A stretch of 64,000 bases of DNA, taken from NCBI GenBank assembly GCA_022448345.1, contig JAKVCB010000006.1:11083-75082 (forward strand), written 5' to 3'. The translations under genes and the position numbers were made by a program. The notes under the pieces are model-generated. The model ran no database searches. It was not told the DNA's origin and saw only the letters and a list, made by a program, of their open reading frames with translations. The DNA comes from Pirellulales bacterium (lineage in GTDB: Bacteria > Planctomycetota > Planctomycetia > Pirellulales > Lacipirellulaceae). Positions 1-64,000 of the stretch are shown here, in pieces (position 1 is the first letter of the stretch; each line of letters opens with the position of its first letter).

Positions 1-244
1 GGGGAAAGCCCAGGTCGACGAGGTGTTTCGGGCGGCTCGATCAGGTTCGCCCACTGGCGACCAGCAAAAGTATCGCTTGTTTTATGCCAACTTGTATGTG
101 GGACTTTATTACGATGCCCACGGTCAACTGGACAAAGCCCGTGAGCACATCTTAGCTGCCGATCAACTCAAAAATGATCACTACATGTGGTACGTTGCCC
201 ACCTGCACGCGAATCGGCAGCCCACAGCCAATGGGACCCCCTGA
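1..244 (+). CDS. C-terminal fragment of a TPR-like helical repeat protein; the 5' end lies outside the window
   Basis: The frame is open from the window edge. The tail YRLFYANLYVGLYYDAHGQLDKAREHILAA resembles a TPR helix pair. Confidence 0.4.
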   Translation, partial: GKAQVDEVFRAARSGSPTGDQQKYRLFYANLYVGLYYDAHGQLDKAREHILAADQLKNDHYMWYVAHLHANRQPTANGTP

Positions 245-403
245 ACCGCGCCCCGTGCTGCCCGGCAATTCTGTTTGCGGTCTCCCGTCTCAATCTTGTG
301 GTCCCTCCAAACCTGATTTGGTTCTCACGGTCACTTTACCACAGGAAATCGTCTAGAATCTTGCCATAGAACCTGTTGTAACAGCCGAGAAGCAAGGGGC
401 CTA

Positions 404-1861
404 ATGTCTGAGCCAGCTGTAGCTACCTTGGAGAAAACGTCGTGGTGGGGTCGCCCTATGGGAGGGCACGATGTACTGCGGATCGCCTTGCCGCTGGTGA
501 TTTCGAGTGTCTCCTGGACCGTGATGACATTCGTGGATCGAATGTTTCTTAAATGGACCAGCGGCGAGGCCATGTCGGCCGCGTTTTTTGCAGCCACGGT
601 TTGGTTCGCCTCGCTATGCGTGCCGTTGGGTATCTGTACTTATGTAAGTACGTTTGTGGCTCAGTACCACGGAGATGGTCAATTCAAACGAATCGGACCT
701 GTCATGTGGCAAGGTGTCTGGATTGCATTGCTGGCAGGTCCCATCCTGCTTCTTGCTGCCCCGCTGATTGTGCAAGTTTTTCATGTTGCAGATCATGGCG
801 TTGGAGTCCAACAGAAGGAAACACTGTATTTTTATATTCTTACCGTTGGCACCCCGGCGATGCTCTTGGCCCAGTCGTTCTCTTCCTTTTACAGCGGCCG
901 TGGTCAAACGGTCGTTGTAATGTGGACGGATATGATCTTTGTTGTGCTGAATGTGTTGTTGGACTATTTGTGGATTTTCGGCCATGCCGGTTTTCCCGCA
1001 ATGGGGATTGCCGGTGCGGGTTGGGCGACCGTGGTTGCGTTATGGCTCAAGGCGTTGACTTACTTGTTGTTGGTACTTCAGAAAAAACACCGTTTCCAAT
1101 TTCACACGGTTTTGGGGATGTGTTGGGACTTTCGGCTTGTGAGACGGCTTGTTTACTTTGGGGGTCCGAGTGGCGTGCAACTGCTTTTGGACGTAATGGG
1201 ATTTTCAATCTTTGTGCTTCTGGTACATCGAATCGGGTCGCTTGAAGCCGAAGCAACGACCATGGCATTTAGTATTAATACCCTGGCATTTATGCCCATT
1301 TGGGGCGTTGCTTTGGCTACTGGAATTCTGGTGGGACAACGGCTTGGCGAAGATCGAGATGATCTGGCAGCCCGGGCCACATGGACCGCCCTCTGGATTG
1401 CACTCGGTTACATGGTGTTGATTTCAATCTTGTATGTGGTAGTCCCGGAATTCTTTTTGTTCGGATTTTTTGTTGCCGATGTAGATCCAACAGGACAGCA
1501 ACTGGCAATCAAATCAATGGCTGCGAACCTGCTCATGTTCGTCGCAGCCTACAACTTGTTCGATGCTGCGGCCATGATTTTTGCCAGCACGGTCAAGGGT
1601 GCGGGTGATACTCGATTTATACTTAAATTAAGCCTGGTGATGGCTGCGATGTTGGTTTTAGTCACCTGGCTTGGTGTTGAGGTCTGGAAACTCAGCATCT
1701 ATGGATGTTGGGCTTTGTTTACCACCTGGATTTGGGTCCTTGGCCTGGCCTTCTTGCTTCGTTTCCTTCAGGGCAAGTGGCGAAAAATTCGGGTCATCGA
1801 AGTACGCGCCAGGGAATCACCAGCCCCGGCTTCGCCAACCCCCGGCCCAATCCGCAGTTGA
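404..1861 (+). CDS. MATE family multidrug/toxin efflux transporter
   Basis: 485 aa and about 12 predicted hydrophobic helices in a two-lobe arrangement. The N-terminus (LRIALPLVISSVSWTVMTFVDRMFL) and the second lobe (GGPSGVQLLLDVMGFSIFVLLV) fit the MATE pattern. Confidence 0.8.
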   Translation: MSEPAVATLEKTSWWGRPMGGHDVLRIALPLVISSVSWTVMTFVDRMFLKWTSGEAMSAAFFAATVWFASLCVPLGICTYVSTFVAQYHGDGQFKRIGPVMWQGVWIALLAGPILLLAAPLIVQVFHVADHGVGVQQKETLYFYILTVGTPAMLLAQSFSSFYSGRGQTVVVMWTDMIFVVLNVLLDYLWIFGHAGFPAMGIAGAGWATVVALWLKALTYLLLVLQKKHRFQFHTVLGMCWDFRLVRRLVYFGGPSGVQLLLDVMGFSIFVLLVHRIGSLEAEATTMAFSINTLAFMPIWGVALATGILVGQRLGEDRDDLAARATWTALWIALGYMVLISILYVVVPEFFLFGFFVADVDPTGQQLAIKSMAANLLMFVAAYNLFDAAAMIFASTVKGAGDTRFILKLSLVMAAMLVLVTWLGVEVWKLSIYGCWALFTTWIWVLGLAFLLRFLQGKWRKIRVIEVRARESPAPASPTPGPIRS

Positions 1862-2026
1862 ACCGGCAAAGTCCGGGACGTGGGTTGGGGCATTCAATCA
1901 GAGACCAGATGGCTGCTTGAATTGCAGCGGTTTTACGAGGTTCTCGTCAGCCACTTGTCGCTACCAAGGAAATGAGCGACTTGCTAATAGACCGTTGTGT
2001 ACCGGCGCATCCTCTTTTGGATGAGA

Positions 2027-2668
2027 CTATCCGTCGGGTGGGCCGAGTGGCTCACTGGGTGGGTCGAGTGGTTCGTCGGGTGGGTCGAGAGATTCACCTT
2101 TTTCGGTTTCTCCCTGCTGCTGCCGAAGTTGCTCGTATTTCTGATAGGTGCTTTCTAACGATTTCAGTAGCCGGGGAATTTGTGGAGAAGACATAAACAC
2201 GCGCGTCGAAACAGCGGCAGTCGGAAACAGGTTCGTCAAAAAATCGAGCCGAAACTCTGCTGCCGAGTGCCCAATCATGACACCTGTGGCATACGATCCA
2301 CTCAGTAAATCATCAGAAATTTTCAGATCGTCGTAGATTTGCTGTGGTGTCAACGTTTGATTGGGTTGTTGTTGTGGAAGTTCGGCAGGTGTGCCAAAAC
2401 GCGTGGTGTACATTTCAAGGTTCTTGCGAAGCGCTTCGATAAATTGTGCCATGACCGAGTGTGGCATCACCACCCGGGCAGTTACTGCCGCTGGCCCCCC
2501 GATATTTTGCACGAAATCAATCATGAATTCCGTTGCCCCAGTCATCACAATCGCACCTGTACTGAAAGATCCCAAGCCGACCTTTTCAGGAACCCGGGCA
2601 CTAACGTGTTGAGTCCGAGATGGTTCCCCCTCAGCAGGAGAGTCCGAGTCGTGGGAGTTTTCAGCCAT
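2027..2668 (-). CDS. Protein with two tandem DUF3467-like domains and an acidic Pro-rich tail
   Basis: Two copies of the pattern x-G-A/H-x-x-EF-x-(I/L)-DF ... A-x-V-x-(A/T)-RV-x-M: TGATEFMIDFVQNIGGPAAVTARVVM and GHSAAEFRLDFLTNLFPTAAVSTRVFM. The C-terminus reads DPPDEPLDPPSEPLGPPDG. Confidence 0.65.
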   Translation of the reverse strand: MAENSHDSDSPAEGEPSRTQHVSARVPEKVGLGSFSTGAIVMTGATEFMIDFVQNIGGPAAVTARVVMPHSVMAQFIEALRKNLEMYTTRFGTPAELPQQQPNQTLTPQQIYDDLKISDDLLSGSYATGVMIGHSAAEFRLDFLTNLFPTAAVSTRVFMSSPQIPRLLKSLESTYQKYEQLRQQQGETEKGESLDPPDEPLDPPSEPLGPPDG

Positions 2669-2932
2669 GGTTGGTACGCGCCAGTGATTGTGAAGGAAAT
2701 ACGTTATTGAAGCACCTTACCCATGCTAACAGTAGCCTGATCAGCGGGTCTACCCATCGATTCCCGGCTTGGGGCTTGCCAGTCGGTGGGGGTAGCAGAG
2801 AAGATAGGGTAAACCGACTTGCGGCCGTGTTCCGGATCAATTTTGGTATGAAGATGGTGAACACCATTGACCGTGCCACTGCCAGGACTTCTGTAGTTGA
2901 GGTTCTTTCCTTTCCTTTTATTAGCCTTAAAA

Positions 2933-3937
2933 ATGATCGATATTCCTACGATTGCCGTTTCGATTGGAGACCCTGCCGGGGTTGGTCCGGAAGTAACCAT
3001 CAAGGCACTGCTGGATGATGCTTTGCGCAACACAGCCCGATGGGTCCTTGTTGGTGAGGACTGGCAGATCCGCACCTTGGGTGAGACCTTAGGATTTCAG
3101 CCGGACCAGGTGGTCGATCACCCAGAAGACATGGCCGAAGATGCGAAAGTCGTGGTTTTGAGGGCCCGTCAGCTATCCGAGTCGGAGTTGGCCATTGGCG
3201 AGGTCCGAGCCGCTTGTGGCAAGGCAGGCCTGGAGTATGTAAGACTTGCCGCCCAATTGTGCCTTTCCGGGAAGGCAGATGCGATAGTCACCGGGCCACT
3301 CTGCAAAGAGGCGGTTGCCCTGAACGGAATGGACTTCTGTGGCCACACCGAGTTTCTTGCAGAATTGTGTGGTGTACAGCAGTCGAGAATGCTCCTCCAT
3401 CATGAAAAGTTTTCGGTGGTTCATGTATCGACCCATTGTAGCCTGGCCGAAGCCGCGAAACTGTCGGTGGATCGAATTCAAAAAACGATCGAGTTAGGGC
3501 ACGAGGCCATGATTCGTTTGAACGGGAATCCGCCACGGATTGCCGTTTGTGGGCTGAACCCGCACGCTGGTGAGAACGGCCTGTTTGGCAATGAGGAATC
3601 CCAATTTATTGGTCCGGCTATCGACAAATTGTGTGCCCAAGGCATTGCCTGCGAAGGCCCCTTGCCGGCGGATACCCTGTTTATGCAAGCAGCGCGGGGA
3701 AAGTGTGATTTGGTAGTTGCCATGTATCATGATCAAGGCCATGTACCAATGAAGCTCATGGATTTTGAACACACGGTCAACGTTACGCTTGGCTTACCGA
3801 TCGTGCGAGTGTCCGTCGATCATGGCACGGCTTTTGACATTGCAGGTAGGGACCTCGCGAGCTGTGACGACATGCAAATAGCAATGCGATTGGCGATTCG
3901 AATGGCAGCCAGTAGGGTTTTTCCTGAGCCGGTGTGA
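2933..3937 (+). CDS. pdxA: 4-hydroxythreonine-4-phosphate dehydrogenase (PdxA family)
   Basis: Motifs IAVSIGDPAGVGPEV, GHTEFLAE, GLNPHAGENG, YHDQGH and VSVDHGTAFDIAG. The ATG at 2933 gives a typical PdxA N-terminus; the ORF track starts at a TTG at 2897. Confidence 0.85.
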   Translation: MIDIPTIAVSIGDPAGVGPEVTIKALLDDALRNTARWVLVGEDWQIRTLGETLGFQPDQVVDHPEDMAEDAKVVVLRARQLSESELAIGEVRAACGKAGLEYVRLAAQLCLSGKADAIVTGPLCKEAVALNGMDFCGHTEFLAELCGVQQSRMLLHHEKFSVVHVSTHCSLAEAAKLSVDRIQKTIELGHEAMIRLNGNPPRIAVCGLNPHAGENGLFGNEESQFIGPAIDKLCAQGIACEGPLPADTLFMQAARGKCDLVVAMYHDQGHVPMKLMDFEHTVNVTLGLPIVRVSVDHGTAFDIAGRDLASCDDMQIAMRLAIRMAASRVFPEPV

Positions 3938-4152
3938 TCTTCCAAGCCGGAGCCAGATAGGGCCATTTTTCTGCGACAGGCTGCAGAGTTTCTTCAAGAT
4001 TCACCCTGCAGGTTCCGAATTGACCCAAAGAGACGCCACGGTCTGCGCGTAGTGGTTCATAGTGCGCGCACTTGGCCGGATGGCGCCGCCTTGCCTGACT
4101 TCGCAAAACTACCTCTCATGACCAATCGTGAGAACCTGGGCGAGTTGGGCGC

Positions 4153-7086
4153 GTGCATGCTTTTCGAGCTACCTTGTCTTCCAACTTTTCCAAAACAACG
4201 TATCTTTCGCCGGTGACCGGTGATACTACTCTTCGCTTGCAAACCCTTGCTGGCGCGGGTCGGTGGCTTTGCGCCCTGCTTTTGGTCACGATCTTGGCCA
4301 TTTTTTTGGCGGGCTGTAGTCGTACCAAGTACCGCTTGCAAGCCGATCGCGAAGTGAATTGTCTGGTGGATCACAAAGCGGTGGCTGCCGGTTCTGCGCC
4401 GGGCGAATTTCGGATCAATATCAATCCGACCTCGCGGATGTACGATCCGTACAATCCTGACTGCGAGCCGATGCCACCCGACGACCCGATTTCGCATCGA
4501 TATATGGAATGCGTCGACTGCAAACCCGGTTCGAAGTGTTGGAAATGTGCGGAGAAAACTCCCTTTGTTGAGAATCCGGATTGGATGCAGTATCTACCGC
4601 TTAACAAGGAGGGGACTTTGGTGCTTGATCAGACAGGCGCCGTGAAAATGGCACTGTTGCAATCACCCAGGTACCAGGAGGAGCTTGAAGATCTTTATCT
4701 TTCGGCATTGGATGTAACCTTCGAACGTTTTCGTTTTGATACCCAGTTTTTTGGTGGCTCGGGGATTTTTTTTACGGCCGACGGGCGCGACCGATCAGGA
4801 ACAGGAAGCTCCTCGAGTATTCTCGATGTTCAGCCTTTGCGACCTTCTAATCAGTTGCGGCTTGAAAAACTTTCAGCAACTGGAGGCGAACTTGTGGTTG
4901 GTTTGGCGAATTCGCTCGTGTGGCAATTTGCCGGGCCGGATGAGTATGCAGGCAATACCATTCTCGATTTTGCAATTGTGCAACCGTTGTTGCGTTTTGG
5001 CGGGCGGACCCGAGTGCTGGAACGATTGACTTTATCGGAACGGACCCTCTTGTCGAACGTGCGCAGTATGGAGCGTTATCGCCGCGGGTTTTATCTCAAT
5101 ATTGTGACAGGAGAAAGTGCCGGACCTGGTCCCTCTCGCCGCGGCGGTGTTTTCGGTGCCAGCGGCCTGGAAGGTTTTTCAGGCGTGGGGGGAGGTGGAT
5201 TCGGACGTCTTGGCGGTGGCGGAAGTTTCTTCAGTTCCGGAACGGGGAATGGATTTACCGGCGGGGCTGGGGCCGCCGGGGCCAAAGGGTACCTGGGACT
5301 CTTGCAATCAGCTCAGGAAATTCAGAACCAGCAGGCCAACGTAGTTGCCCTTCGTGGCAGCGTCGAACAACTTCAGGCGTCGTACGAAGCAGGTCGAATC
5401 GATCGTTTTCAGGTCGACCTGGCACGGCAGGCACTTTACAACGCCCAAAGCCAACTGCTCACTTCCGAGGCGGTCTATCAGACAGTTTTGGACAACTATA
5501 AGATTGACCTTGGTTTGCCACCCGATTTACCTGTTGCGATTCGGGATCCTCTACTTGACCAGTTCCAGTTAATCGACGCTGATCTGGACGTGGTCCGCAG
5601 CGACGTCGCTCAACTGCTGGACGTGCTGCGACAACCGGTCGAGAATATGAATCAGGTCGACGCTGCCCTCGACACGAGTGGAGGTCCTGTTCTGTTGCTG
5701 CCCTCGCCCGCTGAAGAAGTGGAGGATCAATCGGAGGAGGCCTTACCCGACATGGTTGAGGTTTTTGCTCAATGCCGACAAATTGAGGTTGCCTTCCAGA
5801 AAGAGTGGGCGACAGTGCAAGACGACTTTACTCGGCTACAAGAGCAGCTACCCACCCGCTGCAAAGCACTTCAAGGTCTGGCCGAACGACCGGAGGTCCA
5901 AGAGGCGCTGGTCAATCCGAGTTTGCTTGACATCTCAAACGTCGAAAAACGTGTCGAGTTGCTTCGCAACGAACTGGCCGACCTGGACGTGCATTTCTCA
6001 AAACTTTTTCGAGAGCTCAACGACCTGATTGCGCAGACAGCCCTTCCGGATGCCGAGAAAAAAGAACGTGTGGTCGATATTCTTGACGATCTTTCGAACC
6101 GGTTGCTGGAACTGGGAATTGCCCAGGCACGTGCCAGGCTGGATGCGATTTCGTTTCAGCCAGTTGACTTGACGTCTGAACAGGCGCTTGCGATAGCCCG
6201 AGTTTACCGCCGCGATTGGGCCAACGCTCGAGCGGCACTGGTCGATACATGGCGTCTTATTTACTTCAATGCGAATGCCCTATTGAGTGATTTGAATATC
6301 TTCTTTAGCGGTGACCTGGGCAATGTGGGGGACAACCCGTTTCACCTGCGGCGGACCCGGGGTCGGCTCCGCGTGGGGATGCAGATTGATCCACCACTGA
6401 CGCGTCTGGCGGAGCGCAATATCTATCGACAGTCGCTGATTGAATACCAGGAGGCCCGACGCAACTACTACCAATTCCGTGACAGAATTGACCAGCAACT
6501 ACGCAACACAATTCGTCAGCTTCGCCTCAATGAAGTGAATCTGGAAATTCGTCGAGCGGCGGTGTTGGTTGCCATTGCCCAGGTTGACCTGACACAGATT
6601 CGTCTTTCCGAACCTCCCAAGCCAGGTGCAGAGGCAGAACTGGGGGCAACGACTGCTCGAGATCTGGTTCAGTCGCTTTCCGATTTACTCAACGTACAGA
6701 ACGACTTTCTAAGCGTGTGGGTGAACTACCGAGTGCAACGGTTAAACCTGGAGTATGACTTGGGGGTCATGCAGATCAACCCGGAAGGAATCTATGTAAA
6801 ACAAGATTTTCCATTGCGAACGTTCCTGGACTATTGCAGAAAGGATCCGGTCGTTACGGAAGAAGAGGACTTGGAAAATTTGCCACCCGTTGAATTTTTA
6901 CCCGACGGGCCGGTGTTGGAGTTCCTTCCTTTACCTGCAGAAGATACAGACAGCCAAAAATCAGTCAAATTCCCTGGTGACAGGCACAATTTACCACTGG
7001 TTTCTTTGCCAGACTTGGATGGACCCAAGTTGGTTGGGTCTTCCGGAGAGGTGGACCCAATCCCGGTGGTCGAGCATTCTCGATAG
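4153..7086 (+). CDS. Oversized TolC-like outer-membrane efflux lipoprotein with an internal Gly-rich insert
   Basis: Lipobox LAIFLAGC|S near the N-terminus. Long coiled-coil-like segments typical of outer membrane factor proteins (LEDLYLSALDVTFERFRFD, QSLIEYQEARRNYYQFRD). It lies directly upstream of adaptor, ABC ATPase and permease genes. The GTG start is uncertain. Confidence 0.6.
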   Translation: MHAFRATLSSNFSKTTYLSPVTGDTTLRLQTLAGAGRWLCALLLVTILAIFLAGCSRTKYRLQADREVNCLVDHKAVAAGSAPGEFRININPTSRMYDPYNPDCEPMPPDDPISHRYMECVDCKPGSKCWKCAEKTPFVENPDWMQYLPLNKEGTLVLDQTGAVKMALLQSPRYQEELEDLYLSALDVTFERFRFDTQFFGGSGIFFTADGRDRSGTGSSSSILDVQPLRPSNQLRLEKLSATGGELVVGLANSLVWQFAGPDEYAGNTILDFAIVQPLLRFGGRTRVLERLTLSERTLLSNVRSMERYRRGFYLNIVTGESAGPGPSRRGGVFGASGLEGFSGVGGGGFGRLGGGGSFFSSGTGNGFTGGAGAAGAKGYLGLLQSAQEIQNQQANVVALRGSVEQLQASYEAGRIDRFQVDLARQALYNAQSQLLTSEAVYQTVLDNYKIDLGLPPDLPVAIRDPLLDQFQLIDADLDVVRSDVAQLLDVLRQPVENMNQVDAALDTSGGPVLLLPSPAEEVEDQSEEALPDMVEVFAQCRQIEVAFQKEWATVQDDFTRLQEQLPTRCKALQGLAERPEVQEALVNPSLLDISNVEKRVELLRNELADLDVHFSKLFRELNDLIAQTALPDAEKKERVVDILDDLSNRLLELGIAQARARLDAISFQPVDLTSEQALAIARVYRRDWANARAALVDTWRLIYFNANALLSDLNIFFSGDLGNVGDNPFHLRRTRGRLRVGMQIDPPLTRLAERNIYRQSLIEYQEARRNYYQFRDRIDQQLRNTIRQLRLNEVNLEIRRAAVLVAIAQVDLTQIRLSEPPKPGAEAELGATTARDLVQSLSDLLNVQNDFLSVWVNYRVQRLNLEYDLGVMQINPEGIYVKQDFPLRTFLDYCRKDPVVTEEEDLENLPPVEFLPDGPVLEFLPLPAEDTDSQKSVKFPGDRHNLPLVSLPDLDGPKLVGSSGEVDPIPVVEHSR

Positions 7087-7264
7087 CCAAACCTTCTTTC
7101 ATTTTCGCACGATGACGCCTTGAAATGCGTTGCGTATAATTAGGAGAGGTTCCCTTTTGAGGGGCTGGGTTGGTCGTCAACCAGGTTTATCCAGGAAGGG
7201 ATATTCGCAAAACAATACCAGTCGTCTCAATTTATCCTAGGTTGCAGTTTAAAAACATTCCAAC

Positions 7265-8839
7265 ATGGTCAAGGCATCTTCGGTAACCCGACCGGGAAGA
7301 CACTCCGCTGGAGAACCTGGTAATCGCTCTTCGCGGACTCACCGAGGTGGCGCCAATCTGGCGACCATCCTAATCATTTCGATTGTGGTGGCCGCTTCTT
7401 ATGGTGGGTATCTATGGTTGAACACCAAGGGAGATAGGTTAATAGATGGTGATGTGGTGTTATACACGGTTGCCCGCGATGATTTTGTACTTTCGGTGAC
7501 CGAACGGGGGGAAATAGAGTCGGCAGGCGTTACCGAAATTCGCTCAGAAGTGAAGACAAAGAATTCTCCCGGACTGGCTATTCTGCGACTTGTGTCCGAA
7601 GGGGAGGCTGTCGAAACGGACGATTTTCTCGTGGAGCTCGATTCTTCGGCACTGGTCGAGGAGAAAATCACACAGCAGATTACGGTCAATACAGTGGAAG
7701 CACTGGTTATCGAGGCGCGCAACATTTATGAGACGGCAGTTATCACGAAACGTGAATACATAGAAGGAACCTATGTCCAGGAACGGCAAACGATCGAGAG
7801 CGAGGTGTTCGTCGCCGAAGAGAATCTCAACCGCGCGAAGGAGTACCACGAGTACAGCAAGAAGCTTGCCAGCAAGGGATACGTAAACAAGCTGCAGTTG
7901 GAGGCGGATAAATTCGCGGTCGAGAAATCGGTCAAGGAATTGGATGCTGCCAAAACAAGGCTTCAAGTTCTCGACAAGTTTACGAAGGAAAAAATGCTCA
8001 AGCAGTGCGAGAGTGATATCAAGATCTCCAAAGCCAAATGGGAGGCTGAAAAGAACAGTCTTGAGTTAGAGATCAGCAAGCTCCGTGAAATTGAAGACCA
8101 GATTGCAAAATGTACGATCACTGCCCCAAAACCGGGGACGGTTGTTTACGCACATGAATCGGATCGTCGCGGTCAGGATGACTTCATTGTTGAAGAAGGG
8201 GCAATGATTCGGGAGCGACAGCCTATCATTCAACTTCCCGATGCTTCCGCGATGCGGGTAGTTGTCAAAATTAATGAGTCTTTGATTCAGTTTGTAAAAC
8301 CAGGAATGCCAGCGGTAATCAGTCCCGTTGGAATGGTTGGACAGCCACTGGAGGGTACCGTTGAAAGTGTCAAGCAATATGCCGAACCAACCGGATGGCG
8401 GAAGGCGAACGTCAAGGAATACAAGGCATATGTGCAAATTAACGAACCCGCTGCTGAACTTCGTTCAGGAATGACGGCTGCGGTTACCATCCAGTGTGAG
8501 TTTGTAGCAGATGCGATCAAAGTACCTGTACAAACAGTTTATCCGCACGGAGAGGATTACTATTGCCTGGTGGTGGACGACGGCAACTGGGAGGCCCGGG
8601 TCGTTCATTGTGGTCCAACCAACGATCAATTTTTTGTCATCAAGGATGGGCTTCGGGAAACAGAACAGGTTGCCATGGCCCCGCGGAAATATCTCGACCG
8701 GGTTGACTTGCCAGAGTTGCCACCCGAAGAGAACCAAAGGGCGGTACAGAGACCGCGTCTCCCTGGAAAAAAAGAAGCGGCGAATCGCGCCAAAACAGCT
8801 CGCCTTGTGGTGCCATCTTCAGCCACCAATGGAAGTTAG
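7265..8839 (+). CDS. HlyD/MacA-like periplasmic adaptor (membrane fusion) protein
   Basis: N-terminal TM anchor (LATILIISIVVAASYGGYLWL), a long coiled-coil core, the beta-barrel segment ITAPKPGTVVY, and its operon position. Confidence 0.75.
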   Translation: MVKASSVTRPGRHSAGEPGNRSSRTHRGGANLATILIISIVVAASYGGYLWLNTKGDRLIDGDVVLYTVARDDFVLSVTERGEIESAGVTEIRSEVKTKNSPGLAILRLVSEGEAVETDDFLVELDSSALVEEKITQQITVNTVEALVIEARNIYETAVITKREYIEGTYVQERQTIESEVFVAEENLNRAKEYHEYSKKLASKGYVNKLQLEADKFAVEKSVKELDAAKTRLQVLDKFTKEKMLKQCESDIKISKAKWEAEKNSLELEISKLREIEDQIAKCTITAPKPGTVVYAHESDRRGQDDFIVEEGAMIRERQPIIQLPDASAMRVVVKINESLIQFVKPGMPAVISPVGMVGQPLEGTVESVKQYAEPTGWRKANVKEYKAYVQINEPAAELRSGMTAAVTIQCEFVADAIKVPVQTVYPHGEDYYCLVVDDGNWEARVVHCGPTNDQFFVIKDGLRETEQVAMAPRKYLDRVDLPELPPEENQRAVQRPRLPGKKEAANRAKTARLVVPSSATNGS

Positions 8840-8919
8840 TGGTCTGTTGGTTAGCGCGGTCACAGGCCGAGTGATGATGTTCGTTCCTACCTGCGAATCT
8901 TTTCCTGGAAAGCGGTGTT

Positions 8920-9621
8920 GTGGTTTCTAGCCCTCTCGAAAATGCTGCAACAATTTGCGATATGCGCAAAGAATATAGTTTGGGAGGCGAGACAGTCCAC
9001 GCGATCCAGGGGATTTCCTTCGAGGTCCCGGTCGGCGATTACATCTCAATTATGGGACCCTCTGGATCTGGGAAAAGTACGCTATTGAACATACTGGGTT
9101 GCCTCGATAGGCCGACATCGGGAAGTTATTTGTTGAGCGGCGATGATGTGCGCCAAATGAGTGATGATCAACTGGCTGAAACACGCGCAACACGGATTGG
9201 ATTTGTGTTTCAATCGTACAACCTGTTGCCGGCATTGTCGGTGGTTGAGAATATTGAAGTTCCGCTCTATTACAGCGGCAAGATATCAGCAGCCCGACGA
9301 ACCCGGTGTCTTGAACTGGCCGAAATGGTTGGTTTGAGCGACCGTCTCGCACACCGTCCAGCCCAACTTTCCGGCGGGCAACAGCAGCGGGTTGCAATCG
9401 CGCGCAGCTTGGTCAATGATCCTCGCTTCATTCTGGCCGACGAACCGACTGGAAATCTTGATTCGACCACCACCGGCGAAATTCTTGACCTGATGCAGCA
9501 GCTTAATTCTGAGGGCCGCACGATCATTGTTGTGACCCACGAGTCGGAAGTAGCTGAGCGGACGAAGCGATCTATTGTGTTACGGGATGGAAAGATTATG
9601 GATGATAAAAGGCACATGTGA
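8920..9621 (+). CDS. ABC transporter ATP-binding protein (MacB/LolD-type)
   Basis: Walker A GPSGSGKST, signature [15 protein letters not shown], Walker [12 protein letters not shown], and H-loop VTHE. GTG start. Confidence 0.9.
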   Translation: MVSSPLENAATICDMRKEYSLGGETVHAIQGISFEVPVGDYISIMGPSGSGKSTLLNILGCLDRPTSGSYLLSGDDVRQMSDDQLAETRATRIGFVFQSYNLLPALSVVENIEVPLYYSGKISAARRTRCLELAEMVGLSDRLAHRPAQLSGGQQQRVAIARSLVNDPRFILADEPTGNLDSTTTGEILDLMQQLNSEGRTIIVVTHESEVAERTKRSIVLRDGKIMDDKRHM

Positions 9622-10931
9622 TGGCAACCTGGTTCCGGACAATTCGACTTAGTATCAAGAGCCTGTTGCTCCATCCCTTGCGATCTTCGCTTACGGTACT
9701 GGGAATTTTTATTGGGGTGTGCAGCGTAATCTGGCTGCTTGCCCTTGGAGAGGGTATCGGGACAGCAGCCCAGGAGCAGATTGCCAGCCTGGGTGCGCAA
9801 AACATTATCGTCCGTACGATTAAACCCTCGAGTGACGAATTTGAAGACGGTGGCTACGGTCTGACGCGAGCTGACTATGTGCGGTTGATTACCACCATCC
9901 CCACTATTGATGAAGCTCTGCCGATTCGAGAGGTGGGCCGAGAGTTTCGCAATCAAACCCGTTATTTTGAGGGTCGCCTGGTAGGGTGTTCTCCCGAATA
10001 TGCCACGGTGACGAGATTGGATCTTGATCGTGGACGGTTTCTTACCGGGGTAGATCTCAAGCAGGAACGCAATTTGTGTGTTTTGGCTGCCGAAAGCGCA
10101 CAGCGGCTCTTCCCTTTTGAGAATCCGCTGGGGGAATCCATTATGGTTGGCAGGAACTTTTACACCGTCGTGGGTGTGCTGAAGCCGCGGGCTCCGTCCG
10201 CTGGTATTGGGGGATCCTTCGCTGCTGAAGATTATTCCCTGGATGTTTATATTCCCATCACCACCATGTGGCGTCGCGATGGCGATATGGAAATTGTTAC
10301 CAAGCCTGGAACCTTTCAACGCGATTTGTTCGAACTCAGCCAGATTACGCTACGGGTGGATGACCGGGAAAACGTATTGGCAACGGCAGATGTGATACGA
10401 GATACGATTTCGGCTGATCACACCATGCGTGATTTTGGGATGACCGTTCCCTTGGAACTCCTGCAGCAGGCTCATACCACGCGTTTGATGTTCATTTTAT
10501 TTTTGGGACTGATTGCGGCGATTTCATTGGTGGTTGGAGGTATTGGGATCATGAACATCATGCTTGCGACGGTTACCGAGCGGACTCGGGAAATTGGTAT
10601 CCGACGCGCCTTGGGTGCCAAACGTCGTGACATTGTACGACAATTCGTGGTTGAAAGCGTGGTACTCTCGGTGGTGGGTGGCTTGTTTGGAATTCTCGGA
10701 GGCGTGTTCTGCCGACCGCTTTCAGTTGCCATTCGGGGGGAGCTTTACCGACAGTTCCCCAAGATGATGAACGATTTACCAGAGCTGATTCGCACGGTTG
10801 AGCCCATTCTCGTTTCCTGGTCCGTGCCACTGGCGTTTGCCATCTCCGTGGGAGTTGGGGTTGTCTTTGGGGTTTACCCGGCAATGCGCGCTGCGCAACT
10901 CGATCCGATTGAAGCGCTCCGCCACGAGTAG
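9618..10931 (+). CDS. ABC transporter permease, MacB/FtsX family with a periplasmic domain
   Basis: It overlaps the upstream stop codon (GTGATG). The layout is an N-terminal TM helix, a roughly 230-aa periplasmic domain and a C-terminal FtsX module (REIGIRRALGAKRRDIVRQFVVESVVLS). Confidence 0.85.
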   Translation: MMATWFRTIRLSIKSLLLHPLRSSLTVLGIFIGVCSVIWLLALGEGIGTAAQEQIASLGAQNIIVRTIKPSSDEFEDGGYGLTRADYVRLITTIPTIDEALPIREVGREFRNQTRYFEGRLVGCSPEYATVTRLDLDRGRFLTGVDLKQERNLCVLAAESAQRLFPFENPLGESIMVGRNFYTVVGVLKPRAPSAGIGGSFAAEDYSLDVYIPITTMWRRDGDMEIVTKPGTFQRDLFELSQITLRVDDRENVLATADVIRDTISADHTMRDFGMTVPLELLQQAHTTRLMFILFLGLIAAISLVVGGIGIMNIMLATVTERTREIGIRRALGAKRRDIVRQFVVESVVLSVVGGLFGILGGVFCRPLSVAIRGELYRQFPKMMNDLPELIRTVEPILVSWSVPLAFAISVGVGVVFGVYPAMRAAQLDPIEALRHE

Positions 10932-11077
10932 ATTTCCGGGAGAGCCGCATTTCCAAAACGAGGACAGGAGCCAGGGCAATTCCTTCTATGATAGGGGAGA
11001 TGCATTGTTTCCGGCCACAAACTACGGTGTTCAGCTATCAGATGCACGGGTTCTATTTTATGTCTGCGGTAGCAGCC

Positions 11078-11908
11078 TCAGAAAAAATAAACCCGTTTGG
11101 CAGTCTTGGAAAAAATCCATTCGCGGTCTTCAGGAGAAAGAAAATCAAGGTGGTCGCGGACCAGCGCGATAGAATCGGCATAGGTGTGCCCGGGAGCGAG
11201 TTGATAGGGGCAGTCGCTGGCCCACATCAGGCGTTGAGGACCATAGGCCTCGAAGACGCGTTTGATTAGCGGAGCAAGGTCGAGGTAGGGTGCTTGCTTG
11301 GCCCCCAATCCGTAAAAGGCGGAGACCTTCACGGATACCTGCTTCTGTTTAGCCAACTTGCAGAGTTCGTTAACGTCTTCATTGCGGATCGTGCCATCGG
11401 CACCTATGCGCGATAAATGGTCGATGACCACAGGGGTACCTGGAAATCTCTCGCACATATTGCTGACTGCTGGCAAGTCGTCCGGATTGATCAGGCAACA
11501 TATCGCCTGTCCGGTATCAGCGGCGACGCGCCACATTTCTTCCATGCCAGGTGTTTCAAGCCAGTTGGTGCGAGCAGGGAAGAAAGGGGTAATCCGAAAA
11601 CCGGTCACTCCTTGTGGAAGCATTTTGCGCATTAACTCGCCAGTTCCTTCGCGCCGATCGTCAATTCCGGCAACCACGCGAAAGACCTCTGGATAACGAC
11701 GAGTCGCATGCAGCACGTAGCTGTTGTCGACTCCATGGTAGGGTCCATGTTGAATCAACACGACTTTTGATACGCCCAAAGGTTGGGTGAGGGCAATCAA
11801 TTCGTCGTAGTTGAAACTGGGGGGATCCAGATCGTCCACGGTTTTTTCATTTGCCAACGGGAATTGCTCGACGTTGCGTGTCCAGATGTGGGAATGTGCG
11901 TCAATCAT
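11078..11908 (-). CDS. Amidohydrolase-2 family metal-dependent hydrolase (lactonase/decarboxylase-like)
   Basis: The N-terminal MIDAHSHIW is an HxH metal motif. The protein has TIM-barrel length (276 aa) and a C-terminal WASDCPY motif. Confidence 0.75.
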   Translation of the reverse strand: MIDAHSHIWTRNVEQFPLANEKTVDDLDPPSFNYDELIALTQPLGVSKVVLIQHGPYHGVDNSYVLHATRRYPEVFRVVAGIDDRREGTGELMRKMLPQGVTGFRITPFFPARTNWLETPGMEEMWRVAADTGQAICCLINPDDLPAVSNMCERFPGTPVVIDHLSRIGADGTIRNEDVNELCKLAKQKQVSVKVSAFYGLGAKQAPYLDLAPLIKRVFEAYGPQRLMWASDCPYQLAPGHTYADSIALVRDHLDFLSPEDREWIFSKTAKRVYFF

Positions 11909-12259
11909 GAGTAGATTGCCTTTGATAAGGGGATTTTTATGAAAGTTGTATCCGACACATACCAGGCGTGGTCATCATAACGTCCATGGAAGAAATTCTT
12001 CTTTACCGGAAATATTGCTCCATGTCATGTCGATCCATTCCTGTGGATATCCGTGTTCAAAGGGGACAACGTTGCTCAGGCGGTCGCGCAAAGTGCCAGG
12101 AAGATCCCAGTCACCACAGCTTCCAGGCTTGTTTCGATTTATTCGACCGTACGGGCTCCAACAACGATAGCGGTGATCCGGCGGTCGGCAAGGAGCCAGG
12201 CCTGGCTGCAGCGGTTGAACCCTGGGGGCGATCTTTTAAAAAGTCAGGATTCACGACGA

Positions 12260-13210
12260 TCACACAACCTGTGAGACGAGGGTTCCAATCGAGCTGATCG
12301 AGGCTTCGACTCGGTCGCCCGCTTTCAAATAGGTACCACTTGTGTTGCCAACGCCAGCCGGCGTACCCGTGGAGATGATGTCGCCCGGCTCGAGTGTGAC
12401 AAAGCTGGAGATAAATTCAATAACCGCTGCGACCGGGAACACCTGTTGCGCTGTTGATGCATCCTGGTGTACCTGCCCGTTGACCCGCAAGGTCAAGTCA
12501 AGCTGTTGGGGATTATCGATTGCGTTGGACGAAGTAATGCAAGGACCGCAAGGGCAAAAACTGTCGTGCCACTTGCCGTGCATCCAATCGAAGAATTTGT
12601 CTTTGGAGCGTTCTTTCCGGCCTGGATTTGGCCGAAACTTGCGATTTGAAATATCGTTGATGACGGTGTAGCCGGCAACGTAGGACAGGGCCTCTTGTTC
12701 TGAAACGCCTTTCGCCTCCCGCCCTATAATCACGGCAAGCTCCAGTTCCCAGTCGATGTGGTCGGGCGAAATTTTTGGAATGTGTACCGAGCACCCAGGG
12801 TTGGTGAGTGCGGTGGTTGGTGGCTTCATGAAAACGTAGGGAAATGTCTCCGCCCGTTCGACGGCGGTTCCACCTCCTTCTTCGATATGGCTGGCATAAT
12901 TGCCGGCAAGGAGCATGAGTTTGTTAGGGCGGGCAATGGGTACAAGCAGTTCGACATCATCGTGGTGTAGTGCCACCCCGGCAGGAAGCTCGGCCTGGCT
13001 TTGTAACCAGTCAGCTACTTTGGACGCATTCGCAAAAGCCGTTCCGTCAGGTGGAAGTAGTTCTAAAAGGTTGTCGGTGTCAGGCAATTCCACCGAGTCG
13101 CCCGAGGCAGATGAGTAAGCAGCAGCTGCGGCAACGGTGGGAACAATGGTTTCGGCATTGTAAAAGCCAGCTGCAATTTGATCACGATGACGATATCGGC
13201 AAACTTGCAT
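12260..13210 (-). CDS. Fumarylacetoacetate hydrolase (FAH) family protein
   Basis: Motifs FMKPPT, ELELAVIIG, GYTVINDISNR and PGDIISTGTPAGVG. Confidence 0.85.
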   Translation of the reverse strand: MQVCRYRHRDQIAAGFYNAETIVPTVAAAAAYSSASGDSVELPDTDNLLELLPPDGTAFANASKVADWLQSQAELPAGVALHHDDVELLVPIARPNKLMLLAGNYASHIEEGGGTAVERAETFPYVFMKPPTTALTNPGCSVHIPKISPDHIDWELELAVIIGREAKGVSEQEALSYVAGYTVINDISNRKFRPNPGRKERSKDKFFDWMHGKWHDSFCPCGPCITSSNAIDNPQQLDLTLRVNGQVHQDASTAQQVFPVAAVIEFISSFVTLEPGDIISTGTPAGVGNTSGTYLKAGDRVEASISSIGTLVSQVV

Positions 13211-13287
13211 GATGAATTATCCTGGGAGGGTGTGCTTTGGGTTCGTGGTAGGGGTACTTCTTGCGTGGATTGTCAGGCCGGGCGATT

Positions 13288-14250
13288 TCAGTCAAAGACT
13301 TCGGGGTTGACCACAAAACGAGGTCGTTCGCCACGCAAAATCGCAGCCATGTCGGTTGCCATCGAGTGAAAAATCTTGTTGAGAGAACCTTGTGTGGCTG
13401 CCAGCGCATGAGGCGCAGTCAGGCAATTGGGATGCTTGAAAACCGGATGGGGTTCGGCCGGTTCTGGTGCGAACACGTCCAGCCCCACACCTGCGAGCCG
13501 ACCATCCTCAAGTGCTTCCTGCAAAATATCGAGGTTTTCGATGAGTTCCCCGCGGGCCAGGTTAATCAAATAGGCACCCCTTTTGATATTTTTCAAGGCG
13601 GCACGATGGATCATCCCTCGATTCTCCTCGGTGGATGCTGCATGCAGGCAGACAAAGTCCGAACGACTCAAAAGGTCGTTAAGGTCCAGTAGGGTAACCC
13701 CCAGTTCCTGGGCCGTTTCGACAGGAACAAAAGGATCATGGGCCACGATTTGCATGTCAAAAGGTGCAGCAAGGCGGGCCAGGTCCTGGCCGATTCGGCC
13801 AAATCCTACAATCCCCAGCGTGGCGCCTTCCAGGTCCGCCCCACGCGTCTCAAAGCGACTCCCCCAGTTTCCTTGCTTGAATTGCTGGTCCCAATAAAAG
13901 ATCCGTTTGGCAAGGGCCAGTATCCAGGCCATTGAGGCCTCGGCAACTGCCCGTGCCCCGGCACCCGGGGTAAAAACGACAGGGATTTTTCGGGCTGTGG
14001 CCGCCTCGACGGCCACGTTGTTGTAGCCCACCCCACTGCGGGCGATGACTTTAAGTGTGGGAGCGGCTTCAATGACCGGCGTGGTCAAAAGACCCTCTCC
14101 CCGCAAGATCACTCCAACAGCATCTTTGAGCAAAACAGCGAGTTCTTCCTGTGACGGGTTGCTGGTGACCACGACTTCGGCCAGCGGCTGGAGAATATCA
14201 ATCGCGAGGGGTTCAACGGGTCCGGTGGAGATGATTTTTGGCAGGGTCAT
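13288..14250 (-). CDS. D-isomer-specific 2-hydroxyacid dehydrogenase (NAD-binding)
   Basis: Motifs GIVGFGRIGQDLARL (GxGxxG), NLARGELI, GLDVF and TAPHALA. The ATG at 14250 (MTLPKIISTG) is preferred over the upstream start at 14319. Confidence 0.85.
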   Translation of the reverse strand: MTLPKIISTGPVEPLAIDILQPLAEVVVTSNPSQEELAVLLKDAVGVILRGEGLLTTPVIEAAPTLKVIARSGVGYNNVAVEAATARKIPVVFTPGAGARAVAEASMAWILALAKRIFYWDQQFKQGNWGSRFETRGADLEGATLGIVGFGRIGQDLARLAAPFDMQIVAHDPFVPVETAQELGVTLLDLNDLLSRSDFVCLHAASTEENRGMIHRAALKNIKRGAYLINLARGELIENLDILQEALEDGRLAGVGLDVFAPEPAEPHPVFKHPNCLTAPHALAATQGSLNKIFHSMATDMAAILRGERPRFVVNPEVFD

Positions 14251-14400
14251 AGAGGTTTGGGTGCTCAATCTGGGAGAGGATCGAAGGGAGCCGTCCAGGT
14301 TAGCATTTTTAGTACGCACTGGGGACCGGCTGCTACCGGTTTTTTGGCGAGAAGTTCACCGGATGGGTGTTGCTCAGGGTTGGCTGAAAAACCGGGCCAA

Positions 14401-15702
14401 CTAGGCAAACGGGTTATATTGTCCCGGCACGGGTACTGCGTATTTTCCATCGGGTCCGGGGATCGAGGGTGGGGCCGAATCCATGGTGTACGCATCGATT
14501 CCCGGAGTCAGGTCTTTCCCCCTGGCCAGCAGATCGTCCCAGCGGATCACCTGGCCGGAATAACACGCTTCGCGACCAAGAATAGCTGCGAATGTCGATT
14601 TTGCACCGTACTCCCCTTCATTGTAGATTTTGCCAGCCATGAGCGATTCGATCAAATCGTGCTGCTCTTGCTGATGACCGTTGAGTCGCTCACCTTGAAA
14701 GTTCCAGTTTTGTTTACCTTTGATCGATCCGCTCACATCCGCGGTTCCCTCGGTGCCATCGGCAAATTCGCTGACCGTGGTCCAGGCGTCCTGGAGATGG
14801 CGTCCCTGGCTGAACAGCTTGGTGCCATCGGCAAAAGTATACTCACAAAACGTGTGATCAAAGATTTGTGATTTTGTGCGATCACCCCGCAGTCGCTGAT
14901 CGCGCCCACCCATGCCATTGCATTCGACCGGGTAGTCTCCCTTCACCCAACAGGCAACATCAAGATTGTGAATATGTTGTTCACAGATTTGATCGCCACA
15001 GATCCAAATAAAGTGATACCAGTTATTGACCTGAAACGCCATTTCTGACTGGTCAGGTTCGCGGTTGCGATACCAAATGCCGCCACCATTCCAATAGACA
15101 CGTTGCGTGATGACATCGCCAATCGCTCCGTCCTGGATTCGTTTTACCGTCTCGATGTATTCGGGTTGGTGATGGCGTTGAAGACCAACGGCCACCAGTA
15201 GGTTTTTTTGTTTCGATTTTTCGACCGATTCGAGGACCCGACGAACGCCTGGAGCGTCGGTAGCAAGCGGTTTTTCTATGAAGATGTGACGCCCCTTGTT
15301 CACCGCGTACTCAAATTGTTGTGGTTTGAATCCAGGTGGGGTGGCAATCACGACCAGGTCGGAGTCGACATCAATCGCTTTTTTGTAGGCATCGAGCCCA
15401 TGAAAAACGCGATCTTCGGGAACGTCCATTTTGCTGGCACCACGTCGTTTTAACTTTTCGACCGCACTGGCTGCTTTCTTGGGAAAAGCATCTGCAACCG
15501 CAACCAGTTTTACGTTCCCCTTTGTCTCCATGATTTGTGCTGCAGCGCTGGTGCCACGCCCACCACAGCCAATCAGCACAAAGCGAATTTCGTCGTTGCC
15601 GCCAGCATGGGCGTTCTTTGCAACCGAACTACTCAAGGCGGTACCGACCAGCGCGGCAGAAGAAGTTTTTATAAAAGAACGACGCGTCGAATTGTTGGAC
15701 AT
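14401..15702 (-). CDS. Gfo/Idh/MocA family oxidoreductase with a twin-arginine (TAT) signal
   Basis: MSNNSTRRSFIKTSSAALVG is a TAT leader, followed by the Rossmann segment FVLIGCGGRGTSAA and EKPLA. The start is taken at the ATG at 15702. Confidence 0.85.
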   Translation of the reverse strand: MSNNSTRRSFIKTSSAALVGTALSSSVAKNAHAGGNDEIRFVLIGCGGRGTSAAAQIMETKGNVKLVAVADAFPKKAASAVEKLKRRGASKMDVPEDRVFHGLDAYKKAIDVDSDLVVIATPPGFKPQQFEYAVNKGRHIFIEKPLATDAPGVRRVLESVEKSKQKNLLVAVGLQRHHQPEYIETVKRIQDGAIGDVITQRVYWNGGGIWYRNREPDQSEMAFQVNNWYHFIWICGDQICEQHIHNLDVACWVKGDYPVECNGMGGRDQRLRGDRTKSQIFDHTFCEYTFADGTKLFSQGRHLQDAWTTVSEFADGTEGTADVSGSIKGKQNWNFQGERLNGHQQEQHDLIESLMAGKIYNEGEYGAKSTFAAILGREACYSGQVIRWDDLLARGKDLTPGIDAYTMDSAPPSIPGPDGKYAVPVPGQYNPFA

Positions 15703-16166
15703 CCTAAAAAACTCTCTTGATAAGACAACTGTTTTCAGATTTGATTGAATCGGTGTATTCCGCTTGTGCATGATAACAGGGTGTTTATTAGTTTTGCAAT
15801 CTTTGCAGGTGTCGTGCCCCAAATTGTGCTGTCAAAATCTGGGAACGTCGTGAAGGACTACGCCTTTTCTACCGTATCTTCCCCCATGTTTAAGGGGTGG
15901 CGTGTTGAGAGCACTTAAGGCTGGATGGTTGCCTGGCATGATGAGATATAATCACTGGCCTAATGAGCATGGCTGCCCGGCGACAGGCGTGGGTATGGAG
16001 AGCATTTCTACAAAAATATCAATGGCATATCGGAAACTACCCACAAGTTCATTTTCCTTGATTCCAGAGACGTTTATGATAACGTGAAATCAGAACTGGG
16101 ATGCAATCTGCTAATAGCTCTTGTGACTGGACGAAACGAACCCGTCATTTTGTTGGACGAACAATT

Positions 16167-17828
16167 ATGCGATTTATTTGTTGGGTTTCCGCATTCAGCA
16201 TCGTGTGGACTTTCGCGATTGTGGAATGGATATCTGCGGTTGAGTCTCAACAGACGGACGGACAATTTGTACTGCATCTTCGCGAACAAGTCGCGACGAC
16301 TGCTGGAGAGCAGGCCACCAAACCCTCGTTTCGCACAGAACGATGGAACCCGGACCGAACGGCAGTCATTGTGTGTGACATGTGGGATTCTCACCACTGT
16401 TACAACGCGGTTCAGCGCGTCAAAGACATGGCTGGCCGGGTGAGTAAGGTACTCAAAACGATGCGCGACGCTGGTGCCCTGGTCATTCACTGCCCTAGTA
16501 GTTGTATGCAGGCTTATGAGGGCCATCCGGCGCGCCTCCGCGCGCAGCGGGCCCCACCGGCCAAGAATCTCCCAAAGGGAATCGACCAGTGGTGTGTGCA
16601 GATTCCCAGTGAAGAGGAAAGTCAATATCCGATCGACCAGTCGGACGGTGGCGAAGATGATGATTTGGAAGTTCATCAGAAATGGCACGAGCAACTTGTA
16701 GCCGACGGAAAGAATGTCTCATCTCCATGGACCCGGCAATGCGATCTGTTGGAGATTAGCGATGAAGACGCAATTACCGACAGCGGCAGGGAGGTCTGGA
16801 ACCTGCTGGAGGAACGGGGAATTGAAAACGTTATTTTGTTGGGTGTTCACACGAATATGTGTGTACTTGGGCGTCCCTTTGGCCTCCGGCAGATGGCCAA
16901 AAACGGGAAAAACGTCGTCCTGATTCGCGACTTGACCGACACTATGTACAACCCAGCCATGCCGCCTTATGTCGACCATCACACGGGGACCGATTTCATT
17001 ATTGAGTACATTGAGAAATACGTGTGCCCTACCGTTGCGAGCAGCGATCTTGTCGGGGGAAAGCCACACCGGTTTTTTGATGACAAACGGCCGACGCTGG
17101 CGATTGTCGTTTCGGAGTTTGAATATGAGACGTTCCAAACACTGCCGGAATTTTCCCGGCAGCATCTGGGCAAGAATTTTCGGGTTGTCTATGCCATCAA
17201 TGATGATCGGGATTCCCACGAGCTTCCAGGAATTGAAATACTCAAGGATGCCGACGTGGCAATTATGAGCATTTGGCGAAGGAGTTTACCGCCCGAACAG
17301 CTACAAGTAGTCCGTGACTACATAGAGGCGAAAAAGCCACTCGTGGCGATACGGACAACCAGCCACGCCTTTGCCACGCGCAACCATTCAACCCCCGCCG
17401 GGCGAGCAACCTGGCAACGGTTTGACCGTGATGTGTTGCAGGGTAATTATCAGGGGCATCACGGCAATCACGCGGATCAAGGAGACTCTGCAACGGTTGT
17501 CTGGATTCCCTCAAGTGCCACCGATCATCTTCTTGTAGCGGGGATCTCCCCGGGCGAATTCACCGTCGGTTCCTGGCTTTACAAGATGAGCCCCCTGGGA
17601 GATCTTGCGACACCGGTCCTGATGGGACGAGTGGGAAACAGTGCCCACGAGCCGGTGGCGTGGTCTCTGGACAGTGAGGACGGCCACCGAGTCTTTTACA
17701 CATCGTTGGGATCCCAGGATGATTTTAGAAGTTCGGAGTTTGTTTGCTTACTTCGCAACGCGATCTATTGGGCAGCCGGGGTGCCAGAACTCGTGAAACC
17801 GGTTGCAACCACAGCAGAAAAAGAATAA
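16167..17828 (+). CDS. Secreted fusion protein: isochorismatase-like cysteine hydrolase domain plus ThuA-like domain
   Basis: Signal-like MRFICWVSAFSIVWTFAIVEW. Isochorismatase pattern: TAVIVCDMWD ... VILLGVHTNMCV. ThuA-like C-terminal half: LAIVVSEFEYE ... HRVFYTSLGSQDDF ... LLRNAIYWAAG. Confidence 0.6.
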   Translation: MRFICWVSAFSIVWTFAIVEWISAVESQQTDGQFVLHLREQVATTAGEQATKPSFRTERWNPDRTAVIVCDMWDSHHCYNAVQRVKDMAGRVSKVLKTMRDAGALVIHCPSSCMQAYEGHPARLRAQRAPPAKNLPKGIDQWCVQIPSEEESQYPIDQSDGGEDDDLEVHQKWHEQLVADGKNVSSPWTRQCDLLEISDEDAITDSGREVWNLLEERGIENVILLGVHTNMCVLGRPFGLRQMAKNGKNVVLIRDLTDTMYNPAMPPYVDHHTGTDFIIEYIEKYVCPTVASSDLVGGKPHRFFDDKRPTLAIVVSEFEYETFQTLPEFSRQHLGKNFRVVYAINDDRDSHELPGIEILKDADVAIMSIWRRSLPPEQLQVVRDYIEAKKPLVAIRTTSHAFATRNHSTPAGRATWQRFDRDVLQGNYQGHHGNHADQGDSATVVWIPSSATDHLLVAGISPGEFTVGSWLYKMSPLGDLATPVLMGRVGNSAHEPVAWSLDSEDGHRVFYTSLGSQDDFRSSEFVCLLRNAIYWAAGVPELVKPVATTAEKE

Positions 17829-17948
17829 ACGGTTTTCGAGAGCCGTCACTTTTGTGCCACTCTACTTGATCCCAAAGAATTTCCGTTTGATAATAGGAAC
17901 GCTGCAGTCCACCTACATTATCATTCATTTACCAGTAAGAGAACTCGC

Positions 17949-18788
17949 ATGGCAGACAAGCCACTTACGGACCCACAGCTACAGCAGTATTACGAAGATG
18001 GTTACCTGCTGGTCAGGCAACTGTTTGATTCCGAAGAGATTGGCATGTTGGGCCGAGTTGCCAGGGAAGATCGTATTCTCGATGAAAATGCTGCGGATCG
18101 GCAGGATGGAGAGGGCGGGAGTGTCCGGCTTTCGCTCTGGAATCATCCCGGCGATGAGATTTATGGCATGTTTGCCCGGTGCGAACGGGTAACCAATACG
18201 GCCGAACAAATTCTGAATGACGAAGCGTATCACTACCACTCCAAAATGATCATGAAAGATGCCAAGGTTGGGGGGGCGTGGACCTGGCATCAAGATTATG
18301 GCTATTGGTATCAGAATGGAGTGCTCACGCCGAACCTGGTCAGTGTTTCTATCGCAGTCGATGCAGCCACAAAAGAGAACGGCTGCCTGCAGGTCATCAA
18401 GCGATCGCATCATTGTGGTCGAGTCGATCACACTTTGAAAGGTGATCAGGCGGGTGCCGATATGGAACGCGTTGAGGAGATTTTGAAACGTAACGAATTA
18501 GTCCACGTAGAAATGGATCCTGGTGATACGCTCTTCTTTCACCCGAATTTGCTCCACCGGAGCGACCAAAACCTTTCGGAGCATGCCCGCTGGTCGATGA
18601 TATGTTGCTACAACGCCAGGTCGAACGATCCCTATAAAGACTCGCATCATCCGCGCTATACTCCACTCAAAAAAGTTTCCGACGATGCCATCAAGGCAGT
18701 CGGGATGAAACAGTGTGATCCAGATCGGGCCAATGCCGGATGGCTGAATCCGGAAACCGATTCTAGCGCTACTTCTCTGAAGTCATAA
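17949..18788 (+). CDS. Phytanoyl-CoA dioxygenase (PhyH) family Fe(II)/2-oxoglutarate oxygenase
   Basis: WHQDYGYW (HxD iron motif), FFHPNLLHRS (distal His), and LQQYYEDGYLLVRQLF at the N-terminus. Confidence 0.8.
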   Translation: MADKPLTDPQLQQYYEDGYLLVRQLFDSEEIGMLGRVAREDRILDENAADRQDGEGGSVRLSLWNHPGDEIYGMFARCERVTNTAEQILNDEAYHYHSKMIMKDAKVGGAWTWHQDYGYWYQNGVLTPNLVSVSIAVDAATKENGCLQVIKRSHHCGRVDHTLKGDQAGADMERVEEILKRNELVHVEMDPGDTLFFHPNLLHRSDQNLSEHARWSMICCYNARSNDPYKDSHHPRYTPLKKVSDDAIKAVGMKQCDPDRANAGWLNPETDSSATSLKS

Positions 18789-18850
18789 CTCGAAGACCGG
18801 TCGACAGGGCAGCAAAACGAAAGCAACCGCCGCCATTCAATTTTCGGCTG

Positions 18851-19630
18851 CTAAGTTGTGATGGGTTGGGAAACAGCACAACAGGTCAAGCCACCATCGA
18901 CCGGTAAGATTGCGCCGGTAATCCAGTTGGAATCAGGCGAACATAGAAAAAGGGCAGCCTTGGCAACGTCCGAAACCTGCCCCAATCGCCCCATCGGGAT
19001 CCGCTCGATTTGAAAATCGCGGTACGCTTCGGTGGTACATTCCATCACCAGGGGAGTGGCGATGGTGGCAGGGCAGATGCAATTGACGTTGATCTGGTAC
19101 TTGGCAAGGTCGACCGCATATGTTCGGGTCATCCCGACCAATCCGTGTTTTGCTGAGCCGTAGGCAGCCATGTGAGGTTGTGCCAGAATTCCCGAACCAG
19201 AGGCAATGTTAATGATTTTTCCACTACGTTTTTTAATAAGTGTCGGGAGTACGGCCTGGCTCATGTGCCAGGGCCCGTCGAGATTTAGCGCGCGGATGGC
19301 TTCCCAATCTTCGGTCGTGTATTCTTCGACCGGCTTTAACTGATTCCAGCCGGCACAATTGATCAAAATATCGATAGTTTGGTAGTGGTTTAAAACCTGT
19401 TCGACAGCTGCGGTGACCGAAGCGGGATCTGTCACATCGGTTTCCACCGCCATGGCACTCCCACCGTTTTTGGTAATTTCGGCACAGATCAGGTCAGCCC
19501 CTGCCGGGTTCACATCGGCAATCACGATTTGAGCACCTTGCCGGGAAAATTCCTGGCAAATCCCTGCCCCGAGACCCGACGCGCCACCGGTAACGATAGC
19601 AACCTTATTTTCTAATTTGCTTTCACTCAT
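18851..19630 (-). CDS. SDR family oxidoreductase
   Basis: VAIVTGGASGLGAG (TGxxxGxG), NCAG, and YGSAKHG (YxxxK). The start is at the ATG at 19630 (MSESKLENK). Confidence 0.85.
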   Translation of the reverse strand: MSESKLENKVAIVTGGASGLGAGICQEFSRQGAQIVIADVNPAGADLICAEITKNGGSAMAVETDVTDPASVTAAVEQVLNHYQTIDILINCAGWNQLKPVEEYTTEDWEAIRALNLDGPWHMSQAVLPTLIKKRSGKIINIASGSGILAQPHMAAYGSAKHGLVGMTRTYAVDLAKYQINVNCICPATIATPLVMECTTEAYRDFQIERIPMGRLGQVSDVAKAALFLCSPDSNWITGAILPVDGGLTCCAVSQPITT

Positions 19631-19646
19631 ATGGGGGACACCTTTT

Positions 19647-20081
19647 TCAGTCGCTGAATTGTACGAATTCAAGTCGTGTACCGCGTGACTTATCGGGTGG
19701 CACAATGTAGAAGCGATTTCCATACTTTGACTGCAGGAATTTTTCGTGGAGTTGCTCTCCCGTGAGATCTGCTGGTGCTGCGTTGTGGCTGATCAAATGT
19801 TCGCCGAAGGATTCGACGTCGGCACAATTAAAGCCGATCTCGAACAAAGCTCCTTCACCTTGCTGCGCAAGTTGTTCTACTCCAGGTCCTTCGGTTGGTT
19901 CAATAAGCTGTAGCGCCGTGCTTCCGTTACCTATGGGAAGCAGAACACTGCGCCAACGCAAGCCTGGTTTTTCAACATCGATCGGGTCTCGGTACTCACA
20001 ACCCAGCAACTCGACGTAATGGCTGATTGCCGATTCGATGTCGGAAGTGAGAATCGCAACGTGGTGAATCTGGTTGATCAT
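19647..20081 (-). CDS. VOC (glyoxalase/bleomycin resistance/dioxygenase) family protein, methylmalonyl-CoA-epimerase-like
   Basis: MINQIHHVAILTSDIESAISHY, plus a second beta-alpha-beta-beta-beta half ending in RLEFVQF. Confidence 0.7.
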   Translation of the reverse strand: MINQIHHVAILTSDIESAISHYVELLGCEYRDPIDVEKPGLRWRSVLLPIGNGSTALQLIEPTEGPGVEQLAQQGEGALFEIGFNCADVESFGEHLISHNAAPADLTGEQLHEKFLQSKYGNRFYIVPPDKSRGTRLEFVQFSD

Positions 20082-20116
20082 GAGAGGGCAGCTTTCCAGG
20101 GTCTTTTGTCAGAAGG

Positions 20117-21028
20117 TTAAGCGTTGTCAGTTTGGGAGAGTTGTTTTTCAAAATCGAGAAACTCGGAAAACCGCACGATTTCGCGAAACTCACCGACAGG
20201 CATAATCTGATCAGCGACGGCGCGGGTTGTCCCTTTTTCCTGGAGTTCTCGCATGACGCGGGTCATGGCGGCAGTTGCCGTGAGGATGAGCGTGATCGGA
20301 TACGTAATCAAATTAAATCCCATCTGGTAAAGTTCATCGGTGGTCAGTAACGGCCGACCAACGTTTTCGGTCATGTTCGCCACAAGGTGCGCATGGGGGC
20401 CAATTCTTTTGGCGATCGCTTTGAGCTCCTCGAGGACCGATTCGTCATATCCGAGGTCGACCCAGACCAGGTCGGCCCCCTCCTGGGCATAAAGTTCGCC
20501 ACGCTTCAGCCCTTCTTCAAAATCTATTGCCAAGCTGGCGTGAGTTCGTGCAATGATTACGAAATCGGGATCCTGCTGGTCACATATCCGGCGTGCTGTA
20601 TGTAGCTTGGAAACCATTTCTTCTGCCGGCACGACACCACCACCACCAAGTGACGGACAACGTTTTGGCAGCTGCTGGTCTTCCATGTACATTCCCGCCA
20701 GTCGTGCCTGGATTGCTTCGGAAGTGGTTCTGGCAACGTTCAGCGATTTCCCAAAGCCATCGTCGACATCGGCAATGACAGGAATTTCGACCGCTTCCGC
20801 CATATGGCGGGCGGCCTGAATCATTTCGGTTTGAGTAATCGTACCAACATCGGGAAGTCCCAACAGGCTGGCGGCCGTGTTGAAACCGCCATGCATGACG
20901 GCAGGGAACCCGGCGAGTTCAACGACTCGTGCCGACACACAATCGTAGGCACATGGAACGACGACGGGGCTTGCGGCATCGAGCGATTGGCGAAGGAGGG
21001 TGGATTTGCGTTGGGGAGAGTTCATCAT
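20117..21028 (-). CDS. Isocitrate lyase / PEP mutase superfamily enzyme with a non-canonical active-site loop
   Basis: IPVIADVDDGFG (metal site) and MEDQQLPKRCPSLGGG, which aligns to the EDQ..KRCGH lid of methylisocitrate-lyase-type enzymes. Confidence 0.8.
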   Translation of the reverse strand: MMNSPQRKSTLLRQSLDAASPVVVPCAYDCVSARVVELAGFPAVMHGGFNTAASLLGLPDVGTITQTEMIQAARHMAEAVEIPVIADVDDGFGKSLNVARTTSEAIQARLAGMYMEDQQLPKRCPSLGGGGVVPAEEMVSKLHTARRICDQQDPDFVIIARTHASLAIDFEEGLKRGELYAQEGADLVWVDLGYDESVLEELKAIAKRIGPHAHLVANMTENVGRPLLTTDELYQMGFNLITYPITLILTATAAMTRVMRELQEKGTTRAVADQIMPVGEFREIVRFSEFLDFEKQLSQTDNA

Positions 21029-21426
21029 CGAATCTTGTTCCAGTTTTTGGTGAACTCTTGATAGGCTCCAACTTCTCCAAATACTGAGGGAGAATCGACA
21101 AAGTAAAGAATCAGGTCTTCATCACCGATATTTTCAGCCCGGTGTCGTGTTCCAGGTGCAATGTAGACTGAGCCACCTTCATCGACGTCGTAGGTTTCGT
21201 CGTCAAGGTAAAACCGGGCCCGACCCCGGTGTACGAAATAGATTTCTTCACCTTCGTGCACGCTAAGTTTGATTTGTTTTTTTCCCACAGGCATACGAAC
21301 ACTTCCGGCAGCCATACCTTGGGTGGGAGTGATATCCCGTTCGTGAAGGATGCCCATTTCTCGGTCTTCGCCATCGTCAGGGATGTGCCAGGCCATTTCT
21401 TCGCCAATTCGATTCACAGGTCCCAT
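21025..21426 (-). CDS. Cupin domain protein
   Basis: GEEIYFVHRGRARF ... YIAPGTRHRAEN resembles the two cupin motifs. Its stop overlaps the downstream start by 4 nt. Confidence 0.65.
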   Translation of the reverse strand: MGPVNRIGEEMAWHIPDDGEDREMGILHERDITPTQGMAAGSVRMPVGKKQIKLSVHEGEEIYFVHRGRARFYLDDETYDVDEGGSVYIAPGTRHRAENIGDEDLILYFVDSPSVFGEVGAYQEFTKNWNKIR

Positions 21427-22016
21427 TTGTCATGCTCCTATTTCCGTGCGGTACTTTTGTGGATTGTAATTGTCGTGAGTCGGGTGCGCCGCGAACGGCC
21501 AAGGGGGCAATCAATCTCCCCTGCCGAGACGTCAAATCATGCTCATTTTCCCATCACCTGAAAATGGTGACCGTTGATGGTCGATGAGTACGCCCCCGAG
21601 TCCGTTGTCAAGACAAGGATTGTTATTGAAGGGTAACTTGAAAGTCTCGGACATTATAGATTAACTTGATGCCGCTCCACAATTGGCACGACCAGCATTT
21701 ACCTGGCGAGTGTCTTTGCGGGGTGGTGCAACAGAATTGAAGCGAGTGTGAACCAGAGCGGCGCACTGCACCGTTGATTCCAGTGATCGGAAAGCCAGTG
21801 GTTCACCAGGCCAGAACGGTAGGAAATGTAAGAGTTGCGTCGAGTCGGCGCCTAAAGCTTTATTTTTGAAACCCAGTCCCGGAACTCGACGTCGACGAAG
21901 TAAAGGTTGAGGTCTTCCGGGAGAAACCAGCATTGGTGCTCGAATTCAGATTGCTCTATAGTCGCTCAGGACAGCTAACAGCGTTTTCGGTGTGTCTGAC
22001 AGGAGGCTTGATATTC

Positions 22017-22808
22017 ATGGCTAATCGCCTGCAAAATAAGTCGGTTTTGATTACGGGGGGTGGTAGTGGTATTGGAAAAAGTATCGCTATGACATTTGCC
22101 CAGGAAGGGGCCAGGGTTGCAATTTGTGGTCGTACTGCCAGTACGCTCCAAAAGACAGGCAGAGAAATCAGGGCGTTAGGAGGGGAGGTGTTGGAACTGG
22201 TGTGCGACGTGGCCCAGCGCGACCAGGTGGAGCAAATGGCTACACGTCTCCGCGATCATTTTGGCCGGTTGGATGTGCTGGTGAACAATGCGGGTGTTCG
22301 TGCGAGTATTGGAACGATTGAAGATTTGACCGAGCAGGAGTGGCAACAGACATTCGATATCGATGCCAAGGGAAGCTGGCTCTGTGCCAGGCACTTGCTT
22401 CCTCTCATGCGTGAGGCTGGGGGTGGATCGATCATCATGATTTCATCCGTTTCGGCCCATGTTGGGCAACCTCGGCAGGGTTGCTACAACGCGGCCAAGG
22501 CAGCCCAGGAATCGCTCATGCAATGCATGGCACTCGACTTTGCCAAGGACAACATTCGCGTAAATTCGATTTGTCCTGCATGGGTTCGTACGGAAATGAA
22601 TCGCGCACAACTGGCCGAGATGGAAGCGAGTCCGGACCAGGAGTTTCCTCCAGGAGTCAGCTACCGAGATCTTGAGCGGTTGCATCCAATCGGACGGATT
22701 GGCGAACCGGAAGATGTTGCGTGGGCAGCGGTTTACCTTGCAGCGGACGAGTCTGGTTGGGTCACCGGATCATCGCTGATGGTCGATGGCGGTTATAGTT
22801 GCCAGTAG
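22017..22808 (+). CDS. SDR family oxidoreductase (second copy in the island)
   Basis: VLITGGGSGIGKS, NNAG, and YNAAKAA (YxxxK). An AGGAGG sits 10 nt upstream of the ATG at 22017. Confidence 0.85.
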   Translation: MANRLQNKSVLITGGGSGIGKSIAMTFAQEGARVAICGRTASTLQKTGREIRALGGEVLELVCDVAQRDQVEQMATRLRDHFGRLDVLVNNAGVRASIGTIEDLTEQEWQQTFDIDAKGSWLCARHLLPLMREAGGGSIIMISSVSAHVGQPRQGCYNAAKAAQESLMQCMALDFAKDNIRVNSICPAWVRTEMNRAQLAEMEASPDQEFPPGVSYRDLERLHPIGRIGEPEDVAWAAVYLAADESGWVTGSSLMVDGGYSCQ

Positions 22809-22841
22809 AGAGACGTCCCTGTTGTTGGATGACAACTCTGG

Positions 22842-23282
22842 TTACGTATTGTCCAGTTGCGACCGGTCCACACCGTCGTGGTTCTCTTCCCAGTCTTCAA
22901 GAATTTCCATCACCTCGGTGCGAATACCACCGGGGGCCTCAAAGAAGGCGATCTTGCGTCGGCCCAGAGCGGTTTCGATTTCCTGGGGTTGCATCAAAAA
23001 CTCGACGCCGGCCTCACGTAAACGTGCGACATGTTCCTCGTGATTGTCGACTTCGTAGACGACATGCAGGAATCCTGGTGGCAAGTCCCAGCCATACTCT
23101 TCTTCGTACGGCGCCTTGTCAAAAATGAGGACGCGAGTTTCACCCATGCGAATGAGGTTGTAGTTGCAACCGAACACCACACCTTGCAGACGCACTTCCG
23201 CACCCATTTGCTCGACGTAGAAATTTGTAGTTTCCTCAAGATCGTGCGCCTTAACGGCATAGTTCCACATTCCGACGAGCAT
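22842..23282 (-). CDS. VOC/glyoxalase family protein (second copy)
   Basis: 146 aa. NYAVKAHDLEETTNFYVEQMGAE ... HVVYEVDNHEEHVARLREAGVEF fits the paired VOC module pattern. Confidence 0.65.
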   Translation of the reverse strand: MLVGMWNYAVKAHDLEETTNFYVEQMGAEVRLQGVVFGCNYNLIRMGETRVLIFDKAPYEEEYGWDLPPGFLHVVYEVDNHEEHVARLREAGVEFLMQPQEIETALGRRKIAFFEAPGGIRTEVMEILEDWEENHDGVDRSQLDNT

Positions 23283-23682
23283 AGTTATTTCTACCTGGTG
23301 CAGTAAGCCAATGAATTGTCACTCAAGGGAGTCTCAGTCTAGGAGGACTCCTGTTCTCTGGCAAGCATGAGTATTTTCTGGAGAGCAATTTCAGCAGTCG
23401 GTAAAACCCGGTGTTTTGGTAATCATTCTGTATTGCTTGAGGCGTTATCTTGTGGTGACGTAAAGGGCTGCCCGTTTTTTCCGGGGCGTCCAGGAGTACT
23501 AAAGCTATCCAGGCAGTTTGGTACGGTGCGGTTGTCGAGGCGATGATGGAGTAGCCGCTTGGATGATTGCTGAGGTTCCCTTGATGCGGTAGGTTTAACA
23601 CCCCTGCGTTGAATATTTACTCCTCTTCATCTCCGAATTGTCGAATTTCCGAAAGTGTTTTGATTTCTGAAGGTGTTTTGCG

Positions 23683-24573
23683 ATGAAACCAACAACTGCA
23701 TTACGAGAGAAGATGACGTCGGGGAAAACGGTGACATCGATTGGTGCAATCGACGCCTTTTCGGCACGGCTGGTGGAGCAGGTCGGATTCGATTCGGTTT
23801 ACATTGGGAGCTTTGCAACCGAGGCTTCAATGTTTGGCAAGCCAGACCTGGCGATGATGTCGAAGAATGACCGTTTGGCAACTGCACGCAACATTGCGAA
23901 GGCGGTAAAGATTCCCGTGATCTGCGATGCTGAAGAAGGTTGGGGGACAGCGATTAACGTGATGGAAGCTGTACGTGACTTGGAAGCGACCGGAGTGGCA
24001 GGGCTTCACCTGGACGATGAACAGCTCCCATCAAAGTGCCCTTTTCTTCCAGGAATTCCTCGAAATCAACTCATCTCTACTGACGAGATGTGTGGCAAGA
24101 TCGAGGCAGCCGTTGAGGCACGGGAAGATCCCGATTTCATGGTGATTGCCCGCACGGATGTGATTGGAACCGTACCCCTGGAGGAGTACTATCAGAAAAA
24201 CAAGATGGAGGAAGTTGTCGAGCGGCTGAATGCTTATTTAGCGGCAGGTGCCAGTGCGGCCTTTATCATGGCACTCACTGAAGAGGAAGTCCAGTTTTAC
24301 CGAGACAGAATCGATGGGCCGTTGGTCGGGATCTTTGCCACCATTGAGCCTCTCCCAATTTCAGTTTTTGAAAAGGCCAATTATCAAATGGTGATTGGAT
24401 CATTGGTCGGTATCTATGCAGCCGCCAAAGGATTGTTGGATGCCTACACCAAGTTGAAAGAGACCGGGGACTGGAATCAGATTCAAGACAAGCTGATTAA
24501 CGATGAACAGTTTTTTGATATTGTCGGGCTCAAGGAGTACGGCGAGTACTACAAGAAGTTTCGGATTTGCTAA
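23683..24573 (+). CDS. Isocitrate lyase / PEP mutase superfamily enzyme (second, more divergent copy)
   Basis: IPVICDAEEGWG and HLDDEQLPSKCPFLPG sit at the positions of the metal site and catalytic lid; DPDFMVIARTD is also present. Confidence 0.75.
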   Translation: MKPTTALREKMTSGKTVTSIGAIDAFSARLVEQVGFDSVYIGSFATEASMFGKPDLAMMSKNDRLATARNIAKAVKIPVICDAEEGWGTAINVMEAVRDLEATGVAGLHLDDEQLPSKCPFLPGIPRNQLISTDEMCGKIEAAVEAREDPDFMVIARTDVIGTVPLEEYYQKNKMEEVVERLNAYLAAGASAAFIMALTEEEVQFYRDRIDGPLVGIFATIEPLPISVFEKANYQMVIGSLVGIYAAAKGLLDAYTKLKETGDWNQIQDKLINDEQFFDIVGLKEYGEYYKKFRIC

Positions 24574-25763
24574 AGATGCTACGCGTTGGTGTTATCGGAC
24601 TGGGTGCAATAAGCCACGAAAATGTGCTTGGGTATTTGGATTCTCCGGACGCCCAAATCGTCGCGGTCTGTAATCGCAATCGCGAAACGGGTCTGTCCTG
24701 GCTCCATCAGTACAGCCTGACCGAGGCGGAACACTTTACCGATTATCGGGAGATGTTCAGCAAGGCCAGGCTTGATCTGGTAGAAATTCTCACGCCCCAC
24801 CATCTCCACCACGAGCAAGCGATTGCTGCGGCCGAGGCGGGTGTGCGGGGCATTAGTTTGCAAAAACCGATGGCCAACTCCCTGGTTGAGTGTGACCAGA
24901 TCATTGCTGCTTGTGCCAAGCACGATGCTGTACTGAAGGTCTACGACAATTTTGTCTTTTACCCAGTCTACGTCAAAGCAAAGCAACTCATCGACGAGGG
25001 TTTGATTGGTGAGTTGATGTCGATTCGTGTGAACACGATGGCTGGATTGGCTGAGGGCGCGGCGTGGCCTTGGTGTTTTCAGGCCGATAGCTGGCGGGCA
25101 GACCTGAAGACCGGAGGCACTGGCCCTTTAGTCGGCGACGATGGCTTCCACAAGTTTTCGCTTGCGCGGTGGTTTATGGAGAGCGACTTGGAAAAGATCG
25201 GCGCATGGATTGATGCCGAAACTCCGTTGGATGCGCCTGCATTCATTCGAGGCAAGTTTAAAACACCGCCTGGGAAAGGTCCGAAATACGCGCAAATCGA
25301 CTTTTCCTTTTCACCTCGGATGGCCTTGCCTTGCGACTTCTGGCTGGAAGATTTTGTGGAGATTGTTGGTGAGCGAGGGATCATGTGGGTTAACCTCTGT
25401 TCGGCAGCTGGTGACCGAAAAATGTTTGCCGGGAACCAAATGTCCGAGAGCGCCGTTTTTCCACCGATTGCCGTGTTTGTTGAGGGCAAGGTTACTAGCT
25501 ACCTCCAAGACATCTCGCCGGCTGAACGAAATTGGTCCACTTCGTTCGTGGCCAGCACGAAACACTTTATTCAAGTGCTCCAGCAGGGTGGTGAACCTGT
25601 TTACACAGGAGAAGAAGGAAAAGAGATCACCCGTTACGCCATGGCAGCGTTTATCTCAGCCCAAAAGAGGCGGGATGTGATGCTTGATGAGATTACAAGT
25701 GAAGCAGAACAAGCGGGATCGCTGAAGATCGAGTCGAATTTTTGCAACTTGCCTCGATCGTAG
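24567..25763 (+). CDS. Gfo/Idh/MocA family oxidoreductase (cytoplasmic)
   Basis: LRVGVIGLGAIS Rossmann start and LQKPMA (EKP-like motif). It overlaps the upstream gene by 7 nt. Confidence 0.8.
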   Translation: MLKMLRVGVIGLGAISHENVLGYLDSPDAQIVAVCNRNRETGLSWLHQYSLTEAEHFTDYREMFSKARLDLVEILTPHHLHHEQAIAAAEAGVRGISLQKPMANSLVECDQIIAACAKHDAVLKVYDNFVFYPVYVKAKQLIDEGLIGELMSIRVNTMAGLAEGAAWPWCFQADSWRADLKTGGTGPLVGDDGFHKFSLARWFMESDLEKIGAWIDAETPLDAPAFIRGKFKTPPGKGPKYAQIDFSFSPRMALPCDFWLEDFVEIVGERGIMWVNLCSAAGDRKMFAGNQMSESAVFPPIAVFVEGKVTSYLQDISPAERNWSTSFVASTKHFIQVLQQGGEPVYTGEEGKEITRYAMAAFISAQKRRDVMLDEITSEAEQAGSLKIESNFCNLPRS

Positions 25764-25956
25764 GGATGGCGGTCGCGTTAGTTGACAAAACGCCACCGCA
25801 GAATGCCAAACCTGGTTGGGTGTTTTTCTGTGCAGTGTCGTTCTGGCACGTTTGTTCGGTGTGCCTGTTGTCATCGCGGACGTAGAGCCCGAAGCCGATG
25901 TTTTGTTACGACCTATTTGCCGACGGTTCGGTTTTGTGCGACCGCTGGTGGTTGTC

Positions 25957-26613
25957 TTAATCCAAAGCCGCAAACTGACCGTCTCGAAGATTTAGCAGGC
26001 GATCGGCAATCGGGGTCGAATCGGTCCGATGGCTGACGATGATGACACTGCCCCCCTGGTCACGAAACTCACTCAACACCCGGTAGACCTCTTGGCTATT
26101 TTCTTCATCCAGGTTGCCGGTTGGTTCGTCAGCCAGGATGACGCGTGGCTGGTTGACCAGGGCTCTCGCAATTGCTACCCGCTGTTGTTCTCCGGTGCTC
26201 AGGGCAGCCGGTTTGTGATTCAGGCGATGATCAAGCCGGAGTCTTGTCAGGAGCGTTGTGAAGTCGGACTGTTGAACTTGCCGATTGCGTACTGCAACGG
26301 CTACGTTGTCCAAAACATTCAAATAGGGAATGAGGTGGAAGTTCTGAAATATGAATCCGAGCTTGGTATTGCGAAAGTTGCTCTGCTGGGGGGCCGACAT
26401 TGCATAAATGTCTGTGCCTTCAAAAAGAACGCGACCCTCGTCAGGTTGCAGCATGTTCCCCAGGGTGAGCATCAGGGTTGTCTTGCCACATCCACTTGGG
26501 CCAGAGACCACCACGCATTCTCCCTTGCCAAGTTCCAGCGACACGTCACGGAGTACCGATACCTGGCCGCGTGACGTGCGATACGTTTTGGAAACCTGCT
26601 CGCATGAAAGCAT
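25957..26613 (-). CDS. ABC transporter ATP-binding protein (LolD/MacB-like)
   Basis: Walker [10 protein letters not shown], signature [15 protein letters not shown], and Walker [12 protein letters not shown]. Confidence 0.9.
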
Positions 26614-26619
26614 GGTAGC

Positions 26620-27765
26620 TTATTCCTCCCTGAGAACGACGGCTGGATCTTGCACCAGTGCCAGCGATGCAGCGAGGCACGATGCGACACAAGCGATAAC
26701 CGGGGCCGCCACCAACGTAAAGAGCATGGCATTGGTTTCAAATTGGAATTTGCCTCCGGTCACAGGAAAGATCTCTGCGACGCGACTGGTCACGTACCAA
26801 CTTCCAAGCAGGCAACCTATGGCACCACCTGCCAGTCCCAACAAAAATGCCTTGCCGAGAATCAAGCTGGCAATTGTGCTTGCCGGGTGCCCCAGCGCCC
26901 GCAGGACACCAATCTCCAACTTTCGTTGACGTACGTTGATCCACGCGAACACGGCGACCCACACGGCTGCAGCCACGATGATTGCCGGTACCGCCGTTTG
27001 TGCCAGGCTATCCATCATGCGACGTTGGCGGGCACGGGCGGTGGCAATCTTACTGAGCAAGGCAACCTGCGCTTCCGGAGCGACCTTGGAAACCTCGGCC
27101 CGCAACAATTCTCCCGGGTTTTCATCGGGGGCGAGGCAGAGGCAGTCAATAGCCTGAATTTCATTAATTTGCCCGGCTTTACCTAAGATTTTTTGCGCAT
27201 CTCCCAGTTGAACCCACACCCGCAAGTCCTCCAGGGAACCTGTCTGGGGAGCAACGCGCACGACTTCAAACGGGAGTTCAGCGAGCAGAAGTGTCTCCCC
27301 CTTTTTGAGACCCAGGCGCTCGGCGAGTCGATGTCCAAGATGGGCAGTACCTTCCTTGATAGTTGGACTCATGGGGGGTTTTTTCTTTCCCGACGGAAAC
27401 ATGGTGGGCGAGAGTCCTGTCAGTAGCGCAGGTTTACCATCCAGGTTGATTTCGCCTTGGAGTGTGGCGACCAGGTGGTTGTAGGCTACCGTTTTGTGCT
27501 GGGCCAGGCGTTGGATAATTTCCTCGGGCATGGTTTCGGTAGAGTACCCCTGAATGAGAAACCGTTCCGGGTCTGCTTCGCGGGGAATGATTCGCATGTT
27601 GAAACCAATGTCGCGCTGCACCCGCCGCGTTTCCCGCTGGGCAGCCCCGTGCAGTGCCGAAATGCCCTGGCAGGCTGCCACAGCAAGGGCAACCCCTAAG
27701 GCACCCAGCAAAAAACCGGGCCAGCGGTGCGCAATTTCTTTGAGAATCAGGCTGATAGTTCGCAT
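26620..27765 (-). CDS. ABC transporter permease, FtsX-like
   Basis: An N-terminal TM helix, an extracytoplasmic domain, and a C-terminal FtsX module (RKLEIGVLRALGHPASTIASLILGKAF). Confidence 0.8.
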   Translation of the reverse strand: MRTISLILKEIAHRWPGFLLGALGVALAVAACQGISALHGAAQRETRRVQRDIGFNMRIIPREADPERFLIQGYSTETMPEEIIQRLAQHKTVAYNHLVATLQGEINLDGKPALLTGLSPTMFPSGKKKPPMSPTIKEGTAHLGHRLAERLGLKKGETLLLAELPFEVVRVAPQTGSLEDLRVWVQLGDAQKILGKAGQINEIQAIDCLCLAPDENPGELLRAEVSKVAPEAQVALLSKIATARARQRRMMDSLAQTAVPAIIVAAAVWVAVFAWINVRQRKLEIGVLRALGHPASTIASLILGKAFLLGLAGGAIGCLLGSWYVTSRVAEIFPVTGGKFQFETNAMLFTLVAAPVIACVASCLAASLALVQDPAVVLREE

Positions 27766-27777
27766 TGGATGGCGCGA

Positions 27778-29115
27778 TTAACGGGTTGTACTCCTGAGAA
27801 TCATCACACTACCGAGGATCGCAACCACTGCAACTATCACGACGGCAAACCAGATGCCATTTTGCAACGAGGGCGTGGCGATGGTTTCGTTCTCATCATC
27901 AAGGCTGTGGGTTTGCGGGGTCGCTGGCGGTGATTCGGTCGCAGGGCTTGCGACTGGTGGCTCGGGAGGTGTGGTGGTGGTCATTGTAATGGTGGTTCCA
28001 CGGGTCTCGGCTGCCGGGCCGGCTTCCGAGGAGTGGTCGCTGAGGTCTTCCGTATCAGGAGTCGACACCAGGTCATCGGGAAACGAAATTTCCTCGTACC
28101 CCAGGGCAGGATCCGTTTGGGCCTCTAGAATTGATCTTCCGTTTCCGGGCCCGCGGGTCAAGATGTGCCGGACTTCCGATTGCACCAGGGGGTTGCCAGG
28201 ATCGAAGTCCAGCAGCCTGACGACTTCTGTTTCGTGGTCGGTGGTCCAGCGATGAGGGATCATCGGTCCGACAAGAGGGGAGACGTCGTATTCACATTCA
28301 CAGTCCATGCTCACAACGCTAAGCAACTGGAAGAGTTTGTCCTCACCCACCTCGTTGGCCGTGAGTACCGATCCCAGTTTCCGACCGCGTCCAAAGAGTA
28401 CGACCACCTGGGGGTCGGAGGCCTCGGCATCAACTTCCAGGCACCACAATAGGAGTCGTTCTTCGTTTTTCTCGCTTTGGGAAAGCGAAACTATTTCGGG
28501 TGGGTGATCGATTGGTTTTGGCCAGAACTCACTGGCCTTTTGAGTCTCCTCAAGAGTTTGTTCGATCAAGTCACGTACCGCCTCATTTTCTGCCTCATCA
28601 AGGCCTTCGATGAGTAACACGATGCTGTGACAATTGAGCGTCCGATCGATTAGTTCCCGTTGCAAGGGCGAGTCAACAAGCTTGGCAACCATCGCTAGAG
28701 AATCGACATCTGCCGGGCAGGGCAGGCTCAGTTCGCGCCCATCGGGGGCGGTGATGGTGAGCTGCACCGCTGGATTTGTTTCGCTTGCGGGTAGCTGGTT
28801 TGTGCCACTTGGGGTTTCCTGTTTGGCCATATTTTGGGCAAACAGCAGGTTGGTATCACGCAAGGCCTCGCGCAGTGAATCGGAAGGTTTTAACTTTTCT
28901 GCACCTGGCTCAGAGAGCAGGTTTTCTGGTGTCGAAACGGGGCCACTCCAGGAGAACTCGTAGTTGGATACCCCCAGGTCAACGAATCCCGTATCACGGA
29001 CGTTGTAGCGACAAGCCATTGCCGGTTGCATCGCAGAAAGTCCCCATCCCACAAAGAGCCAGGCAATAACAACCAGTTTGCGCACGGCCGGAAATCTCCG
29101 ATAATCAAAGTCCAA
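27778..29115 (-). CDS. Hypothetical exported protein with a Thr/Pro-rich stalk and C-terminal TM anchor; first gene of the ABC/FtsX operon
   Basis: Signal-like LVVIAWLFVGWGLSAMQPAMA|C, the stalk TTITMTTTTPPEPPVASPATESPPATPQT, and the anchor IWFAVVIVAVVAILGSVMIL. I recognise no family. Confidence 0.5.
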   Translation of the reverse strand: MDFDYRRFPAVRKLVVIAWLFVGWGLSAMQPAMACRYNVRDTGFVDLGVSNYEFSWSGPVSTPENLLSEPGAEKLKPSDSLREALRDTNLLFAQNMAKQETPSGTNQLPASETNPAVQLTITAPDGRELSLPCPADVDSLAMVAKLVDSPLQRELIDRTLNCHSIVLLIEGLDEAENEAVRDLIEQTLEETQKASEFWPKPIDHPPEIVSLSQSEKNEERLLLWCLEVDAEASDPQVVVLFGRGRKLGSVLTANEVGEDKLFQLLSVVSMDCECEYDVSPLVGPMIPHRWTTDHETEVVRLLDFDPGNPLVQSEVRHILTRGPGNGRSILEAQTDPALGYEEISFPDDLVSTPDTEDLSDHSSEAGPAAETRGTTITMTTTTPPEPPVASPATESPPATPQTHSLDDENETIATPSLQNGIWFAVVIVAVVAILGSVMILRSTTR

Positions 29116-29272
29116 AAGGAATCTAAAAAAGGTTTAAAATAGATGCTGGTGTTGTGACATCCGGATGTCCATCCGGAACATCGCCGGGTAGGAGCAAACT
29201 TGCGCACCGGGTACGATGGAGTATACACCATTGTGAAGTACAAGAGCGAGAGTTATCTTCCCACCGTTTTTC

Positions 29273-32200
29273 GTGGAGTCCGAGATGGTCAGCTGTAAGG
29301 TCTGCATTTTTCAATTTTGGCTAACGGTACTTATTGCAAGTTGCGCCATCGCAGCCGACTGCCCGATGTGGCGCTACGATGCTTCCCGCAGCGGAGCTAT
29401 CTCCGAGGCACTGCCTGCGGATCTTCAGCGGTCGTGGTCCCGCGATCTTGGGCCAAACCATATTGCCTGGTCGGAAGATGTGCGTCTTCAATTCGACGCC
29501 TGTTATCAACCGATTGTGGTTGGCCAAACGATGTTCGTAGCTTCCTCCCGCAATGACACGGTTGGGGCTTTCGACACGCGCACCGGTGAGGCTAAGTGGC
29601 AGTTTTTTGCCGACGGTCCCATCCGGCTGGCTCCGGTTGCGCATGCTGGCCGAATTTATTTTGGTGCGGACGACGGATTCTTTTATTGTGTTGATGCAAA
29701 CAACGGCCAGCTTATCTGGAAAGCAGATGTTGCGATGGAAGAGCGTCGCATATTGGGCAACGAGAGATTAATTTCCTTGTGGCCGGTGCGAGGTGGGGCG
29801 GTTTTGGTCGGGAACCAAATGTTTTTCACCGTCGGAGTTTGGCCATTCGAAGGCCTTCAGACATATCAGTTTACGGTTTCGGATACGGGAAATCAGGTAC
29901 CCGAGTTTCGAACCAGTGTTCCTAATTCTCTTTCCCCCCAGGGATACCTGGTTGCCAGTGATGGCAAACTGTTTTTCCCTGGTGGACGTGCGAAAGCAGG
30001 GTCGATGCAAACAGGTCGTCCGGTGAGTCTCGATTATGATGCACCGGGTAAGACCGATTGGCATGTGGCTGCGTCGGGCCCTTTGCTTTTTCATGGTGGG
30101 CGTATCTACGACAACCAGGCCCGCCAGACTTATAGCCTGGAGGCACCTCGTCCCGTGGCCGCTGAGGGCTGGATTTACACCGCCCGGGCTCTTGAAAACG
30201 AGCAGGGTGAAGTCGTCAGTTACAAAATCTTTGGGATCAACAGCAATCAAGGCGAGGACCTTCGATCCACGGAGGGAGAAAGCCAGGTGGTTGATCGTGG
30301 CAACCTTTTACCGGCATGGGAATACGTGCTCGAACTCGATCCCGCCTCAGAGAATGGCGAATTTGCGCTGGGAGTAAAGGCAGGTTCCCGTCTCTATGGT
30401 TACCTCGGATCGACGATTTTTGCCCTCGAACTGCCGTCTAAAGAGGACGGCGCGCGGCTTGCCTGGACGAAGGTGGTCGACGGCACACCCGGCTCCCTGC
30501 TGGCGGCTGACGATCGACTTTATGTGGTCACCAAAGAAGGAAAGATTGACTGCTTTGCCAAGCAGCCAGGTCCATCCCAAAGTTGGTCAGTGGCTCAAGC
30601 CAACCTGCCAGAGCCAGCCGATGCCACAAAAAATACCGTGGCCGATTGGGTGGAGGCAACGGACTGTTCAGCCGGCTATGGCTTGATCCTTGGGATTGGT
30701 TCGCCGGAACTGGTCAACGCGCTGCTTCAAGAGACGGAACTTCGCTTGATTGTGATCGATCCCGATCCGGCGAAGGTTGAGCAGTTGCGCCGCTATTACG
30801 ACGCGGCAGGATTGTATGGAATACGGATCAGCGCAATTGCGGCAGATCCGCTTGAAATCTCTTTGCCTCCCTATCTTGCCAAGTTGATGGTTGTCCAACA
30901 GCCCGAAGTGATCCTGGGAAGCAATCCGCAGGGAGACTATCACCAGCTTTATCAGGTATTACGACCCTACGGTGGGGCACTGGCATTCCACCAGTCAGAC
31001 GGTCGACAGGTTGAACTTATGCGGCAGGTGGCCCGTCAGCAACTGGCCAATTCAGAAGTGAACGCCCAGGGAGAATGGACCATGGTGCAGCGCCAAGGCG
31101 CATTGCCGGGCGCTGCGGACTGGACCCATGAATATTCCGACCCAAGCAACACGCTGATGTCTCAGGACCAGCTTGTGAGGGCGCCGCTGGGAATCCTCTG
31201 GTTTGGTGGCCCCGCATCGCGGGGTGAGCATTTTTACAACAGGCATTCCTGGCCTCCCAGCTTAAAGGTCTCACAGGGCCGGATGTTTATACAAGGTCCG
31301 GAGCGGCTGACCTGTGTCGATATCTACACGGGCCGCCTCATCTGGTCCAAAGAGTTAGTCGCCGGGGGCGGTGCAGGACGGCGTGGTAATTTTTTTGAGG
31401 TGGAGAAGCCAGGTTATCATTATGCGGTTGGCGATGGTGGACTTTACCTTGTCTCCAACAATCGGTGTGTCTGGTTAGATCCTGCCACGGGTCATCAATT
31501 GGGGGAATTCAAACTTCCCGAACCCAATGACCAATGGGGGGATGTGCGCATTTGGAAAAACCTCTTGTTGACGACCGTTTTCCGCACCACCGGCGACGGA
31601 GAGAGTCAGCCAAAGTTGATTTTGGCGCTGGACCGCACGACCGGGCAGGTGGTCTGGGCGCGCGAGGCCCAGTCTGCCGTGCCATTGGTTGCCCTGGGTG
31701 AGGACACGCTTTTCTATTTCGATGGATTGATGCACGGATTTTATGATGCCTGGGGTCGAAAGGGGGAGGTCCCCGAGGCGGAGCCTGCCAGGTATCTCGT
31801 TGCGTTGGATGCTGCCACGGGAAACCAGAAATGGCTTAACACGATTGATCGCGTGGTTACCTGGCTCTCCTACTCCAAGGAGCATGAGCTTTTGATCGCG
31901 TCGAACAAGGCGGGTATGGATGCGGTTAGTGGCGCGACAGGTGAAACCTACTGGACCAAAGAGAACGAAGCGCCCGGTTTTGGGGGGCATCCGGAGAATG
32001 TCTGGGATAAGGTGATTTTGCGTGACAACTGGGTCATTGATCAGCGGGGTCCCGGTTTGGCGTACGACATTCACAGCGGGGAGCCGATCACGCGGAGTCA
32101 TCCGGTTTCGGGCGAACCTGTTCCGTGGGAGTTCACCAAGACAGGCCATCACTGCAATTACGCAATTTCAAGTCCCCATTTGCTTACTTTTCGCGCCGGT

Positions 32201-32938
32201 ACTGCGGGTTTCTTTGATATTGAGAGTGGCGGCACCGGGCGACTGGAAGGTTTTCGGTCGGGTTGTCGCAACAGTTTGATTCCAGCTGGGGGAGTTCTCA
32301 ACGCTCCCAACTATGCGCATGGTTGCAGTTGTAATTACAACTTGTTTACTTCGTTGGCACTGGTCCACGTGCCTGAAAACGATTTTTGGTCGTACAACGC
32401 ATTCGAAACGCCGGCCGGAACGGTCAAGCGTTTAGGGATCAATCTCGGTGCTCCCGGGCACCGGCAGGATGATCAGGGCACCTTGTGGCTCAATTATCCG
32501 GATACGCACGAACCATTTAACGGTGAGCCATCGATCGCGGCAGACGTACAAGTTGTCGGGGAATCGGCTCGCTGGTTTCAATTGCCGACAAAGCAAATTG
32601 AGGGTGCGAGTTTGCCGTGGGTGGCCGCCTCGGGTGTCGAAGGCATGTCGTCGCTCGTCGTTAATCTTCCAGGGGACGCCAAAGAAAAAGTGTTTGAAGT
32701 GACGCTGATCTTTGTCGAGCCTGATCCTCGCCAGGCAGGTAAGCGGAGCTTCGATATTGCCTTGCAGGGAAAAGAGGTCAAGCAGTCGATCGATATTGCA
32801 GAGGCGGCAGGCGGCGCACAAAAAACGTTGGTCTTGCCTGTCGGTAAAGTGAAACTTACAGACCAGTTAGTGATTGGGTTCACTCCGCAACAGGGACAAC
32901 CCTTGATTTGTGGAGTTCAGCTGGTCGCTGACGAATGA
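29273..32938 (+). CDS. Large secreted PQQ-like (BamB-type) beta-propeller repeat protein with a central Rossmann/methyltransferase-like segment and a malectin-like C-terminus
   Basis: Signal peptide. PQQ-type blades (GRIYFGADDGFFYCVDANNGQLIWK; DRLYVVTKEGKIDCF; VDIYTGRLIWSKE; LDRTTGQVVWARE). GYGLILGIGSPELVNALLQETELRLIVIDPD resembles SAM-MTase motif I. The C-terminal FDIALQGKEVKQSIDI is malectin-like. Confidence 0.7.
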   Translation: MESEMVSCKVCIFQFWLTVLIASCAIAADCPMWRYDASRSGAISEALPADLQRSWSRDLGPNHIAWSEDVRLQFDACYQPIVVGQTMFVASSRNDTVGAFDTRTGEAKWQFFADGPIRLAPVAHAGRIYFGADDGFFYCVDANNGQLIWKADVAMEERRILGNERLISLWPVRGGAVLVGNQMFFTVGVWPFEGLQTYQFTVSDTGNQVPEFRTSVPNSLSPQGYLVASDGKLFFPGGRAKAGSMQTGRPVSLDYDAPGKTDWHVAASGPLLFHGGRIYDNQARQTYSLEAPRPVAAEGWIYTARALENEQGEVVSYKIFGINSNQGEDLRSTEGESQVVDRGNLLPAWEYVLELDPASENGEFALGVKAGSRLYGYLGSTIFALELPSKEDGARLAWTKVVDGTPGSLLAADDRLYVVTKEGKIDCFAKQPGPSQSWSVAQANLPEPADATKNTVADWVEATDCSAGYGLILGIGSPELVNALLQETELRLIVIDPDPAKVEQLRRYYDAAGLYGIRISAIAADPLEISLPPYLAKLMVVQQPEVILGSNPQGDYHQLYQVLRPYGGALAFHQSDGRQVELMRQVARQQLANSEVNAQGEWTMVQRQGALPGAADWTHEYSDPSNTLMSQDQLVRAPLGILWFGGPASRGEHFYNRHSWPPSLKVSQGRMFIQGPERLTCVDIYTGRLIWSKELVAGGGAGRRGNFFEVEKPGYHYAVGDGGLYLVSNNRCVWLDPATGHQLGEFKLPEPNDQWGDVRIWKNLLLTTVFRTTGDGESQPKLILALDRTTGQVVWAREAQSAVPLVALGEDTLFYFDGLMHGFYDAWGRKGEVPEAEPARYLVALDAATGNQKWLNTIDRVVTWLSYSKEHELLIASNKAGMDAVSGATGETYWTKENEAPGFGGHPENVWDKVILRDNWVIDQRGPGLAYDIHSGEPITRSHPVSGEPVPWEFTKTGHHCNYAISSPHLLTFRAGTAGFFDIESGGTGRLEGFRSGCRNSLIPAGGVLNAPNYAHGCSCNYNLFTSLALVHVPENDFWSYNAFETPAGTVKRLGINLGAPGHRQDDQGTLWLNYPDTHEPFNGEPSIAADVQVVGESARWFQLPTKQIEGASLPWVAASGVEGMSSLVVNLPGDAKEKVFEVTLIFVEPDPRQAGKRSFDIALQGKEVKQSIDIAEAAGGAQKTLVLPVGKVKLTDQLVIGFTPQQGQPLICGVQLVADE

Positions 32939-32941
32939 GCT

Positions 32942-35900
32942 TTACCGAAAGCGATTTCTGACTGGGATTCCGATCAGCGCGATCCACAGGCCCACAAGCA
33001 GGCTGGCCGGTTCAGGAACGGCGGCCGTATTTTCGGTGCCAGTGGCACCGAAATTGTTTTTCCACACCAGGTAATCGAACTGGCCGACGGGGCCTGTCGC
33101 GCTGGGATCTCGATTCGGCAACGTCGCGGTCCCAAGCTGGTCAATCCACACGGTGTAGTCAGCTGCATCGACAACACCATCGCTGTTGTAATCGCCGGGC
33201 AGTACGGCCGGTCCAGTCACCGTCGACTCGAGCAGCAATTCTCCCAGGCTGTAGACCAGTTTAAACTTGTCTCCGTCAGGTCCCCCCAGGACAACACCGC
33301 TATTGGCGATGCTTACCGCTTGCAAAACAGAAAACCGATCGCCGAGGTCGGGATAGTAATCTCCCATGAGCGTGACCGCCAGGGTGCCGTTGAGGTACGC
33401 ATTCTCGCCTACCTGCAGCGCGTCAAATTCGGTGGCAGAGGTACCGCCGATCTCGATCTCCAGTGCACTGGCAGGTCCCATCGTAAAATCACCGGTAACG
33501 GACAATTGCCCGATGCCATGACCAGGTGCAACCATAGCGGCACTGGTGAGCAGGTCTCCATTGACCACTCCATCGCCCCCCAGATAGCCGCCGTTGTGTT
33601 GGAAGGTGCCGCTTTGGGTGGTGGTGTCGGAGTCGAGATACAAACGTCCTGCACCTGACTTGGTGACGGTTTGGTTTTCAAAGTCAAAGGTACCTTCGAG
33701 TGTTAGTTCAGCTCCGGTGGCGATGTCGATGGTGGTTGTTGCTTCGGCGGCGACCGGCGCGGTCCAGTTGTGGCTTCCTCCGGTGACCGTGAGCGCGGCA
33801 AACCCGGTATCAGCATCGAGGGTAAGCGTTCTGTTGCCTCCAAGTCGGTAGGAACTCGACCCGTCGAGGTTGATCTCCCGCACAGTTGCCGGGGAGTTCA
33901 TTGTTACCGTGGTGACCGACGACCCGGCACCGGTCAGCACAACCGTGTTGTCATTGCCGTTGGGAATACCTGCAGGAGTCCAACTGGCCGAGTTGTGCCA
34001 GCTTCCGCTGGACCCGGCCCATTGGAAATCCGTTGGCAGTGGCATGGCCGTCGACTCGAGTATCAATTCTCCGGAGCTGTAGACCAGTTTAAACTTGTCT
34101 CCGTCAGGTCCCCCCAGGACGACACCGCTATTGGCGATGCTTACCGCTTGCAAAATAGAAAACCGCTCGCCGAGGTCGGGATAGTAATCGTCGGTGAGCG
34201 TGACCGCCAGGGTTCCGTTAAGGTATGCATTCTCGCCTACCTGCAGCGCGTCAAAGTGATTGGTAGAGGTACCGCCGATTTCGATCTCCAGTGTACTGCC
34301 GGATCCCATCGTGAAATCGCCGGTAACGGACAATTGCCCGATGCCGTGACCAGGTGCAACCGTTGCGCTACTTGTGAGCAGGTCTCCGTTGACCACCCCA
34401 TCGCCACCCAGGTAGCCGCCGGTATGTTGGAAGGCACCGCTTTGAGTGGTGGTGTCGGAGTCGAGATACAAACGTCCCGCACCTGACTTGGTGACGGTTT
34501 GGTTCTCAAAGTCAAAGGTACCTTCGAGTGTCAGTTCGGCTCCAGCGGCGATGTCGATGGTGGTGGATCTGTCGATAGCGACCGGGGCCGTCCAGTTGTG
34601 GCTTCCTCCGGTGACCGTGAGCGCGGCAAACCCGGTATCAGCATCGAGGGTAAGCGTTCTGTTGCCTCCAAGTCGGTAGGAACTCGACCCGTCGAGGTTG
34701 ATCTCCCGCACAGTTGCCGGGGAGTTCATTGTTACCGTGGTGACCGACGACCCGGCGCCGGTCAGCACAACCGTGTTGTCATCACCGTTGGGAACACCTG
34801 CAGGCGTCCAACTGGCTGAGTTGTGCCAGTTGCCGCTCGATCCGGCCCACTGGAAATCAGTCGGCAGTGGCATGGCGGTCGACTCGAGCACCAATTCTCC
34901 GGAGCTGTAGACCAGTTTGAACTTGTCTCCGTCAGGTCCCCCCAGGACGACACCGCTATTGGCGATGCTTGTCGCTTGCAAGATAGAAAACCGCTCGCCG
35001 AGGTCGGGATAGTAATTGTCGGTGAGCGCGACCGCCAGGGTTCCGTTGAGGTACGCATTCTCGCCGACCTGCAGCGTGTCGAATTGGCTGGCAGAGGTGC
35101 CACCGATCTCGATTTCTAGCGCACTGCCCGACCCCATCGTGAAATCACCCGTAACGGACAATTGCCCGATGCCATGACCGGGAGTGACTGTTGCGGCAGC
35201 CAGGGTCAGGTCGCCATTGAGGGCGCCATTGCCTCCTAAAAAACCGTTGTTGTGTTGGAAGGTACCGAACGTGGTTGTGGTTTCGGAGTCAAGATACAGA
35301 TGTCCCGAACCTGATTTAGTGACGGTCTGGTTCAAAAAGTCGAAGGTGCCTTCGAGTGTCAGTTCGGCGCCGGTGGCGATGTCGATGGTAGTAGATGTTG
35401 TGGCGGCGACCGGGGCGGTCCAGATGTGGTTTCCACCGGTGACCGTCAGGCTGGCAGCGCCGGTATTGGCAGCGAGTGTCAATTTGTGGGTGCCTCCAAG
35501 CCGGTAGGAACTCGACCCATCGAGAGTGATCTCCCGGACGGTTGCCGGGAAGTTCATCACCACGGTGGTGGCCAACGGCCCGGCGCCAGTGAACACGACC
35601 GTGTGGTCATCACCGTTGGGAATACCCGAGGGCGTCCAACTGCCCGAGTTATGCCAGTTGCCGCTGGATAAGTTGTTCCACTGAAAATCAGTTGCCGGTG
35701 GACCGACCGAGACAACCTCTGCATCGGTCGCGTATTGCAGGATCCAATCGTTGATAGGTGCCGAACGAATGTAAACGCCACCCGTGTCGTATTTTCCAAT
35801 AACATCACCGCCACTTCCGCCCGACCAGGCCTGGCTCATGACACCCGCAATGGCATAGGTGCCCTCGACATTCAGCAAAACAGCCCCTCCGCTGTCGCCC

Positions 35901-36484
35901 TGGGCACCTCCTCCTTCGAGCGGCTGGGCACCTGCCGAGGGCTTGCGGAACCAGGTTAACAGTTTTTGGTTTCCCCAACCCCAGGCATCGCCATTGGCGT
36001 AGACATAGGTCTCGGCGGCGCGGCGGGTACCCCCGGTGCCTGCTTGTTGTCCGCTGTTTCCAGTTCCCGTATTTCCCGCCCCAAGCACAATAGCTTCTTG
36101 TCCGTCTTCGATGCCAAAATCAAGGTCATAAAGGGGAACTGGATTGATCCCGGTCAGGGGGCTTGAAAGTTTTCCGACACCAATATCTCCCCAACTGGAA
36201 TGGCGATGTTGTTCGACAATGCTCCTGGTCCCGGCCGCTGTTGAAAAGGAGATGTTTCCACTGAGCACATGGCCGGCTGTGAGAATCCAATTGGGGGAGA
36301 TGAGAGTGCCGCTACCGATCCACCCGCTGCCAGAGATGAGGCCACCCTGGGGATGGGTCGAGTTGGCCAGGTGGGTGTAGGACGAATCGGGCGTATCGTG
36401 GCGAATCGTGATCGCCGATCCCGGCTGCACCGCAAGGATAAATACGATAAAAAACCCTGTGATGATATGTCGCACCATCAGCAA
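32942..36484 (-). CDS. Surface protein: trypsin-like S1 serine protease, three copies of a 276-aa beta-strand repeat module, a dockerin-like loop and a PEP-CTERM anchor
   Basis: Catalytic triad context LTAGHVL (His), WGDIGVGKL (Asp) and GDSGGAVLL (Ser). Three repeats start DFQW..SG.WHNS.SWTP.G.PNG and contain PATVREI.LDGSSSYRLGG. The C-terminus is GDYNSDGVVDAADYTVW ... VPEPASLLVGLWIALIGIPVRNRFR. Confidence 0.8.
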   Translation of the reverse strand: MLMVRHIITGFFIVFILAVQPGSAITIRHDTPDSSYTHLANSTHPQGGLISGSGWIGSGTLISPNWILTAGHVLSGNISFSTAAGTRSIVEQHRHSSWGDIGVGKLSSPLTGINPVPLYDLDFGIEDGQEAIVLGAGNTGTGNSGQQAGTGGTRRAAETYVYANGDAWGWGNQKLLTWFRKPSAGAQPLEGGGAQGDSGGAVLLNVEGTYAIAGVMSQAWSGGSGGDVIGKYDTGGVYIRSAPINDWILQYATDAEVVSVGPPATDFQWNNLSSGNWHNSGSWTPSGIPNGDDHTVVFTGAGPLATTVVMNFPATVREITLDGSSSYRLGGTHKLTLAANTGAASLTVTGGNHIWTAPVAATTSTTIDIATGAELTLEGTFDFLNQTVTKSGSGHLYLDSETTTTFGTFQHNNGFLGGNGALNGDLTLAAATVTPGHGIGQLSVTGDFTMGSGSALEIEIGGTSASQFDTLQVGENAYLNGTLAVALTDNYYPDLGERFSILQATSIANSGVVLGGPDGDKFKLVYSSGELVLESTAMPLPTDFQWAGSSGNWHNSASWTPAGVPNGDDNTVVLTGAGSSVTTVTMNSPATVREINLDGSSSYRLGGNRTLTLDADTGFAALTVTGGSHNWTAPVAIDRSTTIDIAAGAELTLEGTFDFENQTVTKSGAGRLYLDSDTTTQSGAFQHTGGYLGGDGVVNGDLLTSSATVAPGHGIGQLSVTGDFTMGSGSTLEIEIGGTSTNHFDALQVGENAYLNGTLAVTLTDDYYPDLGERFSILQAVSIANSGVVLGGPDGDKFKLVYSSGELILESTAMPLPTDFQWAGSSGSWHNSASWTPAGIPNGNDNTVVLTGAGSSVTTVTMNSPATVREINLDGSSSYRLGGNRTLTLDADTGFAALTVTGGSHNWTAPVAAEATTTIDIATGAELTLEGTFDFENQTVTKSGAGRLYLDSDTTTQSGTFQHNGGYLGGDGVVNGDLLTSAAMVAPGHGIGQLSVTGDFTMGPASALEIEIGGTSATEFDALQVGENAYLNGTLAVTLMGDYYPDLGDRFSVLQAVSIANSGVVLGGPDGDKFKLVYSLGELLLESTVTGPAVLPGDYNSDGVVDAADYTVWIDQLGTATLPNRDPSATGPVGQFDYLVWKNNFGATGTENTAAVPEPASLLVGLWIALIGIPVRNRFR
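33190..35680 (-). repeat. Three tandem in-frame copies of an 828-bp (276-codon) coding repeat
   Basis: The landmark gtagaccagttt(a/g)aacttgtctccgtcagg recurs at 33251, 34079 and 34907, a period of exactly 828 bp. The two promoter-distal copies share a run of about 165 bp with no mismatch (33762-33928 vs 34590-34756). Confidence 0.9.
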
Positions 36485-36491
36485 TCCGCGG

Positions 36492-36525
36492 TTCTACGGG
36501 AAGTTTCTACGGGAAGTTTCTACGG
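36492..36525. repeat. 13-bp direct repeat (ttctacgggaagt, 2.6 copies) followed by a short palindrome, 8-55 nt upstream of the trypsin-like gene start
   Basis: Read directly: ttctacgggaagt ttctacgggaagt ttctacgg, then cggaaaa-ag-ttttccg at 36523-36538. Confidence 0.8.
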
Positions 36526-36726
36526 AAAAAGTTTTCCGCCGAAAAATAGTTCCAAACCCATTCTACTTGAAAAAGGTTTCTCCCTGGGCAAAAAAATGGC
36601 AACCTTGCAGTCGATCAGACGGGTGGTACCACCCGTTTGGAACGCTGCCATGCGACCCTGGCCGCTGCGGAGACCCGTCGCTAGAATTCCAAGGAGGGTA
36701 ACCATAACCGGGTCGATCATCGCTGG

Positions 36727-38199
36727 TTGAATCAGGCCAAATCTCTCGACAAAAGTGAGTACGTTGTGACTGAGTTGCGTGTTGGAATTGTTGGCTTTGA
36801 CATCACTCCTGAAATTCATCCCGAATATGGTGCCTGGGGTACGACACCCCAAATGACCAAGGTCGACAAGCCGTTGTTGGCACGGTGTATCGTTTTGGAC
36901 GATGGCGTCCAACGCATCGTCTGGTTCGGGTCAGATTTGTGTGGCAACCCAGTCCATGAAACAGATCGGTTCCGGGACGAAGTTGCCGAAGCGCTCGATA
37001 TGCCACGGCAACAGGTGATATGGTCGACCAGCCAGACCCATTCAAGCCCGACCATTCCCGGTTCAGGGATGCCTGGCGGTTCGAGCATTACGACTCGCGG
37101 AACGTATAGCACGGAATACTGTGATTCGCAGTTTCGCAACCTCATGGTTTCCTACCAGGAAGCAGCGAGGGAGGCAATCGAGCGTTTGCAGCCGGCAAAT
37201 GTTTTTGTCGGCAAAGGGCACTGCGATTCGATGAGTTACAACACGCGCTTTCCGATGCCTGGTGGCGGTGTAAAATTCAGCCGCAATTATGCGGAGGGTT
37301 TGCAAGGGGGCAAGTATTTCGATCCGACCATTGGCCTGGTGCGATTTGAAGACAAGCAGGGCCATCCACTGGGTGCAATTTTCAATTTCTGCTGCCACCC
37401 TGCCACGATGATCAATGATGTGATGGTTTCACCCGATTGGGTGGGGACGGCGCGCGAACATATCGAGGAGGTCATTGCCGGTGCTCCGGCGATGTACGTG
37501 CAGGGTTTTTGTGGCGATGTGAATTGTTACCACATCTTTGGGACACCGGACCAGGCGCGGCATAGCGGTGACAAACTCGGCAAAGCGGCCGCTCAAGCGA
37601 TGGCCCTTTCGATTCCGGCTCGCTCCCTGCCACTTTGTTCCAGTTGGAAGACGATCGATTTGGCTTGTCGACCCATGTATAGCCGTAGAGAGATCCAGCA
37701 GAATATTGATCGACGCGAGAGTTTCATCGAAGACCTTCGACACGATCCTGAAGCGACCTGGTTTTGCGGAGTCAATTATCCTGAAAATTTCCCTGTGGAA
37801 GATAAGATCAAGGGTGTGAGTCTCCAAATCGGCTATTTCAAAGAAGCGCTTCGCCTATTGGAAGCAGCTGAGCCAGTCCGGACGACGCTCCAGTTGCCGA
37901 TAGGTGGCATTCGTATTGGAGACGTGGTAGCAGCCATTTCAGCGGGAGAAAATTTCACCCAAACCGGACGCCAACTCCGTGAACGATCTCCTTTTGTCCA
38001 TACGCTTGTCTGCGGAGATACCAACGGCCTGTTCGGTTATATCGGTGACGATCGGGAAATAGATCGAGGCGGTTATGAAACCGATTCTTTTTGGACGATT
38101 ATGTTTTTCGATGGATTCCGCCTGCCGCTGGCCAAGGGAACCGTCACTAGAATTTTGAGCGCGTTTGACGACATTTTCCAGGAGTTGGGTGCCGCTTAA
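36727..38199 (+). CDS. Hypothetical protein, possibly neutral/alkaline-ceramidase-N-terminal-like hydrolase fold
   Basis: VGIVGFDITPE ... LLARCIVLDD ... WSTSQTHSSP ... FNFCCHPATM..VSPDWVG resembles the ceramidase-like pattern (DITP / aR / THTHSgP / H.t...S.D). No signal peptide is evident. Confidence 0.45.
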   Translation: MNQAKSLDKSEYVVTELRVGIVGFDITPEIHPEYGAWGTTPQMTKVDKPLLARCIVLDDGVQRIVWFGSDLCGNPVHETDRFRDEVAEALDMPRQQVIWSTSQTHSSPTIPGSGMPGGSSITTRGTYSTEYCDSQFRNLMVSYQEAAREAIERLQPANVFVGKGHCDSMSYNTRFPMPGGGVKFSRNYAEGLQGGKYFDPTIGLVRFEDKQGHPLGAIFNFCCHPATMINDVMVSPDWVGTAREHIEEVIAGAPAMYVQGFCGDVNCYHIFGTPDQARHSGDKLGKAAAQAMALSIPARSLPLCSSWKTIDLACRPMYSRREIQQNIDRRESFIEDLRHDPEATWFCGVNYPENFPVEDKIKGVSLQIGYFKEALRLLEAAEPVRTTLQLPIGGIRIGDVVAAISAGENFTQTGRQLRERSPFVHTLVCGDTNGLFGYIGDDREIDRGGYETDSFWTIMFFDGFRLPLAKGTVTRILSAFDDIFQELGAA

Positions 38200-38378
38200 C
38201 AATTCCCGGTACAGGGCACTTTTTATGCTCGTTTCAGCCCAGCGGATTGGTTTCACCACGGGTCACGCGGTGCATTTTCTGGACGAGCGTTTTAGAAGCC
38301 TGTTTCAACAGAAGGGTTTGATTCAGCGATGCACAGAAACTTGGTATCTGTCACCAACGAGTTGCTTCCCGTTGCTGA

Positions 38379-41300
38379 TCATTCATGGCGACGCGAAACG
38401 AGCGATGAGATGAAGACCAGTTGGGCCATAAGCGCCAAGGTCATCGGTTCGGGAATGGTAGCACTACGACCTGTTTCGGTGGCACCAAAATTGGTTTTCC
38501 ACACCAGGTAGTCGAACTGGCCAACCGGGCCTGTAGCAGTGGGGTCTCGATTCGGGAGTGTTGTGGTCCCAAGCCGATCGCGCCACACAGTGTAGTCGGC
38601 CGCATCGACAAGACCATTGCCGTCGTAATCGCCAGGCAGGCCAGCCAGGGTTGACTCCAGCAGCAGTTGTCCTGCGGTAAAGACCAGTGTGAACTTGTCG
38701 GCATCGGGTCCATCGAGTGTTATCCCGTAGTTGGCAATACTGCCGGCTTCCAGGATGGAGAACTGCTCGCCCAGGTTGGGAGAGTAATTGTCGGTGAGTG
38801 TGACTGCTAATTGTCCGCGGAGATACGCGTTTTGGAGAACCTCGAGCGTGTCAAATTCACCTGCAGAGGTGCCCCCGATCTCGATCTCCAGGACACTTTC
38901 TGATCCCATCGTAAAATCGCCTTTGACAGTCAGGGTTCCAACGCTGTGGCCGGGGCCGACGGTCGCTGCATCCACAGTGACATCACCGTTAACAATGCCC
39001 TCGCCGCCCAGCAAGCCGGCGTTGTGTTGGAAGGTACCCGTCTGATGTACCAGGTCAGAGTCAAGAACCAAACGGCCTGCACCTGATTTGGTCACGGTCT
39101 GGTTCTCAAAGTTGAACAAGCCTTCGAGTGTGAGCTCGGCCCCTGTGGCAACGTCGACCGTGGCGGATGTGGCGGCCGTAACCGGGGTAGTCCAGCGGTG
39201 GTTTCCACCGGCGACCGTGAGCTGGGCAGATCCGGTGTCGGCATCCAGCGTGAGCATCTGGTCTCCCTCGAGTTGGTAGGAACTTGTCCCATCAAGGGTA
39301 ATTTCGCGCACGGTTGCTGGAGAGTCGATCTGTACGGTGGTGACCGGAGATCCGGCCCCTGCAAACGCCACCCGGTGCTTGTCGTCGTTGGGAATTCCCG
39401 CTGGTGACCAGTTGGCCGGGTTGTGCCAGAGGCTGCTGGACGCAACCCACTGGTAATCGGTGGGAGGAGGCGGGGCTATCGATTCGAGGAGCAATTGTCC
39501 CGCGCCAAAAACGAGTTTGAATTTTCCGGCATCGGGTCCTCCGAGGGTGATTCCCTGATTGGCCACGCTGGTGGATTGTACAACTGGAAATTGCTCACCG
39601 AGGTCGGCAAAAAAATTGTCGGTAAGTGTGACCGATAACGTTCCGTTGAGGTAGGCACGCTGGTCCACGTGCAACGTGTCAAACTGACCGGCGGAGGTGC
39701 CCCCAATTTCGATCTCCAGGGTACTATTGGATCCCATCGTAAAATCACCGGCAACGGTTAATTGTCCAAGGTCGTGACCAGGTGCAACAGCTGCGCTACC
39801 AACCGTCAGGTCGCCGTTTACAACGCCGTTGCCTCCGACCAGTCCGCCGTTGTGTTGCAGTGTGCCAGCTTGGGCTGTGAAACCCGAGTCCAGATACAAC
39901 CTGCCTGAGCCAGACTTGATGACCTGTTGGTTTTCAAAATCAAGCCGTCCTGCAAGGGTCAGTTCGGCGCCCGCATGCACCTCGACCGAGGTTTGTGTCT
40001 CGGCCGTGACCGGAGTGGTCCAGGTATGACTGCCACCGGTAACTATTAACCGGGCAGTTCCCGTTGTGGCGTCGAGATTTAACGTTTGGTCTCCTTCAAG
40101 CTGGTAGGAACTTGACCCGTCGAGCGTGATTTCGCGCACGGATACGGGTGAATCAACAGTGACGGTGGTGACAGAGGTCATCGCACCGCTGAACGCCACG
40201 GTGTTGTTACTTCCATTGGGAACACCTGCGGGGGACCAACTGGACGAATTGTGCCAGCTTCCCCCAGAGGTGTTCCACGCGTAGTCGGTTGCAGGGGAAA
40301 AATGGATCAGGTGCAACTGGTCGAGGTGCACATCTTCGACCTGGCTGGTGGTTCCCCCTGGCCAAAGAATATCGAGATCGACCGGGCCAACAATATTCCC
40401 CAATCCAAAATGCAAGGTAGGTTCGTTTTGGTTTCCTTCTCCCGTACCAAATTCAACCTGGCGCATGAAGGTCTGGCCACCAGAGGTGATGCGGACTTGG
40501 GTTCCTACCGCGTCGCGATTGACGGTATCCCCATCGCCGACCATTTTCAGCTTCAACCAATGATGGCTGTTATGGGTATCGTTGCGAAAAAGTGTGCCTC
40601 CCGTTGCCAGGTCAAGATCGCCATCGTTATCGTAGTCTGCAAATGCAGCCTGGTAGGTAACGTGGATGCCGCTCAACCCTTCTGCAGCAGTGACATCGGT
40701 GAAATTCCAATTGCCGTTGTTACGATAAAGCCGGGGAGTATCCCCCGGGTACACGGCCGTAAAAAAGAGATCAAGATCCCCGTCGTTGTCGTAATCCCCC
40801 AAGGCCGGCGATGCGTACGACTCTTGCCAGCCAACTCCGCCCTGGCCCATGTCTTCGAACGTGTAGCCTTGCGCTGGGCCGCGGTTGCGGAGAAAGCGAG
40901 ATTCTGGTTGGCGCTGTGGCCCTGAGTAGCCTGCGTCGTGTGCGAAGTTTCCGACGAACAAATCAATTTCTCCGTCGTTGTTGATATCTCCCCAGGCCGA
41001 CCCGATTGTATGTCCCCAGTGGCCGTTGGCCACTCCACCCTGCACGCCATAGCTGCCAGCCTGCTCCGAAAAAATTCCGCTGCCGTCGTTGACCTGCAGT
41101 TGGTTTGGCAGCAACCGGTAATTGGAGACGTACACATCAATGTCCCCGTCACGGTCGAAGTCGGCGGATGTGATACCGCGCCCTGGCCGCGGTGTTGGCT
41201 GGGTCCACGTGTTGCTAAATCCCGTTCCCAGGTTATTGTGCAAAATAATGTCGCTGTAGTTGGCATGGCCCCAGATTTCGTAACCACCGGTGTACAGGTC

Positions 41301-41852
41301 AAGATAACCGTCATTATCATGGTCAGCCCAACTGGCTCCGCGACTCATCTGTGTAGGCAGCGAGGGAAAATTGGCGACCGAAAAACTGTTGCCCGAATTG
41401 TTGCGATACAGTTCCTGGGCGCTGAACGCATAGAAGTCGAGCCATCCGTCGTTGTCGTAGTCTCCCCATAGTCCATCCACATTGGAGCTACCGTTTAACT
41501 TGGATCCCGGTTCGAGAGTCGCTGTCGAAAAATTAACGCCACTGTTGTTGCGCAGGAGTGTCCCGTAGAAACTGAGGTCCACAAACCCATCGTTGTCGTA
41601 GTCTCCCCACGCCAACTGGTTGGTTGAAGCGAGGTCTGGCATGACGGTCGCAGTCACGTCGGTAAAGTCTCCCAGCGCAATTCTTGCAGAAAGTAAAACG
41701 ACCAGGCTCACCCATCGGAGAAGGTAACCACCACAGATGGTTCGATCGTTGGTGACCAGGGGTTCTTGCATAACGATCAAAGCCCTATGGCGCGAGCATG
41801 CACAGACGATTTCCCTGGCCCCGATGTTTGGGGCCGAGTAACCCGAATTCAT
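38379..41852 (-). CDS. Surface protein: FG-GAP/VCBS repeats with an ASPIC/UnbV-like domain (CRTAC1-like), two copies of the 276-aa module, a dockerin-like loop and a PEP-CTERM anchor
   Basis: Repeated Ca-loop motifs WGDYDNDGFVDL, WGDYDNDGWLDFY, SADFDRDGDIDVYV and LGDYDNDGDLDLFF. HWLKLKMVGDG..NRDAVGTQVRI is UnbV-like. Two modules carry P(A/V)(T/S)VREITLDG(S/T)SSYQLEG. The C-terminus is GDYDGNGLVDAADYTVW ... IPEPMTLALMAQLVFISSLVSRRHE. An alternative start lies at 41771. Confidence 0.8.
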   Translation of the reverse strand: MNSGYSAPNIGAREIVCACSRHRALIVMQEPLVTNDRTICGGYLLRWVSLVVLLSARIALGDFTDVTATVMPDLASTNQLAWGDYDNDGFVDLSFYGTLLRNNSGVNFSTATLEPGSKLNGSSNVDGLWGDYDNDGWLDFYAFSAQELYRNNSGNSFSVANFPSLPTQMSRGASWADHDNDGYLDLYTGGYEIWGHANYSDIILHNNLGTGFSNTWTQPTPRPGRGITSADFDRDGDIDVYVSNYRLLPNQLQVNDGSGIFSEQAGSYGVQGGVANGHWGHTIGSAWGDINNDGEIDLFVGNFAHDAGYSGPQRQPESRFLRNRGPAQGYTFEDMGQGGVGWQESYASPALGDYDNDGDLDLFFTAVYPGDTPRLYRNNGNWNFTDVTAAEGLSGIHVTYQAAFADYDNDGDLDLATGGTLFRNDTHNSHHWLKLKMVGDGDTVNRDAVGTQVRITSGGQTFMRQVEFGTGEGNQNEPTLHFGLGNIVGPVDLDILWPGGTTSQVEDVHLDQLHLIHFSPATDYAWNTSGGSWHNSSSWSPAGVPNGSNNTVAFSGAMTSVTTVTVDSPVSVREITLDGSSSYQLEGDQTLNLDATTGTARLIVTGGSHTWTTPVTAETQTSVEVHAGAELTLAGRLDFENQQVIKSGSGRLYLDSGFTAQAGTLQHNGGLVGGNGVVNGDLTVGSAAVAPGHDLGQLTVAGDFTMGSNSTLEIEIGGTSAGQFDTLHVDQRAYLNGTLSVTLTDNFFADLGEQFPVVQSTSVANQGITLGGPDAGKFKLVFGAGQLLLESIAPPPPTDYQWVASSSLWHNPANWSPAGIPNDDKHRVAFAGAGSPVTTVQIDSPATVREITLDGTSSYQLEGDQMLTLDADTGSAQLTVAGGNHRWTTPVTAATSATVDVATGAELTLEGLFNFENQTVTKSGAGRLVLDSDLVHQTGTFQHNAGLLGGEGIVNGDVTVDAATVGPGHSVGTLTVKGDFTMGSESVLEIEIGGTSAGEFDTLEVLQNAYLRGQLAVTLTDNYSPNLGEQFSILEAGSIANYGITLDGPDADKFTLVFTAGQLLLESTLAGLPGDYDGNGLVDAADYTVWRDRLGTTTLPNRDPTATGPVGQFDYLVWKTNFGATETGRSATIPEPMTLALMAQLVFISSLVSRRHE
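38650..40290 (-). repeat. Two tandem copies of the same 828-bp module family found in 32942-36484
   Basis: The gtgccag landmark (the W-H-N codons on the minus strand) occurs at 39423 and 40251, a period of 828 bp. The protein repeats align with those of the trypsin-like gene. Confidence 0.8.
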
Positions 41853-42142
41853 GCTTCAATTGCGAGAAATCCATTGTAACACGCTTCGTCACTGGCAACC
41901 CGGAAACGCCCCGTTTATTCGCGGTTGTCAGAAAGTATCGCAAAGCCGTTCGAGGGCGCGTTTTCTCTTGCCGCGTTTTTGTCACGTGGTCCCACGAGAG
42001 ACGTTTTGCCAGTCAACGAATCGGGTCAGCGAAAGCAATAAGGCCTGTGCCAGTTCACGCCAGCCTGACGAATCCGTACCCGATGTAGAACCGGCCAGTT
42101 CGCCCCAGGGGCTTGGCACGCAGTTGCCAGACAAACGATCTT

Positions 42143-43282
42143 TCAGGGCGCAAAAACGACCTTCAGGCATTCTCCCGCCAGGGCTGTGTCGATGGCCTCC
42201 TGCGCCTTGTCCAAGGGGAACCGGTGGGTGACAAAGCGGTCCAGTGGCAACTGGTCTTGATAGCGCAACATCATTTCCATGCTGGGCTGGTAGGCCGTGA
42301 ATGGATGGTTACTCAGGCCAATCAGGCGCAGGCTTTTGCTAACAATCAGGTGGGGGTTAAAACTGATTTCCCCCATGTCAACAAAAACCCCTTCCAGCAA
42401 ATACATTCCACCACGTCGTATCCAGGGGAGCGCTTGTGGCACGGCCTCGGGTTCACCAGTACACTCGATCGCGACGTCAGTGCCCCGTCCGTCGGTCCAC
42501 TGCTGGACAAGCTCCAACAGTTGGGCGTCGGAGTGGTCCTCGATATTGGCAACATGATCGGCACCAAATGACCTGGCCGCTTCGAGTCGGCAGGGGATTT
42601 TGTCAATCACGATGACCGTGCCGGCCCCCATCATGCGGGCCATAATCAGGTGCGCAATTCCCAGCGGGCCGGCCCCTTGAATCAAGACACTCCCGCCGGT
42701 CAAAAATCCTTCTGCCGCAAGGCTGGAAAAGTCTTTGAGTTTATCGAGGGCAAAAGCACAGGCCATCAGCTCAGTGTAGACTGCCAGTTCCGGTTCCAAT
42801 CCGTCCGGAACTTTGTAGACAAACGCTTCCGGGATGATCACCATCTTTTCTGCCCAACCTCCCATCAACGGATGTTGGTCGGCACGAAACGAGTTGCCGT
42901 AACCTCGCCAGTTTTCACACCAGGAGTAACCAAAGATGTGTCGGCAGTTGTAGCATTGGCCACACACCACGTCGGGGCACATGGTAATACGGTCACCTTC
43001 GCGAATGGGTTGTCCGTAGAAGTCGGTTTTTCCGGGAGAAACTTCGATCGCAATGCCAACATTCTCATGTCCCGGGATAAGCGGGAAGGGCGAAGTTTGC
43101 TGGTTGACAGTTCCGCCGTACTGCGTGGTTTCGCCCCGGTAGGTGTGTTTGTCGGTGCCGCAGATGCCGCTCATTTCGGTCTTCATGATCAGGCCACCGG
43201 CAGGGCATGGGGGGACCTCATATTCCCGCACTTCAATTTTCCCGGGTTCAACAATAGTAGCTGCTTTGGCGGTGGGGCGCAT
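42143..43282 (-). CDS. Zinc-dependent medium-chain alcohol/polyol dehydrogenase (MDR family)
   Basis: GICGTDKHTYRGE and GHENVG (catalytic Zn), the Cys cluster CPDVVCGQCYNCRH (structural Zn), and the Rossmann segment VLIQGAGPLG. Confidence 0.85.
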   Translation of the reverse strand: MRPTAKAATIVEPGKIEVREYEVPPCPAGGLIMKTEMSGICGTDKHTYRGETTQYGGTVNQQTSPFPLIPGHENVGIAIEVSPGKTDFYGQPIREGDRITMCPDVVCGQCYNCRHIFGYSWCENWRGYGNSFRADQHPLMGGWAEKMVIIPEAFVYKVPDGLEPELAVYTELMACAFALDKLKDFSSLAAEGFLTGGSVLIQGAGPLGIAHLIMARMMGAGTVIVIDKIPCRLEAARSFGADHVANIEDHSDAQLLELVQQWTDGRGTDVAIECTGEPEAVPQALPWIRRGGMYLLEGVFVDMGEISFNPHLIVSKSLRLIGLSNHPFTAYQPSMEMMLRYQDQLPLDRFVTHRFPLDKAQEAIDTALAGECLKVVFAP

Positions 43283-43592
43283 CGAAGGATCCTGGTGGTG
43301 AATTCACACCGGTAATTGTCAAACGGGAAAAAGGACCCCAGTGAGTATAAGGTCTTCTTTTCGTAATTAAAGTTGTCTTTTGGAATGGTCTCTGTCGATG
43401 CGCACTGTTTGATGCGAGGCTGACAAAGTGTGGGGTATCTGCAAGAATTGGTCCTGTCCCCCAGGTAGGAGATTTTCCCATGCGATGGGTCCACCGAGTC
43501 GAGCGAACGCAGTCGGCGCGGACGGGTTGCCTGCGGGGGAAATCTTCCACAACAAACCGTTGCTTTGAATCTTCCAGACAGTCGGATCTATT

Positions 43593-44366
43593 ATGGACAT
43601 AGAACTATGGCACATCTTGTTGTTAACACTGGTCGGCATTGCCGCTGGTTTTTTGAATGTCGTCGCGGGGGGCGGTTCGCTGCTGACGCTGCCGGTCATG
43701 GTTTTTCTCGGGATGACCGGTCCAGAGGCAAACGGGACAAATCGGATTGCGATTCTGGCACAGAATATTGCCGCCGTGGGAGGCTTTCGCCGGCAAGGTT
43801 TTTCCAATTTTAAGTTGAGTGTGACGCTGGCTCTATGCGCGTTACCGGGGGCCCTTGCAGGTGCCTACCTGGGAACCCGATTAGATGGTGTGTTGTTCAA
43901 ACGGGTACTGGCTGGCATCATGATCGGTGTGATGCTGCTGATGCTGTTTAAGAAGAAGCGGCCCCAGGGGTCTGAGGATTTAACCGAACTGGCTCCTCCT
44001 GGCTCGAGCCGTTTCATTGCCGCCCACCTGTTGATGGTCCTGGTTGGTTTTTACGGAGGTTTTATTCAGGCCGGACTGGGATTCTTGTTGATGTTTGTGT
44101 TGCATCGCGTGCTGGGCGAAAATCTTGTTCGGGTCAACATGCACAAGGTGTTTATCATTGGCAGCTATACGTTCTTTGCCTTGGGTATTTTCGCCTGGCA
44201 AGGCAAGGTCGAGTGGCTACCTGGCCTGGGGTTGGCAGCAGGGAATGCGGCAGGCGGTTGGTGTGGTTCTTATTTCTCGGTAAAGCGAGGAGAAAGGGCG
44301 ATTAAATTTGTTTTTTACACCGCGCTGTTAGCCATGGCTGCCAACTTACTGTTCGGTGAACCTTAA
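43593..44366 (+). CDS. TauE/SafE (TSUP) family anion/sulfite exporter-like membrane protein
   Basis: 257 aa and about 8 TM helices, with the duplicated motif GGGSLLTLPVMVFLG / GTNRIAIL. Confidence 0.75.
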   Translation: MDIELWHILLLTLVGIAAGFLNVVAGGGSLLTLPVMVFLGMTGPEANGTNRIAILAQNIAAVGGFRRQGFSNFKLSVTLALCALPGALAGAYLGTRLDGVLFKRVLAGIMIGVMLLMLFKKKRPQGSEDLTELAPPGSSRFIAAHLLMVLVGFYGGFIQAGLGFLLMFVLHRVLGENLVRVNMHKVFIIGSYTFFALGIFAWQGKVEWLPGLGLAAGNAAGGWCGSYFSVKRGERAIKFVFYTALLAMAANLLFGEP

Positions 44367-44381
44367 GATCATGCCCAAGTG

Positions 44382-46778
44382 TCAGGCCCGAAGTGCTGAA
44401 CGGCACGTTGCGACGATACTGGCCGAATCGATCTTGTACTCCTGGTAAAGGTCGACCGTACTTCCCGATTGCCCAAAGCCAACAACTCCCAGGGGCCACA
44501 ACCGTGAGCCCAGGGCGCTACCGATCCAGGCGAGCGAATGTGGGTGGGCGTCGACCACGGTCACAATCGGGGCGACTCGTTCCCGGGGCAGTATGAGCTG
44601 ATTGAGCAGCGTCTCTTCTGCAATGTTGGTTTCAAGAGAACGATGTTGGGCCCGCTGGAAATCATGATAGAGCGGTCCAGGGCCTGTCACATTGACGAGA
44701 TTTGCAAAAATTCCCTCTGCTTCGAGTTGCTGCTGGGCTTCCAGGGCCTCGGGGACCATGGCACCACAGGCAAAGATGTGGACGACGTTTTGGCTGGGAT
44801 CATAACCAGTCTGCGACCGTGCACTCCGCAGAACGTAAGCCCCCGCCAGCACCTGGCGACGGAGTTGTTCCTTTTCCGTTTCGCTGGTGGGAGTGGGGCC
44901 GAGCTCTTGGTTGACCGGCTTGGTCGTTAAGCGCAGGTAGGTGGAGCTTGTGCGGTTCTGGATACGTGTCAGGGCGTCGAGCATAATCCACTCGAGCTCC
45001 TGGGCAAAACAGGGTTCGTACGCTTCCAACTCGGGTAGTTCAACTCCGATCGAACTGGTCATCAAGGACTGGTGGGCGCCACCTTCCCCGGCAAGCGTGA
45101 TCCCCGACGGGGTACCCACGGTAATAAATTTGGCGCCCGAGTAGATGCCATAAAAAAAAGCGTCGAGTCCGCGGCGGACAAAGGGATCGTAGAGGGTGCC
45201 AATCGGAAACAGCGTTTCGCCAAACAACTCGTGGGAAAGACCAAACTGGCCAAGTGTCATAAACAGGTTGTTTTCGGAGATTCCCAGTTCCAAATGCCGG
45301 CCCTGGGGTGAAAGACTCCAGCGAAGGATTCCCTCTTCGTTATCTTCGGGAAGTGGTTCTGCAGTCTCCAGCCCCCACACGCCTTGTTTGGTAATCCAGC
45401 CACCAAGGTTGGTCGAACTGGCGACATCGGGGCTCATGGTCACCACGCGACGGGCGGTTTCTGCGCACTCGCGGGCGAGTGCGTTGAGAATGGCTCCAAA
45501 CGTCTGTTGGGTGCTGCGGCTACCCCGGTATTGAATGGAGAGTTCGGTTGGAATTTTTCCCGGTGGTTGGGTCGTTTGGCGACCTTCGGTGTGAATCTGG
45601 TCGTTTTCCGGACCATCGATCCGGGTGGCAACCTGGTTGCAGAGCAAACCCTCAGCGCTTTGCGGGTCAAACCGCTCCCATTGCTCGGCATCCGGGATTT
45701 GTAAATCGTTGCGAAGGATTTCCATTTGTTCGTCGGACAATAAGACCGAATGATTTTGAGGGTGTCCAACCGAAGGTAATCTCCAGCCCTTGAGTGTGTA
45801 TGCAAAAATAATGGCAGGCCCCGGATTTTCCGTTGCGGATGCGAGGGCATTTTCCATCGTCTCGATATCATGGCCACCCAGGTTCCAGAACAGGTCGTGA
45901 AGTTCGGCATCGGTCCACCGGTCGAGCAAGCGGCGAAGTTCCTTAGGATACCGACTTTTTTGCGGTAACCACTCCCGGAGTTCCGCAGGTGACAATCGCA
46001 GAAGGCGTTGGTAGGCATCGTTGGATAGTTCGTCGATGCAAATTCGGAGCAACTCGCCGTTGGGCTCCCCAAACGCTGCTTGCAGCCGTCCACCATATTT
46101 CGCGTTGATCACTTTCCAACCGTTGGCCGCGAACATTTCCCGCCAACAGCGGACCCGAATTCCGGGAATCACCCGATCGAGGCTCTGGCGGTTCAGATCG
46201 ACGACCCACAGAATGTCATCGACTCCTTCCATTGCCGGTTCGGCGATTGCTTCCCAGACCGATCCTTCATCCAACTCGGCGTCCCCCAACACGCTGACAA
46301 AACGGCGCCGTGTGTCGTTGCTGACAAGGCCATGGGTGTGCAGATAACTGTTGGCAAGCGCAGCCAGGTTAGGAGCTACTGCCCCCAGCCCTACCGATCC
46401 GGTGGAGAAATCAACTCGATCAGGGTCCTTGGTACGACTCGGATACGCCTGCAGTCCATGAAAGTCACGCAGCCCTTTCAGTTGGGACTGGTCGAGTTTT
46501 CCCAGCAGGTATTGAATGGCATGGAAGACGGGCGACGCGTGTGGCTTGATCGAGATCAGGTCGCCCTGACGCAGGTAGTTAAAGTAAAGCGTTGTGAGGA
46601 TCGTCACGACCGACGCACTGGAGGTCTGATGCCCGCCAACCTTGAGCTTGTCTTTTTTAGGGCGATGATGATTTGCGTAGTGGACTTGTTGGATCGCCAG
46701 CCATAGTACCCGCTGCTCAATTTTTTCGAGCGTTGTAGTCCGATCCGATTGAGGAAGATCAAGTGTTGAAAGATCCAT
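44382..46778 (-). CDS. Thiamine-diphosphate enzyme related to homodimeric pyruvate dehydrogenase E1 (AceE-like) / transketolase superfamily
   Basis: VGGHQTSSASVVTILTTLYF (compare GGHI.S..S in AceE), LGDAELDEGSVWEA (ThDP GDG-x-DE motif), VVDLNRQSLD, and a transketolase-like C-terminal half. Confidence 0.65.
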   Translation of the reverse strand: MDLSTLDLPQSDRTTTLEKIEQRVLWLAIQQVHYANHHRPKKDKLKVGGHQTSSASVVTILTTLYFNYLRQGDLISIKPHASPVFHAIQYLLGKLDQSQLKGLRDFHGLQAYPSRTKDPDRVDFSTGSVGLGAVAPNLAALANSYLHTHGLVSNDTRRRFVSVLGDAELDEGSVWEAIAEPAMEGVDDILWVVDLNRQSLDRVIPGIRVRCWREMFAANGWKVINAKYGGRLQAAFGEPNGELLRICIDELSNDAYQRLLRLSPAELREWLPQKSRYPKELRRLLDRWTDAELHDLFWNLGGHDIETMENALASATENPGPAIIFAYTLKGWRLPSVGHPQNHSVLLSDEQMEILRNDLQIPDAEQWERFDPQSAEGLLCNQVATRIDGPENDQIHTEGRQTTQPPGKIPTELSIQYRGSRSTQQTFGAILNALARECAETARRVVTMSPDVASSTNLGGWITKQGVWGLETAEPLPEDNEEGILRWSLSPQGRHLELGISENNLFMTLGQFGLSHELFGETLFPIGTLYDPFVRRGLDAFFYGIYSGAKFITVGTPSGITLAGEGGAHQSLMTSSIGVELPELEAYEPCFAQELEWIMLDALTRIQNRTSSTYLRLTTKPVNQELGPTPTSETEKEQLRRQVLAGAYVLRSARSQTGYDPSQNVVHIFACGAMVPEALEAQQQLEAEGIFANLVNVTGPGPLYHDFQRAQHRSLETNIAEETLLNQLILPRERVAPIVTVVDAHPHSLAWIGSALGSRLWPLGVVGFGQSGSTVDLYQEYKIDSASIVATCRSALRA

Positions 46779-47074
46779 TAAATTCTACCGTGGTGACCCA
46801 GTGTGAGACGCAAAGTGGTTTCGGTGTGAATTATAGCGCGTGGTGAAAGATGGTTCTACCTATAGGCCGTGTCCGTTGCCGCTCATCGGAACGCCTCGGG
46901 AGAACTGCAATCTCCAGGCACTTTCTGTTTCTCAACCAACAGAAGTCACGGCAAGCCTTCTGGAAGCCAGTTTTTTACGGCTTGTGGTTTCAAAATCTTT
47001 CAGCCAACTATTTTGCATCCAGGTTGAGTTGGACCTCAAGGAGCCTCTGTTTTTCTCTCCCGCGGCAGCAGGCC

Positions 47075-47125
47075 ACTTGTATATTGTGAAGAAAAATTTT
47101 TATTTTCATGATACAATCAGGATAG
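47075..47125 (+). promoter_or_regulatory. AT-rich tract upstream of the giant fibre gene (possible promoter region)
   Basis: ttgtatattgtgaagaaaaatttttattttcatgatacaat is the most AT-rich stretch I saw in the window and contains tacaat at 47112-47117. No well-spaced -35 element was found. Confidence 0.25.
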
Positions 47126-47291
47126 GTAAGTTTGAGGGCGATTTTACGAGTTGCTTGGCAGATGTCATCAAGTGTGCATGTCCATTGCGGGAAGATGCCT
47201 CGTGGGGGCAATTGGGCGGTCCGAGTGGCTCCCTGTCGTTAGAAGCAGATCTGGTCCAGTCAACGTTTTACAATTTTCCCTGATTGATCTA

Positions 47292-50200
47292 ATGCCAAAA
47301 CGGTCTGTTCCTAATTGCTCCTTTTCCGATCGCCGGCGGTTTGTGTTCGAGCGACTGGAACCACGTCGTTTGCTGACTGGGACAACACTCTTTTTCACCC
47401 AGGACATCACCGGCAGTCATGATCAGTTGCTGTCGGTCGAGGGTCTCGTGCGCGGCAGCGGCACCGTTGATCTTGCCAGCCAGCCTGGTTATCTGGCAGT
47501 TGAGACGGGTGACTCTGGGTTGAATGTGGGAGTCATTGACGCCAAAAATATTGCGGGTCAGAACGTGGTGGTGGTAGGGGGGGACCTCGTCAGTGCGTAT
47601 GACGGGGACGACATCCACACTCAAATTGGCTCGACTTGGGATCCTGATGCAGCACAAACGGTTGCAACAGTGGCCGACTCGATCGTGGTTATTACGGGTG
47701 GAGGAGGAGTTCGGCGGCTTGACAGTGGCCTGGTCCTTGGTGCCTCCCACGATCTGGCTGGCACCAGTTTGACTCGGCTTGCCGTTGGTGATACGCAGAT
47801 CGCCATTGGTGACTCCCTTGGAGTAGGGCGGATTCTTGATGTTGGCCTGAACGTGGTGGGAAGCGTTGATGTCAATGGTTCCAACAACTTTCCGATTACG
47901 GCTGTCGCCGCCGGGAGTGTGGGCGATGTCTCCGATGCCGCCTATTTTGCCCACAGTATTTTAGATGGCGCAGGCAACATCATCAGTGGTACAGGCCTGC
48001 TTTATGACAGTTCTGAGCCTGGTGCGATTTCAAGTCCAGGCCGGCTACTGGGCACCAACGGTGCCCAACATGGAGTTGTGCCGGCCGTCATTGTCGACGC
48101 AGTAATTGGCGATAGTGACGCTGAGCGCGTTGGCAACGAGATTGTTGTGGCCAGTTTCAACCCGTTGGTGAATCATGCACCGGGTGGGGTTTTGGGTGAG
48201 ATTTCTGCAACCGCAGGGGCCCTGGTGGATTTGGGAAAATATCACAGTGTGAACAACCACATCGCTGGGATTGCTGTGGGGCCCTATGGCAATGCCACCA
48301 AAGATTCAGTCATTGAGTTTGGTGCGAGTCCCTGGAATGGTGACACTCGTCCGGCCGTTGATCATTGGCAGGCATTTGATGATGGTCCTGGCGTGGAAAG
48401 CCCTCCACAAAATCTAAACTATTTGTTGTGGCACAGCGGGGCGAATCGTGCAGAGATTCGCGATGGTGTCATTGGGGAAATCAGCACCAATGGCGATGCG
48501 ACCTCGACCGAGTTTGTCCAGGTTGGTCCTCTTTATGGGACTCCACTTTCGGGCAATGGGTCAGATACCACGCTTGGTTCGAGTTCGATCATTGAGATCC
48601 AGAACACTAACAGTGGTAGTGGCAATCTGCAGGAAATCACCGTCGCCGGCGAGATCCTTACGAGTGTCGCCCTGGCCGATATTTTGGGTGAAGATGGTCT
48701 CAAGGAGATTGTTGTCGGTGCCGAAAGTGGGAACGTGCTGGTCTACAGCCACACAAACCTCTCCAGCCCATTTGTGCTGGCTGGCTCTTTGGATCTTGGA
48801 GGTGAAGTCCTTGAGTTGGCAACGCTTGCAGGAGGCGTCCCCATAGCGGCGCCTGCCGCAGGCGTTGATGCATTGGCCATGGGTGACTTCGGGTCGAGAA
48901 CCGACCAGATTGTGATTGCCCGCGAGACCTCCGCGGACAGTAACGACGTGCTGATTCTATCAACCGGCGCGTTGGATCCGGGCGTTGATGTCGCAGTTGC
49001 CGGTGGGCCAACTGCCGGCGGGACCGCACATGGGCTGGCACTGGGACCATTTCAGAGTGGTTCAATGGGCAATGAATTGCTTGTGGGATTGACCGACCAG
49101 GCGGTGGTCGGTGGCAATGGACATCACGTGTTTTACACACTCTCTGGAAACAGTGGTCAGTATTCCCTGGAGCGACCGATCAGCGATGTGGCTGCAGGAG
49201 ACCTTAATGGAAACGGGGCGGTTGATTTCGTTCTCACGGGGCTCAACAGCGGTAACGAAAGCGGCTTTGGTCAAGGTTCGCTGGTGTTCGAAGCGAGCGG
49301 TGGGTCTGGCGTCGTGCTCGACTCGCCGGGCCTGGTGGGAACTCACCATCCACCATCGTTTTTGGCGGTGGCGATTGGGAATTTGGATGCCGACAGTGAC
49401 CAGGAGTTGGCGCTGGTGGGCGATGATTTTGTGCGGGTGCTGGACAACAACGGAGCAGGGCAGTTTGCCGCGGTGCCGATGCTACAGTCCAGTTCCTTGG
49501 GAAATGGGGCCCGGTTTGTGGATGTGGTAATTGCCGACGCCGATGGTGATGCGGCCAACGAGGTGATCGCCATTACCGATTTTGGCACAGTTTACATGTT
49601 TGGGCACGAGACCGTCGGTGACGCGGCTTCCCCGTTTTCCTCGGCGCCGATTGGTGTGTACAGTGCCGGGGGCGGGCCGTTGTTGGGTGTGGCAGCACTG
49701 GCGCAACAGCCCGAGCCAGGGGTCCTTGGCCGTCACATCTTTTACAACAACTCTTCGTTTGACGGTAACAACCCGCTGGCCAATTCCAGCGATGATCTGG
49801 CGATTGCGACCGACAAAACTGCGTTGTTGCCTGCCCAGCAGGCGACATTTGCCAACTACACCAGTTTTTCCAAAGGAATCAACGGGATCTTCGTCGACGT
49901 TTCGGGTCTTGCCAATCCGCTGAATCTGGGGCCGGCTGATTTTCAGTTTCGAGTTGGCAGTGGGAGCGATTCGACCTCATGGGAAGCGGCTCCACAACCG
50001 GTCAACGATATTGCCGACGGAATTCGGCTTGGGGCAGGCGTGGAGGGTTCCGATCGTGTAACGCTTATCTGGAGTGACCAGGCGATTACCGGTCAGTGGC
50101 TGGAAGTGACAATCAAGGCGACTTCCAATACGGGATTGTTGCAAGATGACATTTTCTATGTAGGAAATGCAATTGGCGAAACGGGGAACTCAGGTGGGGA

Positions 50201-53200
50201 TGCCCTGGTGACGTTGTCCGACCTTGAAGGGGCGCTCAACCATTCCCGCGGTCCTTTTGATAGGGCTTCAATTACCGACATCTATGATTTCAATCGGGAC
50301 CGGCTTGTAGGTGCTCAAGATGGGATCTTAGCGCGCAGCAATCTTTCCAGCGCTGTGGGCGAATTGGAGTTGTTGGCTGCTCCTCTAACTGAAGGTGTCG
50401 CATTTCGTATTACCGAAACCGAAGATGTGTGGCTTCAACTGGAAGACCCATCGGGTAAAACCTGGAGTTTTGAACATTTTAGTGATTCCGGTATGGAGAT
50501 CGACTCTGCTCTGAAAATCGGTGTCGATGGATCTCCCCTGGATGTTTACCTGGCAGAACACCCTGGCGGAATGCGTTTGTATTTATGGGAAGATGGGCGG
50601 GTGGTACCAGATATGCCTCACACCCATATCAAGCCAACGCTGGCGGTTTGGGGTGACATGCTGGTAGGGGACATATCTTCTTTGGAAGATAACCCGATGA
50701 CCCTGTTCATGCGGGAGCAGGAAGACCTGAGCGCATCGGCAACGACCAGTTTTTTCTCAGCTGCCCATGGGATTAGCGATGTGGATGGTGGTGCTTCAAT
50801 GGTCTTTCACCCGGATCATCATCGTGATGTCGATACCTGGCCTGGCGATCCAGTTGATCATCCCCTAAGCGGTTCGCTCGAGGTGATTGCCTATGGCCAG
50901 GGCACTGGGGAGCAGGCCAACGCGATACTGTTTAAAACGCGAAGTGGTTCCGGGACGGTTGCAGATCGCATGATGATCAAGGACGGCACCGTGAGCGTTG
51001 ATGGCAACGTGGTTGCAACCGGCAGCGTAATGTCCGGTTCGTCAAGATCTACCAAGGATCACATCGAGGTACTTTCCGGTAGTGAGGCGATAGATCTGGT
51101 CACGGACCTGGAGGCCATTCACTTCAGCTACCTAACCGATTCTGACCAGCCGCGACTGGGATTTGTGGCCGAGGAGGTGCCGGAAGTATTCAGTGCGGCC
51201 GATCGCAAGGGTGTTGACTCGATGGGAATTGCGGCGGCTCTTTCCAGGCTGGTGCAGACCAACGGTGCCCGTATTGAGCAACTTTCCATACAGGTCGAGA
51301 TCGCCGCGTTGCTACCGGGCACCGAAAGTGGGAACTCTGAAGCGCGCCTTGCTACGGACACTCGGTCCGGTTCAGTGGCCAGTGTCACCGGCACCGACAG
51401 TACAACTTTTGCTGCGACTCTGTCACCATCTGTGGCGCCTGGTGGAGAGGATTTTTGGGGTGTAGCGGACGGGCAGGGTATGGTTGTGGCGACCAGTAGT
51501 AGCCTTGATTTGACCGAAGTGTTTCCCCAATCAATTCCCGAAACCAGTGGGCAATGGTTCCAGATGGAAACTGCCGAAGGAGAAAGGTGGTACTTTGACC
51601 ATGCCGAGCTTCCTCACGTTAATATCGACTCCGCATTTCGTATTAGCATGGATAGTTCACCACTGGATTTTTATCTGGAAGATGAAACAGATGGTTTAAA
51701 CATGTACTTGTGGGAAGATGGGCGACCTGTTCCCAACATGCCCCACACCCAGAAAAAACCTACCGTGGCGGTTTGGGGAGACATGTATGCGAGTAACATT
51801 GCCACGATTGGCCGGGATGCAAGGCAGATGTTCCTGCGGGATGAAACGGGCTTGAGTGCATCCTCGGGCACCGTCCTGTTTTCGGCCAACAAGGGGATCA
51901 ACAACACAATCGATGGTGGTGCGGGGATGGTGATTCGTCCTGACCACAATCGGGATCAGGAGTTGTACCCTGGAGAATCCACCGAGCATTATCAGAGTGG
52001 TGCCTTGCAATTGATAGCATTCGGCGATGGGTCTGGCAGTAGGGCCAATGCGGTTATTTTTCAAACTCGCGACGGTCCCGACAGCGTGTCAGACAGGATG
52101 GTTGTCAGTAACAACACCACGATTTACGGCAACCTGGTAGCTACCGGGAGCATCACGCCAGGGTCGAGCCGGGAGCTCAAGCAAGGTATTGAGCCACTCT
52201 CTACCCAGGAGGCTGAAAGCCTTGTCACCGATTTACAGGCAGTGAGCTTCACCTACACGGCCGATCCTGGTCAGCAGCGACTAGGATTCATTGCCGAGGA
52301 GGTTCCTGCTGTTTTTGGCAACGTTCAGCGGAACGGCGTTGATGCCATGGGCGTGGTTGCCGCCCTTACACAGGTGGTCCAAACACAGCAGCTAGAAATT
52401 AACAACTTGCAGGCCGAAGTTGCCGACTCTGCGGGTGCGGAACACCCGGTTGTTGCCGTATCGAGTACGGTCGAAGAGTCTGCGGACTCACCTACCGCGT
52501 TAGCATCGAACCAGGTGGCCAGTGACAGCCAGGATGTGTTAGCAGGACAGACAGAAGCTGCGGTCGAGCAGGCTGGGATGGTGGTGGCGACCAGCAGTAA
52601 TGTTACGCTACCAGAAGTGCCACCATTTCGGATTGTGGACAGCGGTGGTCGTTGGCTGGAGTTGGAGGAGACCGGGGGCAAAACATGGAGCATGGAGCAT
52701 TTCAGCGATTCGTCCCTTGGTATCGACTCGGCTTTACACATACACACGGAGAATTCGGCGCGGGACTTTTACCTGGCCGATGAGCCGGATGGCATGCGGA
52801 TGTATCTGTGGGGAGATGATACCCCGGTTCCCGACCTGCCGCAAACCGGGGCCAAACCTCATCTGGCTATTGATGGAGATATGTTCCTGGGAGATATCAT
52901 CACCAATGGGCGTGGTGCGCTTAGTATGTTCAACCGGGTTGAGCAGCAATTGAGCGCTTCGGCGACGACCACCCTTTATTCAGCCCGCGAGGGTATCACC
53001 AGCGATGTCGATGGGGGTGCCGGGGTTGTCCTGTACCCGGATCACCACCAGGACCTGGAGAGTTGGCCTGGCGATCCAGCCAATCATCCACTCAGTGGCT
53101 CACTCGAACTGGTTGCCTATGGCCAGGGATCTGGTTCCCAGGCGAATGCCATCTTGATTCAGAATCGTTATGGCAACGCGCTTGCAGACCGCATGGTGAT

Positions 53201-53927
53201 CAAGGACGGGACAGTGACCGTTTATGGCGGGATCTTTGCAACCGGCAGTGTGACTCCCGGATCGAGCCGTGCGACAAAAGAAAACATTGAAGGTCTTACA
53301 GCCAGCGAGGCCTTGGAGTTGGTAGCCAGCCTGGAGCCGGTCAGCTTTACCTACACGGCTGATCCTGGCCAGCGGCGGCTGGGATTTGTTGCCGAGGATG
53401 TGGCCGAAGTGTTTGGCACTTCCGGTCGCAAGGCGGTCGATCCGATGGGAATCATTGCCGCGCTCTCGCGAGTGGTACAGACCCAACACGAACAACTAAA
53501 CGAGATCTTCGCGGAGATGGCTTCCTCAACCGTCGTTCAAAATTCGTATACAAGTAGTCTCCAGGACGTGACCCAGACGAAAACCGCGCCCCCGAAAAAG
53601 CTGGACCGCCCATGGTGGCCCACCTCGGTTATTGCCAGCTCGACCTGGGGAATCGGGACACCAGAGGTAAAACGAGCCAACAAAGTCGACCTGCCGGACA
53701 TTCGAGAAGCTGCCCTTGAAGGGGACCTTAGTGAGCGTGGGCTGCGACTGCTGGGAGGGTTGCCGAGCGGGCATGACCGACCAGCGTGGCAGGAAGTCTC
53801 GCAGAGATTCCATCCTGAAAACAAAGAAGCGGTCCAGGAACGTCGTCTTACTGAGGATGAGTTGGCATCGGTGTGGAGTGCCGGGGACGACTGGTTGCAG
53901 GCTCTCAACCAGAGAACTTTTCGTTAA
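47292..53927 (+). CDS. Giant secreted protein (about 2211 aa): LEPRRLL leader, FG-GAP/VCBS-like region, a domain with a dockerin-like loop, then three tandem fibre modules each ending in a Peptidase S74 intramolecular-chaperone domain
   Basis: MPKRS...FERLEPRRLLTG N-terminus. FG-GAP-like loops: DLNGNGAVDFVLTG, IGNLDADSDQELALVG and IADADGDAANEVIAITD. DFNRDRLVGAQD is an EF-hand-like loop. Three S74 motifs are GSSRSTKDHIE, GSSRELKQGIE and GSSRATKENIE, each followed by ..F.Y......RLGF(V/I)AEEV....VD.MG. The ORF track begins at a TTG at 47151. Confidence 0.8.
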   Translation: MPKRSVPNCSFSDRRRFVFERLEPRRLLTGTTLFFTQDITGSHDQLLSVEGLVRGSGTVDLASQPGYLAVETGDSGLNVGVIDAKNIAGQNVVVVGGDLVSAYDGDDIHTQIGSTWDPDAAQTVATVADSIVVITGGGGVRRLDSGLVLGASHDLAGTSLTRLAVGDTQIAIGDSLGVGRILDVGLNVVGSVDVNGSNNFPITAVAAGSVGDVSDAAYFAHSILDGAGNIISGTGLLYDSSEPGAISSPGRLLGTNGAQHGVVPAVIVDAVIGDSDAERVGNEIVVASFNPLVNHAPGGVLGEISATAGALVDLGKYHSVNNHIAGIAVGPYGNATKDSVIEFGASPWNGDTRPAVDHWQAFDDGPGVESPPQNLNYLLWHSGANRAEIRDGVIGEISTNGDATSTEFVQVGPLYGTPLSGNGSDTTLGSSSIIEIQNTNSGSGNLQEITVAGEILTSVALADILGEDGLKEIVVGAESGNVLVYSHTNLSSPFVLAGSLDLGGEVLELATLAGGVPIAAPAAGVDALAMGDFGSRTDQIVIARETSADSNDVLILSTGALDPGVDVAVAGGPTAGGTAHGLALGPFQSGSMGNELLVGLTDQAVVGGNGHHVFYTLSGNSGQYSLERPISDVAAGDLNGNGAVDFVLTGLNSGNESGFGQGSLVFEASGGSGVVLDSPGLVGTHHPPSFLAVAIGNLDADSDQELALVGDDFVRVLDNNGAGQFAAVPMLQSSSLGNGARFVDVVIADADGDAANEVIAITDFGTVYMFGHETVGDAASPFSSAPIGVYSAGGGPLLGVAALAQQPEPGVLGRHIFYNNSSFDGNNPLANSSDDLAIATDKTALLPAQQATFANYTSFSKGINGIFVDVSGLANPLNLGPADFQFRVGSGSDSTSWEAAPQPVNDIADGIRLGAGVEGSDRVTLIWSDQAITGQWLEVTIKATSNTGLLQDDIFYVGNAIGETGNSGGDALVTLSDLEGALNHSRGPFDRASITDIYDFNRDRLVGAQDGILARSNLSSAVGELELLAAPLTEGVAFRITETEDVWLQLEDPSGKTWSFEHFSDSGMEIDSALKIGVDGSPLDVYLAEHPGGMRLYLWEDGRVVPDMPHTHIKPTLAVWGDMLVGDISSLEDNPMTLFMREQEDLSASATTSFFSAAHGISDVDGGASMVFHPDHHRDVDTWPGDPVDHPLSGSLEVIAYGQGTGEQANAILFKTRSGSGTVADRMMIKDGTVSVDGNVVATGSVMSGSSRSTKDHIEVLSGSEAIDLVTDLEAIHFSYLTDSDQPRLGFVAEEVPEVFSAADRKGVDSMGIAAALSRLVQTNGARIEQLSIQVEIAALLPGTESGNSEARLATDTRSGSVASVTGTDSTTFAATLSPSVAPGGEDFWGVADGQGMVVATSSSLDLTEVFPQSIPETSGQWFQMETAEGERWYFDHAELPHVNIDSAFRISMDSSPLDFYLEDETDGLNMYLWEDGRPVPNMPHTQKKPTVAVWGDMYASNIATIGRDARQMFLRDETGLSASSGTVLFSANKGINNTIDGGAGMVIRPDHNRDQELYPGESTEHYQSGALQLIAFGDGSGSRANAVIFQTRDGPDSVSDRMVVSNNTTIYGNLVATGSITPGSSRELKQGIEPLSTQEAESLVTDLQAVSFTYTADPGQQRLGFIAEEVPAVFGNVQRNGVDAMGVVAALTQVVQTQQLEINNLQAEVADSAGAEHPVVAVSSTVEESADSPTALASNQVASDSQDVLAGQTEAAVEQAGMVVATSSNVTLPEVPPFRIVDSGGRWLELEETGGKTWSMEHFSDSSLGIDSALHIHTENSARDFYLADEPDGMRMYLWGDDTPVPDLPQTGAKPHLAIDGDMFLGDIITNGRGALSMFNRVEQQLSASATTTLYSAREGITSDVDGGAGVVLYPDHHQDLESWPGDPANHPLSGSLELVAYGQGSGSQANAILIQNRYGNALADRMVIKDGTVTVYGGIFATGSVTPGSSRATKENIEGLTASEALELVASLEPVSFTYTADPGQRRLGFVAEDVAEVFGTSGRKAVDPMGIIAALSRVVQTQHEQLNEIFAEMASSTVVQNSYTSSLQDVTQTKTAPPKKLDRPWWPTSVIASSTWGIGTPEVKRANKVDLPDIREAALEGDLSERGLRLLGGLPSGHDRPAWQEVSQRFHPENKEAVQERRLTEDELASVWSAGDDWLQALNQRTFR
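51039..51300 (+). other. Peptidase S74-like intramolecular chaperone autoprocessing domain, copy A1
   Basis: SSRSTKDHIEVLSGSEAIDLVTDLEAIHFSYLTDSDQPRLGFVAEEVPEVFSAADRKGVDSMGIAAALSRLVQTNGARIEQL matches the S-D-x-R-x-K-x-N-I ... GfIAQEV ... vdy..l pattern of tail-spike/endosialidase C-terminal domains. Confidence 0.75.
52164..52422 (+). other. Peptidase S74-like intramolecular chaperone autoprocessing domain, copy A2
   Basis: SSRELKQGIEPLSTQEAESLVTDLQAVSFTYTADPGQQRLGFIAEEVPAVFGNVQRNGVDAMGVVAALTQVVQTQQLEINNL. Confidence 0.75.
53262..53520 (+). other. Peptidase S74-like intramolecular chaperone autoprocessing domain, copy A3
   Basis: SSRATKENIEGLTASEALELVASLEPVSFTYTADPGQRRLGFVAEDVAEVFGTSGRKAVDPMGIIAALSRVVQTQHEQLNEI. 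Confidence 0.75.
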
Positions 53928-53964
53928 ATAGGGTGGGTCATTACCATGGCCGATTTGTGTTGAA

Positions 53965-54834
53965 TTGATGCGATACTTTTTGTTCAACTTGATGGCGTTG
54001 TTTGCGATGTGCGGGGCCTCTCTGGAGGCTGCCGTGATCGATGTGGGCAATCACCTGCTGGCTCCGAATCTCTCGGGCCAACAGGTGGAGTTGTACGTTG
54101 CGGGTGGAGAACAGATTGCCGGAATCGATTTTTTTGCACAAGTTGGCGATGGCGGTCCGGAACTGGTGAACGTCGGCTTGCCAGCCGGCACCGATGGCCC
54201 TGAGATCACTGCGGTCGACTTGAAGAGTGGAACCATTTTTGCGCCGACTGGTGCCCAACAGGTGGAGCAACAGCGGTTTGGAGTTGAACAGGTTTTCTTT
54301 GCAGCCGTGGCGATTAGCGACCCACCGCCGGCGGCGCAAACAGTTGCCGCCAGTGGCCTTTTTGCCCGTCTTACTGTCGACACGACCGGTTTGACCGAAG
54401 GAACTTTCGATTTGCTCCTGGCCGATGTCTTGCCAGAAATCGATGGAGGTCCTTTTGCAACCAGCCTGGTTGCCGACGATGGAAATTTGCACCCCCTCAC
54501 TATCATCAATGGGACCCTTTCGATTAGCGGTAGTAATCTCCCGGGAGATTACAATTCTAATGGCGTTGTCGACGCTGCGGACTACACCCGGTGGCGCGAC
54601 CAACTCGGGATGTCGGTAACGCTGGTGAATGAAAATCCAGCGGCGACCACTCCCGGACTGGTGGACCAGGAAGATTACGTTTACTGGAAGAGTCGCTTCG
54701 GCGCAACCGTCGGGAGTAGCTCGACGGCTGCCGTGCCAGAACCGTTCTCCTGGTTGCTGGTGTTGTGTGCGATGGCACTGCTTGGAATCGGACGGTCGAA
54801 CTGGCTGGATCTTTCTCGCAATCGCAAGTTCTGA
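53965..54834 (+). CDS. Small surface protein: signal peptide, cohesin-like beta-sandwich region, dockerin-like loop and PEP-CTERM anchor
   Basis: Signal MMRYFLFNLMALFAMCGASLEA. The cohesin-like assignment of QQVELYVAGGEQIAGIDFFAQVGDGG ... GLFARLTVDTTGLTEGTFDLLL is weak. GDYNSNGVVDAADYTRW is a canonical D-x-N-x-(N/D)-G-x-V-D-x-x-D loop. VPEPFSWLLVLCAMALLGIGRS is a PEP-CTERM tail. Confidence 0.7.
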   Translation: MMRYFLFNLMALFAMCGASLEAAVIDVGNHLLAPNLSGQQVELYVAGGEQIAGIDFFAQVGDGGPELVNVGLPAGTDGPEITAVDLKSGTIFAPTGAQQVEQQRFGVEQVFFAAVAISDPPPAAQTVAASGLFARLTVDTTGLTEGTFDLLLADVLPEIDGGPFATSLVADDGNLHPLTIINGTLSISGSNLPGDYNSNGVVDAADYTRWRDQLGMSVTLVNENPAATTPGLVDQEDYVYWKSRFGATVGSSSTAAVPEPFSWLLVLCAMALLGIGRSNWLDLSRNRKF

Positions 54835-54964
54835 TCCGCCGGTGCGCAGCGGACGCCGTATGCTCCTAAAAGAGAGGGTCCGTTGCCTCCCGGGAGGTGG
54901 TGGGTGAGAATGGTCTCTAAACGGTAGTAGTTCAAGTAAATTGCGCGGATAGGGTACCAAGGTG

Positions 54965-57900
54965 ATGATTGTCAAAAAGTGGTTGGTCTCTTTAGGCATG
55001 TTGGCATGGGTATGGGGTGTCGCCGAAACTCAACTGGGTTCTTTTGGGCAGAGGATGATCGCCAGCGGTCAACAACTCCGACAAGTTCAACCAGTGGGCG
55101 CTCAAGACCGGGTCGGGGAGCCTCCATTTCGCATTACGGAAATCAAGAGCCGGTGGATGCAATTTCAGGAGCCTCTGGGAAAGACATGGAGTTTCGAAAA
55201 TTTCCGTGATCGCGAGATGGATATCGACGGGTCACTGAAAATCGGTATCGAGAACTCGCCACTGGATCTCTACCTGGCCGATGTTCCCAGGGCATTCCGG
55301 CTCTATCTGTGGGAAGATGGCAGGCTGGTTCCCGACATGCCGCACACGCACATCAAGCCCACGCTGGCCGTATGGGGGGACATGCTGGTGGGGGATATCT
55401 TTGCGATCGAAGACAACCCAATGACAATGTTCATGCGGCAGGAGAAAAACCTGAGCGCATCGGCAACGACCAGCTTTTTTGCAGCCAGGCTGGGAACCGG
55501 CACTGACATCGATGGTGGTGCGGCGATCGTCTTGCATCCAGACCACCATCGTGACCTGGAGGCGTGGCCTGAGGATCCGACCGATCACTCCCTGAGTGGC
55601 TCGCTGGAATTGATTGCCTACGGCCAGGGAGTGGGGAAACAATCCAACGCAATCGTTTTTAAAACGCGCAGTGGCCCTGGCAAGTTGGCTGAGCGGATGA
55701 TTATCAAGGATCACGAGGTTCATGTTGATGGTAACGTCGTAGCAACCGGAACGGTTACGGCTGGATCCTCCAGGGCGTACAAGCAAAATATGGAACCCCT
55801 CTCTGCGGTCGAGGCCGCCCGGTTGGTGACTGGCCTGGAGGCGATCCACTTCCATTACAAGGCCCAGCCCGACCAGCCGCGGCTTGGGTTCGTGGCCGAG
55901 GAAGTCCCCGAGATTTTTAGCGCAGCCGGTCGCAGGGGAGTTGACCCAATGGGAATCGTGGCCGCCCTTCTGAGGCTGGTGCAAACCAACCGTGCGCGAA
56001 TGGACCAGCTTTCGGCGCAGGTCAGGGCAGTTTCGGAAGCCAACCGTGCGGGCTTGTTGGCGTTGGCCGCTGCAAGCGAACCTCCTGTGGTGGCAGCGAG
56101 TCAGGTTGATTTGGCCGAACGGGTCCCGCCGTTGATCCGGGAGGTCAACGGTCAGTGGTTCCAACTGGAGACTGCCCAGGGAAAACGGTGGCATTTCGAT
56201 CACGTTCATCTTCCTCGAATGAACATTGACTCTGCCTTGCGAATCAGTCTCGACCGCTCGCTGTTGGACTTTTACCTTGCGGACGAGGCCGATGGATTGC
56301 ACATGTATTTGTGGAGAGATGGTATGCCCGTTCCCAACATGCCGCGGACCGGTAAAAGACCGACCATGTCGCTTCGAGGAGACATGTTTGTGGGAAATAT
56401 CGCTACGATCGGTCGCCAGCCAAGAGACATGTTTCTGCGCGAGGAGACTGGCCTGAGTGCCGCATCAGGTACGGTGTTGTTTTGCGCCGGCGAAGGAATC
56501 AACCACTTGAAAAATGGTGGTGCCGGGATTGTCATTCGTCCCGATCACCATCAAGACCTGGAAGTTTGGCCAGACGATCCGGTTGATCATTACCAGAGTG
56601 GTTCATTGCAATTAATCGCCTTTGGGGAAGGGGCCGGTAGCAGGGCCAATTCGGTCATTTTTCAAACGCGTGACGGTCTGAATAGCACGGCAGACCGCAT
56701 GATGGTGAACGAAAATGTAACAATTTATGGCAACCTGACGGCAACCGGAAGTATTACTCCCGGATCTTCCCGGGAGTTCAAGAAGAACGTCAGGCCACTT
56801 TCTGGCGCCGAGGCTGCCAGCCTGGTTGCAGATTTGAGAGCGGTGAGTTTTTCCTACAAAGCCGACCCCCACCAGCGGCGGTTGGGCTTCATTGCCGAAG
56901 AAGTCCCTGCTGTGTTCGGTACGGCCGGGCGCAATGGGGTCGATGCAATGGGCGTGGCGACGGCCTTGGCGCAGGCGGTAAAGACCCAGCAGCTTGAAAT
57001 CGACAACCTGCGATTCCAGATCCATGGGTTGGCAGATGCCAATCCCTCCGCACGGGGTGCAGGGGGCGAAAACATTGGCGCGACTGCCGAGCGGCCCAAC
57101 CAGAGTTCCCAGGGGTCACCTACCGTTGAAAAAACCGCGATTGCAACAAGTACTAACGTTTCCTTGCCCAAAATTCCTCCTTTTCAGATTTCAGGGAGTG
57201 GCCCGTGGTTGGAACTCGAAGAGACCAAAGGCAAAACATGGTCGTTGGGATATTTCAGGGACCTGGCAATGGGCATCCCGTCAGCTTTGCAGTTGCAACT
57301 GGAGGATTCGGCGCGGGACTTCTATCTGGCGGACGAGCCAGGTGGCATGCGGATGTACCTGTGGGAAGATGGTACGACGGTTCCCGATTTGCCGCAGACC
57401 GGTGCAAAACCGCATTTAGCCATTGGGGGAGATTTTTTCCTGGGAGACATTATCACCAATGGCCGTGCCGCGCTGCGCATGTTCAGCCGGGTGGAAGGTA
57501 AATTGAGTGCGTCGGCTACCACCACGCTTTACGCGGCCCGGGATGGAATCACGAGCGACGTAGACGGGGGAGCGGGGATTATTATGCATCCCGACCATCA
57601 CCACGATCCAACCAGTTATCCTGGGGATCCTGTAGAGCATCTGCAGAGTGGCTCACTGGAACTGGTTGCCTATGGCCAGGGAGAGGGTGCGCAGGCAAAC
57701 GCTATTTTGGTCCAAAGCCGTGCGGGTGATGCGCTGGCCGATCGGATGGTGATCAAGGATGGAACTGTGACCGTTGTTGGCAATATTTCTGCCACCGGCA
57801 GCGTTATTGTGGGGTCAAGCCGCGCGACGAAAAATAACATTCAAGCTCTTTCTGCCAGGGAGGCTTTCGCGTTGATGGCAGGTCTTGAGCCTATGAAATT

Positions 57901-58201
57901 TTCCTACAAGGCCCAGCCCGACCAGCCGCGGCTTGGTTTTATTGCCGAGGAGGTGACCAACGTATTTGGTACCCCGCGCCGCAAAGCAGTCGATCCCATG
58001 GGCATCACCGCGGCCTTGACGCGGGTCGTGCAGGCACAGCACGAACAACTTAACCACCTTTTTCACCAAGTAGGGGCTTTAAGAAACCTGCAGGGAGCAG
58101 CTGCCCAAGGAGCAACCGGGGAGCTTCCGTCAACCGGCACGCAGCCTCGCCGGACCGGCCAATCCGTTGCACCGGAAAGCACCGCACGGGACAATGGTTG
58201 A
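54965..58201 (+). CDS. Secreted polyprotein of three tandem fibre modules, each ending in a Peptidase S74 intramolecular-chaperone domain
   Basis: Signal MIVKKWLVSLGMLAWVWGVAET. Three modules are collinear with A1-A3. S74 motifs are GSSRAYKQNME, GSSREFKKNVR and GSSRATKNNIQ, each followed by RLGF(V/I)AEEV. Confidence 0.8.
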   Translation: MIVKKWLVSLGMLAWVWGVAETQLGSFGQRMIASGQQLRQVQPVGAQDRVGEPPFRITEIKSRWMQFQEPLGKTWSFENFRDREMDIDGSLKIGIENSPLDLYLADVPRAFRLYLWEDGRLVPDMPHTHIKPTLAVWGDMLVGDIFAIEDNPMTMFMRQEKNLSASATTSFFAARLGTGTDIDGGAAIVLHPDHHRDLEAWPEDPTDHSLSGSLELIAYGQGVGKQSNAIVFKTRSGPGKLAERMIIKDHEVHVDGNVVATGTVTAGSSRAYKQNMEPLSAVEAARLVTGLEAIHFHYKAQPDQPRLGFVAEEVPEIFSAAGRRGVDPMGIVAALLRLVQTNRARMDQLSAQVRAVSEANRAGLLALAAASEPPVVAASQVDLAERVPPLIREVNGQWFQLETAQGKRWHFDHVHLPRMNIDSALRISLDRSLLDFYLADEADGLHMYLWRDGMPVPNMPRTGKRPTMSLRGDMFVGNIATIGRQPRDMFLREETGLSAASGTVLFCAGEGINHLKNGGAGIVIRPDHHQDLEVWPDDPVDHYQSGSLQLIAFGEGAGSRANSVIFQTRDGLNSTADRMMVNENVTIYGNLTATGSITPGSSREFKKNVRPLSGAEAASLVADLRAVSFSYKADPHQRRLGFIAEEVPAVFGTAGRNGVDAMGVATALAQAVKTQQLEIDNLRFQIHGLADANPSARGAGGENIGATAERPNQSSQGSPTVEKTAIATSTNVSLPKIPPFQISGSGPWLELEETKGKTWSLGYFRDLAMGIPSALQLQLEDSARDFYLADEPGGMRMYLWEDGTTVPDLPQTGAKPHLAIGGDFFLGDIITNGRAALRMFSRVEGKLSASATTTLYAARDGITSDVDGGAGIIMHPDHHHDPTSYPGDPVEHLQSGSLELVAYGQGEGAQANAILVQSRAGDALADRMVIKDGTVTVVGNISATGSVIVGSSRATKNNIQALSAREAFALMAGLEPMKFSYKAQPDQPRLGFIAEEVTNVFGTPRRKAVDPMGITAALTRVVQAQHEQLNHLFHQVGALRNLQGAAAQGATGELPSTGTQPRRTGQSVAPESTARDNG
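55766..56026 (+). other. Peptidase S74-like intramolecular chaperone autoprocessing domain, copy C1
   Basis: SSRAYKQNMEPLSAVEAARLVTGLEAIHFHYKAQPDQPRLGFVAEEVPEIFSAAGRRGVDPMGIVAALLRLVQTNRARMDQL. Confidence 0.75.
56765..57021 (+). other. Peptidase S74-like intramolecular chaperone autoprocessing domain, copy C2
   Basis: SSREFKKNVRPLSGAEAASLVADLRAVSFSYKADPHQRRLGFIAEEVPAVFGTAGRNGVDAMGVATALAQAVKTQQLEIDNL. Confidence 0.75.
57815..58072 (+). other. Peptidase S74-like intramolecular chaperone autoprocessing domain, copy C3
   Basis: SSRATKNNIQALSAREAFALMAGLEPMKFSYKAQPDQPRLGFIAEEVTNVFGTPRRKAVDPMGITAALTRVVQAQHEQLNHL. Confidence 0.75.
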
Positions 58202-58248
58202 GAGTCACAAGTCGACGAAGTGGATACCGAGGACGGAGTAAAATCGCG

Positions 58249-60237
58249 ATGATTGTGAGAAAGTGTTTTGAGTTATTGATACTGTTGGTCCTGGTAGTTG
58301 GTTTGGTTGCCGACCTGCTGGCAGATGAATCTTTGTTCGTTGGCTCTGAGGATAACGAGCCCTCAGCGCTGAACCGGCCTCTGCTGGCGGGAGAAACTTA
58401 CCAGGTAACCGTTCCGGCAACACTTGACCTGGCCGAGCGGGCCCGTTTGGGACTCAATCACTTCACCCGTAGTATTAGCGAAGCCCACAATTACGAAATG
58501 TATTGGGGCGTACAGCCCTTGGGATTATCGCCCGAGATGATGGATTTGATCGGTCTTCCCGGCGAATCGAAATGGGGTTGTGCCTTTGGCGAATACAACA
58601 ACCCGTTCATGGTTATGTGGTGGTCGCCGCTGCACGCCTGTCAACCCAAGGCACTTGAAGTGATGGCGATGGAGCGGTTGATGAGCGGCGATGCGATGTA
58701 CTTGGGTCGTGAAGCACGAATGTTGCGTGAGCTTGCCTCGTACGTACATGACGATGGCCTGTACTACGTTCCTGATGATCCTTCCAAAACCTGGCTTGGC
58801 CCGTCAGAAAACAGGCCGCACGCAAACATGCATGGCCAGGGACGGATGATGCGGGCGATGATCATCTGGTATCAGTTTACGGGGAACCCGGTCTGGAAAG
58901 AACTCGTTGATCGAATGGTTGATGGCCTCGACCGAATCGCTGTACACAAGCAGGACTACGCCTACTTTCCCGTACACGGTTGGATTGATGTCGAGTACTT
59001 TCGCTCCAGTTACACCCGGCAAGGGTGGAAAGATACCATCGAACCAACCCATGAAAAATTTGGCGAAGAAGGATCGCTCTTTAACCACCAGGGCCATATT
59101 CCCGGCGCGCTGGCGAATTGGTTTTTGTTGACAGGTAATCAAAAGGCACTCGAGCTTTCAGGAGAGCTGGTCCGGTTCTATACCAAGCCGCAATTCTGGG
59201 CTGACTGGGAAAAAGGCGAATATCCGGGCATCGTTGGCGCCGAACACGCCCACTGGCGAGGGCACTTGCATGGGCACGTTAACGTACTGCGGGCGATCCT
59301 CGAATATGCAATTGCTGCCAACGACACACGGCTGATGAATTTTGTGCGCGATGGGTACGAGTGGGCCCGGCAAATGGAAATTGCCCGCATCGGCCTGGTG
59401 GGCGACGGGCAGGGCTGCGGGTGCGGGCGGCTGATTGGTTTGGCGGTGAAGCTTTCTTATGCAGGGGTGGGGGATTACTGGGAGGATGTTGATCTGTACA
59501 TTCGCAACCATGGCGTGGAGATGCAATTTACGCCCGAGGATGCCCGCTTTTTGCACGCGCTGGGCCAGGGTAAGCCTGAAGCGCCCGAGTTTCCCGGTGC
59601 AACTAGCAAGGACGTGGTCGAAACGACCATCGGCGGCTATTCCAACCATGTCCCACCTTACAAAACCAGCACCAGTCTCTGTTGTTCTCCGCATGGCAAC
59701 ATGGGGCTGTTTTACGCCTGGGACGCCACGCTCCGGTACGAAGACTCGGTGGCAAGAATCAATCTGCTCTTGAATCGGGCATCGCCATGGCTCGATATCG
59801 ACAGTTACCTGCCCTTTGAAGGGAAGGTCGTGCTGAGAAACAAACAGGCCACAGAAGCGTTTGTGAGGATCCCGCTTTGGGTCGACGGAGACAAGATTTC
59901 TTGTACTGTCCGTGGTGAACCGGTCTCGTGGAACTGGTTCGGCAGGTACCTGCACCTGCGATCGATTGCACCAGGAGATGCCATCGTGCTTCAATTTCCG
60001 GTTGAGGAAAGAACCGAAACGTGGACCAAACCGGACCACCAGTCGTACTTGATCACGGCAATTCCTGGCGGCACAAAATTTGATTTGCGTTTTCGCGGGA
60101 ACACAGTTGTGGAGGTAACCCCGCCATTGATGAAAGATTCTCCCCTCTATCGCAATCGCCTTCAACAATTTTCGGGCGAAGTTGCACCGATGCGTACCGT
60201 CACCCGGCAGGTTACGCCACTGGTTTTGAAGTGGTGA
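58249..60237 (+). CDS. Exported/anchored hypothetical protein, possibly a DUF1680/GH127-like (alpha/alpha)6 glycoside hydrolase
   Basis: Hydrophobic N-terminus MIVRKCFELLILLVLVVGLVADLL. About 660 aa, with a GCGCG motif roughly 86 aa upstream of LCCSPHGN. That spacing is reminiscent of the E-x-C ... C-C-P-x-N zinc/catalytic cysteines I recall for GH127, but the assignment is tentative. An alternative TTG start at 58198 overlaps the upstream stop codon. Confidence 0.4.
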   Translation: MIVRKCFELLILLVLVVGLVADLLADESLFVGSEDNEPSALNRPLLAGETYQVTVPATLDLAERARLGLNHFTRSISEAHNYEMYWGVQPLGLSPEMMDLIGLPGESKWGCAFGEYNNPFMVMWWSPLHACQPKALEVMAMERLMSGDAMYLGREARMLRELASYVHDDGLYYVPDDPSKTWLGPSENRPHANMHGQGRMMRAMIIWYQFTGNPVWKELVDRMVDGLDRIAVHKQDYAYFPVHGWIDVEYFRSSYTRQGWKDTIEPTHEKFGEEGSLFNHQGHIPGALANWFLLTGNQKALELSGELVRFYTKPQFWADWEKGEYPGIVGAEHAHWRGHLHGHVNVLRAILEYAIAANDTRLMNFVRDGYEWARQMEIARIGLVGDGQGCGCGRLIGLAVKLSYAGVGDYWEDVDLYIRNHGVEMQFTPEDARFLHALGQGKPEAPEFPGATSKDVVETTIGGYSNHVPPYKTSTSLCCSPHGNMGLFYAWDATLRYEDSVARINLLLNRASPWLDIDSYLPFEGKVVLRNKQATEAFVRIPLWVDGDKISCTVRGEPVSWNWFGRYLHLRSIAPGDAIVLQFPVEERTETWTKPDHQSYLITAIPGGTKFDLRFRGNTVVEVTPPLMKDSPLYRNRLQQFSGEVAPMRTVTRQVTPLVLKW

Positions 60238-60334
60238 ATTACTGGCGTCACGGTAGTGAAGGACGGCCAGGTCGACAAACGGATCTGTTTTGCATGCGAA
60301 AGATGTGAAGTCAACTTTCGATCTGCGACTCACC

Positions 60335-61741
60335 TTATTTCCCAAACAACTGCGTCAGTGGTGCGCCATCGGCAATGTGGTGGGGCCGATGTAACTGGTC
60401 GTGGACCTGCGTGGTTGGGTCAATTCCCAAGGCAGAAAAAATCGTTGCAGTAAGTTGTCCCGGCGTGACAGGATCTTCGGTTGGATAGGCAGCCCGTTTG
60501 TCGGTGGCACCGTACACCTGCCCTCCTTCGATGCCACCACCGGCCATGATGATCGAGTTTGCCCCTGGCCAGTGGTCGCGTCCTCCCTCCTTATTCAAAC
60601 CGGGTGTCCGCCCAAATTCGCTGGACCATACAACCAGTGTTTCATCAAGCAAACCACGCTCGTGAAGGTCATCGAGCAGGACGCTGATTGGCTGATCGAC
60701 TGAGGGTAACAAGTGGTCTTTCAAATACATAAAATTCCGCTTGTGTGTGTCCCACAACGGCTGGTTGTTGATAGGCAGGCGTGGAATCATCAGGTTGTAG
60801 TAAACGGTAATCAGGGAAACACCGGCCTCGACAAGGCGTCGTGCCAGCAGGAGGTGCTGGCCGTATGGTGTCATCCCGTAGCGATTACGGACACTTGCCG
60901 GTTCGCGCGTGAGGTCCAGAGCCTGTCGTGCGGCCGACGACGTCAACAAGGCTGCGGCGCGCTGTTGGTGGGTGCGAAGTTCGTTATTGGATGGCGCCGG
61001 ATGGAACAGCCCCGGCGAGGCGTTCGAAGATTCCAGCAACCGAAGCCGCTGATCGAATCGTGCCGGGTCAATGTCCCCTGGAAGTGAAAGTCCCGAGAAA
61101 GTGCCACCGGGCTGATGCAGTTCCGGGTTGTACAGAACGGTCGGATCATACGCATTTCCCAAAAACCCAGACCCTAACCCAGGATAATTTTGCTCGCCAC
61201 CACCGTTCTCGATTGTTTGTCGGTTCGTGACAAAGGGCGAAAGAGGACTGTTTGGCTTTTGGAGTTGCGATATGACCGATCCCATGTGTGGATGGTCGGT
61301 GGGGAGGGCTGCCAGGCCGGACTGCTGATCGCGCGCTCGTCCGGTCACCATGGTGTAGAAGGCCGTTTCGTGAGTACTATCTTCGTGTGTGAGCGATCGC
61401 ACAATCGCATAGCGATGGGCCTGCCTGGCAAGATGTGGAATGTGCTCACACACCTGGATACCTGGCACACTGGTCGAAATCGGATGGAATTCACCGCGGG
61501 TATCGGTGGGACCATTCGGCTTCATATCCCAAATGTCCTGGTGGGCTGGGCCCCCGTACATGAACAGGAGAATACAGGAGCGGGCCGTGCCGAGTGGTCG
61601 CTGGGGGTTCGTGCTTCCGGAAGCTCGCCGTGACAACAACTCGGGCAGTGTTAGCCCCAAGCCACCCAGCAGTCCCAGGCGGAGACAATCCCGCCTGGCA
61701 ACCGGTTTTCGAGCTGGGGAGGATTGCGGACGGTAGGTCAT
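60335..61741 (-). CDS. DUF1501 domain protein (sulfatase/phosphatase-like fold) with a twin-arginine leader
   Basis: ARRDCLRLGLLGGLGLTLPELL (TAT-like), CILLFMYGGPAHQDIWDMKP, GRDHWP, and the size (468 aa) typical of the family. Confidence 0.85.
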   Translation of the reverse strand: MTYRPQSSPARKPVARRDCLRLGLLGGLGLTLPELLSRRASGSTNPQRPLGTARSCILLFMYGGPAHQDIWDMKPNGPTDTRGEFHPISTSVPGIQVCEHIPHLARQAHRYAIVRSLTHEDSTHETAFYTMVTGRARDQQSGLAALPTDHPHMGSVISQLQKPNSPLSPFVTNRQTIENGGGEQNYPGLGSGFLGNAYDPTVLYNPELHQPGGTFSGLSLPGDIDPARFDQRLRLLESSNASPGLFHPAPSNNELRTHQQRAAALLTSSAARQALDLTREPASVRNRYGMTPYGQHLLLARRLVEAGVSLITVYYNLMIPRLPINNQPLWDTHKRNFMYLKDHLLPSVDQPISVLLDDLHERGLLDETLVVWSSEFGRTPGLNKEGGRDHWPGANSIIMAGGGIEGGQVYGATDKRAAYPTEDPVTPGQLTATIFSALGIDPTTQVHDQLHRPHHIADGAPLTQLFGK

Positions 61742-62027
61742 TGGTCTGGCAGTGTTTTACGCCGGTAATGTGAAACCAGCAGAGGTTGTGGACATGCGCA
61801 CGTTCCCTCTTCATCAGAAAAGGCAAGACGGCGGGCCGTTGGGACATCTGGAGACGGGCCCGATTCTTTGGCACAATGTGTCCGCTTTCAGTTCGTTCCA
61901 GAACAATACATTTTAGAATACCAGCGTACATGGTGTGCAGCAACGGAGGGAATATCGTGGTGGCCATCACCACGACGCTTTCCCGGACCCAAGGTAAACA
62001 TAAAGGGTTTTCGAAAACCCCAATCAA

Positions 62028-62687
62028 ATGGCCATGTCTTTCCCACGACCACTGGTGTTGTTAAAGCAGTTTCCGCTCACGATCACACTTCTGGTGTTGA
62101 TGCTTGCCTGTAACGTGGCAGCCAACACCGTAACCGAGTTGCTCCGCCCCGCCTGGCAAAACTTGTTTGGTTTTGCCCCGGCAGATCTTTGGACCGGTGA
62201 TTGGTATCCGTTGTTCAGCTCTCTTCTTTTGACCACGGGACGATTCAGTTTTTATATTTCGTTTGTGATGTTGGCCGTTTGCGTTGGTTTTACCGAACGG
62301 CGCTGTGGTACGCTGCGGACATTGCTCACCTTTTTGGGAGTGCACGTGGTCACGCTGCTGATGCTCTCCATATTAGTGGCATGGCCGTTGGTGCAGCTGG
62401 AATTTGAACGGGGCCAGTTACTCTTCGATACCAACGACGTGGGCCCCTCGGCTGGCTACTACGGTTGCCTGGGATTACTCGTGATGGCCAGTGGTTGGCG
62501 TGGCCGCAAAACAGTGTTTCTGGGGATTTTGCTCCTGCTGTTGGTGCGGGCCTCTTGGACCTGGATCGAGATTCCGGATCAGGCTGAGCGATTAACGGCA
62601 GATGCGGCGCACTTGATTGCCTTTCCGTTAGGCGCGTTGTCATTTTGGTTGTTTCCGGGGAAACGCAAGCTTGGCCAGCAGAATTAA
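62028..62687 (+). CDS. Polytopic membrane protein, rhomboid-like (Ser/His retained, TM2 His/Asn absent)
   Basis: About 6 TM helices. GPSAGYYG sits at the GxSG position and AAHLIAFPLGA at the AHxxGxxxG position. GDWYPLFSSLLLT aligns with the rhomboid WR..(T/S)..F.H segment but lacks the H...N pair. Confidence 0.4.
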   Translation: MAMSFPRPLVLLKQFPLTITLLVLMLACNVAANTVTELLRPAWQNLFGFAPADLWTGDWYPLFSSLLLTTGRFSFYISFVMLAVCVGFTERRCGTLRTLLTFLGVHVVTLLMLSILVAWPLVQLEFERGQLLFDTNDVGPSAGYYGCLGLLVMASGWRGRKTVFLGILLLLLVRASWTWIEIPDQAERLTADAAHLIAFPLGALSFWLFPGKRKLGQQN

Positions 62688-62788
62688 GAATTTCTCTGTA
62701 GTGCCGGTTTTGCTTTTGCCAGACCGCCTTGGAGGTTGAATCATGGCGCAAGGCAAAAATCCCCGCCACAAAAAAACCCTGCTACTCT

Positions 62789-63964
62789 CTAACCAGGTTT
62801 GTTGAAGGCGTCGAGCGGACGCAGGGGGAGTTTTTTCGGATCAAGAACCACGTGTTTCACCCGGAGCCGCTTCCAGGTGTAAGTGATATGGACCAGGCCA
62901 TCGGCCGACTGAATGACGGCCGGATACGAATATTCACCCGGCGTATTTTCCAGGGTAAAGGATGCTTGCCACGTTTTGCCATCCTCAGAAATGGCTACAT
63001 TCAGCGGGGAACGTCCCTCCTGTGTGTGGTTGTAGACCAACAGATGACGCCCGTCGGCCAGCGTGACGGCGTCGAGCCCCGAGTTCGGGTTGGGCAGCGT
63101 CGTTGGACTCAACTCAGTCCAGGTTTCCCCCCCATCTTTGGAGCTGCTTGTGACGATCGTTCCGGCGCGGCTGCGACAAAGAATTTGTAGCGAATCTCCT
63201 GCTCCCTGGAGAATCGTGGGCTGGATGGCCGACAGCCGAAGGTTGTCAACAAGCGGTTCTGTTTTGTGCCAGAAAGGTCCGGTAGGGTCCATCACCGATT
63301 CCAGGTGGACCCGCCATCGGTTGTGTTCGGTACTCGAACCACAAAGAACCTGGCCACTGGCGAGCGTGACTGGTTTGTTCTTGACGGGGCCCAAGATCCC
63401 TGCGGGAAGCTTTTTGCCAGGGGACCACGTTTTTCCCCCGTCGGTGGAGGTTGACAGCATTCCCCACCACGTTTCGGGGCTGGGACCGACCTTGTAAAAC
63501 AATAGGAGCGGTCCAGTCATCGGCTGAAAGAGCACTGGATTCCAGCAGGGGTGGCGGGTCTGGTTTTCTTGCACTCCATTTTGAACTTCCCGGGGAGCCT
63601 CCCACTTGCCGGCAATCTTCCGCGAGACCCAAATGCCCACATCCGGATGTTTTTCATAGGTTCCACCAAACCATGCGGATACCAGCCCTTGCGGACATTC
63701 CACAATGGTTGAGGCGTGACACTCCGGATGCGGTGCCTTGGTAAAAACATACTCAGCGTTGACCAACCCGGCTGGACTGGCGCCAACAAGTTGGTTTGGC
63801 AATCCAGCAACAAAAATACCCAGGGTAACCAGGGTGATTGGCGCGACGCGTGACCTTTGTTGGTTGTGATAATCCATCGGCGCAGTATACACGCTCTTTG
63901 CAATTGGGTTTTGCCGGCAGGATGGGTCAGCGACATCAAAAATTGCCTTGGACCAGGTCGCCAC
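62789..63964 (-). CDS. BNR/Asp-box repeat protein, exo-alpha-sialidase (GH33)-like beta-propeller
   Basis: Asp-box motifs STDGGKTWS, SKDGGETWT and SEDGKTWQ, and a signal-like ITLVTLGIFVAG. A more likely start is the ATG at 63877 (MDYHNQQRS). Confidence 0.7.
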   Translation of the reverse strand: MATWSKAIFDVADPSCRQNPIAKSVYTAPMDYHNQQRSRVAPITLVTLGIFVAGLPNQLVGASPAGLVNAEYVFTKAPHPECHASTIVECPQGLVSAWFGGTYEKHPDVGIWVSRKIAGKWEAPREVQNGVQENQTRHPCWNPVLFQPMTGPLLLFYKVGPSPETWWGMLSTSTDGGKTWSPGKKLPAGILGPVKNKPVTLASGQVLCGSSTEHNRWRVHLESVMDPTGPFWHKTEPLVDNLRLSAIQPTILQGAGDSLQILCRSRAGTIVTSSSKDGGETWTELSPTTLPNPNSGLDAVTLADGRHLLVYNHTQEGRSPLNVAISEDGKTWQASFTLENTPGEYSYPAVIQSADGLVHITYTWKRLRVKHVVLDPKKLPLRPLDAFNKPG

Positions 63965-64000
63965 GGGTAAGTCTCCTGTTAGTCTCCTGGGGGCGGCGGC

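Follow-up and report, generated by a model that had tools for sequence, protein, structure and literature searches.

Two neighbouring genes on the chromosome of a marine Planctomycete, ORF1 and ORF2 in the window (the whole 64-kb stretch of DNA analysed), each encode three S74 intramolecular chaperone/protease domains (ICDs); the likely product of each gene is a self-cleaving precursor of several trimeric surface fibres. The domains belong to the Peptidase_S74 family (PF13884), which scored 94.4 and 93.2 bits for the two ORFs against a gathering cut-off of 22 bits in Pfam hmmscan. All six matches proposed in a preliminary description of this DNA were recovered, three in ORF1 and three in ORF2 (E 5e-27 and 1e-26). 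A six-frame scan with body and ICD profiles returned exactly six bodies and six ICDs in the window, all within these two ORFs, and the six-fold repetition of S74 is not due to chance. What is new here is the reiteration, as non-phage and internal locations of S74 are already known from Bdellovibrio MAT and MYRF.

Organization of the two genes and their modules

The features of the locus are given below. Motif residues are counted from ATG 47292 in ORF1 (open frame translated 47151-53927) and from ATG 54965 in ORF2 (open frame translated 54962-58201).

47292-53927, + strand: ORF1, 2211 aa, PF13884 in three stretches (E 5e-27)
50388-50999, + strand: ORF1 module 1 body, aa 1033-1236 (matched by the body profile in a local hmmsearch, iE 4e-109)
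51000-51311, + strand: ORF1 module 1 S74 ICD, aa 1237-1340, predicted cut between G1249 and S1250, Ser codon 51039-51041, Lys1255 codon 51054-51056
51513-52121, + strand: ORF1 module 2 body, aa 1408-1610 (body profile)
52125-52442, + strand: ORF1 module 2 S74 ICD, aa 1612-1717, predicted cut between G1624 and S1625, Ser codon 52164-52166, Lys1630
52611-53222, + strand: ORF1 module 3 body, aa 1774-1977 (body profile)
53223-53540, + strand: ORF1 module 3 S74 ICD, aa 1978-2083, predicted cut between G1990 and S1991, Ser codon 53262-53264, Lys1996
53968-54834, + strand: dockerin/PEP-CTERM small secreted protein, 288 aa, signal-peptide-like N-terminus
54965-58201, + strand: ORF2, 1078 aa, PF13884 in three stretches (E 1e-26)
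55115-55726, + strand: ORF2 module 1 body, aa 51-254 (body profile)
55727-56044, + strand: ORF2 module 1 S74 ICD, aa 255-360, predicted cut between G267 and S268, Ser codon 55766-55768, Lys273
56114-56725, + strand: ORF2 module 2 body, aa 384-587 (body profile)
56726-57043, + strand: ORF2 module 2 S74 ICD, aa 588-693, predicted cut between G600 and S601, Ser codon 56765-56767, Lys606
57167-57775, + strand: ORF2 module 3 body, aa 735-937 (body profile)
57776-58093, + strand: ORF2 module 3 S74 ICD, aa 938-1043, predicted cut between G950 and S951, Ser codon 57815-57817, Lys956
58249-60237, + strand: ORF3, 662 aa, N-terminal hydrophobic segment

The range 47292-60237, earlier described as the S74 cluster, does contain both S74 ORFs but also spans the dockerin/PEP-CTERM gene and ORF3, neither of which has an S74 domain. 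The ORF1 start at 47292 is supported, since the orthologue alignment begins at 47307, and the database protein P0001 is identical to ORF2 and starts at ATG 54965.

One module consists of a body of ~205 aa, an ICD of ~105 aa and a low-complexity linker, which is 23-67 aa long in ORF1 and ORF2 and 23-110 aa among the homologues. The motif G-S-S-R-x-x-K occurs six times in the translations, at Gly1249, 1624 and 1990 of ORF1 and Gly267, 600 and 950 of ORF2, with RLGF(V/I)AE(E/D)V ~40 aa downstream of each copy; it was previously read as the end of a module and instead opens the ICD. Four of the six ICDs precede another module, and the third ICDs are followed by tails of 128 aa in ORF1 and 35 aa in ORF2. 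Ahead of its modules, ORF1 carries the FG-GAP region named earlier, ~1030 aa long (FG-GAP_3, E 3.6e-8 in Pfam). Export of both proteins is suggested by their N-termini, signal-peptide-like in ORF2 (MIVKKWLVSLGMLAWVWGVAE) and with a 'Planctomycete extracellular'-like motif at aa 14-30 of ORF1 (PF07595, E 0.018, sub-threshold in Pfam).

PF13884 and FG-GAP_3 were the only Pfam matches in the two ORFs, and profile and sequence searches gave no match for the body domain in Pfam, PHROGs or PDB. According to the AF2 secondary structure, a helix of 30-41 residues closes every ICD (pLDDT ~70-77 in single-chain models). The helix is placed as in the coiled coil of MYRF and endoNF, in models of low confidence (pLDDT 41 for a single module, and pLDDT 47 with pTM 0.30 for the whole ORF2 chain).

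Reiterated ICDs compared with known S74 systems

One ICD per chain was present in 237 of the 242 S74 proteins sampled and, outside the ORF1/ORF2 family, none of these 242 proteins or of eight sampled viral loci had more than one; all eight viral loci carry a single, C-terminal ICD. In control S74 proteins, the median distance between the end of the ICD and the C-terminus is 7 aa; this canonical phage-type architecture of one ICD at the extreme C-terminus is not that of ORF1 and ORF2. These counts agree with the novelty earlier ascribed to tandem internal S74 domains, of which we found no description in the literature. The accompanying rule, that the domain is single and C-terminal, is borne out as to number by the sampled proteins but is not universal, the ICA of MYRF being internal.

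Like ORF1 and ORF2, the S74 subgroup of the mosaic adhesive trimers (MAT) of Bdellovibrio bacteriovorus comprises chromosomal, non-phage secreted fibres with a Ser/Lys S74 chaperone/protease, and the MAT superfamily has a conserved ~130-aa beta-rich domain right after the signal peptide (PMC10769870). The MAT protein Bd3182 cleaves itself at S782, and the substitution S782A blocks this cleavage (PMC10769870). Fibre variants devoid of S74 exist in both groups, as NS74 in MAT and as body-only relatives in the ORF1/ORF2 family. However, a MAT protein ends in a single S74 or non-S74 tip, whereas ORF1 and ORF2 have three S74 domains per chain, with four of the six internal, and resemble MAT in their chromosomal location and secreted-like character. 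The body shows no detectable similarity to any solved structure, those of the MAT tips included; matches in the PDB sequence search were limited to the MYRF ICA and a single phage tail fibre. The organisms also differ, being a predator for MAT and a Planctomycete for ORF1 and ORF2.

The ICDs of phage endosialidase, tailspike and T5 pb1 (MEROPS S74) share PF13884, the dyad of Ser and +5 Lys and, by AF2 prediction, the C-terminal helix with the two ORFs. Direct resemblance of the ORFs to the C-termini of phage tail fibres is weak (27-35% identity). Phage ICDs are single and terminal, whereas those of ORF1 and ORF2 are reiterated, internal and chromosomal, and are joined to a body absent from phage genomes. 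In MYRF/MrfA the ICA is likewise internal, and its cleavage frees an N-terminal trimer from the C-terminal remainder; it also gave the best sequence match in the PDB (7dc3, E 0.002), one in which the catalytic positions line up. MYRF, however, is eukaryotic and has one ICA per chain, with an NDT80-type (NDT80/PhoG) DNA-binding domain upstream and a transmembrane segment downstream. ORF1 and ORF2 have neither of these, and no hydrophobic segment was present downstream of any of the six ICDs in the translations. By functional analogy only, they may be compared with the self-processing polyproteins of viruses and bacteria, in which one product is split into several by an embedded protease. Instead of one protease for many sites, ORF1 and ORF2 would use a single-turnover, trimerisation-dependent module for each cut.

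Catalytic residues and the predicted assembly

The Ser and the Lys at +5, previously noted in all six modules, are indeed kept there and in 23/23 modules across all homologues, where S-S-x-x-x-K persists in spite of ~45% overall divergence. In the profile-vs-PDB search, the first Ser of GSSRxxK fell on the nucleophile position of MYRF (an Ala in 7dc3) and its Lys on K592; the F-x-Y of the modules matched Y615/Y617 (Y-R-Y), the aromatics that line the 'cutting hole'. In all six modules of the window the F and the Y are unchanged; most homologues keep them too, and a few have F/Y-I-N. S587/K592 of MYRF correspond to S911/K916 of endoNF, and MYRF cuts between P586 and S587, and only as a trimer (MYRF paper). 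This homology places the scissile bond between the Gly and the first Ser of G-S-S-R, and not between the two serines of S-S-R as proposed earlier. Cleavage of ORF1 and ORF2, and hence the label 'polyprotein', is predicted from the sequence.

We lean, slightly beyond even chances, towards ORF1 and ORF2 being secreted non-phage fibre polyproteins whose chains trimerise in register and then cut themselves at this Gly-Ser bond. Three copies of the whole chain would associate in register, with corresponding ICDs of the three chains forming homotrimers. Each homotrimer would nucleate the folding of the body that precedes it, as happens in endosialidase, phage T5 pb1, MYRF and the Bdellovibrio MAT fibres, and the assembled Ser/Lys dyad would cut between the Gly and the first Ser of G-S-S-R-x-x-K. 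As the ICDs are internal, four pieces would arise per precursor, which for ORF2 would be aa 1-267, 268-600, 601-950 and 951-1078. If this is true, three different trimeric body pieces are made in equal numbers (fixed 1:1:1 stoichiometry), and body pieces two and three keep the preceding ICD and linker at their N-termini. The linkers, being low in complexity and variable in length, would suit tethers between independent trimeric segments. A foreign ICD left on the N-terminus of bodies 2 and 3 is without precedent and counts against the proposal, and in-register homotrimerisation alone does not explain why the modules are always three.

The ICDs might instead trimerise in register without cutting, giving one long, segmented fibre, also trimeric, in which ICD knots and flexible hinges lie between the three bodies, an alternative already offered in the preliminary description and one that we consider unlikely. 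The conservation of Ser, +5 Lys and neighbouring aromatics, (near-)invariant in 23/23 modules despite the divergence, points to selection on catalysis, and all experimentally tested S74 domains with an intact dyad cleave. In favour of uncleaved clamps, the C-terminal helices of the ICDs and the low-complexity linkers would give a beads-on-a-string fibre, and the title of a 2026 preprint presents MYRF cleavage as something that can be regulated or inhibited.

The three-module block as the ancestral unit

Modules within one protein are 44-50% identical to each other. Between ORF1 and ORF2, modules at corresponding positions reach 63-65% identity, against 42-50% for other pairs. An NJ tree of the modules from five proteins has three positional clades, and since the modules group by position and not by protein, the triplet is the ancestral unit. 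By these sequence comparisons the conserved unit is the three-module block and not the single module, a point absent from the preliminary description. The three positions are distinct, and their order has been unchanged since before the duplication that gave ORF1 and ORF2.

Complete relatives have either one or three modules, and two or four were never seen. Those with a single module (P0007, P0009, P0010, P0153-P0156, L020 and L021) have the canonical layout of a body followed by a C-terminal ICD, from which we infer that the triple form was derived from normal S74 fibres; in the NJ tree they are the sister clade of M1. P0006 carries the body three times in a single chain and lacks an ICD altogether. 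The triple architecture was also found in independent assemblies of different samples (L001, L002, L003, L023, L024 and L010), with the ORF1 orthologue in L001 broken into three ORFs. The triple-module family is very small. Its relatives are publicly annotated as 'tail fiber domain-containing protein'.

It is improbable, in our view, that M1, M2 and M3 of one polypeptide form a single trimeric body/ICD assembly whose ICDs are then trimmed off by cleavage. Such a pseudo-heterotrimer would fit the facts that S74 domains, like the fibres upstream of them, must trimerise and that every complete multi-module protein has exactly three modules, but as all three-module proteins come from one ancestral triplication, this number reflects a single evolutionary event and not repeated evidence. 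The distinct positions in their constant order and the three body repeats of P0006 also speak for it. A lone module was predicted poorly by AF2, as expected of a partner-dependent fold, yet the model of the whole ORF2 chain lends the reading no support, showing no confident inter-module packing. Moreover, a parallel trimer requires linkers that span a whole module, while M1 and M2 of ORF2 and P0002 are joined by just 23 aa (linkers elsewhere reach 110 aa), and the single-module relatives, to which M1 is sister, must homotrimerise.

Chromosomal setting and partner genes

The chromosomal context claimed earlier stands, with no phage, tRNA or defence-system matches in the 64 kb and with synteny in other Planctomycetota MAGs. 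None of the 20 neighbouring ORFs matched a capsid, terminase, portal, baseplate or integrase family, and neither a tRNA nor a PADLOC match turned up. In another MAG the genes running from transketolase to BNR_2 keep the same order, the cluster genes compared being 65-90% identical at the protein level, and GC content is uniform over the window. Against this background a degraded prophage, tailocin or mobile-element remnant with duplicated tail-fibre genes is very improbable. Each module does match PHROG tail-fibre families over its ICD (phrog_1980, E 1e-9 to 1e-11), and the public annotation of the relatives points the same way. However, these matches fall within the ICD alone, neither PHROGs nor 50,697 phage genomes (tblastn) yielded a match to the body, and of 2.9 million viral contigs just 8 were found with the ICD sub-type of ORF1 and ORF2. 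A phage tail fibre or tailspike gene was likewise rejected, as there are no virion genes nearby and the body has no phage homologue in the 50,697 records. That repeat mis-assembly created false tandem copies is hardly credible in spite of the split ORF1 orthologue in L001, since modules of one protein are too divergent for such an origin and the same architecture recurs in the independent assemblies.

In other Planctomycetota MAGs, too, the S74 genes are accompanied by a dockerin/PEP-CTERM gene and a member of the ORF3 family; these conserved partners may supply a surface anchor and a carbohydrate-active component. The protein encoded at 53968-54834 has a dockerin-like repeat (Dockerin_1 at only E 0.05 in Pfam) and, as read from the sequence, a C-terminal PEP-CTERM-type anchor (…AVPEPFSWLLVLCAMALLGIGR…) with a VPEP-hydrophobic-basic tail. 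Its gene lies directly 3' of the ORF1-type gene in four lineages, and homologues immediately follow the three-module gene in L001, L023 and L009. ORF3 begins 45 nt past ORF2 on the same strand. Its earlier designation as a putative glycosidase is in line with its only Pfam matches, of the (alpha/alpha)6 type (GlcNAc_2-epim, GH127 middle domain and GH76; E 0.04-0.1), but all of these are sub-threshold and assign it to no family, and the PDB gave no sequence match. Relatives of ORF3 are located near S74-body genes in three other loci, and no other gene of the cluster is as well conserved, ORF3 having 90% identity to L001 g662, 49% to a gene of L004 and 33% to one of L023.

Architecture of the S74 locus

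The S74 intramolecular chaperone is known as a single-use device: each chain has a single copy, which nucleates the trimeric fibre and is afterwards removed by its own action. In the window, two neighbouring genes each encode three such domains (ICDs; ICA in some other proteins), and they lie in one orientation with two further genes:

47292-53927, + strand: ORF1, 2211 aa, three body-ICD modules
53968-54834, + strand: small gene, 288 aa
54965-58201, + strand: ORF2, 1078 aa, three body-ICD modules
58249-60237, + strand: ORF3, 662 aa

ORF1 and ORF2 contain three copies each of the motif G-S-S-R-x-x-K, and every copy is followed by RLGF(V/I)AE(E/D)V. PF13884 (Peptidase_S74, 'chaperone of endosialidase') matched three stretches in each protein with E-values of 5e-27 and 1e-26 (Pfam), far above the gathering score, and a six-frame scan of the 64 kb with module-derived profiles recovered exactly six bodies and six ICDs, none of them outside ORF1 and ORF2. 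The preliminary description of six S74 modules in two non-phage proteins was correct. Each module consists of a body of ~205 aa, an ICD of ~105 aa that starts ~12 residues upstream of the GSSR motif and a low-complexity linker (67 and 56 aa in ORF1; 23 and 41 aa in ORF2). An FG-GAP_3 repeat lies in the N-terminal region of ORF1 (~1030 aa), in which aa 14-30 also match, below threshold, the 'Planctomycete extracellular' N-terminal motif; ORF2 begins with a signal-peptide-like segment; neither S74 protein has an anchor of its own.

A short common motif stands directly before bodies 2 and 3, though the linkers are otherwise unconserved:

ORF1, aa 1395-1407 and 1763-1773: MVVATSSSLDL and MVVATSSNVTL
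ORF2, aa 375-383 and 725-734: VVAASQVDL and AIATSTNVSL

It may represent an additional processing or recognition site, or else a first strand of the body that has gone unrecognised.

Catalytic residues and predicted cleavage site

Compared with solved structures, the six-module profile gave two matches only, both through the ICD, namely a phage tail fibre (8jov) and the ICA of MYRF (7dc3, E 0.002). Aligned to MYRF, GSSRxxK has its first Ser at the nucleophile position (Ala in the 7dc3 crystal construct) and its Lys at K592, F-x-Y coincides with Y615/Y617, and S-S-x-x-x-K is kept in 23 of 23 family modules. MYRF S587/K592 are equivalent to S911/K916 of the endosialidase endoNF, the cut lies at P586|S587 and it is abolished by S587A as well as by K592A; cleavage depends on the trimer, with the 'cable' of one subunit threading the 'donut' of its neighbour (PMC8326128). 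By homology, the predicted scissile bond in ORF1 and ORF2 is G|S-S-R, one residue upstream of the S|S-R cut first proposed. A helix of 30-41 residues is predicted at the end of every ICD (AF2 secondary structure), where MYRF has its trimeric coiled coil. An uncleaved segmented fibre is disfavoured by the conserved dyad and we regard it as improbable.

Distribution and rarity of the tandem arrangement

The module profile, run exhaustively with HMMER against 1.84 billion representative proteins, returned 6969 matches at E <= 0.001, nearly all via the ICD. Architectures were determined for 152 proteins, comprising the best 150 of the 6969 and close relatives, after re-scanning with separate body and ICD profiles.

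Architectures among the 152 re-scanned proteins
ICD only, single copy: 109/152
Body without ICD: 28/152
Body with one C-terminal ICD: 6/152
Three body-ICD modules, complete, query included: 3/152
Multi-module fragments: a few

Further scans gained only single-module genes, and complete proteins thus carry one module or three. The genome and metagenome scans added no more than two MAG species and two further loci with a single module, and no variant with two or four modules, which might have told the mechanisms apart, was found. Using a broader ICD profile, one ICD was present in 237 of the 242 sampled S74 proteins and the other five all came from the ORF1/ORF2 family; the lack of other multi-S74 proteins is a result for these sampled proteins and for literature searches. 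In single-ICD proteins of at least 250 aa, the ICD ended a median of 7 aa from the C-terminus, and the viral loci found had one terminal ICD in 8/8 cases. In a third homology search, with a broad ICD profile, each of the 120 matches listed was a fragment or a stand-alone ICD (100-195 aa) and hence hardly informative on tandem copies. Typical fibre repeats (G-x-V-G-I-G-T) and coiled coils follow the body in the body-only relatives and mark it as a modular fibre element.

Among 185,579 species-representative genomes, the family was carried only by the Planctomycetota MAG CB27_Tmax.39 and one uncultured Planctomycetaceae MAG; the latter has an ORF1-type gene with two modules up to the contig end and a third module at a contig start. 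A further ORF1-type protein with three modules is P0003 from a Logan assembly. P0006, a 928-aa ENA metagenome protein and distant relative at 26% identity, has three body-like repeats in one chain and zero ICD.

ORF1 and ORF2 belong with the cellular S74 fibres, an already known category. The Bdellovibrio MAT family has 13 members with one terminal S74 domain, and its member Bd3182 self-cleaves at S782 (PMC10769870). ICA-terminated fibrils have also been proposed in alveolates. Like ORF1 and ORF2, the MAT proteins are non-phage bacterial S74 fibres, but their S74 domain is single and terminal, whereas the ICA of MYRF is internal as here but single. No relevant paper came from literature searches for S74 or ICA domains in tandem or in two or more copies, or for Peptidase_S74 together with Planctomycetes. 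The reiterated internal arrangement appears undescribed and very rare.

The ICD sub-type (GSSRxLK…GFIAEDVP…DRKGV.PMD) is shared by at least 1461 related proteins from metagenomes and MAGs. These span many phyla, among them Nitrospirae, Elusimicrobia, Aminicenantes, Deltaproteobacteria and Planctomycetota. A pattern-based, non-exhaustive scan found it in 8 of 2.9 million viral contigs, seven at <= 34% identity and the eighth over 20 residues only. The sub-family may be mainly cellular.

The ordered triplet and its proposed assembly

Modules within one protein are just 44-50% identical; the module at a given position in ORF1 is 63-65% identical to its counterpart in ORF2. Three clades that follow position (M1, M2 and M3) appear in a neighbour-joining tree built on 23 modules taken from all relatives; each contains ORF1, ORF2 and the related database proteins P0002, P0003 and P0004. 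Because the tree splits by position, the ordered triplet is the conserved unit and older than the ORF1/ORF2 duplication, a point absent from the preliminary description.

The best-supported reading, plausible and held with somewhat better than even confidence, is a self-resolving polyprotein that forms in-register homotrimers. Three chains would come together in register, each ICD homotrimer would fold its upstream body and then cut at G|S, and the precursor would fall into four pieces, the N-terminus with body 1, ICD1-linker-body 2, ICD2-linker-body 3 and ICD3-tail. For ORF2 the predicted sizes are about 27 kDa (29.6 kDa for aa 1-267, minus a signal peptide of ~24 aa), 36.4, 36.8 and 13.7 kDa, and the last three pieces would begin with SSRAYK, SSREFK and SSRATK. 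This reading is favoured because the catalytic signature is intact under strong conservation, because the modules descend from canonical single-module fibres and because linker length varies freely (23-110 aa).

Alternatively, the three non-identical modules of one chain may combine into a single-chain pseudo-heterotrimer, around whose ring the three ICDs would make their cuts in cis-trans; we consider this reading unlikely, at best on a par with the uncleaved fibre. The strict number of three, with complete proteins never holding two or four modules, the distinct and ordered positions and the ICD-free triple body of P0006 speak for such an assembly. A single triplication behind all three-module genes, the M1-to-M2 linker of 23 aa in ORF2 and P0002, which is short for the return path of a parallel trimer, and the whole-chain AF2 pTM of 0.30 speak against it. 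The AF2 model of full ORF2 for intramolecular packing (pLDDT 47.4) gave the pseudo-trimer no support, though its shallow alignment lessens the weight of this result, and it reached pLDDT 70-80 only in the first ~85 aa of each body and in the ICD helices. Foldseek of this model against the PDB gave no match at E <= 0.001, and the AF2 model of one module, from a 15-sequence alignment, was unusable (pLDDT 40.8, pTM 0.25).

In the otherwise poor ORF2 model, the first ~85 residues of each body form a beta unit of 6-8 strands (pLDDT 70-80):

aa 55-140, window 55127-55384
aa 397-470, window 56153-56374
aa 740-820, window 57182-57424

Each body may thus consist of an autonomous beta-sandwich and, behind it, an intertwined part that depends on the trimer.

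If the polyprotein reading is true, three S74 devices in series would constitute the first self-resolving 'fibre polyprotein', in which one gene yields several different trimeric fibres in fixed stoichiometry, each folded by its own chaperone. To the uses of S74 at the phage tail-fibre terminus, in the Bdellovibrio MAT fibres and as the internal switch of MYRF a further one would then be added, and nature would offer an example of orthogonal tandem self-cleaving trimerisation tags, of interest for protein engineering. The locus would represent an uncharacterised Planctomycete surface-fibre system of S74 protein, dockerin/PEP-CTERM protein and ORF3 family. Were the pseudo-trimer true, an obligate homotrimeric phage-type fibre with its chaperone would have become a monomeric asymmetric 'trimer' with three faces free to evolve separately, an instance, rare in nature, of gene fusion breaking the symmetry of a fibre fold. 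With so small a family, confined to a few marine Planctomycetota MAGs, the immediate impact is limited.

Chromosomal context

The 20 neighbouring ORFs belong to ordinary chromosomal families (MatE, a MacB/HlyD/OEP efflux set, GFO_IDH_MocA oxidoreductases, FAA hydrolase, PQQ/malectin, trypsin, ceramidase, FG-GAP/ASPIC, ADH, TauE, transketolase, DUF1501, rhomboid and BNR_2). GC content is even across the window, which holds no tRNAs and no PADLOC match. A 46.7-kb contig of CB27_Tmax.39 keeps the gene order transketolase - ORF1 - small gene - ORF2 - ORF3 - DUF1501 - rhomboid - BNR_2, with protein identities of 65-78% (ORF1), 73% (ORF2) and 90% (ORF3). PHROG tail-fibre families match the ICD part only, and among 50,697 phage genomes the body had no match and the ICD four weak ones (27-35%). 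With chromosomal neighbours, syntenic gene order and PHROG matches confined to the ICD, a prophage remnant is effectively excluded, as is an assembly artefact, given modules of such low mutual identity and the same architecture in independent assemblies.

A promoter and terminator scan of 46.7-60.5 kb found fewer sites than in shuffles and is therefore uninformative on operon structure. In the syntenic Planctomycetota MAG (L001/L002, 1684-8534), where ORF2 and ORF3 are intact, the ORF1 orthologue was called as three ORFs of 505, 1205 and 544 aa, which points to frameshifts, assembly errors or pseudogenisation. Two upstream sets are unrelated to the S74 cluster:

4153-10931, + strand: OEP-HlyD-MacB/FtsX type efflux genes
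26620-29115, - strand: second FtsX/MacB-like pair

Partner genes

The small gene product has a signal-peptide-like N-terminus, a sub-threshold dockerin-like repeat and a VPEP-hydrophobic-basic tail of PEP-CTERM type, and its homologue lies directly 3' of the ORF1-type gene in three other loci (L001, L023 and L009). ORF3 matched no Pfam or NCBIfam family above threshold, with only sub-threshold (alpha/alpha)6-type matches in Pfam, and PADLOC and PDB sequence searches were empty. Its relatives adjoin or lie near S74-body genes in L001 (90%), L004 (49%, with three distant paralogues) and L023 (33%). This recurrence suggests that the S74 genes, the small gene and ORF3 form a functional unit.

The ORF3 family comprises unannotated proteins of ~620-1100 aa that recur near S74-body genes, and in L004 one close relative is accompanied by the three distant paralogues in a row:

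Window, 58249-60237 (+)
L004, 160-2109 and 12913-21166
L023, 10627-12492

A C-terminal module of ~90 aa is common to three otherwise different secreted proteins in the window:

32942-36484, - strand: trypsin-domain protein
38379-41852, - strand: FG-GAP/ASPIC protein
53968-54834, + strand: small inter-ORF protein

It consists of a dockerin-like repeat (…Y..W+..FGAT…) followed by a (V/I)PEP-hydrophobic-basic tail of PEP-CTERM type, and suggests an exosortase-type sorting system in the Pirellulales host.
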